This document shows positions 1-64,000 of a DNA stretch of 64,000 nt, piece after piece. The notes below the pieces were generated by a model, which saw only the letters and a program-made list of their open reading frames with translations, was not told the origin of the DNA and ran no database searches. Both the position numbers and the translations under genes were made by a program. Within the stretch, counting starts at the first letter, position 1, and every line of letters begins with the position of its first letter. The DNA is taken from positions 186,001-250,000 of the forward strand of contig CAXHJY010001477.1 of assembly GCA_964016885.1 (NCBI GenBank), written 5' to 3'. This stretch comes from Eledone cirrhosa (taxonomy: Eukaryota).

Positions 1-2622
1 TGTAAGAGAGAGAGAGTGTCTGTATGTAAGAGATAGAGAGAGAGTATGTATGTAAGAGAGAGAGAGAGAGAGTATGTATGTAAGAGAGAGAGAGAGTGAG
101 TGTCTGTATGTAAGAGAGAGAGAGTGAGTGTCTGTATGTAAGAGAGAGAGAGAGAGTGTGTCTGTATGTAAGAGAGAGAGAGAGAGTGACTGTATGTAAG
201 AGAAAGAGAGTGTCTGTATGTGAGAGAGAGAGAGAGAGAGTGACTGTATGTAAGAGAGAGAGAGTGTCTGTATGTAAGAGAGAGAGAGAGAGAGTGACTG
301 TATGTAAGAGAAAGAGAGTGTCTGTATGTGAGAGAGAGAGAGAGAGTGACTGTATGTAAGAGAGAGAGAGTGTGTCTGTATGTAAGAGAGAGAGAGAGTG
401 TCTGTATGTAAGACAGAGAGAGAGAGAGAGAGTGTCTGTATGTAAGACAGAGAGAGAGAGAGAGAGAGAGTGTCTGTATGTAAGAGAGAGAGAGAGTCTG
501 TATGTAAGAGAGAGAGAGAGTGAGTGTCTGTATGTAAGAGAGAGAGAGTGTCTGTATGTAAGAGAGAGAGAGAGTGAGTGTCTGTATGTAAGAGAGAGAG
601 AGAGAGAGAGTGTCTGTATGTAAGAGAGAGAGAGAGTGTCTGTATGTAAGAGAGAGAGAGAGTGAGTATCTGTATGTAAGAGAGAGAGAGAGAGAGTGTC
701 TGTATGTAAGAGAGAGAGAGTGAGTGTCTGTATGCAAGAGAGAGAGAGAGAGAGAGTCTGTATGTAAGAGAGAGAGAGTGAGTGTCTGTATGTAAGAGAG
801 AGAGAGAGTGAGTGTCTGTATGTAAGAGAGAGAGAGTGTCTGTATGTAAGAGAGAGAGAGAGAGTCTGTATGTAAGAGAGAGAGAGTGTCTGTATGTAAG
901 AGAGAGAGAGAGTGTCTGTATGTAAGAGAGAGAGAGAGTGTCTGTATGTAAGAGAGAGAGAGAGTGACTGTATGTAAGAGAGAGAGAGAGTGTCTGTATG
1001 TAAGAGAGAGAAAGAGAGAGTTACTGTATGTAAGAGAGAGAGAGTGAGTGACTGTATGTAAGAGAGAGAGAGAGAGTGTCTATATGTAAGAGAGAGAGAG
1101 AGTGTCTGTATGTAAGAGAGAGAGAGAGAGAGTGTCTGTATGTAAGAGAGAGAGAGAGTGTCTGTATGTAAGAGAGAGAGAGAGAGAGAGAGAGTATGTA
1201 TGTAAGAGAGAGAGAGTGTCTGTATGTAAGAGATAGAGAGAGAGTATGTATGTAAGAGAGAGAGAGAGAGAGTATGTATGTAAGAGAGAGAGAGTGTCTG
1301 TATGTAAGAGATAGAGAGAGAGTATGTATGTAAGAGAGAGAGAGAGAGAGAGAGTATGTATGTAAGAGAGAGAGAGAGAGTGACTGTATGTAAGAGAGAG
1401 AGAGTCAGTGTCTGTATGTAAGAGAGAGAGAGAGAGTATGTATGTAAGAGAGAGAGAGAGAGAGTGTCTGTATGTAAGAGAGAGAGAGAGTGTCTGTATG
1501 TAAGAGAGAGAGAGAGAGTGTCTGTATGTAAGAGAGAGTATGTATGTAAGAGAGAGAGAGAGTGAGTGTCTGTATGTAAGAGAGAGAGAGTGTCTGTATG
1601 TAAGAGAGAGAGAGAGAGTATGTATGTAAGAGAGAGAGAGAGAGTGTATGTATGTAAGAGAGAGAGAGTGTCTGTATGTAAGAGAGAGAGAGTGTGAGTG
1701 TCAGTATGTAAGAGAGAGAGAGAGAGAGTATGTATGTAAGAGAGAGAGAGAGTATGTATGTAAGAGAGAGAGAGAGAGAGTGTCTGTATGTAAGAGAGAG
1801 AGAGAGTGTCTGTATGTAAGAGAGAGAGAGAGAGTGTCTGTATGTAAGAGAGAGAGAGAGAGTGTCTGTATGTAAGAGAGAGAGAGTGTCTGTATGTAAG
1901 AGAGAGAGAGAGTGTCTGTATGTAAGAGACAGAGAGAGTGTCTGTATGTAAGAGAGAGAGAGTGTCTGTATGTAAGAGAGAGAGAGTGTCTGTATGTAAG
2001 AGAGAGAGAGTGTGTCTGTATGTAAGAGAGAGAGAGTGTCTGTATGTAAGAGAGAGAGAGAGAGTGACTGTATGTAAGAGAGAGAGAGAGAGAGAGTGAC
2101 TGTATGTAAGAGAGAGAGAGTGTCTGTATGTAAGAGAGAGAGAGAGAGTGACTGTATGTAAGAGAGAGAGAGAGAGAGAGTATGTATGTAAGAGAGAGAG
2201 AGAGAGTGTCTGTATGTAAGAGAGAGAGTGAGTGTCTGTATGTAAAAGAGAGAGAGAGAGAGTGTCTGTATGTAAGAGAGAGAGAGAGAGTGACTGTATG
2301 TAAGAGAGAGAGAGAGTGAGTGTCTGTATGAAAGAGAGAGAGGAGTGTCTGTACGTAAGAGAGAGAGAGAGAGAGTATGTATGTAAGAGAGAGAGAGAGA
2401 GTGTCTGTATGTAAGAGAGAGAGAGAGAGTGACTGTATGTAAGAGAGAGAGAGAGAGAGTATGTATGTAAGAGAGAGAGAGAGTGTGTACGTATGTAAGA
2501 GAGAGAGTGAGTGTCTGTATGTAAGAGAGAGAGAGAGAGTGTCTGTATGTAAGAGAGAGAGAGTGACTGTATGTAAGAGAGAGAGAGAGTGTCTGTATGT
2601 AAGAGAGAGAGGAGTGTCTGTA

Positions 2623-2674
<52 letters not shown>

Positions 2675-4768
2675 TCTGTATGTAAGAGAGAGAGAGAGTG
2701 TCTGTATGTAAGAGAGTGTGAGTGTCTGTATGTAAGAGAGAAAGAGTGTCTGTATGTAAGAGAGAGAGAGTGTCTGTATGTAAGAGAGAGTGAGTGTCTG
2801 TATGTAAGAGAGAGAGAGTGTCTGTATGTAAGAGAGAGAGTGTCTGTATGTAAGAGAGATAGAGAGTGAGTGTCTGTATGTAAGAGAGAGAGAGTGAGTG
2901 TCTGTGTGTAAAATAGAGAGAGAGTGTCTGTATGTAAGAGAGAGAGAGTGTCTGTATGTAAGAGAGAGAGTGAGTGTCTGTATGTAAGAGAGGGAGAGTG
3001 TCTGTATGTAAGAGAGAGAGAGAGTGAGTGTCTGTATGTAAGAGAGAGAGAGTGAGTCTCTGTATGTAAGAGAGAGAGAGAGAGTGTGTCTGTATGTAAG
3101 AGAGAGAGAGAGAGTGACTGTATGTAAGAGAAAGAGAGTGTCTGTATGTGAGAGAGAGAGAGAGAGAGTGACTGTATGTAAGAGAGAGAGAGTGTCTGTA
3201 TGTAAGAGAGAGAGAGAGAGAGTGACTGTATGTAAGAGAAAGAGAGTGTCTGTATGTGAGAGAGAGAGAGAGAGTGACTGTATGTAAGAGAGAGAGAGTG
3301 TGTCTGTATGTAAGAGAGAGAGAGAGTGTCTGTATGTAAGACAGAGAGAGAGAGAGAGAGTGTCTGTATGTAAGACAGAGAGAGAGAGAGAGAGAGAGTG
3401 TCTGTATGTAAGAGAGAGAGAGAGTCTGTATGTAAGAGAGAGAGAGTGAGTGTCTGTATGTAAGAGAGAGAGAGTGTCTGTATGTAAGAGAGAGAGAGAG
3501 TGAGTGTCTGTATGTAAGAGAGAGAGAGAGAGAGAGAGTGTCTGTATGTAAGAGAGAGAGAGAGTGTCTGTATGTAAGAGAGAGAGAGAGTGAGTATCTG
3601 TATGTAAGAGAGAGAGAGAGAGAGTGTCTGTATGTAAGAGAGAGAGAGTGAGTGTCTGTATGCAAGAGAGAGAGAGAGAGAGAGTCTGTATGTAAGAGAG
3701 AGAGAGTGAGTGTCTGTATGTAAGAGAGAGAGAGAGTGAGTGTCTGTATGTAAGAGAGAGAGGAGTGTCTGTATGTAAGAGAGAGAGAGTGTCTGTATGT
3801 AAGAGAGAGAGAGAGAGTCTGTATGTAAGAGAGAGAGAGTGTCTGTATGTAAGAGAGAGAGAGAGTGTCTGTATGTAAGAGAGAGAGAGAGTGTCTGTAT
3901 GTAAGAGAGAGAGAGAGTGACTGTATGTAAGAGAGAGAGAGAGTGTCTGTATGTAAGAGAGAGAAAGAGAGAGTTACTGTATGTAAGAGAGAGAGAGAGT
4001 GAGTGACTGTATGTAAGAGAGAGAGAGAGAGTGTCTATATGTAAGAGAGAGAGAGAGTGTCTGTATGTAAGAGAGAGAGAGAGAGAGTGTCTGTATGTAA
4101 GAGAGAGAGAGAGTGTCTGTATGTAAGAGAGAGAGAGAGAGAGAGAGAGTATGTATGTAAGAGAGAGAGAGTGTCTGTATGTAAGAGATAGAGAGAGAGT
4201 ATGTATGTAAGAGAGAGAGAGAGAGAGTATGTATGTAAGAGAGAGAGAGAGAGTGACTGTATGTAAGAGAGAGAGAGTCAGTGTCTGTATGTAAGAGAGA
4301 GAGAGAGAGTATGTATGTAAGAGAGAGAGAGAGTGTCTGTATGTAAGAGAGAGAGAGAGTGTCTGTATGTAAGAGAGAGAGAGAGAGTGTCTGTATGTAA
4401 GAGAGAGTATGTATGTAAGAGAGAGAGAGAGTGAGTGTCTGTATGTAAGAGAGAGAGAGTGTCTGTATGTAAGAGAGAGAGAGAGAGTATGTATGTAAGA
4501 GAGAGAGAGAGAGTGTATGTATGTAAGAGAGAGAGAGAGTGTCTGTATGTAAGAGAGAGAGAGTGTGAGTGTCAGTATGTAAGAGAGAGAGAGAGAGAGT
4601 ATGTATGTAAGAGAGAGAGAGAGTATGTATGTAAGAGAGAGAGAGAGAGAGTGTCTGTATGTAAGAGAGAGAGAGAGTGTCTGTATGTAAGAGAGAGAGA
4701 GAGAGTGTCTGTATGTAAGAGAGAGAGAGAGAGAGTGTCTGTATGTAAGAGAGAGAGGAGTGTCTGTA

Positions 4769-4822
<54 letters not shown>

Positions 4823-5552
4823 TCTGTATGTAAGAGAGAGAGAGAGTGTCTGTATGTAAGAGAGTGTGAGTGTCTGTATGTAAGAGAGAAAGAGTGTCTG
4901 TATGTAAGAGAGAGAGAGTGTCTGTATGTAAGAGAGAGTGAGTGTCTGTATGTAAGAGAGAGAGAGTGTCTGTATGTAAGAGAGAGAGTGTCTGTATGTA
5001 AGAGAGATAGAGAGTGAGTGTCTGTATGTAAGATGTAAGAGAGAGAGAGTGTCTGTATGTAAGAGAGAGAGAGAGAGTGACTGTATGTAAGAGAGAGAGA
5101 GAGAGAGAGTATGTATGTAAGAGAGAGAGAGAGAGTGTCTGTATGTAAGAGAGAGAGTGAGTGTCTGTATGTAAAAGAGAGAGAGAGAGTGTCTGTATGT
5201 AAGAGAGAGAGAGAGAGTGACTGTATGTAAGAGAGAGAGAGAGTGAGTGTCTGTATGAAAGAGAGAGAGGAGTGTCTGTACGTAAGAGAGAGAGAGAGAG
5301 AGTATGTATGTAAGAGAGAGAGAGAGAGTGTCTGTATGTAAGAGAGAGAGAGAGAGTGACTGTATGTAAGAGAGAGAGAGAGAGAGTATGTATGTAAGAG
5401 AGAGAGAGAGTGTGTACGTATGTAAGAGAGAGAGTGAGTGTCTGTATGTAAGAGAGAGAGAGAGAGTGTCTGTATGTAAGAGAGAGAGAGTGACTGTATG
5501 TAAGAGAGAGAGAGAGTGTCTGTATGTAAGAGAGAGAGGAGTGTCTGTATGT

Positions 5553-5585
<33 letters not shown>

Positions 5586-8402
5586 TATGTATGTAAGAGA
5601 GAGAGAGAGAGTGTCTGTATGTAAGAGAGAGAGAGAGTGTCTGTATGTAAGAGAGTGTGAGTGTCTGTATGTAAGAGAGAAAGAGTGTCTGTATGTAAGA
5701 GAGAGAGAGTGTCTGTATGTAAGAGAGAGTGAGTGTCTGTATGTAAGAGAGAGAGAGTGTCTGTATGTAAGAGAGAGAGAGTGTCTGTATGTAAGAGAGA
5801 TAGAGAGTGAGTGTCTGTATGTAAGAGAGAGAGAGTGAGTGTCTGTGTGTAAAATAGAGAGAGAGTGTCTGTATGTAAGAGAGAGAGAGTGTCTGTATGT
5901 AAGAGAGAGAGTGAGTGTCTGTATGTAAGAGAGGGAGAGTGTCTGTATGTAAGAGAGAGAGAGAGTGAGTGTCTGTATGTAAGAGAGAGAGAGTGAGTGT
6001 CTGTATGTAAGAGAGAGAGAGAGAGTGTGTCTGTATGTAAGAGAGAGAGAGAGAGTGACTGTATGTAAGAGAAAGAGAGTGTCTGTATGTGAGAGAGAGA
6101 GAGAGAGAGAGTGACTGTATGTAAGAGAGAGAGAGTGTCTGTATGTAAGAGAGAGAGAGAGTGTCTGTATGTAATAGAGAGAGAGAGAGTGTCTGTATGT
6201 AAGAGAGAGAGAGTGTCTGTATGTAAGAGAGAGAGAGAGTGAGTGTCTGTATGTAAGAGAGAGAGAGTGTCTGTATGTAAAAGAGAGAGAGAGTGAGTGT
6301 CTGTATGTAAGAGAGAGAGAGTGAGTGTCTGTGTGTAAGATAGAGAGAGAGTGTCTGTATGTAAGAGAGAGAGAGTGTCTGTATGTAAGAGAGAGAGTGA
6401 GTGTCTGTATGTAAGAGAGGGAGAGTGTCTGTATGTAAGAGAGAGAGTGAGTGTCTGTATGTAAGAGAGAGAGAGTGTCTGTATGTAAGAGAGAGAGAGT
6501 GAGTGTCTGTGTGTAAGATAGAGAGAGAGTGTCTGTATGTAAGAGAGAGAGAGTGTCTGTATGTAAGAGAGAGAGTGAGTGTCTGTATGTAAGAGAGGGA
6601 GAGTGTCTGTATGTAAGAGAGAGAGAGAGTGAGTGTCTGTATGTAAGAGAGAGAGAGTGAGTGTCTGTATGTAAGAGAGAGAGAGAGTGTCTGTATGTAA
6701 GAGAGAGAGAGAGAGAGAGAGTGACTGTATGTAAGAGAAAGAGAGTGTCTGTATGTGAGAGAGAGAGAGAGAGTGACTGTATGTAAGAGAGAGAGAGTGT
6801 GTCTGTATGTAAGAGAGAGAGAGAGTGTCTGTATGTAAGAGAGAGAGAGAGAGAGTATGTATGTAAGAGAGAGAGAGAGTATGTATGTAAGAGAGAGAGA
6901 GAGAGAGTGTCTGTATGTAAGAGAGAGAGAGAGTGTCTGTATGTAAGAGAGAGAGAGAGAGTGTCTGTATGTAAGAGAGAGAGAGAGAGAGTATGTATGT
7001 AAGAGAGAGAGAGTGTCTGTATGTAAGAGAGAGAGAGAGTGTCTGTATGTAAGAGACAGAGAGAGTGTCTGTATGTAAGAGAGAGAGAGTGTCTGTATGT
7101 AAGAGAGAGAGAGTGTGTCTGTATGTAAGAGAGAGAGAGTGTCTGTATGTAAGAGAGAGAGAGAGAGTGACTGTATGTAAGAGAGAGAGAGAGAGAGAGT
7201 GACTGTATGTAAGAGAGAGAGAGTGTCTGTATGTAAGAGAGAGAGAGAGAGTGACTGTATGTAAGAGAGAGAGAGAGAGAGAGTATGTATGTAAGAGAGA
7301 GAGAGAGAGTGTCTGTATGTAAGAGAGAGAGTGAGTGTCTGTATGTAAAAGAGAGAGAGAGAGTGTCTGTATGTAAGAGAGAGAGAGAGAGTGACTGTAT
7401 GTAAGAGAGAGAGAGAGTGAGTGTCTGTATGAAAGAGAGAGAGGAGTGTCTGTACGTAAGAGAGAGAGAGAGAGTATGTATGTAAGAGAGAGAGAGAGAG
7501 TGTCTGTATGTAAGAGAGAGAGAGAGAGTGACTGTATGTAAGAGAGAGAGAGAGAGAGTATGTATGTAAGAGAGAGAGAGAGTGTGTACGTATGTAAGAG
7601 AGAGAGTGAGTGTCTGTATGTAAGAGAGAGAGAGAGAGTGTCTGTATGTAAGAGAGAGAGAGAGTGTCAGTATGTAAGAGAGAGAGAGAGAGAGTATGTA
7701 TGTAAGAGAGAGAGAGAGTATGTATGTAAGAGAGAGAAAGAGAGAGTGTCTGTATGTAAGAGAGAGAGAGAGTGTCTGTATGTAAGAGAGAGAGAGAGAG
7801 TGTCTGTATGTAAGGGAGAGAGAGAGAGAGTATGTATGTAAGAGAGAGAGAGTGTCTGTATGTAAGAGAGAGAGAGAGTGTCTGTATGTAAGAGACAGAG
7901 AGAGTGTCTGTATGTAAGAGAGAGAGAGTGTCTGTATGTAAGAGAGAGAGAGTGTCTGTATGTAAGAGAGAGAGAGTGTGTCTGTATGTAAGAGAGAGAG
8001 AGTGTCTGTATGTAAGAGAGAGAGAGAGAGTGACTGTATGTAAGAGAGAGAGAGAGAGAGAGAGAGAGTGACTGTATGTAAGAGAGAGAGAGTGTCTGTA
8101 TGTAAGAGAGAGAGAGAGAGTGACTGTATGTAAGAGAGAGAGAGAGAGAGAGTATGTATGTAAGAGAGAGAGAGAGTGTCTGTATGTAAGAGAGAGAGAG
8201 AGAGTGACTGTATGTAAGAGAGAGAGAGAGAGTATGTATGTAAGAGAGAGAGAGAGTGTGTACGTATGTAAGAGAGAGAGTGAGTGTCTGTATGTAAGAG
8301 AGAGAGAGAGAGTGTCTGTATGTAAGAGAGAGAGAGAGAGTGACTGTATGTAAGAGAGAGAGAGAGTGTCTGTATGTAAGAGAGAGAGGAGTGTCTGTAT
8401 GT

Positions 8403-8440
<38 letters not shown>

Positions 8441-11400
8441 GTATGTAAGAGAGAGAGAGAGAGTGTCTGTATGTAAGAGAGAGAGAGAGTGTCTGTATGT
8501 AAGAGAGTGTGAGTGTCTGTATGTAAGAGAGAAAGAGTGTCTGTATGTAAGAGAGAGAGAGTGTCTGTATGTAAGAGAGAGTGAGTGTCTGTATGTAAGA
8601 GAGAGAGAGTGTCTGTATGTAAGAGAGAGAGAGTGTCTGTATGTAAGAGAGATAGAGAGTGAGTGTCTGTATGTAAGAGAGAGAGAGTGAGTGTCTGTGT
8701 GTAAAATAGAGAGAGAGTGTCTGTATGTAAGAGAGAGAGAGTGTCTGTATGTAAGAGAGAGAGTGAGTGTCTGTATGTAAGAGAGGGAGAGTGTCTGTAT
8801 GTAAGAGAGAGAGAGAGTGAGTGTCTGTATGTAAGAGAGAGAGAGAGTGAGTGTCTGTATGTAAGAGAGAGAGAGAGAGTGTGTCTGTATGTAAGAGAGA
8901 GAGAGAGAGTGACTGTATGTAAGAGAAAGAGAGTGTCTGTATGTGAGAGAGAGAGAGATAGAGAGAGTGACTGTATGTAAGAGAGAGAGAGTGTCTGTAT
9001 GTAAGAGAGAGAGAGAGAGAGAGTGTCTGTATGTAAGAGAGAGATAGAGAGAGAGAGAGAGAGTGACTGTATGTAAGAGAGAGAGAGTGTCTGTATGTAA
9101 GAGAGAGAGAGAGTGTCTGTATGTAATAGAGAGAGAGAGAGTGTCTGTATGTAAGAGAGAGAGAGTGTCTGTATGTAAGAGAGAGAGAGAGTGAGTGTCT
9201 GTATGTAAGAGAGAGAGAGTGTCTGTATGTAAAAGAGAGAGAGAGTGAGTGTCTGTATGTAAGAGAGAGAGAGTGAGTGTCTGTGTGTAAGATAGAGAGA
9301 GAGTGTCTGTATGTAAGAGAGAGAGAGTGTCTGTATGTAAGAGAGAGAGTGAGTGTCTGTATGTAAGAGAGGGAGAGTGTCTGTATGTAAGAGAGATAGA
9401 GAGTGAGTGTCTGTATGTAAGAGAGAGAGAGTGTCTGTATGTAAGAGAGAGAGAGTGAGTGTCTGTGTGTAAGATAGAGAGAGAGTGTCTGTATGTAAGA
9501 GAGAGAGAGTGTCTGTATGTAAGAGAGAGAGTGAGTGTCTGTATGTAAGAGAGGGAGAGTGTCTGTATGTAAGAGAGAGAGAGAGTGAGTGTCTGTATGT
9601 AAGAGAGAGAGAGTGAGTGTCTGTATGTAAGAGAGAGAGAGAGAGAGTGTCTGTATGTAAGAGAGAGAGAGAGAGAGAGAGTGACTGTATGTAAGAGAAA
9701 GAGAGTGTCTGTATGTGAGAGAGAGAGAGTGACTGTATGTAAGAGAGAGAGAGTGTGTCTGTATGTAAGAGAGAGAGAGTGTCTGTATGTAAGACAGAGA
9801 GAGAGAGAGTGTCTGTATGTAAGAGAGAGAGAGAGTCTGTATGTAAGAGAGAGAGAGAATGAGTGTCTGTATGTAAGAGAGAGAGAGTGTCTGTATGTAA
9901 GAGAGAGAGAGAGTGAGTGTCTGTATGTAAGAGAGAGAGAGAGAGAGAGAGTGTCTGTATGTAAGAGAGAGAGAGAGTGAGTATCTGTATATAAGAGAGA
10001 GAGAGAGAAAGTGTCTGTATGTAAGAGAGAGAGAGTGAGTGTCTGTATGTAAGAGAGAGAGAGGGTCTGTATGTAAGAGAGAGAGAGTGAGTGTCTGTAT
10101 GTAAGAGAGAGAGAGAGAGAGAGAGTCTGTATGTAAGAGAGAGAGAGTGAGTGTCTGTATGTAAGAGAGAGAGAGAGTGAGTGTCTGTATGTAAGAGAGA
10201 GAGAGTGTCTGTATGTAAGAGAGAGAGAGAGAGTCTGTATGTAAGAGAGAGAGAGTGTCTGTATGTAAGAGAGAGAGAGAGTGTCTGTATGTAAGAGAGA
10301 GAGAGAGTGTCTGTATGTAAGAGAGAGAGAGAGAGTGACTATATGTAAGAGAGAGAGAGAGTGAGTGTCTGTATGTAAGAGAGAGAGAGAGTGAGTGTCT
10401 GTATGTAAGAGAGAGAGAAAGAGAGTGACTGTATGTAAGAGAGAAAGAGAGAGAGTGTATGTATGTAAGAGAGAGAGAGAGAGAGTGTCTGTATGTAAGA
10501 GAGAGAGAGAGAGAGTGACTATATGTAAGAGAGAGAGAGAGAGAGTGTCTGTATGTAAGAGAGAGAGAGAGTGTCTGTATGTAAGAGAGAGAGAGAGTGT
10601 CTGTATGTAAGAGAGAGAGAGAGAGAGTGTCTGTATGTAAGAGAGAGAGAGAGAGAGTGTCTGTATGTAAGAGAGAGAGAGAGTGACTATATGTAAGAGA
10701 GAGAGAGGGAGTGTCTGTATGTAAGAGAGAGAGAGAGTGTCTGTATGTAAGAGAGAGAGAGAGAGAGTGTCTGTATGTAAGAGAGAGAGAGTGTCTGTAT
10801 GTAAGAGAGAGAGAGAGTGTCTGTATGTAAGAGAGAGAGAAAGAGAGTGATTGTATGTAAGAGAGAGAGAGAGAGTGTATGTATGTAAGAGAGAGAGTGG
10901 TGTCTGTATGTAAGAGAGAGAGAGAGAGAGAGAGAGAGTGTCTGTATGTAAGAGAGAGAGAGAGAGTCTGTATGTAAGAGATAGAGAGAGAGAGTGTCTG
11001 TATGTAAGAGAGAGAGAGAGAGAGTGTCTGTATGTAAGAGAGAGAGAGTGTCTGTATGTAAGAGAGAGAGAGTGAGTGTCTGTATGTAAGAGAGAGAGAG
11101 TGTCTGTATGTAAAAGAGAGAGAGAGTGAGTGTCTGTATGTAAGAGAGAGAGGAGTGTCTCTATGTAAGAGAGAGAGATAGAGTGTCTGTATGTAAGAGA
11201 GAGAGGAGTGTCTGTATGTAAGAGAGAGAGAGAGTGTCTGTATGTAAGAGAGAGAGAGAGTGAGTGTCTGTATGTAAGAGAGAGAGAGAGAGAGTGTCTG
11301 TATGTAAGAGAGAGAGAGAGTGTCTGTATGTAAGAGAGAGAGAGAGAGAGTGTCTGTATGTAAGAGAGAGAGTGAGTGTCTGTATGTAAGAGAGAGAGAG

Positions 11401-11522
11401 AGTGACTGTATGTAAGAGAGAGAGAGTGAGTGTCTGTATGTAAGAGAGAGAGAGAGTGAGTGTCTGTTTGTAAGAGAGAGAGAGAGAGTGTCTGTATGTA
11501 AGAGAGAGAGTGAGTGTCTGTA

Positions 11523-11554
<32 letters not shown>

Positions 11555-12600
11555 TCTGTATGTAAGAGAGAGAGAGAGAGAGAGTGTCTGTATGTAAGAG
11601 AGAGAGAGAGTGTCTGTATGTAAGAGAGAGAGAGAGAGGAGTGTCTGTATGTAAGAGAGAGAGAGTGAGTGTCTGTATGTAAGAGAGAGAGAGAGAGTCT
11701 GTATGTAAGAGAGAGAGAGAGAGAGAGAGTGTCTGTATGTAAGAGAGAGAGAGAGAGAGTGTCTGTATGTAAGAGAGAGAGAGAGTGTCTGTATGTAAGA
11801 GAGAGAGAGAGAGGAGTGTCTGTATGTAAGAGAGAGAGAGTGAGTGTCTGTATGTAAGAGAGAGAGAGAGAGTCTGTATGTAAGAGAGAGAGAGAGAGAG
11901 AGTGTCTGTATGTAAGAGAGAGAGAGAGAGAGTGTCTGTATGTAAGAGAGAGAGAGTGACTGTATGTAAGAGAGAGAGAGAGTGTCTGTATGTAAGAGAG
12001 AGAGAGAGAGAGTGTCTGTATGTAAGAGAGAGAGAGTGTCTGTATGTAAGAGAGAGAGAGAGTGTCTGTATGTAAGAGAGAGAGAGTGAGTGTCTGTATG
12101 TAAGAGAGAGAGAGTGTCTGTATGTAAAAGAGAGAGAGAGTGAGTGTCTGTATGTAAGAGAGAGAGGAGTGTCTCTATGTAAGAGAGAGAGATAGAGAGA
12201 GTGTCTGTATGTAAGAGAGAGAGGAGTGTCTGTATGTAAGAGAGAGAGAGAGTGTCTGTATGTAAGAGAGAGAGAGAGAGAGAGAGAGAGTCTGTATGTA
12301 AGAGAGAGAGAGAGTGAGTGTCTGTATGTAAGAGAGAGAGAGTGTCTGTATGTAAGAGAGAGAGAGAGTGTCTGTATGTAAGAGAGAGAGAGAGAGAGTG
12401 TCTGTATGTAAGAGAGAGAGTGAGTGTCTGTATGTAAGAGAGAGAGAGAGTGACTGTATGTAAGAGAGAGAGAGTGAGTGTCTGTATGTAAGAGAGAGAG
12501 AGAGAGTCTGTATGTAAGAGAGAGAGAGAGTGAGTGTCTGTATGTAAGAGAGAGAGAGAGAGAGAGTGTCTGTATGTAAGAGAGAGAGTGAGTGTCTGTA

Positions 12601-12654
<54 letters not shown>

Positions 12655-15212
12655 TGTATGTAAGAGAGAGAGAGAGAGAGAGTGTCTGTATGTAAGAGAG
12701 AGAGAGAGTGTCTGTATGTAAGAGAGAGAGAGAGAGGAGTGTCTGTATGTAAGAGAGAGAGAGTGAGTGTCTGTATGTAAGAGAGAGAGAGAGAGTCTGT
12801 ATGTAAGAGAGAGAGAGAGAGAGAGTGTCTGTATGTAAGAGAGAGAGAGAGAGAGTGTCTGTATGTAAGAGAGAGAGAGAGTGACTGTATGTAAGAGAGA
12901 GAGAGAGTGTGTCTGTATGTAAGAGAGAGAGAGAGAGTGTCTGTATGTAAGAGAGAGAGAGTGTCTGTATGTAAGAGAGAGAGAGAGTGTCTGTATGTAA
13001 GAGAGAGAGAGAGTGTCTGTATGTAAGAGAGAGAGAGTGAGTGTCTGTATGTAAGAGAGAGAGAGTGTCTGTATGTAAGAGAGAGAGAGAGTGAGTGTCT
13101 GTATGTAAGAGAGAGAGGAGTGTCTGTATGTAAGAGAGAGAGAGAGAGTGTCTGTATGTAAGAGAGAGAGGAGTGTCTGTATGTAAGAGAGAGAGAGTGT
13201 CTGTATGTAAGAGATAGAGAGAGAGTGTCTGTTTGTAAGAGAGAGAGAGAGAGTGTCTGTTTGTAAGAGAGAGAGAGAGTGTCTGTATGTAAGAGAGAGA
13301 GGAGTGTCTGTATGTAAGAGAGAGAGAGAGAGAGTGTCTGTATGTAAGAGAGAGAGAGAGAGTGTCTGTATGTAAGAGAGAGAGAGAGTGTCTGTATGTA
13401 AGCGAGAGAGAGAGAGTGTCTGTATGTAAGAGAGAGAGAGAGTGTCTGTATGTAAGAGAGAGAGTGAGTGTCTGTATGTAAGAGAGAGAGAGAGAGTGTG
13501 TCTGTATGTAAGAGAGAGAGAGTGAGTGACTGTATGTAAGAGAGAGAGAGAGAGAGAGAGTGTCTGTATGTAAGAGAGAGAGAGAGAGTGACTTATGTAA
13601 GAGAGAGAGAGAGAGAGTGTGTCTGTATGTAAGAGAGAGAGAGTGAGTGTCTGTATGTAAGAGAGAGAGAGTGTCTGTATGTAAGAGAGAGAGAGTGTCT
13701 GTATGTAAGAGAGAGAGAGAGAGTGTCTGTATGTAAGAGAGAGAGAGAGAGTGACTGTATATAAGAGAGAGAGAGAGAGTGTGTCTGTATGTAAGAGAGA
13801 GAGAGTGAGTGTCTGTATGTAAGAGAGAGAGGAGTGTCTGTATGTAAGAGAGAGAGAGTGAGTGTCTGTATGTAAGAGAGAGAGAGTGTCTGTATGTAAG
13901 AGAGAGAGAGAGAGTGACTGTATGTAAGAAAGAGAGAGAGAGAGTGTCTGTATGTAAGAGAGAGAGAGAGAGTGACTTTATGTAAGAGAGAGAGAGAGTG
14001 TCTGTATGTAAGAGAGAGAGAGAGAGTGACTGTATGTAAGAGAGAGAGAGAGTGTCTGTATGTAAGAGAGAGAGAGAGAGTGACTGTATGTAAGAGAGAG
14101 AGAGAGAGTGTGTCTGTATGTAAGAGAGAGAGAGAGAGTGACTGTATGTAAGAGCGAGAGAGAGTGTCTGTATGTAAGAGAGAGAGAGAGTGTCTGTATG
14201 TAAGAGAGAGAGAGAGTGTCTGTATGTAAGAGAGAGAGAGAGTGTCTGTATGTAAGAGAGAGAGAGTGAGTGTCTGTATGTAAGAGAGAGAGAGTGTCTG
14301 TATGTAAGAGAGAGAGAGAGAGTCTGTATGTAAGAGAGAGAGAGTGAGTGTCTGTATGTAAGAGAGAGAGAGAGAGTGACTGTATGTAAGAGAGAGAGAG
14401 AGAGAGTGTCTGTATGTAAGAGAGAGAGAGAGTGTCTGTATGTAAGAGAGAGAGAGAGAGTGTCTGTATGTAAGAGAGAGAGAGAGTGTCTGTATGTAAG
14501 AGAGAGAGAGAGTGTCTGTATGTAAGAGAGAGAGAGAGAGTGTCTGTATGTAAGAGAGAGAGTGAATGTCTGTACGTAAGAGAGAGAGAGAGAGTGTGTC
14601 TGTATGTAAGAGAGAGAGAGAGTGTCTGTATGTAAGAGAGAGAGAGAGAGTGTCTGTATGTAAGAGAGAGAGTGAATGTCTGTACGTAAGAGAGAGAGAG
14701 AGAGTGTGTCTGTATGTAAGAGAGAGAGAGAGTGACTGTATGTAAGAGAGAGAGAGTGAGTGTCTGTATGTAAGAGAGAGAGGAGTGTATGTATGTAAGA
14801 GAGAGAGAGTGAGTGTCTGTATGTAAGAGAGAGAGAGAGTGTCTGTATGTAAGAGAGAGAGTGTCTGTATGTGAGAGAGAGATAGTATGTATGTAAGAGA
14901 GAGAGAGTATGTATGTAAGAGAGAGAGAGAGAGTATGTATGTAAGAGAGAGAGAGAGAGTGTCTGTATGTAAGAGAGAGAGAGAGTGACTGTATGTAAGA
15001 GAGAGAGAGAGAGTGTCTGTATGTAAGAGAGAGAGAGAGTGTCTGTATGTAAGAGAGAGAGAGAGTGTCTGTATGTAAGAGAGAGAGAGAGAGAGTATGT
15101 ATGTAAGAGAGAGAGAGAGAGTGAGTGTCTGCATGTAAGAGAGAGAGTCAGTGTCTGCATGTAAGAGAGAGAGAGAGACAATGTGTATATGTGAGAGAGA
15201 GAGAGAGTGAGT
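1..15212. repeat. (GA)n-interspersed minisatellite, unit GTGTCTGTATGTAA+(GA)n, about 22-40 bp, with higher-order duplications; runs off the window start
   Basis: The core TGTATGTAAGAGAG recurs continuously; variants GTGACT, GTATGT, GTGAGTGTCT. Rare variants recur at about 2928 bp spacing (identical ORFs at 156 and 3084; TATGCAAG at about 731 and 3659). Confidence 0.98.
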
Positions 15213-15218
15213 GTTTAC

Positions 15219-15443
15219 CTAATCGCATTAGGAATGTTTGGTTTTGGAGCGTCGACTTTCTCTGTAATGTCCTTGTTCACCGCTTCGTCAACAGTTGCGT
15301 GGAGTGTCGTTTTACTCAGTCTTTTACGATAATGTTCAGAAAATTTTTCTGTTGGTTGGAAAAAGAAAGACACAGTGATGTCCCCATGACACAGCTGAGG
15401 TTCAAAACCAGGGTGGGAGGCCAGCGTTGAACACCGGGTACGG
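15219..15443 (-). CDS. Internal coding exon (225 bp) of an unidentified host gene: RTRCSTLASHPGFEPQLCHGDITVSFFFQPTEKFSEHYRKRLSKTTLHATVDEAVNKDITEKVDAPKPNIPNAI
   Basis: Minus-strand acceptor ttattatattttttgcag| and donor AG|gtaaac; 1 nt + 74 open codons + 2 nt; non-repetitive; phase matches the 16295-16401 exon (AT|C = Ile). Confidence 0.75.
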
Positions 15444-15929
15444 CTGCAAAAAATATAATAATTTTAATTTTAAATAAAAAAAAATAAATAGAATATAAAA
15501 AGCGAAACCAAGCAAAAGGAGATCCAGAGGGAGACCATGAGAAATATGGTTGGACATTGAGAGGAGGAGATTGGAGAACCAGCTGGATCAACTGGAGATG
15601 GTTGCTTCTGACAGGACCCCCTGGAAGGAAGGGTTTGAGGACTGGGACCCATACAAACTACATTAGCAAGACATTGAGAGGAGGAGAGCAGGAGTGGGAG
15701 TAAGAGTTAGTGTAAGAGACAGAGAATAAGGGAGAGGGAGGAGGTATGAGTGGGACCCCTTCAGGCATGACTAATCATGGAAAGTTCCTCCCCAAGGCAA
15801 GACTATATTTAGACGGGGGGGGGGGGTCTAGGGCAGCCCAGAGCTGTTCCTAGAAGGTGCCTTCTTTGACAAGGGGTGCCCATTTTGCTCTTCCACCTTC
15901 TGATAAATGTAGCCCTGCTGAAAGGCCCA

Positions 15930-16252
15930 GGCCAGGCAAGGTTGTGGAATACCAACAGTCACCCATGCCACTGATGTAGGGGAACTGCAAAGGCTGATAC
16001 AGCTTGGCACCAGTAATGTTGCAAATCATTTACAAACTATATATACATTATATACACACTATACACACTATATACTATATATGTTGTTATCCAAAGTCAA
16101 GAAAGGTAAATAGCAATAGAATTTGGCACCAGTGCCATCACAACCTGTTTTTTTTGCAGAACTGAAGCAACATAAAATAAAGTGTCTTGGAATCGAACTC
16201 ACAACCTTACAATTGTCAGCCCAACACTATAACCACTAGGCCACATGCCTTT
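15930..16252 (-). mobile_element. Degenerate tRNA-derived SINE fragments (family 1)
   Basis: Minus-strand head GGCATGTGGCCTAGTGGTTA...GTGAGTTCGATTCC (A/B-box-like) and body CAAGACACTTTATTT; related to 22570-22680 and 30030-30182. Confidence 0.6.
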
Positions 16253-16294
16253 CCATACAAACAAAATGAGATAGTTTCTTTCTAAAATACTTAC

Positions 16295-16401
16295 ATAGCT
16301 ACAGGTTTAGGCTCAGCAGGTATAAGAGGTTTTGTCTTCTGCGTGTCTCCTTGAACAGTTGTTAAACAATCCAATGCAATTTCACTGAGAAGAAAACTTA
16401 C
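16295..16401 (-). CDS. Internal coding exon (107 bp) of the same host gene: VSFLLSEIALDCLTTVQGDTQKTKPLIPAEPKPVA
   Basis: Acceptor tttttatttag| and canonical donor |gtaagt; 35 open codons + 2 nt; splices in frame to 15219-15443. Confidence 0.75.
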
Positions 16402-16460
16402 CTAAATAAAAAAATATATAAATATATATATAAATTACAGTCTAAGGAATACAAAATAAT

Positions 16461-16642
16461 TGTTTCTACTTTTGGCACAAGGCCAGCAATTATCCCAGTG
16501 TATTACTGGTACTTTATTTTATCTACCCTGTAAGGATGAAAGGCAAAGTTAACCTCGGCGAGATTTGAACTCAGATCGTAAAGTGCTGCAAACTCTGTGC
16601 TGCAAAGCATGGTGTCCGACACTCTACCGATATTGCCAATCC
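16461..16642 (-). mobile_element. tRNA-derived SINE (family 2) with 12-bp TSD
   Basis: B-box-like GAGTTCAAATC, central GCCTTTCATCCTTACAGGGTAGATAAAATAAAGTACC; TSD ATACAAAATAAT at 16449-16460 and 16643-16654; homologous to 33878-34062 and 37413-37592. Confidence 0.85.
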
Positions 16643-17119
16643 ATACAAAATAATGCTATAAGGTCTCTAATGATTCCATCTTGAGTAGATATTCCTCTCT
16701 GAAATATGTATTTAGTATATAATATACTGTGTCTTCTCTTCATATATCATTTACATTTTATATATATATATATATTATCATTAACGTTTAACATCCATCT
16801 TCCATGCTAGCATGGGTTAGACGAGTTTGTCCCATTTAGAGGCAAGTTAGGTCGGGTAACCGTGTCTCGCTCTACCACCCAGACACATGTTTATATTTCC
16901 AAAAATGGCTGACTGAACACCCATCCCCAACCAATATTCTTTTCCATTTCTTCCCCTTCTCACTCTTCCCTACTATTCTATTTCTTCTTTTGTTCTTTGT
17001 TCTATCTGTCAGCATCCACAATGTAAAGCCTCTTTCCCTATTATATCAAGCATTAAACTAATATTTTTATTGTTTGATTTGCTGTGTTGTTTTCAGTTTA
17101 TTTTCACACACGCACACAC

Positions 17120-17528
17120 ATCATCATCATCACCGTTTTACATCCGTGTTTCCACACTAGCATGGGTTAGACGGGTTGTCCTGTTGTGGGCAATGCCAGG
17201 TCAGGTGACCTTGTCTTACTCATACAGGAACTGATTCTGGCTTGATTTCTACAGCTGGATGGATGCCCTTCCTAACACCAACCTCAATTACAGTGAGTGC
17301 TGGGTGCTTTTTTGCCGTGGCACCTCCACGTCCACCTTGCAGTGGGGTGTGTGGGGGCATATTGTCTATATGCTCCAGCTTGTACCCATGGGAGGTCGGG
17401 TACTCTGTATTACTGCGTGACGCCAGAGGTCACGGTCGTGTGTCATTGCCTTTGAGAGGTGTAATTGGGTAAGGTCGGCTTTATCACCTCATCCCAGGTC
17501 TTCTTGGGTCTCCCCACTCCGCGGTTTC
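17120..17528 (-). mobile_element. RTE LINE (family A) 3' fragment
   Basis: (CAT)n tail at 17120; 3' UTR and GVGRPKKTWDEVIK coding end match the 40715-44634 element. Confidence 0.9.
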
Positions 17529-17569
17529 CACACACATATATATATACACACACTCATATATACACATAT

Positions 17570-18105
17570 AGATTACATTGGTATGGACATGTGATGCATA
17601 GGAAGGATGTCAGCTGCATAAAAAGGAACAGGACATTAAAAGTCGATGGAAGCCATGTAGTGGGGAGACCCAAGAAGACCCAGGATGAGGTGATAAAAAC
17701 CGATCTTACCCAATTACACCTCTCAAAGGCGATGACATAGGACTGTGACCTCTGGCATCACGCAGTAATACAGAAGACCTGACTTCCCATGAGTACAAGC
17801 CAAAGCTGAAGCATATAGACAATATGCCCCCACACCCTCGCACTGCAAAGTGGTCATGTAGGTGTCACAACAAAAGGTATCCAGTCCCCACTGTAAAGTG
17901 GTCATGTAGGTGTCATGACAGAAAGTACTCAGCACTCACTGTAAATGAGGTTGGCATTAGGAAGGGTATCCAGCTGTAGAAACCAAGCCAGAAACAGAAC
18001 TATATGAGCAAAACAAGGTCACCTGACCTGGCATTGCCCACAGTAGGATAACACGTCTAACACATGTTAGTGTGGAAGAATGAACATAATACGGTGATGA
18101 TGATG
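17570..18105 (+). mobile_element. RTE LINE (family A) 3' fragment
   Basis: RLHWYGHVMH...GRPKKT peptide, 3' UTR, (GAT)n tail. Confidence 0.9.
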
Positions 18106-18469
18106 TGATAGGTATGTAAAAAGTAAACAGAAATAACAAAACAAATGATACAGTAAAATCAAGAAATATATTAGTTTAACGCTTAAAATGATAAGAAAAG
18201 AGTCTGAATGTTTCAGACACTAGTCCTTCACCAGAAGATAGATTAAGAAATAAAAGATGAAATAAAAAGATAAAGAACAAAGGGGAGAGAAAAAAAAACA
18301 CTTGGGCATATTCAATAAGCCATTTTGGAGAGATGTATATACATACAGTGGTATCTACCTACCTACTGTAGGGTTATTAACACTGTTAGAACTCCATATG
18401 GTATAGAAGTAATAATTCCAATGATATCAGGTGACAGGGGTTATCATTTTTGTGTCAGGTTATCATCAT

Positions 18470-18745
18470 ATTGAATTTCGTTGAGCATTCAAGCGAGCTC
18501 CACAGAACTTCTCCAACCACACACTTAAACACTCCCAAACTGGCAGATTTGATCTGGGACCTCAAGGATAAGAACCTGAAAAACCAGATCAAATGGTCCA
18601 TTAGGAGATGCTGGGCCCAACTTCCCACCGGGGGAAGCCTCTACAGGTTGTGCTTGGTTGAATCGGCCGAGATCATTAAATTAAAATCGGAAATCCTAAT
18701 AAACTGCAGACACACCAAGAAGAATACATTCTCTGCCTTGATATT
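18470..18745 (+). mobile_element. Penelope-like element remnant (C-terminal GIY-YIG endonuclease region)
   Basis: KLADLIWDLKDKNLKNQIKWSI...LYRLCLVE...SEILINCRH resembles the PLE endonuclease C-terminus (LSxxIWxLK...IxWxI...CxLCLxE...SExxxxCRH); recognised from family knowledge, not searched. Confidence 0.65.
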
Positions 18746-20201
18746 CGGGCAGAAGCCACGGACAAGGCATGACAACATAAACATAACATCAGAATAACTA
18801 CCACTATTTTCTCATATCTCATTTCATTACCACTGTTATCCTTGTTAATTTTATTTTTACTCCTTATTGCATCCATTATCATACCTCCCCGCCCCACTAA
18901 ACATATCACTATGCATCCACCACCCTCAACCACACCAATACATACCATATACCGTTGAGGTACACACAAACCACCAGCACCATACACTTCACCATAATGG
19001 ATTTCATTACCTCCTTTTGTATCACTAATTTCCCCATCACATGTATTCCCTAACACACTTTCACCCTTCTCATATTTTTTCTACCACCACTTAACCCCAC
19101 AAGATATCTACATGCAATGTCAACACATTTACACCTGTTTAGTGTGTGCACACATGTGTATATGCATGTTTGTATGTATATGTACGTATGTATGGGTGCA
19201 TGAGTGTGTATGTATGTATGTGCATATGTGTTTGCATGCACCACTGCACAACCTTATAGTAGTATGGACCCCCGGAATATGAGCACGCATATCTCGTTAG
19301 TGTGTACACAAGAAGATGCAGACATACATAAAATACGTGCATGGGACACTGTGTCCGAAAATACCTATAATTCATATGATGTGTACGTGAGCCTGTGGTG
19401 CCAGTGCTGGAGTGCAGGATGACCGGTATGGAAATTCTATATCCCCACCCACAAGCAGACGCATATAGTTATGTATGCCCGTCTGGCTCCGTGTGTGCTT
19501 CTGTGGGGTGATACATGACTGTGAATGTATTTACATTGATTCATGTGTAGATGTGTATATGTCCCCGGTGTACACATGTTTATTTATTTTCCTTTTTATA
19601 TTCTTTCACACAAGGTGCACTCAACAGGCATCTTGCCTCTCCAAACAATTTTCTTTATAGTCTTTTCTATCGTCTTTTCATACACTAACCTCATAACATT
19701 CTCATCACCTCGTTAATTCTTTATAGCACAAATCCCCTTTAACAATGTCTAAACAGTATAACTCCCTTTGTCCACTCACTCTCCTGTGACAAACTGATGA
19801 CCAGCAGAAACCCCCCTACCGCTAGTTCAACACGGCACTCCTCCATGTCCTATCACGCACAGCCCTACCACCTCCACCTCACCATGTACATGCCGACATG
19901 TCTATAGCAAGCCAAAACAGCCCGCAACTCAACGATCACTCCCCACCACCACCTTGTCACTATCCCCCCTCCCTCCCCCTGCTATATGAACACAACACGT
20001 TACAGACATATCTATGCTATATAAATGTCCATTCTGTCATTACTACAACAGAGGTCCAACGAGCTTATTATTCCAGAGTCGGGCCAGATCAATACAGATC
20101 GAACCTTGAGCTGATCAACAGCGAAACGTGCATCACCAATCAATAAACGTAATGAAGGATTAACAAATCATCCTTGTATTATTATGTATGTGTGTATATA
20201 T

Positions 20202-21412
20202 ATCATCATCATCATCATCATCACCGTTTTACGTCCGTTCTTCCACGCTAGCATGGGTTAGACGTGTTGTCCTGTTGTGGGCAGTGTCTGGTCGGCTGAC
20301 CATGCCTTGCTCATACAGGAACTGATCTGGCTTGATTTCTACAGCTGGATGCCCTTCCTAACACCAACCTCATTTACAGTGAGTGCTGGGTGCTTTTTCG
20401 TGGCGCCTACACGTCCACTTTACAGTGTGGGCTGGGTGCTTTTTTGCCGTGGCACCTCCACGACCACCTTGCGGTGGGGGTGGGGGGGTGGGGGGGGGGG
20501 CATATTGTTTATATGCTTCAGCATGTACCCATGGGAGGTCGGGTACCCTGTATTACTGCGTGACGCCAGAAGTCACGGTCGTGTGTCATTGACTTTGAGA
20601 GGTGTAGTTGGGTAAGGTCGGCTTTTATCACCTCATCCCAAGTCATCTTGGGTCTCCCCACTCCGCGGTTTCCATCAACTTCTAGTGCTCTGCACCTTTT
20701 TATGCAGCTGTCATCCTTCATACGCATCACATGTCCATACCAGCATAACCGCCTCTCCTGCACGCAGCATTTGATTCCTCTTATGCTCAGTCTCTCTCTC
20801 AATTCCTTTATGCTTTGTCGTTCACGTATATTACTGTTACACATCCATCGGAGCATGCAGGCTTCGTTTCTCTCTAATCTACGTAAGTCTTCCACCTTCA
20901 GCGCCCAGATCTCACTACCATGCAACATCGCTGTTCGGATACACGCATCATACAGTCTGCCTTTCATTCTGAGGGAGAAGCCTTTTGCAGCTAGCAGTGG
21001 TAGTAGTTCCCTAAACTTCTTCCATCCCGTTCTTACCCTAGTTATTGTACTTTCTGAGCACCCACCTCCGTTGCTAATTCGGTCACCTAGGAAGCAGAAG
21101 CTGTCTACTGTTTCTACAGGGCCCTCCCAGAGATTGGTGGTACTTGTTTCCTGTGGCTGTTTGCTTGCTGTTTCAGCACAGCTGCTGCATGTGAATCCTA
21201 CATTCTTAATTAAGCTTCCTGAGATCCTGCTACATCTCTTGTGTACCCATTGTTTGCATTTGGGGCAGAGAATGGAGTTCCTACCTACACCTTTCCTACA
21301 TACTGAGTAAGGCCATTTCCCTGAGGGGATCTGGGTTCTGTTTTCTCGTCTACTTATAAGGACCTTAGTCTTTGTCATGTTGACTTTGAGGCCCTTTCTC
21401 TCTAGTCCCTGC
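20202..21412 (-). mobile_element. 5'-truncated RTE LINE (family A)
   Basis: ORF 20518-21412 with GLKVNMTKTK, Cys/His finger, VDSFCFLG, MLHGSEIW, RLCWYGHVMR; (CAT)n tail at 20202. Confidence 0.95.
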
Positions 21413-21438
21413 AGTAAATACATTCTAGTAAATACATT

Positions 21439-21487
<49 letters not shown>

Positions 21488-21490
<3 letters not shown>

Positions 21491-22095
21491 AGGTCACCAC
21501 TTGGTGCTACTGGTAACATGTATCCCAGTACAACCTGTCTCATGGTCGGGTCGTTGGCGACTAAACTGGCAACCCCACCAAGGTTTCTTGGTGAGGAGGG
21601 TGACTTTGGACATCCTGCAGGACTAAAAACAAAACCTATCAAAGGGCAAAGGAGCTCTTAAGAGTCAATGGCCATCCAAAATCACTGGGAGAGATGACCC
21701 CTTAGCCTTTGTGAAGGCAGAATTCTAGGAGAAGGAAAACTCTGATATAACACATGCAACCCTGATGGTATCCAATGATGTTGACTTGTTCTTCTTTTTG
21801 GTAAATATCATCTTGGTTAAGAGAGTGGGACTGGCTTTGTGCAGTGCCTTTGCTCACTATAAAAGCTTCACGGCACAGGCATTGCTTTATATCTGGAGAT
21901 CTCTCTGCACTTGTCGTCACAAGGTACCATGGGCCCAGCACTATGTGTCAATAATTGTCACAAGTGTAGTGTTTGTACCAGAATTTTCAAGTCGCTGGCT
22001 GGACTAAAAAGTCACACTCGTTCAGCGCATCGGTAGGGGTTCTCCTACATGGATATAAAGTAGTGGCCGTACTCGAAAACGAGTTGGCAGCCACC
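21488..22095 (+). mobile_element. Internally deleted (bipartite) RTE-type derivative of a different family, inserted in a (TA)n tract
   Basis: 5' part carries the RTE 5'-UTR-like motif CTAGGAGAAGGAAAACTCTGA; 3' part encodes a terminal C2H2 finger CSVCTRIFKSLAGLKSHTRSAHR* (21965-22036) then a short UTR; (TA)n on both sides. Confidence 0.6.
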
Positions 22096-22173
22096 ATATA
22101 TACATATATATAAAGTATTTCCGTAGAAAAGATAAAGGAAATAAGAGTGCTCCATGTATAGTACAGAGCTATT

Positions 22174-22377
22174 TAATTATGTAATAAACAACACAATATA
22201 ATTATTCCACTACCAAAGGTTTCAAGAAACTAGACGGTTCTAACAGAAACGTCTATCCTGTCCATCAGATAATTATTTCATCTGATGGACGGGATAGACG
22301 TTTGTGTAAGAACTGTCTAGTTCCCTTGAAACCTTTGGTAGTGGAATAATTATATTGTGTTGTTTATTACATAATTA
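22174..22377. repeat. About 204-bp imperfect palindrome
   Basis: Arms 22174-22270 and 22280-22377 are reverse complements with a few mismatches, around a 9-nt spacer. Confidence 0.95.
22269..22353 (+). ncRNA. Type I hammerhead ribozyme-like motif with variant core (CUGAUGG)
   Basis: Stem I AUAAUUAUUUCAU/GUGGAAUAAUUAU (13 bp including G-U pairs), core CUGAUGG, long stem II (GGGA-UAGAC...GUCUA-UUCCC), GAAA, stem III ACC-UUU-GGU, cleavage triplet GUA at 22338-22340. Confidence 0.6.
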
Positions 22378-22380
22378 TAT

Positions 22381-22850
22381 ATCATCATCATCATCATTTT
22401 ACGTCCACTTTTCCCTGCTTGCAAGGGTGGGACGGGAACTGATTCTGGCTTGATTTCTACAACTGGATGCCCTTCCTAACACCAACCTCATTTACAGTGA
22501 GTGCTGGGTGCTTTTTTGCCGTGGCACCTCCACGACCCCTCTGCAGTGGAATGATATGGACCCCAGTCCCTATCATCTCATTTCTACAGCTGAGTAAACT
22601 GGAGCAATGTGAAATAAAGTGTCTTGCTCAAGGAAATAACACATCACCCAGTCTGAGAATTGAACTCACAACCTTTCGATTGGTTGGGTGACCATGTCTC
22701 ACTTATATAGGACTATCTGGTAGGTTTTCTACGGCTGGGTGGCCTTCCTAACACCAACAACATTTAGTGTGGACTGGGAACTTTTTACCATGTTACCTAC
22801 ACATTACAGCATGGACTGTGTTTTTATTTGTTGTGACACCTACACAATCT
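22381..22850 (-). mobile_element. RTE 3'-UTR fragments interrupted by a family-1 SINE piece (22570-22680)
   Basis: (CAT)n tail, GGATGCCCTTCCTAACACCAACC motif; SINE body CTGGAGCAATGTGAAATAAAGTGTCTTGCTCAAGG. Confidence 0.75.
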
Positions 22851-23190
22851 CATTAGTTTGGAGACTAGTTATATGAATCAATATTATTAGTCTTGATATT
22901 ATAGATCCAACTGACCCCTTCCACGTCCTAACATACCACCCTTCATTCACATACCCTAGATCTATCTCTGTAATGCCCATGGGTTGTTACAATAAAAAGC
23001 ACCCAGTACAGAATGTAATGAGGTTGGCATTGGGAAGGGCATCCAGTCGCAGAAACCAAGTCAAAAACAATTCTCTGTATGAACAAGATACGGAAACCTG
23101 GCCTGACTTATCTCACAACTGACAATCTGTATAACTCATCAATATGGGTTAGACAGGTCATCAGTTGTGAGATAAATCAGAAACAATCAA

Positions 23191-23424
23191 CAGTGGAGTG
23201 GCTAAAGCCATAGCAACAGGTGGGGCAGTGGAGTGGCTAAAACCATAGCAACAGGTGGGACAGTGGAGTGGCTAAAACCATAGCAACAGGTGGGACAGTG
23301 TTGTGGCTAAAACCATAGCAACAGGTGGGACAGTGGAGTGGCTAAAACCATAGCAACAGGTGGGACAGTGGAGTGGCTAAAACCATAGCAACAGGTGGGA
23401 CAGTGGAGTGGCTAAAACCATAGC
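23191..23424. repeat. 35-bp minisatellite, about 6.7 copies
   Basis: CAGTGGAGTGGCTAAAACCATAGCAACAGGTGGGA starting at 23191, 23226, 23261 ... 23401. Confidence 0.95.
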
Positions 23425-24154
23425 TACTAATGGAATGTATTTCATCATCATCACTATTGTCATCTTTCTTACATCTGTTTTACCATGTCTGCAATGGTTG
23501 GACATGTCTTTTCCATCACAGCCACCTTCCACATGTCCCCCACTAGTGTTAGTAGCGTAGATGCAATTAGTGTGAATCATATATGTTGTACTTTCTATAG
23601 TTTTTGGCAGGGTTTTTCCTGCTGGATATCCTTCCTATCACCAACACATTACATTACAGGCTGAGTGTATTCTATTATGCCACCAGCACTAGAGAAGTTG
23701 TCTGACAGGACTCAAGAGTACTCTTTATCCTGTATCAGGCATATTGCCTTTGCTATAACTTGCAGAGACCACATCTACCCCATGCAATCTTAACTGTAGA
23801 AACCATGCTAAAATGGAATGCATGAGCAAAATGTGGTCCACGCCAACCCATCTAGTCTCAGACGAGGACAATCTATCAAAGCTATACCAACATGGAAAAA
23901 AACGTAAACTGGTGTTTTGTGTGTCTATTCATGCACACGCATACAAACATTCATACACACACATGCATATATCATACATATATCATAGATCTCACAACAC
24001 GCATGTTCGAAATTTTAACGTCTTTTCATTTCATTTAACTTAAATCTGCTCCCAAACAAACAATTCTATCCAATTGATTTTTAAGTCTCTCATAGGGATA
24101 CTCTCTTGATAATGGGTTTTTAAACCTGAAAATATTTAGGTTCATTAAATTTGT

Positions 24155-24260
24155 AAGGTATGACATGTGATGTGTATGAAGGATGCATAAAAAGTTGCAG
24201 AACACTAGAAGTCGATGGAATCCTTGGAGTGGGGAGACCCAAGAAGACCTCGGATGAGGT
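24155..24260 (+). mobile_element. RTE fragment, left part, split by the Gypsy insertion
   Basis: GGAGTGGGGAGACCCAAGAAGACCTCGGATGAGGT continues as GATAAAAGCC at 26372. Confidence 0.85.
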
Positions 24261-24969
24261 TGTAACGGAATAATATGTGTGGTTGTAACGACAAGTGGAT
24301 GAATGGATGTAACTGTTGGTATGGTGGTTTCGGTGTAAAGAAAAATACCAGGATTGTTGTTACAAAGTTTATTTTATTACAACAATATTCAATTTGAATA
24401 TTGAATGATAAAATAATTGACACAAAATATTCATACAATAATTTGGTGGCTCTTCGAGCCACGTAAATTCAAATATCACAAAATACGATTATAATATGTG
24501 TAAACAGAAATGAATGGTGCGTGTACAAATGTTGGACTCACTATGAATTGCGTGTGTGCGGCGTATCAGTATATTTACTTATTTGTATTGCAGGAGTCAG
24601 CGATCTGCCAGGAAGGTGAGAATAAATGGCAGACTGGTTTTCGTGACGAGAGCCTGTAAATGAGACTTGTCTGTATCCACTGTTTTTCTATTCTTGGCGT
24701 AAACAATCCCTCTATTTATAAGAGTTGAAGTTAGAAGGATAGATATATCCTCTAAACTTTGGTTAGTCTCCCAAGGGATTAGTTTGCCAAGCGTAAACAA
24801 GTCAGAAAGATGGATATATCCTCTGACCTATTTTCTGTCAGGCGTAAACACCTCTGACCTGTGTTTAGCCTCTCCAAGGGGTTAGTCTCTTGAGCGTAAA
24901 CAAATTACCACGGCTTGTCCCAGAGGCGGGAAAGCTCAGATTTGGTTTCAAATCTTTGCCGCCGTTATA
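24261..24969 (-). repeat. 3' LTR (709 bp) of the Gypsy element
   Basis: Terminal inverted repeat TGTAACGG...CCGTTATA on the plus strand; lies directly downstream of the PPT. Confidence 0.8.
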
Positions 24970-25345
24970 GTACCCCCCTTCCAGTGAGAAAGCTAAGATT
25001 GAACGATCTAGGTGCATGTGAAATGAAGATAGGTATGACTAGGTGTGTTGTTGAAGAAAATCAGTAAAAATAAAAAAACACATGAAAGTCATTTACAAAC
25101 AGGAGACATGAAAGAAAACATGCAAAGCAAAAGAAATTTACATGCAGGAAAATGTACTGTGATGTTACATAAAATTGAAAATGTTCGTACGAAAAGTTTG
25201 TTGATTAAAAGTTCGTTCATTTCATAGAAACGGATAAATGTTCTTTTGTCTGTTCTTTTGATGTGGTGATGCACAGAGTTAATTGATTTGTGTGTAGCAA
25301 TAGTTCATGACCACAGAAATTGACCGATTCGTTGAAATGTACAAA

Positions 25346-26302
25346 TTAGCCGAAATGTCGACCAGATGCATAATTTGTACTTACCCGATAAACTTGTACG
25401 TATCGCGTGGGCCATCGGACTGTTCTTCCGGATTTGGTGTGTCGGGTTTGTGCAGAATTTGTTGTGTTTGTGTCGGACAAAGTTGTTGGTGAGTCTGCTG
25501 GAGAAACGGTGGGTACTGGTGGCAATTCCTGTTCTATGAACGCTTTCTTCAAACGATCAATGGAGACGGTATTTCGTTTCCCGTTCAAGTCTAGGACGAA
25601 ATACTTAGGGCGTTTCTGTATCACCTTATAGGGCCCGGAATACGGCGTACGAAGTTGCGATGGAATACCGTCATTTCTAACGAAAACATGTGTCCATGTA
25701 TCGATGTCTTTTGGTATGTGTGAAGTAACGTGCTGTTGTTTAGGGGTTGAAGGAGACAGATGCAACATCGATGACCGTAAATGGTGCACATATTTTGTTG
25801 GGTCTGGAAGTTCTTGTGGCGAAACAGGAGCAATCATTTGTCCGGGTAGAGTGAGTACGGTGCCATACACCATTTCAGCCAGAGAATGTCCGACTCCCTC
25901 CTTAACAGTGGAATGAATACCAAGAAGAATGGGTGGGAGGTATTCGAACCAGTTAGTGGAGTTTTCGTAAGCCTTGATAGATGATGCTAGCTGGCGGTGG
26001 AAGCGTTCTACCATGCCGTTAGCGGCAGGGTGATACACTGTTGTATGGATGTGTTTGTACCCGAGGAGATGAGTCAGCTCGGTAAATAAGTGCGAATCGA
26101 ACTGACGTCCTCTATCCTTAGTGATGGTCGCGGGTGTGCTAAAACGCGAAACCCAGTGAAACACTAGCGTTTTGGCGACAGTTTCCGCAGTAATATCCGT
26201 CAGGGGAAAAGCTTCTGGCCAGTGAGAAAATCGGTCGACACAGGTGAGAAGATGAGTGTAGTTTTGAGAAGGAGGCAAAGGTCCAACTATGTCTTTATGC
26301 AC
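25346..26302 (-). pseudogene. Gypsy integrase core plus GPY/F module (N-terminus deleted)
   Basis: [62 protein letters not shown] motifs. Confidence 0.92.
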
Positions 26303-26371
26303 TTGTTGGAACCGTGCATCAGGAGTTGGGAAAGAACCGATCGGGGCTTTGATGTGCCGGTGTTATAAGGT

Positions 26372-26744
26372 GATAAAAGCCTACCTTACCCAATTACACC
26401 TCTCAAGGGTGATGACACACGACCGTGACCTCTGGCGTCATGCAGTAATACAGAAGAACCAACCCCCCACTGCAAAGTGGTCATGGAGGTACCACGGCAA
26501 AAAATCACCCAGCCCACACTATAAAGTGGATGTGTAGGCGCCACAAAAAAGCACCCAGCACTCACTGTAAATGAGGTTGGTGTTATGAAGGGCATCTTTG
26601 CTGTAGAAATCAGCCAGAATCAGTTCCCATATGAGCAAGACAAGGTCAGCCGACCGGACGGACCACAACAGGACAACCCGTCCAAACCCATGCTAGCGTG
26701 GAAGATGGACGTTAAACGATGATGATGATGAAGATGATGATGAT
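26372..26744 (+). mobile_element. RTE 3' fragment, right part, with (GAT)n tail
   Basis: Continuation of 24155-24260; 3' UTR and tail. Confidence 0.9.
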
Positions 26745-27197
26745 ATACATATATATATTTATTTATCGCCAACCATGTCAGTGTTTATACCCTTGTGTTG
26801 GTAGTGCTATTAAAGGAAATCGATAAAATAAGTATCAAACTTATAAGTAGCGGTGCCCCAGCATGACCATAGGCAAATAACAGAAAGCCACAATAGAAAG
26901 AGACGTTCCAACAGAAGATTTATTTTTAAAATAAAATAGGTTGTTATAACCTATTTTAAAAATAACTTTCATAAGTTATAAATTAGGGGGAGACAACCAC
27001 GTGTGTTTTTATTTTTATTTTGCTACAAATATGACGATATTACAAACTAAAAATTAAAAGAAAACTTTTTCATGTCATGAATTAATTCATTAATTTTACA
27101 AGGTTGTGAAGGATAAAATGAAGTCACCAATAAATTAATGATAGGAGAAAGAAAAAAAGGACTAAATTTAGTGGTTGAGAAGTCCCACATAATGTCC
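26676..27197. repeat. About 520-bp direct duplication, copy 1 (copy 2 at 29508-30029)
   Basis: Near-identical sequence at offset 2832, including non-TE AT-rich flank. Confidence 0.95.
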
Positions 27198-27599
27198 TGT
27201 TAAGTGTAAATGTGACAAATAATAGTTGAAGTAATTAAATATTCTATATCAACTATTAGCTGACAATACATAACTTTTACACAATGACAGCATAATACAT
27301 ACATGTTTAATAATACTACAAAGAAAATATATACTATATGTATTATAACACTTTGATGGAAAACTGCTATATCCTCCCTTAGTTCTATAACACAAAAGTG
27401 TTTTAAAGTGTTTATAATTATTTAAAATCCTTTCGTCATATTTTATGTAAGAACCTTTGTTAAGTTATGTTCCATAAAATTATGTACAATGTCTTTCATT
27501 GGAAATATGGTAACAAAAGGGTTAAATTAAATAATCACCTCCCTACTTCCATTAAAACAATGATTAACTAAGGTTTTAGTCTGACTTTTTTTCTTGGAT

Positions 27600-28033
27600 T
27601 CATTCATTTCATTAAATTTCATGTCCACTTTTTCCCTGCTTGCAAGGGTGGGACGGGAACTGATTCTGGCTCTATTTCTACAGTTGGATGCCCTTCCTAA
27701 CACCAACCTCATTTACAGTGAGTGCTGGATGGTTTTTTAGCGTGGCACCTACACGTCCACTTTGCAGTGGTCATGGAGGTGCCACGGAAAAAAATCACCC
27801 AGCCCACACAGTAATGTGGACGTGTAGGCGCCACAGAAAAAAAGCACCCAGCACTCACTGTAAATGAGGTTGGTGTTAGGAAGGGCATCCAGCTGTAGAA
27901 ATCAAGCCAGAATCAGTTCCCGTATAAGCAAGACAAGGTCACTCGACCTGGCACTGCCAACAACAGGACAACCCGTCTAACCCATGCTAGCGTGGAAGAA
28001 CGGACGTAAAATGGTGATGATGATGATGATGAT
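27600..28033. mobile_element. Two RTE 3'-UTR fragments fused head-to-head (minus 27600-27765, plus 27765-28033)
   Basis: The same 3'-UTR motifs appear in opposite orientations; tails point outward. Confidence 0.85.
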
Positions 28034-28118
28034 AACCGATATTTAATTTGTTGGTAATTCAACAAATATATATATTTATAACAGATTCGAAGCACTCGAC
28101 ATATTTCTGGAGTATAAT

Positions 28119-28425
28119 ATCATCATCATCATCATCTTCATCGTTTAACGTCCGTTTTCCCCGCTAGCATGGGTCTGGACGGGAATTGTCCCACTTGAGG
28201 CAAGATTGGTTGTCTTGCTCAGGACTGTCTGACGGGTTTTCTACGGCTGGATGCCCTTCCTAACACCAACCACGTTTACAGTGTGGAGTGGGAGGTTTTG
28301 ACCATGTTACCTATACGGCCACATTACAGCGTGGACTGTGTGTGTTTTTGTCGTGACACCTACACGTCTGGCGGGTTTTCTACGGCTGGGTGCCCTTCCC
28401 AACACCAACCACGTTTACAGTGTGT
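28119..28425 (-). mobile_element. RTE family B 3'-UTR fragment
   Basis: (CAT)n tail; matches the reverse complement of about 29330-29576. Confidence 0.85.
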
Positions 28426-28473
28426 AATATCAATGATATTAATAAATGGAAACTATATTTATAAAACCATATT

Positions 28474-28534
28474 TATTCTATTATATATATTTCAAGGGTA
28501 CCAAAACTTTAGTACGCTCTCATCAGATAAAATA
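28474..28534 (-). ncRNA. Mirror-image type I hammerhead ribozyme
   Basis: Reverse complement of 28662-28722; the single change turns a stem II C-G pair into U-G. Confidence 0.78.
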
Positions 28535-28661
28535 CAGAGTTTGTTTTATAAATATTGACATATCCAGGAATGAGACCTTAACGGTTCAAGTTTTACCAGG
28601 TAAAACTTGAACTGTTAAGGTCTCATTCCTGGATATGTCAATATTTATAAAACAAACTCTG

Positions 28662-28722
28662 TATTTTATCTGATGAGAGCGTACCAAAGTTTTGGTACCC
28701 TTGAAATATATATAATAGAATA
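28662..28722 (+). ncRNA. Type I hammerhead ribozyme, canonical core, palindromic stem III (Penelope/retrozyme type)
   Basis: Stem I UAUUUUAU/AUAGAAUA (8 bp), CUGAUGA, stem II GAGCGUACCAA...UUGGUACCCUU, GAAA, stem III AUAUAUAU, predicted cleavage after A28714. Confidence 0.8.
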
Positions 28723-28740
28723 AATATGGTTTTATAAAAA

Positions 28741-29576
28741 AAATGGAAGGCAGCCTGTATGGTGCCTGCATACAAACAGCAATGTTGCATGGCAGTGAAA
28801 CCTGGGCATTGTGTGCAGAGGATATACGCAGACTGGAGAGGAACGAAGCTTGCATGCTCCGCTCGATGTGTAATAGTAATATACGTGAACGGCAAAGCAT
28901 AAACGAACTAAGGGAGAAATTAGAAATAAGAGGGATCAGATGTTGTTTACTCGAGAGAAGGCTACGTTGGTATGGTCACGTGATCCGCATGAAAGACGAC
29001 AGCTGTATAACAAAGTGCAGGGCAATAAAGATAGACGGTAGCCACGGAGTAGGCAGACCCAGAAAAACCTGGGACGACTTGATAAATTCCAACCTCACAC
29101 ACTTACACCTCTCCAAGACAATGTCACTGGACCGAGATCTTTGGCGCTACACAGTAATAGAGAAGACCCGCCTTACCTAAGTACAAAGTGAAACCTACTA
29201 CAGTCAGTAGGCATCTCTAACAAAATACACCACCGTCCCACTACCCCCACCCCACCCACACCACCCCTTTCAATGTAAAGTTACGTTGGTACCACAACAT
29301 CCAGCCTGAAATAAATGAGGTCGTGTAGGTGTCACGACAAAAACACACACAGTCCACGCTGTAATGTGGCCGTGTAGGTAACACGGTAAAAACCTCCCAG
29401 TCCACACTGTAAACGTGGTTGGTGTTAGGAAGGGCATCCAGCTGTAGAAAACCCGCCAGACAGTCCTATGCGAGCAAGACAACCAATCTTGCCTCACGTG
29501 GTAAAACTCCCGTCCAAACCCATGCAAGCGTGGAAGATGGACGTTAAACGATGATGATGATGAAGATGATGATGAT
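28741..29576 (+). mobile_element. RTE family B 3' fragment
   Basis: ORF 28743-29180 MLHGSETWALCAED...RLRWYGHVIR...GRPRKTW; 3' UTR distinct from family A; (GAT)n tail. Confidence 0.93.
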
Positions 29577-30029
29577 ATACATATATATATTTATTTATCG
29601 CCAACCATGTCAGTGTTTATACCCTTGTGTTGGTAGTTCTATTAAAGGAAATCAATAAAATAAGTACCAAACTTATAAGTAGCGGTGCCCCAGCATGACC
29701 ATAGGCAAATAACAGAAAGCCACAATAGAAAGAGACGTTCCAACAGAAGATTTATTTTTAAAATAAAATAGGTTGTTATAACCTATTTTAAAAATAACTT
29801 TCATAAGTTATAAATTAGGGGGAGACAACCACGTGTGTTTTTATTTTTATTTTGCTACAAATATGACGATATTACAAACTAAAAATTAAAAGAAAACTTT
29901 TTCATGTCATGAATTAATTCATTAATTTTACAAAGTTGTGAAGGATAAAATGAAGTCACCAATAAATTAATGATAGGAGAAAGAAAAAAAGGACTAGATT
30001 TAGTGGTTGAGCAGTCCCACATAATGTCC
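29508..30029. repeat. About 520-bp direct duplication, copy 2
   Basis: Matches 26676-27197. Confidence 0.95.
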
Positions 30030-30182
30030 CTATCATCCCACTTCTACAACTGAGTAAACTGGAGCAATGTGAAATAAAGTGTCTTGCTCAAGGAAACAAC
30101 ACATCACCCGGTCTGAGAATGAGAACTGAACTCAACCTTTCGATTGCAAGGGCAATGCTCTAAGCACTAAGCCATGTGCCTC
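30030..30182 (-). mobile_element. tRNA-derived SINE (family 1) fragment
   Basis: Minus-strand head GGCACATGGCTTAGTGCTTAGAGC and body shared with 22570-22680. Confidence 0.7.
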
Positions 30183-30300
30183 CATTCATATTTGTATACA
30201 TGTGCATTTTTTTTCACTCTTTATTTGTTGTTTAGCCCTAGGTCAGCCAGATTCAAAAGGAACCTTAGCTGAAACCTGTTCAAGCCAAGAATATTCAAGT

Positions 30301-32260
30301 TCATCATCATCATCACCGTTTTACGTCCGTTCTTCCACGCTAGCATGGGTTAGACGGGTTGTCCTGTTGTGGGCAGTGTCTGGTCGGCTGACCATGCCTT
30401 GCTCATACAGGAACTGATTTGGCTTGCTTTCTACAGCTGGATGCCCTTCCTAACACCAACTTCATTTACAGTGAGTGCTGGGTGCTTTTTTGTGGCGCCT
30501 ACACGTCCACTTTACAGTGTGGGCTGGGTGCTTTTTTGCCGTGGCACCTCCACGACCACCTTGCATTAGGAGGGTGTGGGGGCATATTGTCTATAAGCTT
30601 CAGCTTGTACCCATGGGAGGTCGGGTACTCTGTATTACTGCGTGACGCCAGAGGTCCCGGTTGTGTCATCGCCTTTGAGAGATGTAATTGGGTAAGGTCG
30701 GCTTTTATAATCTCACCCCAGGTCATCTTGGGTCTTCCCACTCCGTGGTTTCCATCTACTTCTAGTGCTCTGCACCTTTTTATGCAACTGTCATCCTTCA
30801 TACGCATCACATGTCCATACCAGCGCAACCGCCTCTCCTGCACACAGCATTTGATTCCTCTTATGTTCAGTCTCTCTCTGAATTCATTTAGCCTTTGTCG
30901 TTCACGTATATTACTGTTACACATCCATCGGAGCATGCAGGCTTCGTTTCTCTCTAATCTACGTAAGTCTTCCACCTTCAGCGCCCAGGTCTCACTACCA
31001 TGCAACATTGCTGTTCGGATACACGCATCATACAGTCTGCCTTTCATTTTGAGGGAGAAGCCTTTTGCAGCTAGTAGTGGTAGTAGTTCCCTGAACTTCT
31101 TCCGTCCCGTTCTTACCCTAGTTATTGTACTTTCTGAACACCCACCTCCGATGCTAATTCGGTCACCTAGGTAGCAGAAGCTGTCTACTGTCTCTACAGA
31201 GCCCTCCCAGAGATTGGTGGTACTTGTTTCCTGTGGCTGTTTGATGCTTGCTGTCCCAGTACAGTTGCTACATGTGAAGCTTACATTCTTAATTAAGCTT
31301 CCGGAGATCCCGTTACATCTCTTGTGTACCCATTGTTTGCATTTGGGGCAGAGAATGGAGTTCCTACCTACACCTTTCCTACATACTGAGCAAGGCCATT
31401 TCCCTGAGGGGATATGTGTTCTGTTTTCTCGTCTACTTACAAGGACCTTAGTCTTTGTCATGTTGACTTTGAGACCCTTTCTTTCTAGTCCCTGCTTCCA
31501 AGTTTGGAATTTCTTCTCTAGTTCAACCATAGATTCAGCTATAAGTACGAGGTCATCAGCATACAGGAGTTCCCATGGGCATCCGGTCTTAAACTCCTTC
31601 GTTATTGCCTGCAGGACTATAATGAACAGGAGAGGGCTAAGAACAGCCCTGGTGGACCCCAACCTGTACGCTAAATTCCTCGCTATACTCATTGCTAATC
31701 CTAACTTTGCTGACTGCTCCCCTATACATGGCTTGTACCGCTTTCACAAGCCATTCATCTACTCCTAGTTTTCTAAGAGCCCACCAGATTACTGCACGTG
31801 GAACTCTGTCAAAGGCTTTCTCAAGGTCGACGAATGCCAGATAGAGTGGCTTACTTTTAGCTAGGTACTTTTCCTGTAACTGCCTCACAAGGAAGAGGGC
31901 ATCTGTGGTGCCTCTTCCTGGTACAAACCCAAATTGCATCTCATCTAGTTTCACCGGGTCCCTAATCAACTGTGCTATAACTCTTTCTGTTACTTTCATG
32001 ACCTGGTCCATCAACTTTATACCTCTATAGTTTCCTCTATCGAGTGCATCACCTTTACCTTTGTAGCAGTTGACAATGATGCTACTGCACCAATCCTTTG
32101 GTATGACACCTTCTAGTATTACCTGGTTAACAATACGTGTGGTTATAGTGACCTACAGACCCATATGTCTTCAGCATCTCGGCAGCTATACCCGATGGAC
32201 CGGTTGCCTTACTTACTACGCTGCTGCTGACTTGTACTGCTGGACCCTCTATAGGGTCTA
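30301..32260 (-). mobile_element. 5'-truncated, frameshifted RTE LINE (family A)
   Basis: FVDLEKAFDRV, GVHQG, LYADDLVL, Cys/His finger, RLRWYGHVMR; (CAT)n tail at 30301. Confidence 0.95.
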
Positions 32261-32329
32261 CTTGGGCTAGGGTCTCAAGTTGTTTTTATATTTTAGGCAG
32301 TGGATATAGAGAACCACATAAACAATAAG

Positions 32330-32623
32330 CCCCCACTCCCCCCACCGCAAGGTGGTCGTGGAGGTGCCACGGCAAAAAAGCACCCAGCCCACACTGTAAA
32401 GTGGACGTGTAGGCGCCACGAAAAAGCACCCAGCACTCACTGTAAATGAGGTTGGTGTTAGGAAGGGCATCCAGCTGTAGAAATCAAGCCAGATCAGTTC
32501 CTGTATGAGCAAGGCATGGTCAGCCGACCAGACACTGCCCACAACAGGACAACCCGTCTAACCCATGCTAGCGTGGAAGAACGGACGTAAAACGGTGATG
32601 ATGATGATGATGATGATGATGAT
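32330..32623 (+). mobile_element. RTE family A 3'-UTR-only copy
   Basis: Near-identical to about 44350-44634; (GAT)n tail. Confidence 0.9.
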
Positions 32624-32798
32624 TATTGACAGTCTACAGGTGTGCCATTTAAGAGAGATAATGGTCACAAAGTAAATATATCTATATCATCATTTTATAT
32701 TTCTGTCCAGCCCATGCCAGCATGAACTGGACAGATCATTATGATCCAAGTCTGAACTTATTTGGAGTTATTGTCATCCACTCGTTCCATGGTTTCAT

Positions 32799-33392
32799 TT
32801 TACAGAGTGTACTGGGTGTATTTTACTGTCGTACCAGCACTACAGAGGTCATTGTTATTACTTTACAGAGTGTACTAGGTGTATTTTACTGTCGTACCAG
32901 CACTACAGAGGTCATTGTTATTACTTTACAGAGTGTACTAGGTGTATTTTACTGTCGTACCAGCACTACAGAGGTCATTGTTATTACTTTACAGAGTGTA
33001 CTAGGTGTATTTTACTGTCGTACCAGCACTACAGAGGTCATTGTTATTACTTTACAGAGTGTACTGGGTGTATTTTACTGTCGTACCAGCACTACAGAGG
33101 TCATTGTTATTACTTTACAGAGTGTACTAGGTGTATTTTACTGTCGTACCAGCACTACAGAGGTCATTGTTATTACTTTACAGAGTGTACTAGGTGTATT
33201 TTACTGTCGTACCAGCACTACAGAGGTCATTGTTATTACTTTACAGAGTGTACTAGGTGTATTTTACTGTCGTACCAGCACTACAGAGGTCATTGTTATT
33301 ACTTTACAGAGTGTACTGGGTGTATTTTACTGTCGTACCAGCACTACAGAGGTCATTGTTATTACTTTACAGAGTGTACTGGGTGTATTTTA
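32799..33392. repeat. 63-bp minisatellite, about 9.5 copies
   Basis: TTTACAGAGTGTACTAGGTGTATTTTACTGTCGTACCAGCACTACAGAGGTCATTGTTATTAC in tandem. Confidence 0.97.
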
Positions 33393-33502
33393 TTGAAGGT
33401 TAAACTCTAGAGAGGTCACATTGTTCTCTGCAAGACTAAAGAATTCTCTTATTCCCAATTAATCTCTGTTCTTTCAAGACAAACAGGACTGAGAGTGACA
33501 GT

Positions 33503-33875
33503 ATAAGGGAGGGAGTAATGGAAGAGAGAGTGATAACAGGATCATAAGGGAGGGAGTAATGGAAGACAGAGAGTGATAACAGGATCATAAGGGAGGGAGT
33601 AATGGAAGAGAGAGTGATAACAAGATCATAAGGGAGGGAGTAATGGAAGACAGAGAGTGATAACAGGATCATAAGGGAGGGAGTAATGGAAGACAGAGAG
33701 TGATAACAGGATCATAAGGGAGGGAGTAATGGAAGAGAGAGTGATAACAGGATCATAAGGGAGGGAGTAATGGAAGACAGAGAGTGATAACAGGATCATA
33801 AGGGAGGGAGTAATGGAAGACAGAGAGTGATAACAGGATCATAAGGGAGGGAGTAATGGAAGAGAGAGTGATAAC
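33503..33875. repeat. 41/43-bp purine-rich minisatellite, about 9 copies
   Basis: ATAAGGGAGGGAGTAATGGAAGA(CA)GAGAGTGATAACAGGATC in tandem. Confidence 0.95.
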
Positions 33876-33877
33876 AT

Positions 33878-34062
33878 CATGGATTGGCAGTATCGGTAGA
33901 GGGTCAGACGCCATGCTTTCCAGCATAGTTACATCCCTTTACTATCTGAGTTCAAATCCTGCTGAGGTTAACTTTGCCTTTCATCCTTACAGGGTCGATA
34001 AAATAAAGTACCAGTAATGTGCTGGGTTATTTCTGGCCTTGTGCCAATAGTAGAAACAATTA
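33878..34062 (+). mobile_element. tRNA-derived SINE (family 2)
   Basis: GGATTGGCAGTATCGGTAGAG...GAGTTCAAATCC...GCCTTTCATCCTTACAGGGTCGATAAAATAAAGTACC. Confidence 0.85.
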
Positions 34063-34075
34063 TTGGTCCTCATCA

Positions 34076-35655
34076 TGTAGGCTTCAGGTACTATCTGTAG
34101 GCTTCAGGTACTATCTGTTGGCTTCAGGTACTATCTGTTGGCTTCAGGTACTATCTGTTGGCTTCAGGTACTATCTGTAGGCTTCAGGTACTATCTGTTG
34201 GCTTCAGGTACTATCTGTAGGCTTCAGGTACTATCTGTAGGCTTCAGGTACTATCTGTAGGCTTCAGGTACTATCTGTTGGCTTCAGGTACTATCTGTTG
34301 GCTTCAGGTACTATCTGTTGCCTTCAGGTACTATCTGTTGGCTTCAGGTACTATCTGTTGGCTTCAGGTACTATCTGTAGGCTTCAGGTACTATCTGTTG
34401 GCTTCAGGTACTATCTGTAGGCTTCAGGTACTATCTGTAGGCTTCAGGTACTATCTGTAGGCTTCAGGTACTATCTGTTGGCTTCAGGTACTATCTGTAG
34501 GCTTCAGGTACTATCTGTTGGCTTCAGGTACTATCTGTTGGCTTCAGGTACTATCTGTAGGCTTCAGGTACTATCTGTAGGCTTCAGGTACTATCTGTTG
34601 GCTTCAGGTACTATCTGTAGGCTTCAGGTACTATCTGTAGGCTTCAGGTACTATCTGTTGGCTTCAGGTACTATCTGTTGGCTTCAGGTACTATCTGTAG
34701 GCTTCAGGTACTATCTGTTGGCTTCAGGTACTATATGTTGGCTTCAGGTACTATATGTTGGCTTCAGGTACTATCTGTTGGCTTCAGGTACTATCTGTAG
34801 GCTTCAGGTACTATCTGTTGGCTTCAGGTACTATCTGTAGGCTTCAGGTACTATCTGTTGGCTTCAGGTACTATCTGTAGGCTTCAGGTACTATCTGTTG
34901 GCTTCAGGTACTATCTGTTGGCTTCAGGTACTATCTGTAGGCTTCAGGTACTATCTGTTGGCTTCAGGTACTATCTGTTGGCTTCAGGTACTATCTGTTG
35001 GCTTCAGGTACTATCTGTTGGCTTCAGGTACTATCTGTAGGCTTCAGGTACTATCTGTAGGCTTCAGGTACTATCTGTTGGCTTCAGGTACTATCTGTAG
35101 GCTTCAGGTACTATCTGTAGGCTTCAGGTACTATCTGTAGGCTTCAGGTACTATCTGTAGGCTTCAGGTACTATCTGTTGGCTTCAGGTACTATCTGTAG
35201 GCTTCAGGTACTATCTGTTGGCTTCAGGTACTATCTGTTGGCTTCAGGTACTATCTGTAGGCTTCAGGTACTATCTGTTGGCTTCAGGTACTATCTGTAG
35301 GCTTCAGGTACTATCTGTTGGCTTCAGGTACTATCTGTAGGCTTCAGGTACTATCTGTAGGCTTCAGGTACTATCTGTTGGCTTCAGGTACTATCTGTAG
35401 GCTTCAGGTACTATCTGTTGGCTTCAGGTACTATCTGTAGGCTTCAGGTACTATCTGTTGGCTTCAGGTACTATCTGTTGGCTTCAGGTACTATCTGTAG
35501 GCTTCAGGTACTATCTGTAGGCTTCAGGTACTATCTGTTGGCTTCAGGTACTATCTGTTGGCTTCAGGTACTATCTGTTGGCTTCAGGTACTATCTGTAG
35601 GCTTCAGGTACTATCTGTTGGCTTCAGGTACTATCTGTTGGCTTCAGGTACTATC
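34076..35655. repeat. 20-bp minisatellite GCTTCAGGTACTATCTGTWG, about 79 copies
   Basis: Exact 20-bp phase over 1.58 kb with one dimorphic position (A/T). Confidence 0.99.
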
Positions 35656-35869
35656 GTACTGTTGAGATGAGAAAACTCATCACTGGAACAGCTGTTAAAA
35701 GAGCCAAATGCTGTCAATAACAGCGATTGGCAAAAAGGCCTGAGAAGACAGAGGACCAGCAGCGAGTGGTTGACAGCGAGACACCCCATGAGGTGAAGGG
35801 CAGATGAAATATAGAAAAGAACAAGAGAGGAGGAGGAGGAGGACAATGAGAAGTTCTCATTTTTCTATA

Positions 35870-36165
35870 AATTCAAATGCACCGTCACTTTATCTATTTT
35901 ACTGTCACACTGTCAAAATGGTACCTGTCTTTGCCTTTTAAAAATATTTTTATGGGTATTGTTCTGATGAACTTTCCTCTTTGTTACCTCAAACTCATGA
36001 GTTTAAATAGAGCCCTAGTTAGAAGGTCCCATCCATTTACAGTTGAACTTCCTAAATGCAATAGTAAATTGGTCCATCCTACCTATACAATTCTCTTCTA
36101 GTTTATTGCTTTCCCGACCACTACAGTTTGCAAAAATTAAAAACATCAATTGTCATTTTCTCTCT
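35870..36165 (+). mobile_element. Old CR1/Jockey-group LINE 3' remnant
   Basis: Degenerate KYFYGYCSDELSSLLP...RSHPFTVELPKC motif across frames, typical of LINE ORF2 C-termini. Confidence 0.5.
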
Positions 36166-36703
36166 CATTGAATTTTCTCCCTGTCTTTTCCTTGTCCCTT
36201 CTCAGTAATCCCTTGAATTTTAGTGGCTTTATTGCCTTGCTGGGAGGGTATAAAACTAATATATGTTGGATGGTGGTAAAAAGTTGAATAGATAACAGTA
36301 TGGGACGCTAGAAAAGATAGCAATAAGATGAGTGATGGTAATAGGGAATGAGTGGTTGACAACAGAGATGAGTGATAATGAGAATGGTAGATGTCAAACA
36401 AGATGGGGATAATGGTTACCAATAGATGGTAATGTAATGTAGAAGAGATAGAACTATAGTTAATACTAGAGGGGCTGACAGGAGACACTCCAAAATCTAA
36501 AAACCCAAAAGAGGAGTACCATGAAAAATATTGCCCTAAAACAGAGAGAAACGAGGCAAAATGGGGAGATTTTACATAATAAAAGCTACACTAATTTTCA
36601 CAAGAGAAGACATCTCTCACCTACCCCAAAATGGATAGGAGATCTTCCTGGCGGAAGGGTAGATCTGCCAGGTCTGTGACAATCAGAAACATCAAATATG
36701 GAT

Positions 36704-37333
36704 TCATGCTCCGATGGATATGTAATAGTAATATACGCGAACGACAAAGCATAAATGAATTGAGAGACTGAGCATAAGAGGAATCAAATGCTGTGTGCAG
36801 GAGAGGAGGTTACGTTGGTATGGGCATGTGATGCGTATGAAGGATGACAGCTGCATAAAAAGGTGCAGAGCACTAGAAGTCAATGGAAACCACGGAGTGA
36901 AGAGACCCAAGAAGACCTGGGATGAGGTGATAAAAGCCGACCTTACCCAATTGCACCTCTCAAGGGCGATGACACTGGACCGTGACCTTTGGCATCATAC
37001 AGTAATACAGAAGACCCAACTTCCCATGGGTACAAGCTGAAGCTGAAACATATAGACAATATGCCCCCACACCCTCCCACTGCAAAGTGGTCATGGAGGT
37101 GCCACGACAAAAAATCACCCAGCCCACACTGTAAAGTGGACGTGTAGGCGCCATGGAAAAAAAGTATTCACTATGAGGTTGGTGTTAGGAAGAGCATCCA
37201 GCTGTAGAAACGAAGCCAAAATCAGTTCCTGTATGAGCAAGACAAGGTCACCTGATCTGGCATTGCCCACAATAGGACAACCCGTCTAACCCATGCTAGT
37301 GTGGAAGAATGGACGTAAAACAGTGATGATGAT
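36704..37333 (+). mobile_element. RTE family A 3' fragment
   Basis: QERRLRWYGHVMRMKDDSC peptide, 3' UTR, (GAT)n tail. Confidence 0.92.
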
Positions 37334-37412
37334 GTATACTCTCACTAATGTTTGGCTACAGGAACCAAGATGTAAGATGTGAAGTGAAATCAATGGGAGA
37401 GCTAGAATAATA

Positions 37413-37592
37413 AGTGTTTCTAATTTTGGCACAAGGCCAGCAATTACCCAGTACATTACTGGTTCTTTATTTTATCGACCCCGTAAGGATGAAAGGCAAA
37501 GTTAACCTCGACGGGATTTGAACTCAGAATGGCAAGGGCCGTACTCTATGCGTCAAAGCATGCCGTCCGACCCTCTACCGATACTGCCAATC
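37413..37592 (-). mobile_element. tRNA-derived SINE (family 2)
   Basis: Homologous to 16461-16642. Confidence 0.85.
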
Positions 37593-38128
37593 CACCAATG
37601 ATTATGATGATGGTGGAGAGATTGTATATGACAGATCAAATTTATACAAGTTACTAAAATGCTAAACAACCATTTGAATCAATCTAAAATAGTAATAAAC
37701 TCTTAAAAGTTCCAATATTCATAACATTTTCATTTTATCTGCTTTCCATGCTGGTATGGGTCAGATAGGTTATTAAAGTCTGAGCCAGACCATATTTAGA
37801 GTTAAATAAATGGGTCAAGAGACTACACTTCACTTGTTGTTCCTTTTATATAGCGGAATGCCCTTTCTAATTTGACAGTGTGTACTTGGTGCATTTTATC
37901 ATACTACCAACACTAAAGAGATTGTCATGTCCTTGACATAACTAAAGAGTCTTCTATAGCCTATGTTGTTATTGTGTAACAGTTAACTACTTTACAGAGT
38001 GAACTTGGGGAATTTTCTCTTGGCACCAATACTAGAGCGGTCGTCATATCCTTGACATAATTGAAGAGTTTCCTTTACTTTGTGACTGCTCTATCACCAA
38101 CCATTTTACTGAGTGTACTTGGAAATGT

Positions 38129-38270
38129 TTAACCCTTTCACATTTCAACCGGCCATATACAGCCAGAATTCTTTCACTTCTTTCTGTTCAAACTGGCCAT
38201 AACTAGCCAGACATATTTATGTTAAGGTGTTGTTCTCAAAATAAATAATATCAAAATTTCATAGTTTCAA
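38129..38270. mobile_element. Possible left end of a TTAA-specific (piggyBac-like) MITE or DNA transposon that grades into the 72-bp satellite
   Basis: TTAA|CCCTTTCACATTTCAACCGGCCATATACAGCCAG start; no matching right end in the window. Confidence 0.45.
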
Positions 38271-38319
38271 TATTATGTGAGATAATTATGTGAGGTAAAG
38301 CCTTTACAATGAAAATACA
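38270..38319. repeat. 72-bp satellite, first partial unit
   Basis: ATATTATGTGAGATAATTATGTGAGGTAAAGCCTTTACAATGAAAATACA. Confidence 0.85.
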
Positions 38320-38929
38320 CGTCCATTCTTCCACGCTAGCATGGGTTAGACGGGTTGTCCTGTTGTGGGCAGTGTCAGATCGGCTGACCATGTCTTGCTC
38401 ATACAGGAACCTATTCTGGCTTGATTTCTAGAGCTGGATGCCCTTCCTAACACCAACCTCATTTACAGTGTGTACTGGGTACTTTTTGTTGACACTTACA
38501 CGACCCCTTTACAGTGTGTACTGGGTACTTTTTGTTGTGACACCTACATGACCACTTTACAGTGTGTACTGGGGGCTTTTTGTTGTGACACCTACATGAC
38601 CACTTTACAGTGTGGACTGGGTACATTTGTTGTGACACCTACATGACCACTTTACAGTGTGGACTGGGTACTTTTTGTTGTGACACCTACATGACCACTT
38701 TACAGTGTGTACTGGGTACTTTTTCTTGTGACACCTACACGACCACTTTGCAGTGCGAGGGTGTGGGGGCATATTGTCTATATGCTTCAGCTTCGGCTTG
38801 TACCCGTGGGGGTCAGGTCTTCTGTATTACTGTGCCATCGCCTTTGAGAGGTGTAATTGGGTAAGATCGGCTTTTATCACCTCATCCTGGGTCTTCTTCG
38901 GTCTCCCCACTCCATGGCTTCCATCGACT
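38320..38929 (-). mobile_element. RTE family A 3' fragment with an expanded 3'-UTR repeat of about 45 bp, inserted in the satellite
   Basis: 3'-UTR motifs; TTTACAGTGTGTACTGGGTACTTTTTGTTGTGACACCTACATGACCAC repeated about 6-7 times (38460-38755); satellite resumes at 38930. Confidence 0.88.
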
Positions 38930-38984
38930 TAGAGTAATGTAAATGTTATGTGAGGTAAAGCCTTTACTGTGAAAATACAATAGT

Positions 38985-40530
38985 ATCATCATCATCATCA
39001 TCGTTTAACGTCCATCTTCCACGCTTGCATGGGTTTGGACAGGAGTTTTCCCACTTGAGGCAAGAGTGGTTGTCTTGCTTACATAGGACTGTCTGGCGGG
39101 TTTTCTACGGCTGGATGCCCTTCCTAACACCAACCACGTTTACAGTGTGGGGCTGGGAGGTTTTTACCGTGTTGCCTACACGGCCACATTACAGCGCGGA
39201 CTGTGTGTTTTTTTGTCATGACACCTACACGACCTCATTTGTTTCGGGCTGGATGTTGTGGTACCAACATAACTTTACATTGAAAGGGGTGGTGTGGATG
39301 GCGTGGGGGTAGTGGGACGGGGGTGTATTTTGTTAGAGGTGCCTACTGACTGTAGTAGGTTTCACTTTGTACTTAGGTAAGGCGGGTCTTCTGTATTACT
39401 GTGTAGCGCCAAAGATCTCGGTCCAGTGACATTGTTTTGGAGAGGTGTAAGTGTGTGAGGTCGGAATTTATCAAGTCGTCCCAGGTTTTTCTGGGTCTGC
39501 CTACTCCGTGGCTACCGTCTATTTTTATTGCCCTGCACTTTTTTATACAACTGTCGTCTTTCATGCGCACCACGTGACCATACCAACGTAGTCTTCTCTC
39601 GAATAAACAACATCTGATCCCTCTTATTCCTAATTTTTCCCTTAGTTCGTTTATGCTTTGCCATTCACATATATTACTATTACACATCCAGCGGAGCATG
39701 CAAGCTTTGTTCCTCTCTAGTCTGCATATATCCTCTGCACACAATGCCCAGGTCTCACTGCCATGTAACATTGCTGTTCGTATGCAGGCATCATACAGCC
39801 TGCCTTTCATTTTTAGAGAGACCCCTTTAGTGGCTAATAGTGGTATAAGCTCTCTGAACCTTTTCCATCCAGTTCTGACTCTAGCTACTGTACTTTCAGA
39901 GCACCCTCCACCACTGCTGATTTTGTCACCCAGGTAATGGAAGGTGTCTACTATTTCTGTAGAACCATCTGGGCAGTTGAAGGAAATATCAGCCAGTGGG
40001 TCCTTGCTACCTATTGCACCAGAGCAACGGCCACATATAAAATCTATATTCTTAGTTAGCTTACCTGTGATCCCACTACATCTTTTATGCACCCATACTT
40101 TGCATTTGGGACATAAAATGGAGTTTCTACCTACTCCTTTCCTACACACTGAGCATGGCCATTTCCCGGATGGGAGACCGGTGCCCTATTTTCCTTCCTA
40201 CAAACTAGAACTTTAGTCTTAGACAAGTTAACTTTAAGGCCTTTTGATTCTAGGCCATGCTTCCATGTTTCGAATTTCTTCACTAGTTCCACCATTGATT
40301 CAGCTATGAGCGTTAGATCATCTGCGTATAGGAGTTCCCATGGGCAACCGGTCTTGAACTCCACTGTTATAGCCTGAAGGGCAATAATAAATAGTAGGGG
40401 CTAAGAATGGAGCCCTGATGAACACCAACTTTTACGCTAAACTCTTCACTATATTCGTTGTTAATTCTAACCTTGCTGACTGTTTCTTTATACATGGCTT
40501 GTATAGCTCTCACAAGCCATTCATCAACAC
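38985..40530 (-). mobile_element. 5'-truncated RTE family B inserted in the satellite
   Basis: GVHQGS, LYADDLTL, Cys/His finger, RLRWYGHVVR; (CAT)n tail; satellite at 38930-38986 and 40531-40714. Confidence 0.95.
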
Positions 40531-40714
40531 AGAGTAATGTAAATGTTATGTGAGATATTATGTAAGGTAAAGCCTTTACTGTGAAAATACAATAGTATAT
40601 ATAGAGTAATGTAAATGTTATGTGAGATATTATGTGAGGTAAACCTTTACTGTGAAAATACAATAGTATATATAGAGTAATGTAAATGTTATGTGAGATA
40701 TTATGTGAAGTAAA
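40531..40714. repeat. 72-bp satellite, about 2.5 units
   Basis: Same unit as 50888-53326. Confidence 0.95.
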
Positions 40715-43700
40715 TCTATTCCACCTCACTCATCTTGAAGCTATTGAAGAGATAAGACACTTTCTCCTTATCTGCTAAAATGTATCACTAGAGTTGATTT
40801 GGATTCGTTCCAGCCACCCATCCATACAAATTTTCGAAGGTATCTTAGCTCTTATGACGCTATTATTATTAATATTATTGCTGTTTTTGCTGTATTATTT
40901 CGGATATTTACCATGCGGTATTCTAATCTATCGGTTATTTAAGTTTGTTAGCCTTGAAGGCAACCCTCAGTGCCTACCTCAAAATTTCCCTCCCACCCAC
41001 CCCCTTACACCACCATATCGACCAATCAAACCTCAGCATGCCATTTCTACTGCTGCTACTGCTGCTATTACTACTACTACCTAACTAACTCTCTCCTCCC
41101 AACACACCCTGCCATTATCCCACCACCACTGTTCTTCTAGCCCTCAATTTTCCCACCGTTATGGATGGATGAGCTGAGAATAAATTTGAGCAACTCTGAA
41201 TCAATAGATGAAATATGAATCTGCGAGCTACCAAGCACCCATGTGAAGCACCAACCCAGAGACCCTTTCCTACGAGTGTCGACAAATGCCCAAAACTCCG
41301 AGTTGGTACCATCAATGTAGGCACAATGAAAGGAAGAGCAGAAGAAATCGTAGAAATGCTAGAGCGAAAGGAAATTGATGTATGCTGTGTGCAAGAGACT
41401 AGATGGAGAGGAGAGTCTGCCAGAGTCCTGGTAGGAAAAAGTCGGTGCTACAAATTTTTCTGGGTGGGAAATTACGAGATGGGCGGTGTAGGTATACTAC
41501 TAGCTGACAAGTGGGTAGATAAAGTAATCTCAGTGTACAGGGTAAATACAAGAATCATTAAACTCAGACTAGTCCCGAATAAAACAATTACCACAATAAT
41601 ATCAGCTTATGCACCCCAATCGGGACTGCCAGACGAACTTAAGGATAGGTTTTATGAGTCCCTAATGCACACTACTGCTCTAACAGATGACAATGACTTC
41701 CTAATCATCGCAGGAGATTTTAACGGACACGTAGGTAAACACTGCGACGGCTTCAATAGAGTACATGGAGGCCATGGGGTTGGCACAAGAAATGAGGAAG
41801 GATTCAGACTTCTAGAATTCTGTGACGCCAATGACATGTCGATATGTAACATAAACTTTAAAAAACCCGACAACCACCTGATCACCTATAGATCAGGGGA
41901 GCACTCCAGTCAGATAGATTTTATCCTCATCAGAGGACGTGACAGATGGACGGTCATAAACACAAAAGCCTTCCCTAGTGTGGAATGTACATCCCAACAT
42001 AGCTTAGTTGTCAGCGACCTAACGGTCAGAACTAGACAAACCTGGAAACAGAGGCCAACCTGGAGAAGAAAGATCTGGAAGCTGAAAGTCCCCTCAACCA
42101 GTAACAGATTTAAAGATATTTTACTCAACGCCTACAACAGTAAAGAAGAACAGATACAGACATTCAATGTAGAAGAGAACTGGGAGTTCCTAAAAAATAA
42201 CTTACTAGAGGCGACGGATGAGGTCTGTGGCTGGAGTAAGACCTCAAGCAGGAGGAGAGTGACTTGGTGGTGGAACAATAAGGTAGATGAAGCAGTTAAG
42301 GCCAAGAGACAGGCGTGGAAAGAATGGAAGAACGGGGGGAGCAGGGTACATTACATAGAGACCAAGAGGAAAGCTAGGCGACAAGTATACTTAGCTAGGA
42401 GGGAAGCAGAGGATAGAAAATTCAAGCATGTTTTGCAATGTGAGGACCAGAAACAGGAGGTATTCAAGATTGCGAGGCAGTGTGTCAGAGATAGTTGTGA
42501 TGTCATTGGAGAGAAGTATATCCGGAAAAATAAAGGTGAGCTTGCCCTCACAAGTGCTGAGAAGAAAGATTGATGGAAGAGTCATTATGAAAGATTACTA
42601 AATGAGGAGAATGCATGGGAAGCAGAGACCCTACCCCATGTAGACCTTATAGAGAGGCCAGCAGTACAAGTCAGCAGCAACGTAGTAAGTAAGGCAATCA
42701 AAGATATGAAGATGGGGAAGGCAACCGGTCCATCGGGTATAGCTGCCGAGATGCTGAAGGCATCTGGGTCTGTAGGTCACACTATAACCACACGTATTGT
42801 TAATCAGGTAATACTAGAAGGTGTCATACCAAAAGATTGGTGCAGTAGCATCATTGTCAACTGCTACAAAGGTAAAGGCGATGCACTAGATAGAGGAAAC
42901 TATAGAGGTATAAAGTTGATGGACCAGGTCATGAAAGTAACAGAAAGAGTTATAGCACAGCTGATTAGGGACAGGGTGGAAATAGACGAGATGCAATTTG
43001 GGTTTGCAGGAAGAAGCACCACTGATGCCCTCTTCCTTGTGAGGCAATTACAGGAAAAGTACCTAGCTAAAAGTAAGCCACTCTACTTGGCATTTGTCGA
43101 CCTTGAGAAAGCCTTTGACAGAGTTCCACGTGCAGTAATCTGGTGGGCTCTTAGAAAACTAGGAGTAGATGAATGGCGTGTGAAAGCGGTACAAGCCATG
43201 TATAGGGGAGCAGTCAGCAAAGTTAGGATTAGCAATGAGTATAGCGAGGAATTTAGCGTACAGGTTGGGGTCCACCAGGGCTCTGTTCTTAGCCCCCTCC
43301 TGTTCATCATAGTCCTGCAGGCAATAACGGAGGAGTTTAAGACCGGATGCCCATGGGAACTCCTGTATGCTGATGACCTCACACTCATAGCTGAATCTAT
43401 GGTAAACTAGAGAATAAATTCCAAACTTGGAAGCAGGGACTAGAAAGAAAGGGTCTCAAAGTCAACACGACAAAGACTAAGGTCCTTGTAAGTAGACGAG
43501 AAAAGAGAACCCAGATACCCCTCAGGGAAATCGCCTTGCTCAGTATGTAGGAAAAGTGTAGGTAGGAACTCCATTCTCTGCCCCAAATGCAAACAATGGG
43601 TACACAAGAGATGTAGCGGGATCTCCGGAAGCTTAACTAAGAATGTAAGCTTCACATGTAGCAACTGTACTGGGACAGCAAGCAGCAAACAGCCACAGGA

Positions 43701-44634
43701 AACAAGTACCACCAATTTCTGGGAGGGCTCTGTAGAGACAGTAGACAGCTTCTGCTACCTAGGTGACCGAATTAGCAGCGGAGGTGGGTGTTCAGAAAGT
43801 ACAATAACTAGGGTAAGAACGGGATGGAAGAAGTTTAGGGAACTACTACCACTGCTAGCTGCAAAAGGCTTCTCCCTCAGAATGAAAGGCAGACTGTATG
43901 ATGCGTGTATCCGAACAGCGATGTTTCATGGTAGTGAGACCTGGGCGCTGAAGGTGGAAGACTTATGTAGATTAGAGAGAAACGAAGCCTGCATGCTCCG
44001 ATCGATGTGTAACAGTAATATACGTGAACGACAAAGACTAAATGAATTCAGAAAGAGACTGAGCATAAGAGGAATCAAATGCTGTGTGCAGGAGAGGCGG
44101 TTGCGCTGGTATGGACATGTGATGCGTATGAAGGATGACAGCTGCATAAAAAGGTGCAGAGCACTAGAAGTCGATGGAAACCGCGGAGTGGGGAGACCCA
44201 AGATGACCTGGGATGAGGTGATAAAAGCCGACCTTACCCAATTACACCTCTCAAAGGCAATGACACACGACCGTGACTTCTGGCGTTACGCAGTAATACA
44301 GAGTACCCAACCTCCCATGGGTACAAGCTGAAGCATATAGACAATATGCCCCCACACCCCCCACTGCAAGGTGGTCGTGGAGGTGCCACGGCAAAAAAGC
44401 ACCCAGCCCACACTGTAAAGTGGACGTGTAGGCGCCACGAAAAAGCACCCAGCACTCACTGTAAATGAGGTTGGTGTTAGGAAGGGCATCCAGTTGTAGA
44501 AATCAAGCCAAATCAGTTCCTGTATGAGCAAGGCATGGTCAACCGACCAGACACTGCCCACAACAGGACAACCCGTCTAACCCATGCTAGCGTGGAAGAA
44601 CGGACGTAAAACGGTGATGATGATGATGATGATG
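40715..44634 (+). mobile_element. Near full-length RTE LINE (family A, about 3.9 kb) inserted in the satellite
   Basis: 5' UTR, single APE-RT ORF, 3' UTR, (GAT)n tail; satellite GTAAA|...|AAAGCCTTTAC on either side. Confidence 0.96.
41215..44331 (+). pseudogene. RTE APE endonuclease plus reverse transcriptase ORF with PHD-like finger; one stop (42571) and two compensating frameshifts (about 43405 and 43520)
   Basis: GTINVGT, CVQETRW, SAYAPQ, GDFNGH, IDFIL, NYRGIKL, DLEKAFD, HQGSVLSP, YADD. Confidence 0.95.
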
Positions 44635-45237
44635 AAAGCCTTTACTGTGAAAATGCTATAGTATATATAGAGTAATGTAAATGTTATGTGAGGTATTATG
44701 TGAGGTAAAGCCTTTACTGTGAAAATACAATAGTATATATAGAGTAATGTAAATGTTATGTGAGGTATTATGTGAGGTAAAGCCTTTATTGTGACAATAC
44801 AATAGTATATATAGAGTAATGTAAATGTTATGTGAGGTATTATGTGAGGTAAAGCCTTTACTGTGAAAATACAATAGTATATATAGAGTAATGTAAATGT
44901 TATGTGAGGTATTATGTGAGGTAAAGCCTTTATTGTGACAATACAATAGTATATATAGAGTAATGTAAATGTTATGTGAGGTACTATGTGAGGTAAAGCC
45001 CTTACTGTGACAATACAATAGTATATATAGAGTAATGTAAATGTTATGTGAGGTATTATGTGAGGTAAAGCCTTTACTGTGAAAATACAATAGTATATAT
45101 AGAGTAATGTAAATGTTATGTGAGATATTATGTGAGGTAAAGCCTTTACTGTGAAAATACAATAGTATATATAGAGTAATGTAAATGTTATGTGAGGTAA
45201 AGCCTTTACTGTGACAATACAATAGTATATATAGAGT
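44635..45237. repeat. 72-bp satellite array 1 (about 8 units)
   Basis: Unit GTAATGTAAATGTTATGTGAGRTATTATGTGAGGTAAAGCCTTTACTGTGAMAATACAATAGTATATATAGA. Confidence 0.98.
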
Positions 45238-45474
45238 GGTTTCTTTATTTGCCACTAGGGCACAAAAGGTAGGGACAGATACAAGGGGGGAAGTTTACAT
45301 ATAATTAACGAGTACAAAAATATAACAATGAAATAACAACAACAAACGAAGTCCTCAATAGGGAGGGGGCATTAACATGGGTCGCACACACCCCGGAAAA
45401 AATGTGTAACCCTTCTCCTCAGGAGCACAAAGAGTAGGTGCTTCCCTCGTCTCCTCTTTTTCCTCTTCTTTCAC

Positions 45475-48400
45475 CTACAGGCTGATATAGAGAGAAGACC
45501 CATTCACTCTGGCCATTCTCCCTACTTTCACCCACCTTTCATAAAACTTGCTGGGGTAGAGCACCTCTCTCTCCATTCTGATCCTTCTTTTAAAATGGTA
45601 TTTGAAAAAGGGGACCAGTTGTTGGCCGGAGAGAAAGGTGTCTGACCTCAGCCCTTTCAGCCTCGTCCACCATACAACTTCTTTAGCCATGGCTACCACA
45701 CAGAGAAAAACCGCCTCTCCTTCGTTTTTGAAAGGGGGAGGCGGTTTGATCGTGACAATGGACTCGGTGGTCAACCGGATTGGTCCCACCCTCGACAGTA
45801 GTCGTTCCACATAGCCCCACAGGTCAGCAATGCCTGGGCAGTGTACGAATGCGTGCGCAACGGTTTCGTCATCATGCACGCATCTCGGACAGATCTTATT
45901 CAAAGGATCTCTACCCAGGCTCCCATGCCTGTGGAGCTTGTCTCGAACGGGTAGAGCCCCTCGGTAGCACTGCCAAGCCAGGGACTTTTGGAAGTTGTCC
46001 ATCGGTCCAGGGCCAAACGTCCTACCGAACAGACTGGCCAGTTCATCTTCCTCCATGCCTAGAGCTTCTCCGAGAGCATCGTCGCACCTGCTGCGTACCA
46101 ACCCTCTATAGAATGTCGACGTGGAGTCTCCACTGATTGCCGGGTCCGCTTTCCAGAGGGCCGTGAGCGCCTGGGCACATTCAATGTGCCAGTCGCCCAC
46201 TTTTCTCGGTCTTTGCTTGACCCAGGATTGCAGCTCGGTGAGCGAGACGAGTCTGGGAAAGGCTCGCCTCACAAACGGGGCCCACACCGGTTGACCGGTG
46301 AGGAATACCTGGAGGTGCCGTAGCCTTAATGCGTGTTTACGCATCTGTAGCCACGGCATCCCCAGCCCTCCTTTCGAAGGGTGTTGACAGCAGATGGATC
46401 TCCTCACTAAAGGGGTCCGCTTGTTCCAAAGAAATTGGAACAGCGCGCACTCCATTTTGGCGAGTCTTTTCACTGGGCAAGGCACGACGGTCAAGCGGTA
46501 GTAGATGACGGATGCTATATAAGTATTCGCCACCTCCGCTCGACCTTTCAGGGATAGTTTGCACTGGGCCCACTTCTGGGTGAGTGCAAACACCCTGGCC
46601 GTTACCTCGTTCCAGTTTTTCTCCACCTGGAGGTCTGGTCCGAACCAGACCCCAAGCAGCTTCACCGGGCCCTCCGTCCAGCGTCCGACGACGTCGTTGG
46701 AGGGCATCGGTTTGCCTCTCCATGTTCCGAGTTGCAAACCGACGGACTTGTCCCGGTTCAGGTTGGCTCCTGTAAACCTTTCATATTCCTCCAGTAAGGT
46801 GCCGATCTCACCGATTTGCGAGGTTTTCGACACCATTACTGTCACGTCATCGGCGTAGGCCGACGCCACTTTCTGCAATCCCGGTTCCAAAGGGATGCCC
46901 TGCAACCGCTCCAACTTCCGCAGTAGTGGCTCAAGAGCCAGCACATACAGTAGGGAGGAGAGAGGGCATCCCTGTCGGATGGATCGCATGATTTGGAACG
47001 GCTCCGAGAGGTGGCCGTTCACCTTGACCCTTGAGCAGACGTTGCTGCTGTGCATCGCAGCAATCCAACCCCTGAAAACGGGTCCGAAGCCTGCCGCCGC
47101 GAGCACCGCATCCAGGTAACGATGGTCAACCCTATCGAAAGCTTTAGATTGATCCAAGTTGATCAGGGCCCCACCAAAGCCGGGTTCATTCCCTACCCTC
47201 TCTATGATGTATCGCATAAGGTGGAGATTGTCGTGAATGGACCTGGACGGGATTGCGCATGTCTGCGCTTCTCCCACCAGGTTTCCAACGACAAGCGCCA
47301 ACCTCTTCGCTAACACCTTGGCCAAAATCTTTAACTCTGTATTTAGCAGAGTTATGGGCCTGAAGTTACTTATGTCATCCCCCTTGTTCTCATCCTTCCT
47401 CACCAGCGTAACTACGCCCTTGGTCACAGAACTGGGAATTCTCCCGTTCTGCTGCCAGTTGCAGTAGACCGCTTCGAGGATATCGGAGAACAAGTCCGGC
47501 ATCGCTACATATAGCTCGTATGGTAGACCATCGAGACCCGGGGATTTGCGTTTGCCGCATTGGCTCAGCGCCGCCCCTATCTCAGCAGCTGAAATCGTCC
47601 TTTCGCAGGACTTCGCCTCCGCGTCCGAGAGGCGCGGCAGACCGTCGAGGTATGGATTGAAATCCATAGTCTCACCCGGCGCGCCGCCCCTCTCGAACAG
47701 TCGTGCAAAGTGCCGCTGAAAGGCCGCACACATCTGCCCAGGTTCAAGGATCACACGCCCATCCTGGTCCTTCAAAGACCGAATCGTGGACTTGTTCCCA
47801 CTTTTTGCCTCTGTCACTCGGGCCCAGCTTACAGCTTTGGCTCCCTCATTACCCAGAGCACGTATTTTACTCCTGACAACGCAGCCTTCATGCTTCACCT
47901 CAAAGAACTGGTCTAAGGCCATTCTTGATGCCAGCACGCCGGCTACATTGCCACTCCTATTCGCCTCTTCTACTCTATCTACTAATTCCCTTTCCGTCTT
48001 GTTCCTATCCCTTACTAATTCCTGACTAAAACCTATCGATTCTATTCTAATTGCTCTCTTAAGAGAGCTCCACCACCTGTTGTTGACAATTGCCCCTGTC
48101 AAACTCTGCTTAACTAACGTGCTAATCCGTTTACTGTAAGCTTTGCTTCTCGGTAAGGACAAGTTCAGCTTCCAGTAACCGGGTCCCTGTCTATGGGTTC
48201 TATCAAGGTTGGCTATGCAGGTCACTAACTTGTGATCCGAATAGTCAACCATGAACATTTTTGGACAGCTAAATGTGTCCCTATCGTTCTCTCTAACTAG
48301 GACCCTATCTAGGTACGACCTAGATGTTCCACTGCGATTGGTCCACGTCCATAGTGGTACAGTCGGAAAATCTAGTCGATATCTATCGGCCAGGTCAAAT

Positions 48401-48912
48401 CGGCCGATTAACCTTTTGAGGCTTTTACACCCCCCTCTATTGGCACATGCCCCTACATAGTCCCAACGTGCATCCAGGATACCATTCCAGTCCCCCACTA
48501 AAAGCAAGGAGCGGGACGTTCCCAGAAAAGTTTCCAGACGTTGGAAGTATTCCGGCCGCGCTGCCCAAAAAGGGGCGTACACAGCTATTAGTCTAAGGGC
48601 TCCACTTTCACTACTGCCGACGTCTAAAACCACCAGTCGACCCTCCGGGTCCAGGTGCACCTTCTGTATGGCGAGGCCCAGGTGTTTTCGCAGCAGAACG
48701 ACAACTCCACCCCCACCCCCCGGTTGACAGAGAGATGCGAAGATCTCAAAGTCGTCGAAGAGGGGCGCCAGTTGGTGCTCGCTGCTGATCCTGGACTCGC
48801 AAATAGCCATTACATCCATTCTATGCGACCTGAGATCGTTTAAAAGTTTGCCTTGTTTCCAAGACAGTCCCAGGCCACGTACATTCAGACACCCAACTCT
48901 TATATCAGCCAT
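45475..48912 (-). CDS. Tx1-like ORF2 (1145 aa): APE endonuclease, reverse transcriptase, C-terminal zinc finger
   Basis: CLNVRGL, VYAP, GDWN, YLDRV, SDH, GPGYWKLN, KSPGLDG, NFRPITLLN, LDQSKAFDRVDH, RQGCPLS, YADD, GGLGMP, CPRC-x8-H-x4-C. Confidence 0.96.
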   Translation of the reverse strand: MADIRVGCLNVRGLGLSWKQGKLLNDLRSHRMDVMAICESRISSEHQLAPLFDDFEIFASLCQPGGGGGVVVLLRKHLGLAIQKVHLDPEGRLVVLDVGSSESGALRLIAVYAPFWAARPEYFQRLETFLGTSRSLLLVGDWNGILDARWDYVGACANRGGCKSLKRLIGRFDLADRYRLDFPTVPLWTWTNRSGTSRSYLDRVLVRENDRDTFSCPKMFMVDYSDHKLVTCIANLDRTHRQGPGYWKLNLSLPRSKAYSKRISTLVKQSLTGAIVNNRWWSSLKRAIRIESIGFSQELVRDRNKTERELVDRVEEANRSGNVAGVLASRMALDQFFEVKHEGCVVRSKIRALGNEGAKAVSWARVTEAKSGNKSTIRSLKDQDGRVILEPGQMCAAFQRHFARLFERGGAPGETMDFNPYLDGLPRLSDAEAKSCERTISAAEIGAALSQCGKRKSPGLDGLPYELYVAMPDLFSDILEAVYCNWQQNGRIPSSVTKGVVTLVRKDENKGDDISNFRPITLLNTELKILAKVLAKRLALVVGNLVGEAQTCAIPSRSIHDNLHLMRYIIERVGNEPGFGGALINLDQSKAFDRVDHRYLDAVLAAAGFGPVFRGWIAAMHSSNVCSRVKVNGHLSEPFQIMRSIRQGCPLSSLLYVLALEPLLRKLERLQGIPLEPGLQKVASAYADDVTVMVSKTSQIGEIGTLLEEYERFTGANLNRDKSVGLQLGTWRGKPMPSNDVVGRWTEGPVKLLGVWFGPDLQVEKNWNEVTARVFALTQKWAQCKLSLKGRAEVANTYIASVIYYRLTVVPCPVKRLAKMECALFQFLWNKRTPLVRRSICCQHPSKGGLGMPWLQMRKHALRLRHLQVFLTGQPVWAPFVRRAFPRLVSLTELQSWVKQRPRKVGDWHIECAQALTALWKADPAISGDSTSTFYRGLVRSRCDDALGEALGMEEDELASLFGRTFGPGPMDNFQKSLAWQCYRGALPVRDKLHRHGSLGRDPLNKICPRCVHDDETVAHAFVHCPGIADLWGYVERLLSRVGPIRLTTESIVTIKPPPPFKNEGEAVFLCVVAMAKEVVWWTRLKGLRSDTFLSGQQLVPFFKYHFKRRIRMEREVLYPSKFYERWVKVGRMARVNGSSLYISL

Positions 48913-48933
48913 GTTGGTTAAAAGAGGAAGGAC

Positions 48934-50676
48934 CTACCTGTTCGGCTCCTGAGGAGCAGGTTGCACAATATCCATGGGCGTATTGGAGGGGTTGTTTGGT
49001 GGGGTGTTGTTCTGTGGTGGAGTGGGGGTGTTTGGTGAGGTGTGGGTGGGGAAACGTTTCAAGAGGACGCGGTTATAGGGTCGAGTACATGTTTTCCCCA
49101 CGTCCTCAGGAAAGTTCTCTCTTAGTTTTGCATAGGTGTCCATTGGGAGTCTTATCATTTTTAAATGCGGTTTGTTGGCCGCGCTTGCAAAGAATTGTCC
49201 TTCAGTTTCCACCAAAGGGTCTTTGTGTATTGTTTTTACTAGTTCTTTGTTATTTGTGTTAATGTATGTATACTGTTTTATTTGTGTTGTGTTTGTTTGT
49301 TGTTCTTGTGTGTGCTTACGTTTTGTTGTATGTGTTATGTTTTGGGGTGGGGCGGATTTTGTTTGTTCTGTTTGTTTTGTTTTTGTTGGTGGTTGTGTGT
49401 TTGTTTCGTTTATGTTCGAGTGGTGCTTTCTTTTTTTCCTTTTTACAGGTTGGAAGGGTTCCCCCTCTTCGTCACTAGGTGCCGTTTCTGCTGGGTCCTC
49501 GTCCGTGCTGTCGGGTAGTGGTGTATTTTGGGGTTTTGTTGTATTTGTGTGTGTTTTGGGAGTTGTTTTGGGTGGGGCCGTGTCTTGTGTTATTTTTCCT
49601 TGTTGTTTTTGTTGTTGTTGTGGTGGTGGTGGTGGAGGTGGTGGTGGTGGTGGTGGTGGCGGTGGTGGTGTGTGGGGTGTAGGCAAAAGAGCCTTTTTTT
49701 TTGTCAATTGAGGACAAGCAGCCCTTAGATGACCCCTGCTTGAACAGTAGTAACATATGGGCCTCCTACCCTCGGCTGAAATATATATAAATGTTTCTCC
49801 ATCGAGGGACACCCTCTGTGGTATTCTAGCGATTCGTTCTGGTCTCATTTGGACCAGAACCTCCACGCTCAAACCGCCGAAAACGTCTGTGGTGACTTCT
49901 CCTACTGAGAGGATTCCGTCCTCGTCTTCTAAAAACCCTGTTAGTACCCAGGAAATGCATGCATTTGGCCGGATTCCGGAGACCCTTATCTTCTGCGTTC
50001 TTTTCCCTAAATATGTGGTGAAAAATGTATGTAGCTTGGAAACAATTGGTGCCACAGAGTATTTCCTGGCCGTCAATTGATCCTTCATTAGGACCGTTAT
50101 ATTCCCATAGAGTGGCCCTTTTTGTATGAACGATATATCACTCCACGCATTTTTTAGGACCAGCTCAATCTCTTTTTGGGATAATTGAGTTGGTTTCCTT
50201 GTTATGTTGGAAATTGTTCTGAAAGATATCGTTCTTAGTGTCGTGTCTCTTTTGATTTCTTGTGGGGAGGTGATTGTGAAGTCTCCTCCTTCTTTGAAAG
50301 TTACATACTGTTTCGCTTCCTTCATCTTTTCTCTCAGAGTTGTAATGTCCAGTTGCTTGCAGGTTTGTGTTTTCCGGACCGCCTGTGCAAAGGAGGTACC
50401 AGTAGTGGGTTCGCTTTGTTTGGTGTTATCGTTATTTTTTCCTTGGTTGGTGTTGTGACTATTGCTGTTATTGTCGTTGTTGTTTTTGTCTGCGTTTATG
50501 TGACTTTCTGGGTTTTCACCCATTTTTACAAATTTTTCTTTTAATTCCGTGTTCCATGTTTCTTTTGCAGAAGTCAGGAGGGAAGACTTAGAGCCTTGTG
50601 CTTCTAGCTTCTCTGTATCACCTTTCTTAGGGGGCGTGGCTTTCACGTTAGGATGAGATGTGAAAATTCCGTCCAT
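48934..50676 (-). CDS. Tx1-like ORF1 (580 aa from ATG 50676), gag-like nucleic-acid-binding protein
   Basis: Zinc knuckle CYYCSSRGHLRAAC, SFAQAV motif, poly-Pro/Gln linker, basic KRKKRK; ends 21 nt upstream of the ORF2 ATG. Confidence 0.9.
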   Translation of the reverse strand: MDGIFTSHPNVKATPPKKGDTEKLEAQGSKSSLLTSAKETWNTELKEKFVKMGENPESHINADKNNNDNNSNSHNTNQGKNNDNTKQSEPTTGTSFAQAVRKTQTCKQLDITTLREKMKEAKQYVTFKEGGDFTITSPQEIKRDTTLRTISFRTISNITRKPTQLSQKEIELVLKNAWSDISFIQKGPLYGNITVLMKDQLTARKYSVAPIVSKLHTFFTTYLGKRTQKIRVSGIRPNACISWVLTGFLEDEDGILSVGEVTTDVFGGLSVEVLVQMRPERIARIPQRVSLDGETFIYISAEGRRPICYYCSSRGHLRAACPQLTKKKALLPTPHTPPPPPPPPPPPPPPPPQQQQKQQGKITQDTAPPKTTPKTHTNTTKPQNTPLPDSTDEDPAETAPSDEEGEPFQPVKRKKRKHHSNINETNTQPPTKTKQTEQTKSAPPQNITHTTKRKHTQEQQTNTTQIKQYTYINTNNKELVKTIHKDPLVETEGQFFASAANKPHLKMIRLPMDTYAKLRENFPEDVGKTCTRPYNRVLLKRFPTHTSPNTPTPPQNNTPPNNPSNTPMDIVQPAPQEPNR

Positions 50677-50887
50677 TTCTATTAGTTTGCCGTAATAAAT
50701 TTTTAACTGGAAAATTCGCCCCAAAAAGGGGCGAAAATAAATAAACTCAAAGTTTGACGACCAAGGCAAGGGGTTAACGTATATTACAGTATAAAAAAAT
50801 TAATCAAAACTCACTTTTTGAGTAAGTAAATCCGACTCGGTAGCCGAGCTTGTTCACACACGTCAACACACGTCTCTCGTATACGAG

Positions 50888-53326
50888 ATGTTATGTGAGA
50901 TATTATGTGAGGTAAAGCCTTTACTGTGAAAATACAATAGTATATATAGAGTAATGTAAATGTTATGTGAGGTATTATGTGAGGTAAAGCCTTTACTGTG
51001 AAAATACAATAGTATATATAGAGTAATGTAAATGTTATGTGAGGTATTATGTGAGGTAAAGCCTTTACTGTGACAATACAATAGTATATATAGAGTAATG
51101 TAAATGTTATGTGAGATATTATGTGAGGTAAAGCCTTTACTGTGAAAATACAATAGTATATATAGAGTAATGTAAATGTTATGTGAGATATTATGTGAGG
51201 TAAAGCCTTTACTGTGAAAATACAATAGTATATATAGAGTAATGTAAATGTTATGTGAGGTATTATGTGAGGTAAAGCCTTTACTGTGAAAATACAATAG
51301 TATATATAGAGTAATGTAAATGTTATGTGAGGTATTATGTGAGGTAAAGCCTTTACTGTGACAATACAATAGTATATATAGAGTAATGTAAATGTTATGT
51401 GAGATATTATGTGAGGTAAAGCCTTTACTGTGAAAATACAATAGTATATATAGAGTAATGTAAATGTTATGTGAGATATTATGTGAGGTAAAGCCTTTAC
51501 TGTGAAAATACAATAGTATATATAGAGTAATGTAAATGTTATGTGAGGTATTATGTGAGGTAAAGCCTTTACTGTGAAAATACAATAGTATATATAGAGT
51601 AATGTAAATGTTATGTGAGGTATTATGTGAGGTAAAGCCTTTACTGTGACAATACAATAGTATATATAGAGTAATGTAAATGTTATGTGAGATATTATGT
51701 GAGGTAAAGCCTTTACTGTGACAATACAATAGTATATATAGAGTAATGTAAATGTTATGTGAGGTATTATGTGAGGTAAAGCCTTTACTGTGAAAATACA
51801 ATAGTATATATAGAGTAATGTAAATGTTATGTGAGATATTATGTGAGGTAAAGCCTTTACTGTGACAATACAATAGTATATATAGAGTAATGTAAATGTT
51901 ATGTGAGGTATTATGTGAGGTAAAGCCTTTACTGTGAAAATACAATAGTATATATAGAGTAATGTAAATGTTATGTGAGGTATTATGTGAGGTAAAGCCT
52001 TTACTGTGAAAATACAATAGTATATACAGAGTAATGTAAATGTTATGAGATATTATGTGAGGTAAAGACTTTACTGTGAAAATACAATAGTATATATAGA
52101 GTAATGTAAATGTTATGTGAGATATTATGTGAGGTAAAGACTTTACTGTGAAAATACAATAGTATATATAGAGTAATGTAAATGTTATGTGAGGTACTAT
52201 GTGAGGTAAAGCCTTTACTGTGTAAATACAATAGTATATAAAGAGTAATGTAAATGTTATGTGAGATATTATGTGAGGTAAAGCCTTTACTGTTAAAATA
52301 CAATAGTATATATAGAGTAATGTAAATGTTATGTTGGATATTATGTGAGGTAAAGCCTTTACTGTGAAAATACAATAGTATATATAGAGTAATGTAAATG
52401 TTATGTGAGATATTATGTGATGTAAAGCCTTTACTGTGACAATACAATAGTATATATAGAGTAATGTAAATGTTATGTGAGATATTATGTGAGGTAAAGA
52501 CATTACTGTGACAATACAATAGTATATATAGAGTAATGTAAATGTTATGTGAGATATTATGTGAGGTAAATCCTTTACTGTGAAAATACAATAGTATATA
52601 TAGAGTAATGTAAATGTTATGTGAGATATTATGTGAGGTAAAGCCTTTACTGTGAAAATACAATAGTATATATAGAGTAATGTAAATGTTATGTGAGATA
52701 TTATGTGAGGTAAAGCCTTTACTGTGAAAATACAATAGTATATATAGAGTAATGTAAATGTTATGTGAGATATTATGTGAGGTAAAGCCTTTACTGTGAA
52801 AATACAATAGTATATATAGAGTAATGTAAATGTTATGTGAGGTATTATGTGAGGTAAAGACTTTACTGTGAAAATACAATAGTATATATAGAGTAATGTA
52901 AATGTTATGTGAGGTATTATGTGAGGTAAAGCCTTTACTGTGACAATACAATAGTATATATAGAGTAATGTAAATGTTATGTGAGATATTATGTGAGGTA
53001 AAGCCTTTACTGTGACAATACAATAGTATATATAGAGTAATGTAAATGTTATGTGAGGTATTATGTGAGGTAAAGCCTTTACTGTGAAAATACAATAGTA
53101 TATATAGAGTAATGTAAATGTTATGTGAGATATTATGTGAGGTAAAGCCTTTACTGTGACAATACAATAGTATATATAGAGTAATGTAAATGTTATGTGA
53201 GGTATTATGTGAGGTAAAGCCTTTACTGTGAAAATACAATAGTATATATAGAGTAATGTAAATGTTATGTGAGGTATTATGTGAGGTAAAGCCTTTACTG
53301 TGAAAATACAATAGTATATATAGAGT
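50888..53326. repeat. 72-bp satellite array 2 (about 34 units)
   Basis: Continuous 72-bp period (24-aa period in the spurious ORFs). Confidence 0.99.
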
Positions 53327-53563
53327 GGTTTCTTTATTTGCCACTAGGGCACAAAAGGTAGGGACAGATACAAGGGGGGAAGTTTACATATAATTAACGA
53401 GTACAAAAATATAACAATGAAATAACAACAACAAACGAAGTCCTCAATAGGGAGGGGGCATTAACATGGGTCGCACACACCCCGGAAAAAATGTGTAACC
53501 CTTCTCCTCAGGAGCACAAAGAGTAGGTGCTTCCCTCGTCTCCGCTTTTTCCTCTTCTTTCAC

Positions 53564-56500
53564 CTACAGGCTGATATAGAGAGAAGACCCATTCACTCTG
53601 GCCATTCTCCCTACTTTCACCCACCTTTCATAAAACTTGCTGGGGTAGAGCACCTCTCTCTCCATTCTGATCCTTCTTTTAAAATGGTATTTGAAAAAGG
53701 GGACCAGTTGTTGGCCGGAGAGAAAGGTGTCTGACCTCAGCCCTTTCAGCCTCGTCCACCATACAACTTCTTTAGCCATGGCTACCACACAGAGAAAAAC
53801 CGCCTCTCCTTCGTTTTTGAAAGGGGGAGGCGGTTTGATCGTGACAATGGACTCGGTGGTCAACCGGATTGGTCCCACCCTCGACAGTAGTCGTTCCACA
53901 TAGCCCCACAGGTCAGCAATGCCTGGGCAGTGTACGAATGCGTGCGCAACGGTTTCGTCATCATGCACGCATCTCGGACAGATCTTATTCAAAGGATCTC
54001 TACCCAGGCTCCCATGTCTGTGGAGCTTGTCTCGAACGGGTAGAGCCCCTCGATAGCACTGCCAAGCCAGGGACTTTTGGAAGTTGTCCATCGGTCCAGG
54101 GCCAAACGTCCTACCGAACAGACTGGCCAGTTCATCTTCCTCCATGCCTAGAGCTTCTCCGAGAGCATCGTCGCACCTGCTGCGTACCAACCCTCTATAG
54201 AATGTCGAGGTGGAATCTCCACTGATTGCCGGGTCCGCTTTCCAGAGGGCCGTGAGCGCCTGGGCACATTCAATGTGCCAGTCGCCCACTTTTCTCGGTC
54301 TTTGCTTGACCCAGGATTGCAGCTCGGTGAGCGAGACGAGTCTGGGAAAGGCTCGCCTCACAAACGGGGCCCACACCGGTTGACCGGTGAGGAATACCTG
54401 GAGGTGCCGTAGCCTTAATGCGTGTTTACGCATCTGTAGCCACGGCATCCCCAGCCCTCCTTTCGAAGGGTGTTAACAGCAGATGGATCTCCTCACCAAA
54501 GGGGTCCGCTTGTTCCAAAGAAATTGGAACAGCGCGCACTCCATTTTGGCGAGTCTTTTCACTGGGCAAGGCACGACGGTCAAGCGGTAGTAGATGACGG
54601 ATGCTATATAAGTATTCGCCACCTCCGCTCGACCTTTCAGGGATAGTTTGCACTGGGCCCACTTCTGGGTGAGTGCAAACACCCTGGCCGTTACCTCGTT
54701 CCAGTTTTTCTCCACCTGGAGGTCTGGTCCGAACCAGACCCCAAGCAGCTTCACCGGGCCCTCCGTCCAGCGTCCGACGACGTCGTTGGAGGGCATCGGT
54801 TTGCCTCTCCATGTTCCGAGTTGCAAACCGACGGACTTGTCCCGGTTCAGCTTGGCTCCTGTAAACCTTTCATATTCCTCCAGTAAGGTGCCGATCTCAC
54901 CGATTTGCGAGGTTTTCGACACCATTACTGTCACGTCATCGGCGTAGGCCGACGCCGCTTTCTGCAATCCCGGTTCCAAAGGGATGCCCTGCAACCGCTC
55001 CAACTTCCGCAGTAGTGGCTCAAGAGCCAGCACATACAGTAGGGAGGAGAGAGGGCATCCCTGTCGGATGGATCGCATGATTTGGAACGGCTCCGAGAGG
55101 TGGCCGTTCACCTTGACCCTTGAGCAGACGTTGCTGCTGTGCATCGCAGCAATCCAACCCCTGAAAACGGGTCCGAAGCCTGCCGCCGCGAGCACCGCAT
55201 CCAGGTAACGATGGTCAACCCTATCGAAAGCTTTAGATTGATCCAAGTTGATCAGGGCCCCACCAAAGCCGGGTTCATTCCCTACCCTCTCTATGATGTA
55301 TCGCATAAGGTGGAGATTGTCGTGAATGGACCTGGACGGGATTGCGCATGTCTGCGCTTCTCCCACCAGGTTTCCAACGACAAGCGCCAACCTCTTCGCT
55401 AACACCTTGGCCAAAATCTTTAACTCTGTATTTAGCAGAGTTATGGGCCTGAAGTTACTTATGTCATCCCCCTTGTTCTCATCCTTCCTCACCAGCGTAA
55501 CTACGCCCTTGGTCACAGAACTGGGAATTCTCCCGTTCTGCTGCCAGTTGCAGTAGACCGCTTCGAGGATATCGGAGAACAAGTCCGGCATCGCTACATA
55601 TAGCTCGTATGGTAGACCATCGAGACCCGGGGATTTGCGTTTGCCGCATTGGCTCAGCGCCGCCCCTATCTCAGCAGCTGAAATCGTCCTTTCGCAGGAC
55701 TTCGACTCCGCGTCCGAGAGGCGCGGCAGACCGTCGAGGTATGGATTGAAATCCATAGTCTCACCCGGCGCGCCGCCCCTCTCGAACAGTCGTGCAAAGT
55801 GCCGCTGAAAGGCCGCACACATCTGCCCAGGTTCAAGGATCACACGCCCATCCTGGTCCTTCAAAGACCGAATCGTGGACTTGTTCCCACTTTTTGCCTC
55901 TATCACTCGGGCCCAGCTTACAGCTTTGGCTCCCTCATTACCCAGAGCACGTATTTTACTCCTGACAACGCAGCCTTCATGCTTCACCTCAAAGAACTGG
56001 TCTAAGGCCATTCTTGATGCCAGCACGCCGGCTACATTGCCACTCCTAATCGCCTCTTCTACTCTATCTACTAATTCCCTTTCCGTCTTGTTCCTATCCC
56101 TTGCTAATTCCTGACTAAAACCTATCGATTCTATTCTAATTGCTCTCTTAAGAGAGCTCCACCACCTGTTGTTGACAATTGCCCCTGTCAAATTCTGCTT
56201 AACTAACGTGCTAATCCGTTTACTGTAAGCTTTGCTTCTCGGTAAGGACAAGTTCAGCTTCCAGTAACCGGGTCCCTGTCTATGGGTTCTATCAAGGTTG
56301 GCTATGCAGGTCACTAACTTGTGATCCGAATAGTCAACCATGAACATTTTTGGACAGCTAAATGTGTCCCTATCGTTCTCTCTAACTAGGACCCTATCTA
56401 GGTACGACCTAGATGTTCCACTGCGATTGGTCCACGTCCATAGTGGTACAGTCGGAAAATCTAGTCGATATCTATCGGCCAGGTCAAATCGGCCGATTAA

Positions 56501-57001
56501 CCTTTTGAGGCTTTTACACCCCCCTCTATTGGCACATGCCCCTACATAGTCCCAACGTGCATCCAGGATACCATTCCAGTCCCCCACTAAAAGCAAGGAG
56601 CGGGACGTTCCCAGAAAAGTTTCCAGACGTTGGAAGTATTCCGGCCGCGCTGCCCAAAAAGGGGCGTACACAGCTATTAGTCTAAGGGCTCCACTTTCAC
56701 TACTGCCGACGTCTAAAACCACCAGTCGACCCTCCGGGTCCAGGTGCACCTTCTGTATGGCGAGGCCCAGGTGTTTTCGCAGCAGAACGACAACTCCACC
56801 CCCACCCCCCGGTTGACAGAGAGATGCGAAGATCTCAAAGTCGTCGAAGAGGGGCGCCAGTTGGTGCTCGCTGCTGATCCTGGACTCGCAAATAGCCATT
56901 ACATCCATTCTATGTGACCTGAGATCGTTTAAAAGTTTGCCTTGTTTCCAAGACAGTCCCAGGCCACGTACATTCAGAAACCCAACTCTTATATCAGCCA
57001 T
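53564..57001 (-). pseudogene. Copy 2 ORF2 with premature stop (CAA>TAA at 54473-54475)
   Basis: The 842-aa and 294-aa ORFs are in the same frame and collinear with copy 1 ORF2. Confidence 0.93.
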
Positions 57002-57022
57002 GTTGGTTAAAAGAGGAAGGAC

Positions 57023-58764
57023 CTACCTGTTCGGCTCCTGAGGAGCAGGTTGCACAATATCCATGGGCGTATTGGAGGGGTTGTTTGGTGGGGTGTTGTT
57101 CTGTGGTGGAGTGGGGGTGTTTGGTGAGGTGTGGGTGGGGAAACGTTTCAAGAGGACGCGGTTATAGGGTCGAGTACATGTTTTCCCCACGTCCTCAGGA
57201 AAGTTCTCTCTTAGTTTTGCATAGGTGTCCATTGGGAGTCTTATCATTTTTAAATGCGGTTTGTTGGCCGCGCTTGCAAAGAATTGCCCTTCAGTTTCCA
57301 CCAAAGGGTCTTTGTGTATTGTTTTTACTAGTTCTTTGTTATTTGTGTTAATGTATGTATACTGTTTTATTTGTGTTGTGTTTGTTTGTTGTTCTTGTGT
57401 GTGCTTACGTTTTGTTGTATGTGTTATGTTTTGGGTGGGGCGGATTTTGTTTGTTCTGTTTGTTTTGTTTTTGTTGGTGGTTGTGTGTTTGTTTCGTTTA
57501 TGTTCGAGTGGTGCTTTCTTTTTTTCCTTTTTACAGGTTGGAAGGGTTCCCCCTCTTCGTCACTAGGTGCCGTTTCCGCTGGGTCCTCGTCCGTGCTGTC
57601 GGGTAGTGGTGTATTTTGGGGTTTTGTTGTATTTGTGTGTGTTTTGGGAGTTGTTTTGGGTGGGGCCGTGTCTTGTGTTATTTTTCCCTGTTGTTTTTGT
57701 TGTTGTTGTGGTGGTGGTGGTGGAGGTGGTGGTGGTGGTGGTGGTGGCGGTGGTGGTGTGTGGGGTGTAGGCAAAAGAGCCTTTTTTTTTGTCAATTGAG
57801 GACAAGCAGCCCTTAGATGACCCCTGCTTGAACAGTAGTAACATATGGGCCTCCTACCCTCGGCTGAAATATATATAAATGTTTCTCCATCGAGGGACAC
57901 CCTCTGTGGTATTCTAGCGATTCGTTCTGGTCTCATTTGGACCAGAACCTCCACGCTCAAACCGCCGAAAACGTCTGTGGTGACTTCTCCTACTGAGAGG
58001 ATTCCGTCCTCGTCTTCTAAAAATCCTCTTAGTACCCAGGAAATGCATGCATTTGGCCGGATTCCGGAGACCCTTATCTTCTGCGTTCTTTTCCCTAAAT
58101 ATGTGGGGAAAAATGTATATATCTTGGAAACAATTGGTGCCACAGAGTATTTCCTGGCCGTCAATTGATCCTTCATTAGGACCGTTATATTCCCATAGAG
58201 TGGCCCTTTTTGTATGAACGATATATCACTCCACACATTTTTTAGGACCAGCTCAATCTCTTTTTGGGATAATTGAGTTGGTTTCCTTGTTATGTTGGAA
58301 ATTGTTCTGAAAGATATCGTTCTTAGCGTCGTGTCTCTTTTGATTTCTTGTGGGGAGGTGATTGTGAAGTCTCCTCCTTCTTTGAAAGTTACATACTGTT
58401 TCGCTTCCTTCATCTTTTCTCTCAGAGTTGTAATGTCCAGTTGCTTGCAGGTTTGTGTTTTCCGGACCGCCTGTGCAAAGGAGGTACCAGTAGTGGGTTC
58501 ACTTTGTTTGGTGTTATCGTTATTTTTTCCTTGGTTGGTGTTGTGACTATTGCTGTTATTGTCGTTGATGTTTTTGTCTGCGTTTATGTGACTTTCTGGG
58601 TTTTCACCCATTTCTACAAATTTTTCTTTTAATTCCGTGTTCCATGTTTCTTTTGCAGAAGTGAGGAGGGAAGACTTAGAGCCTTGTGCTTCTAGCTTCT
58701 CTGTATCACCTTTCTTAGGGGGCGTGGCTTTCACGTTAGGATGAGATGTGAAAATTCCGTCCAT
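57023..58764 (-). pseudogene. Copy 2 ORF1 with 1-nt frameshift near 57433
   Basis: A GGGG run in copy 1 is GGG here; the ORF splits into 57424-58857 and 57023-57304. Confidence 0.9.
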
Positions 58765-58975
58765 TTCTATTAGTTTGCCGTAATAAATTTTTAACTGGAA
58801 AATTCGCCCCAAAAAGGGGCGAAAATAAATAAACTCAAAGTTTGACGACCAAGGCAAGGGGTTAACGTATATTACAGTATAAAAAAATTAATCAAAACTC
58901 ACTTTTTGAGTAAGTAAATCCGACTCGGTAGCCGAGCTTGTTCACACACGTCAACACACGTCTCTCGTATACGAG

Positions 58976-59906
58976 ATGTTATGTGAGATATTATGTGAGG
59001 TAAAGACTTTACTGTGAAAATACAATAGTATATATAGAGTAATGTAAATGTTATGTGAGATATTATGTGAGGTAAAGACTTTACTGTTAAAATACAATAG
59101 TATATATAGAGTAATGTAAATGTTATGTTGGATATTATGTGAGGTAAAGCCTTTACTGTGAAAATACAATAGTATATATAGAGTAATGTAAATGTTATGT
59201 GAGATGTTATGTGATGTAAAGCCTTTACTGTGACAATACAATAGTATATATAGAGTAATGTAAATGTTATGTGAGATATTATGTGAGGTAAAGACATTAC
59301 TGTGACAATACAATAGTATATATAGAGTAATGTAAATGTTATGTGAGGTATTATGTGAGGTAAAGCCTTTATTGTGACAATACAATAGTATATATAGAGT
59401 AATGTAAATGTTATGTGAGGTACTATGTGAGGTAAAGCCCTTACTGTGACAATACAATAGTATATATAGAGTAATGTAAATGTTATGTGAGGTATTATGT
59501 GAGGTAAAGCCTTTACTGTGAAAATACAATAGTATATATAGAGTAATGTAAATGTTATGTGAGATATTATGTGAGGTAAAGCCTTTACTGTGAAAATACA
59601 ATAGTATATATAGAGTAATGTAAATGTTATGTGAGGTATTATGTGAGGTAAAGCCTTTACTGTGAAAATACAATAGTATATATAGAGTAATGTAAATGTT
59701 ATGTGAGGTATTATGTGAGGTAAAGCCTTTACTGTGACAATACAATAGTATATATAGAGTAATGTAAATGTTATGTGAGATATTATGTGAGGTAAAGCCT
59801 TTACTGTGAAAATACAATAGTATATATAGAATAATGTAGATGTTTTGTGAGATATTATGTGAGGTAAAGCTTTTACTGTGAAAATACAATAGTATATATA
59901 GCGTAA
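58976..59906. repeat. 72-bp satellite array 3 (about 13 units)
   Basis: Same unit as arrays 1 and 2. Confidence 0.98.
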
Positions 59907-62900
59907 TTTCTTTATTTGCCACCAGGGCACAAAAGGTAGGGACAGATACAAGGGGGGAAGTTTACATATAATTAACGAGTACAAAAATATAAAAGTAAAA
60001 TAACAACAACAAACGAAGTCCTCAATAGGGAGGGCATTAACATGGGTCGCACACACCCCGGAAAATATGTGCAACCCTTCTCCTCAGGGCACAAAGAGTA
60101 GGTGCTTCCCCCGTCTCCTCTTTTTCCTCTTCTTTCACCTACAGGCTGATATAGAGAGAAGACCCATTCACTCTGGCCATTCTCCCTACTTTCACCCACC
60201 TTTCATAAAACTTGCTGGGGTAGAGCACCTCTCTCTCCATTCTGATCCTTCTTTTAAAATGGTATTTGAAAAAGGGGACCAGTTGTTGGCCGGAGAGAAA
60301 GGTGTCTGACCTCAGCCCTTTCAGCCTCGTCCACCATACAACTTCTTTAGCCATGGCTACCACACAGAGAAAAACCGCCTCTCTTTCGTTTTTGAAAGGG
60401 GGAGGCGGTTTGATCGTGACAATGGACTCGGTGGTCAACCGGATTGGTCCCACCCTCAACAGCAGTCGTTCCACATAGCCCCACAGGTCAGCAATGCCTG
60501 GGCAGTGTACGAATGCGTGTGCAACGGTTTTGTCGTCATGCATGCATCTCGGACAGATCTTAATCAAAGGATCCCTACCCAGGCTCCCATGCCTGTGGAG
60601 CTTGTCTCGAACGGGTAGAGCCCCTGGGTAGCACTGCCAAGCCAGGGACTTTTGTAAGTTGTCCATCGGTCCAGGGCCAAACGTCCTACCGAACAGACTG
60701 GTCAGTTCACCTTCCTCCATGCCTAGAACTTCTGCGAGAGCATCATCGCACCTGCTGCGTACCAACCCTCTATAGAAGTGGTGTCTCCACTGATTGCCGG
60801 GTCCGCTTTCCAGAGGGACGTGAGCGCCTGGGCACATTCAATGTGCCAGTCGCCATCTTTTCTCGGTCTTTGCTTGACCCAGGATTGCAGCTCTGTGAGC
60901 GAGACGAGTCTGGGAAAGGCTCGCCTCACAAACGGGGCCCACACCGGTTGACCAGTGAGGAATACCTGGAGGTGCCGTAGCCTTAAAGCGTGTTTACGCA
61001 TCTGTAGCCACGGCATCCCAGCCCTCCTTTCGAAGGGTGTTGACAGCAGATGGATCTCCTCACCAAAGGGGTCCGCTTGTTCCAAAGAAATTGGAACAGC
61101 GCGCACTCCATTTTGGCGAGTCTTTTCATTGGGCAAGCCACGACGGTCAAGCGGTAGCAGATGACGGATGCTATATAAGTATTCGCCACCTCCGCTCGAC
61201 CTTTCAGGGATAGTTTGCACTGGGCCCACTTCTGGGCGAGTGCAAACACCCTGGCCGTTACCTCGTTCCAGTTTTTCTCCACCTGGAGGTCTGGTCTGAA
61301 CCAGACCCTCCGTCCAGCGTCCGACGACGTCGTTGGAGGGCATCGGTTTGCCTCTCCATGTTCCGAGTTGCAAACCGACGGACTTGTCCCGGTTCAGCTT
61401 GGCTCCTGTAAACCTTTCATATTCCTCCAGTAAGGTGCCGATCTCACCGAATTGCGAGGTTCTCGACACCATTACTGTCACGTCATCGGCGTAGGCCGAC
61501 GCCGCTTTCTGCAATCCCGGTTCCAAAGATGCCCTGCAACCGCTCCAACTTCCACAGTAGTGGCTCAAGAGCCAGCACATACAGAAGGGAGGAGAGAGGG
61601 CATCCTTGTCGGATGGATCACATGATTTGGAACGGCTCCGAGAGGTGGCCGTTCACCTTGACCCTTGAGCAGACCTTGAGCAGACAGTGCATCGCAGCAA
61701 TCCAACACCTGAAAACGGGTCCAAAGCCTGCCGCCGCGAGCACCGCATCCAGGTAACGATGGTCAACCCTATCGAAAGCTTTAGATTGATCCAAGTTGAT
61801 CAGGGCCCCACCAAAGCCGGGTTCATTCCCTACCCTCTCTATGATGTATCGCATAAGATGGAGATTGTCGTGAATGGACCTGGACGGGATTGCGCATGTC
61901 TGCGCTTCTCCCAACAGGTTTCCAACGACAAGTGCCAACCTCTTCGCTAACACCTTGGCCAAAATCTTTAACTCTGCATTTAGCAGAGTTATGGGCCTGA
62001 AGTTACCTATGTCATCCCCCTTGTTCTCGTCCTTCCTCACCAGTGTAACTACGCCCTTGGCTACAGAACTGGGAATTCTCCTGTTCTGCTGCCAGTTGCA
62101 GTAGACCGCTTTGAGGATATCGGAGAACAAGTCCGGCATCGCTACATATAGCTCGTATGGTAGACCATCGAGACCCAGGGATTTGCATTTGCCGCATTGG
62201 CTCAGCGCCGCCCCTATCTCAGCAGCTGAAATCGTCCTTTCGCAGGACTTCGCCTCCGCGTCCGAGAGGCGCGGCAGACCGTCGAGGTATGGATTGAAAT
62301 CCATAGTCTCACCCGGCTCGCCCCCCCTCTCGAACAGTCGTGCAAAGTGCCGCTGAAAGGCCGCACACATCTGCCCAGGTTCAAGGATCACACGCCCATC
62401 CTGGTCCTTCAAAAACCGAATCGTGGACTTGTTCCCACTTTTTGCCTGTCACTCGGGCCCAGCTCACAGCTTTGGCTCCCTCATTACCCAGAGCACGTAT
62501 TTTACTCCTGACAACGCAGCCTTCATGCTTCACCTCAAAGAACTGGTCTAAGGCCATTCTTGATGCCAGCACGCTGGCTACATTGCCACTCCTAATCGCC
62601 TCTTCTACTCTATCTACTAATTGCCTTTCCATCTTGTTCCTATCCCTTGCTAATTCCTGACTAAAACCTATCGATTCTATTCTAATTGCTCTCTTAAGAG
62701 AGCTCCACCACCTGTTGTTGACAATTGCCCCTGTCAAACTCTGCTTAACTAACGTGCTAATCCGTTTACTGTAAGCTTTGCTTGTCGGTAAGGACAAGTT
62801 CAGCTTCCAGTAACCGGGTCCCTGTCTATGGGTTCTATCAAAGTTGGTTATGCAGGTCACTAACTTGTGATCCGAATAGTCAACCATGAACATTTTTGGA

Positions 62901-64000
62901 CAGCTAAATGTGTCCCTATCCTTCTCTCTAACTAGGACCCTATCTAGGTATGACCTAGATGTTCTGCTGAGATTGGTCCACGTCCATAGTGTTACAGTCG
63001 GAAAATCTAGTCGATATCTATCGGCCAGGTCAAATCGGCCGATTAACCTTTTGAGGCTTTTACACCCACCTCTATTGGCACATGCCCCTACATAGTCCCA
63101 ACGTGCATCTAGGATACCATTCCAGTCCTCCACTAAAAGCAAGGAGCGGGACGTTCCCAGAAAAGTTTCCAGACGTTGGAAGTATTCCGGCCGCGCTGCC
63201 CAAAAAGGGGCATACACAGCTATTAGTCTAAGGGCTCCACTTTCACTACTGCCGACGTCTAAAACCACCAGTCGACCCTCCGGGTCCAGGTGCACCTTCT
63301 GTATAGCGAGGCCCAGGTGTTTTCGCAGCAGAACGACAACTCCACCCCCACCCCCGGTTGACAGAGATGCGAAGATCTCAAAGTCGTCGAAGAGCGGCGC
63401 CAGTTGGTGCTCGCTGCTGATCCTGGACTCGCAAATAGCCATTACATCCATTCTATGCGACCTGAGATCGTTTAAAAGTTTGCCTTGTTTCCAAGACAGT
63501 CCCAGGCCGCGTACATTCAGACACCCAACTCTTATATCAGCCATGTTGGTTAAAAGAGGAAGGACCTACCTGTTCGGCTCCTGAGGAGCAGGTTGCACAA
63601 TATCCATGGGCGTATTGGAGGGGTTGTTTGGTGGGGTGTTGTTCTGTGGTGGAGTGGGGGTGTTTGGTGAGGTGTGGGTGGGGAAACGTTTCAAGAGGAC
63701 GCGGTTATAGGGTCGAGTACATGTTTTCCCCACGTCCTCAGGAAAGTTCTCTCTTAGTTTTGCATAGGTGTCCATTGGGAGTCTTATCATTTTTAAATGC
63801 GGTTTGTTGGCCGCGCTTGCAAAGAATTGCCCTTCAGTTTCCACCGAAGGGTCTTTGTGTATTGTTTTTACTAGTTCTTTGTTATTTGTGTTAATGTATG
63901 TATACTGTTTTATTTGTGTTGTGTTTGTTTGTTGTTCTTGTGTGTGCTTACGTTTTGTTGTATGTGTTATGTTTTGGGGTGGGGCGGATTTTGTTTGTTC
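59907..64000 (-). mobile_element. Tx1-clade element copy 3, more diverged, several frameshifts and deletions; 5' part lies beyond the window
   Basis: ORF2 (60139-63544) is broken into several ORFs; ORF1 C-terminus runs from the window end to 63566. Confidence 0.93.

Follow-up and report, generated by a model that had tools for sequence, protein, structure and literature searches.

Three two-ORF non-LTR retrotransposons on the minus strand break up a 72-bp satellite, all at a single phase of its unit to within 2–3 nt, in the analyzed window (i.e., the whole 64,000-nt stretch of Eledone cirrhosa contig CAXHJY010001477.1; Table 1). The satellite was detected with a period of 72 in three blocks of 7.8, 33.9, and 12.9 copies (matches of 95–97%), and block 3 is a mosaic of variant runs that recur in blocks 2 and 1. 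The initial annotation had described same-orientation elements, about 5.65 kb where complete, alternating with blocks of one satellite, with intact ORF1 and ORF2 in copy 1 and a more diverged copy 3. The mapping bears out this layout: full-length copies 1 and 2 measure 5650 and 5649 bp, both ORFs of copy 1 are open, and copy 3, which starts at 59905/59907, is 96.9% identical to copy 1, compared with 99.5% for copy 2.

Table 1. Features mapped in and around the satellite array of the window.
Feature	Position	Strand	Remark
Two further satellite fragments	38269–38319, 38931–38986 (span 38269..38986)		RTE-like pieces at other phases between them
Satellite block 0	40531..40714		2.6 units
RTE-like LINE	40715..44634	+	interrupts this satellite at a different phase, flanked by AAA left and right; serves as internal control
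Satellite block 1 (3' flank of copy 1)	44635..45237 (period-72 call to 45199)		final unit is a 60-bp variant
Element copy 1	45238..50887	-	full length; span takes in the non-satellite GG (45238–45239)
Copy 1, 3' UTR	45240..45474	-	235 nt; AATAAA at 45244–45249 (minus strand), end 4 nt later
Copy 1, ORF2	45475..48912	-	1145 aa, open
Copy 1, ORF1	48934..50676	-	580 aa, open
Copy 1, 5' UTR	50677..50887	-	211 nt, rich in hairpins
Perfect 14-bp palindrome over 5' junction	50875..50888 (copy 1); same at 58963..58976 (copy 2)		
Satellite block 2	50888..53326		34 units
Element-free tract in block 2	51601..52534		unit variants collinear with the units on either side of copy 2
Element copy 2	53327..58975	-	full length; ORF2 with one stop, ORF1 with one frameshift
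Satellite block 3	58976..~59906		13 units; the last one most diverged
Element copy 3	59907..64000	-	older, decayed; the window end cuts off the remainder

The ORF2 product of copy 1 contains the Pfam domains Exo_endo_phos (PF03372), RVT_1 (PF00078), and zf-RVT (PF13966), with the APE-type endonuclease motifs LNVRG, ICESR, VYAP, GDWNG, YLDR, and SDH, the reverse transcriptase (RT) motif YADD at 686, and a C-terminal CCHC at 1008–1025. An N-terminal APE endonuclease, an RT, and a C-terminal Cys/His motif, all found here with the catalytic motifs present, are features of the L1 group (i.e., L1 and Tx1), and the best solved relative of ORF2 is human L1 ORF2p (residues 4–857, E 1e-52). The ORF1 product has a single CCHC knuckle at residue 308 and matched no Pfam family, hence no Transposase_22, which agrees with the type I ORF1 of Tx1 elements (PMC5203782). 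The Atlas clusters closest to it have zf-CCHC (score 0.92); an RRM-like region (one cluster, 10% with RRM_1) and the RNA-binding domains of ZCCHC3 (score 0.90, 161/256 shared features) are Atlas leads only. All copies lack a poly(A) tail, and the element stops 4 nt past AATAAA. An Rfam search (E <= 1) of 44600–51100, which covers copy 1 and its surroundings including the 5' UTR, found no match, and a ribozyme or RNA gene as the target was dropped on this ground.

Membership in the Tx1 clade, as initially annotated, is likely on the protein comparisons. The pairwise scores of ORF2 favor the U2-inserted Keno-type elements L007 and L004 (463 and 386 bits) over human L1 (182 bits), whereas a tree of 55 RT rows, in which no named Tx1 reference was included, left the deep nodes open and gave the window clade no supported join to the Keno-type rows. 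Four proteins checked as L1 anchors were left unlabelled because they scored only 209–326 bits against human L1. The nearest named protein comes from Argonauta hians, with 68% across the RT region. The element is not Keno itself, which inserts into the U2 snRNA gene, given the Rfam result above; it also differs from L007 and L004, both of which are A-tailed, in lacking an A-tail, and its ORF2 identity to them is ~30%. Nor is it Tx1L of Xenopus: its flank is a 72-bp tandem unit with 7 nt lost, and Tx1L insertion in Tx1D comes with target duplication.

At the 3' junctions of copies 1 and 2, the satellite is followed by GG and then by the element. At their 5' junctions the satellite restarts at an identical letter, with AATGTAA missing and no target site duplication (TSD). 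This 5' pattern had been noted before and was confirmed at both visible junctions; the 7-nt loss is thus demonstrated for two of the three copies, the 5' side of copy 3 lying beyond the window. The 3' side required revision. The initial annotation had placed all three 3' junctions at a common point and had set GG in copies 1 and 2 against AA in copy 3. The junctions of copies 1 and 2 are indeed identical and their GG is non-satellite, but the AA at 59905–59906 is the satellite continuing, so that the 3' junction of copy 3 lies 2–3 nt deeper into the unit. The chance that an extra insertion within the satellite would have the same strand and a phase within 2 nt is about 5/144 (3.5%).

The LINE next to block 1, which we take to be RTE-like on account of its layout and (GAT)n tail, and the other RTE-like pieces have 3' junctions that follow positions 56 and 63 of the unit or precede 34–36. 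Because two of these three insertions lie ~5–16 nt from the site of the Tx1-like copies, the TA-rich tract of the satellite may be a general insertion hot spot. Neither the 72-bp satellite nor the element ends had a match in any of 91 retrieved loci.

A sister lineage was found in animal-like contigs of GTDB record CAXXMW01 (G001; loci L046–L082, L085, and L086), with an ORF2 about 41% (40–44%) identical to that of the window element and a sister-clade support of 100/100. Like the window element, it has a CCHC ORF1, a stop right after AATAAA without poly(A), and a fixed junction; in contrast to the window element, its copies, 5'-truncated ones included, form head-to-tail arrays without satellite between them. 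In one subfamily the same short sequence follows AATAAA, again without poly(A), at all 22 junctions examined, two of which lead into 5'-truncated copies, and this sequence also closes an array ahead of unrelated DNA. Two other subfamilies behave in the same way, each with its own junction sequence. The junction sequences, which are subfamily-specific and 15–20 nt long, are probably duplicated targets. Rfam matches to the junction were at chance level only, no tRNA was found in five array-end regions, and none of 98 candidate viral contigs was confirmed.

The decay of the three copies was highly asymmetric. In ORF2, copy 3 differs from the state shared by copies 1 and 2 at 48 amino acids, 29 of which could be polarized with 65–70% outgroups, leaving 19/48 unpolarized. 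Of the polarized changes, 27 are derived in copy 3 and 2 fall on the stem of copies 1 and 2 (p = 1.6e-6); adding the four private changes of copy 1 gives 27 vs 6 (p = 3e-4). Five uncompensated frameshifts (0.5^5 = 0.03) and one stop are likewise all on copy 3. This count derives from seven frameshifting indels between copies 1 and 3 in ORF2, two of which, 13 bp apart, are mutually compensating and were dropped as unpolarized; one complex change that is in-frame on balance was also excluded. At the site of the compensating pair, copy 1 has one residue more than distant relatives. Transitions make up 54/83 of the nucleotide changes in copy 3 and CpG transitions 20/83, with CpG accounting for 10% of the letters; because of this spectrum the changes are considered biological, and sequencing error was rejected as their source. 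The synonymous share in copy 3 was 27/75, compared with 21.7 expected (P = 0.09, not significant). The one-sided decay therefore indicates that copies 1 and 2 stem from a lineage that was kept functional after copy 3 had inserted.

Judged from the sequences, the asymmetric decay and the differing junction support at least two events on one phase. We consider it likely that a two-ORF non-LTR retrotransposon, itself likely of the Tx1 clade, came to lie three times at this satellite phase through separate targeted insertions, at least two and probably three in number. Repeated targeting of one satellite position, the central proposal of the initial annotation, is thereby supported, and the site specificity of the sister lineage agrees with it. 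The annotation had also offered a single, tandemly duplicated insertion. One untargeted insertion could have been amplified to all three copies, after which gene conversion by an active copy at another location would have renewed copies 1 and 2. Strand, phase, and locus are all the same, and recombination across the elements did happen, given that the blocks have runs of rare unit variants in common. Plain duplication would, however, lead to symmetric neutral decay rather than splits of 27 vs 2 (or 6) in amino-acid changes and 5 vs 0 in uncompensated frameshifts, the junction letters are not the same, and a rescue would require near-complete conversion together with a two-base junction change. 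An origin of all three copies from one insertion is therefore very improbable.

For copies 1 and 2 alone, the question is more evenly balanced. The family may be targeted with only two events, i.e., the insertion of copy 3 and a later insertion from which both copy 1 and copy 2 derive by copying at the DNA level, through unequal exchange or gene conversion with short stretches of satellite homology. Such a copy would explain why GG and the palindrome are identical at both sites and why merely 30 substitutions and 1 indel separate the two elements across 5650 bp, and the rare-variant runs common to the blocks point the same way. The flanks argue against it: over six units on each side, copies 1 and 2 differ at 12 positions on the left and 16 on the right, compared with 13.6 for random units, so that their likeness does not rise above the random level on either side, from the first unit onward. 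Both flanks of copy 2 instead jointly match the single element-free tract in block 2, with 11 of the 12 surrounding units collinear and the left six showing 1 difference (shuffle P = 0.0012). On its unit variants this tract is an empty paralogue of the site of copy 2; an empty paralogue can equally stem from precise loss of an element between its flanking units. There is also a weak synonymous excess between copies 1 and 2 (13/29 vs 8.4 expected, P = 0.045). We modestly favor separate insertions for copies 1 and 2; duplication of one into the other has a chance somewhat short of even, and the two-event history as a whole is quite conceivable, though we lean against it.

Less probable, and in our view unlikely, is an endonuclease whose preference goes no further than loosely favoring TA-rich T^A steps; the satellite would then be a general sink, and the family would have most of its copies elsewhere. 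The RTE-like insertions likewise cluster by the (TA)n tract, and read depth over ORF1 is far lower than over ORF2 and near the element 3' end, which implies that related families are abundant; these depths are not copy numbers. Against this, all three copies have the same strand and a phase within 2–3 nt while the RTE-like insertions lie at other unit positions, and site specificity is sharp in the sister lineage. Of 13 public sequencing runs, nine (from 5 studies) contain part of the stretch and four were compared with it. Contigs of runs X1 and X2 cross the junctions with 1–2 differences; they reach 22, 30, and 30 letters into the satellite and, falling short of the 31-letter threshold, were not counted as bridging. 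They end exactly at the first flank difference between copies 1 and 2 (45215 and 50918), and one X2 contig ends at the element 3' end (45240). These ends fit several flank or junction types and fit orthologues of copies 1 and 2 as well; X1 and X2 belong to one study, may include the source, and are not independent support. No 5'-truncated copy joined to satellite was among the joints listed from this comparison.

For the targeted insertions that we prefer, we envisage a plus-strand nick by the ORF2 endonuclease, placed on the T^A step of ...TATAGAGT^AATG or directly beside it. The 3' end exposed there would serve as primer for copying the element RNA by reverse transcription, and a few target bases would be lost, not duplicated, when the second strand is joined. 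Afterwards, unequal exchange among satellite units would have reshuffled the blocks. Target sequence at the RNA 3' end aids accurate priming in R2Ol (PMC6795142) and in SART1Bm, with R1Bm cited to the same effect (PMC7265360). More speculatively, the element RNA may not be polyadenylated at the element end and may read into the flanking satellite; such read-through RNA could anneal to the nicked target, and the junction scars of the donor (GG at 3', the palindrome at 5') could pass to new copies via RNA, which would account for copies 1 and 2 sharing both scars in different units. A further, rather doubtful proposal unites this family with the sister lineage and its arrays in a branch of the Tx1 group that is undescribed, lacks poly(A), switches targets fast, and has target sequence at both ends of its RNA. 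If so, junction scars would be inherited, the element would steer back into the satellite of its own transcription, and it would co-evolve with a young lineage-specific satellite and not with a conserved RNA gene.

Target-specific families of the Tx1 clade include Tx1L in Tx1D, Keno in U2, Kibi and Koshi in microsatellites, and Tx1-Mar. The window element resembles them in its two ORFs, the APE endonuclease, RT, and C-terminal zinc motif, the CCHC knuckle of ORF1, and a fixed position within a multicopy sequence; it differs in its AT-rich 72-bp satellite target and in target truncation rather than TSD. Satellites are already among the Tx1 targets ("Sat" in the legend of Fig. 3; Kojima, 2015, PMC4494074), and in that work a family is target-specific when >20% of its genome-wide flanks are of one sequence type. 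The window contains only three copies at one locus, all of which are flanked by satellite. That the family is possibly undescribed, as had been suggested, agrees with literature searches (Repbase and subscription journals being outside their scope) that returned no description of it or its target. The targeting of satellites is in itself not novel; the family would be a new, probably octopus-lineage addition to the fixed-target group. For Octopus vulgaris, likely of the same host lineage and with elements likely of the same broad group, Table 1 of PMC13282606 gives 13 recently active L1-Tx1 families with 421 insertions. The main text of that paper contains neither "satellite" nor "target", and its library may already include the window family, with no target noted.

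With this locus, the site-specific LINEs gain a recently active member, likely octopod, whose ORFs are open and whose 72-bp target is defined; it is a clean substrate for studying how APE endonucleases gain new targets. A fast-evolving satellite as the target implies recent retargeting, and the sister subfamilies, each with its own junction sequence, are a natural series in which to map specificity; site-specific LINEs are also of interest for gene insertion. As an approach, repeated insertion was told from array amplification by decay asymmetry and satellite unit variants alone. Endonuclease-guided insertion into tandem repeats, with RNA-target annealing that helps priming, is likewise found in R1Bm, SART1, and TRAS1 of the R1 clade and in R2Ol (PMC1919474, PMC7265360, PMC6795142), which differ from the window element in clade and in having rDNA or telomeric repeats as targets. 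The R2 ORFs matched the window ORF2 only over the RT, with 58–83 bits.

The 72-bp unit was found by Tandem Repeats Finder in three blocks within 44635-59907 of the window and in a short block at 40531-40714, and the three copies of the element (c1-c3) alternate with it in one orientation (see table), as the initial annotation had described. The intactness claimed for c1 holds: its ORF1 (580 aa) and ORF2 (1145 aa) are both open, with one CCHC knuckle in the former and APE-type endonuclease, RT and zf-RVT domains, catalytic motifs in place, in the latter. c2 has one stop in ORF2 and one frameshift in ORF1. At the 3' junctions of c1 and c2 the order is satellite-GG-element, and at their 5' junctions, which share the same 14-bp palindrome, the satellite picks up 7 nt further on; a TSD is absent from the junctions of both, in agreement with the 7-nt loss noted earlier. 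The corresponding AA of c3 continues the satellite, so that its junction lies 2-3 nt later. The single 3' junction position originally proposed holds exactly for c1 and c2 and within 2-3 nt for c3; the contrast of GG with AA and the greater divergence of c3 are borne out by the junction letters and by decay. Poly(A) is absent from all three copies. On the minus strand of 50677-50960, the 5' UTR, taken together with one satellite unit upstream of it, forms a better fold than shuffled sequences do (z = -3.3), with satellite bases pairing with the element's first 40 nt; this region had no Rfam match.

Coordinates of features in the window and in two related loci
Feature	Coordinates	Strand	Remarks
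Element c1	45238-50887	minus	between satellite blocks
Element c2	53327-58975	minus	between satellite blocks
Element c3	from 59905/59907 to window end	minus	cut by window end
Keno-type U2 junction	L007:5815-5977		Rfam; target-defined marker
Keno-type U2 junction	L004:4675-4885		Rfam; target-defined marker
AG-rich satellite, period 26-28	5-15209		15 kb, about 560 copies; long ORFs are repeat artefacts
222-aa ORF	25346-26014	minus	no Pfam family
Minisatellite, period 35	23190-23424		homogeneous (Tandem Repeats Finder)
Minisatellite, period 63	32799-33392		homogeneous (Tandem Repeats Finder)
Minisatellite, period 43	33503-33876		homogeneous (Tandem Repeats Finder)
Minisatellite, period 20	34076-35655		homogeneous (Tandem Repeats Finder)

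For a retrotransposon, lasting selection for function means continued transposition. c3 differs from the state common to c1 and c2 by 48 amino acids. Polarisation assigns 27 of these to c3 as derived changes and 2 to the c1/c2 stem, leaving 19 without a direction; c1 carries a further 4 derived changes of its own. The binomial p is 1.6e-6 for the split of 27 vs 2; with the 4 changes of c1 added to the smaller side, 27 vs 6 gives 3e-4. In ORF2, c1 and c3 are set apart by seven frameshifting indels, of which a mutually compensating pair was left out of the count; the remaining five, and one stop, are all on c3. Read errors were ruled out as the source of the c3 changes because 54/83 are transitions and 20/83 CpG transitions. 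Duplicates of one insertion would decay alike, and c3 and c1/c2 did not, which argues that the c1/c2 lineage was under selection after c3 inserted and makes the earlier alternative of one tandemly duplicated insertion unlikely for all three copies. We infer from this decay that the c1/c2 lineage was kept functional, hence transposing, after c3 inserted and reached the same strand and phase, and that at least two insertion events occurred. The chance of the same strand and phase is ~3.5% for an insertion already inside the satellite.

Whether c1 and c2 are themselves separate insertions is a closer question. Only 30 substitutions and 1 indel distinguish them and both junction scars (GG and palindrome) are shared, which favours DNA-level copying of one from the other; their flanks, however, are unlike, with 12 differences over the six left-hand units and 16 over the six right-hand ones (13.6 for random units). 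Moreover, 11/12 units flanking c2 are collinear with the element-free tract 51601-52534 once two target units are passed over; the six on the left show a single difference from it (5 for the second-best placement; P = 0.0012 by shuffling). For the units left of c1, the matching tract is in block 3 instead. On balance, the flanks tilt the reading modestly towards separate insertions, and no further, since an empty paralogue may also arise by precise loss between flanking units. Synonymous differences between c1 and c2 are slightly in excess (13/29, expected 8.4, P = 0.045). Seven of the 30 substitutions, five of them non-synonymous, cluster in 300 bp of ORF1 (49936-50239 in c1; 58024-58327 in c2), possibly a conversion tract.

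A scan of prokaryotic genomes returned 41 loci. Of these, 39 (L046-L082, L085 and L086) come from 16 contigs in a single record, CAXXMW01 (G001), which is catalogued as a bacterial MAG. Their flanks are microsatellite-rich and resemble animal DNA, and the contigs are likely database contamination. These relatives, at 40-44% identity, are sister to the window family in the RT tree (support 100/100). They lie in head-to-tail arrays without satellite, in which full-length and 5'-truncated L1/Tx1-type elements are spaced at 6.4-6.9 kb; several subfamilies are each marked by a junction sequence of 15-20 nt peculiar to them, and the ORF1s of neighbouring elements can differ. In one subfamily the same short sequence directly follows AATAAA, without poly(A), at 22/22 junctions (17 loci); a full 5' end comes next at 20 of them and a 5'-truncated copy at 2. 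At three array ends, a sequence particular to the subfamily gives way to unrelated DNA. The sister lineage is apparently site-specific and array-forming, and since this pattern looks like repeated site-specific insertion, targeting by the window family also becomes more probable a priori.

The best solved relative of the window ORF2 is human L1 ORF2p (182 bits). Among named proteins, one from Argonauta hians comes closest (68% over the RT region), which makes an octopod the likely host. ORF2 alignments recovered 45 metagenome loci; Rfam was run on 20 (18 of the 45, plus L083 and L084). In L007 and L004, which match the window ORF2 at 463 and 386 bits, respectively, an A-rich tail leads into the 3' portion of U2 snRNA, the arrangement of Keno of the Tx1 clade (PMC4494074, PMC4640811). 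The RT tree (55 rows, LG+G4, 361 columns) leaves deep nodes unresolved, and Tx1 membership of the window family is therefore graded only as likely. L007 and L004 do not group as one clade in this tree. Many Tx1 families are target-specific, with satellites named as targets in a figure legend (Fig. 3 of PMC4494074), and a telomere-specific Tx1 in anole is cited (PMC10088271). The 2026 O. vulgaris annotation reports 13 recently active L1-Tx1 families, and the words target and satellite are absent from its available text (PMC13282606). Our literature search, with Repbase outside its coverage, returned no account of the window family, which is real, likely undescribed, and of a kind already known.

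Four of 13 listed public runs were examined. The satellite was found in 4/4, and empty-site joints were among those listed for 3/4; contigs from two runs (one study) span the junctions almost unchanged, below our 31-letter satellite bridging rule. Across 45197-50930, contigs in 4/4 runs were very much deeper over ORF2 than over ORF1 or the 5' UTR, and many ORF2 contigs were 10-15% diverged. Abundant sister families appear to have ORF2, not ORF1, in common with the window family.

Anatomy, phase, target truncation and absence of poly(A) are observed directly. From what is established for TPRT, cDNA synthesis would be primed at a plus-strand nick that lies at GAGT^AATG or beside it; more tentatively, RNA reading into the satellite might anneal to the target and pass on the donor junction scars. 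As precedents for the latter step, added downstream 28S sequence raised R2Ol efficiency (PMC6795142), and target-like 3' sequence improved the accuracy of SART1Bm, with R1Bm also cited (PMC7265360). In published accounts, specificity is placed mainly in the endonuclease (PMC4494074, PMC1919474).

Other LINEs in the satellite, which we take to be RTE-like, inserted before unit positions 34-36 (with AAA at either side), after 63 and after 56, two copies lying near the same TA-rich tract as the window family site. The array acts as a sink for LINE insertions, but only the window family keeps a single phase. At 38269-40714 and 40715-44634 the satellite is split by at least three such insertions, two minus-strand ones resuming on the 5' side at the same unit position 68; a 60-bp unit variant recurs at 38936-38986. 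The 222-aa ORF presumably resembles the C-terminal region of the integrase of an LTR retrotransposon.

Among the related loci, the Tx1-type element of L083 is full-length and ends in a short A-tail that abuts a U1 snRNA gene at roughly nt 35, while a complete U1 gene lies upstream of the element (L083:9961-10137 and 3036-3199); L012 has a U1 gene downstream of its element (9202-9356). Dada DNA transposons are the only U1-targeting elements listed in the available text of a 2015 account (PMC4640811), and the U1-inserted LINE of L083, a single copy, may thus merit attention.
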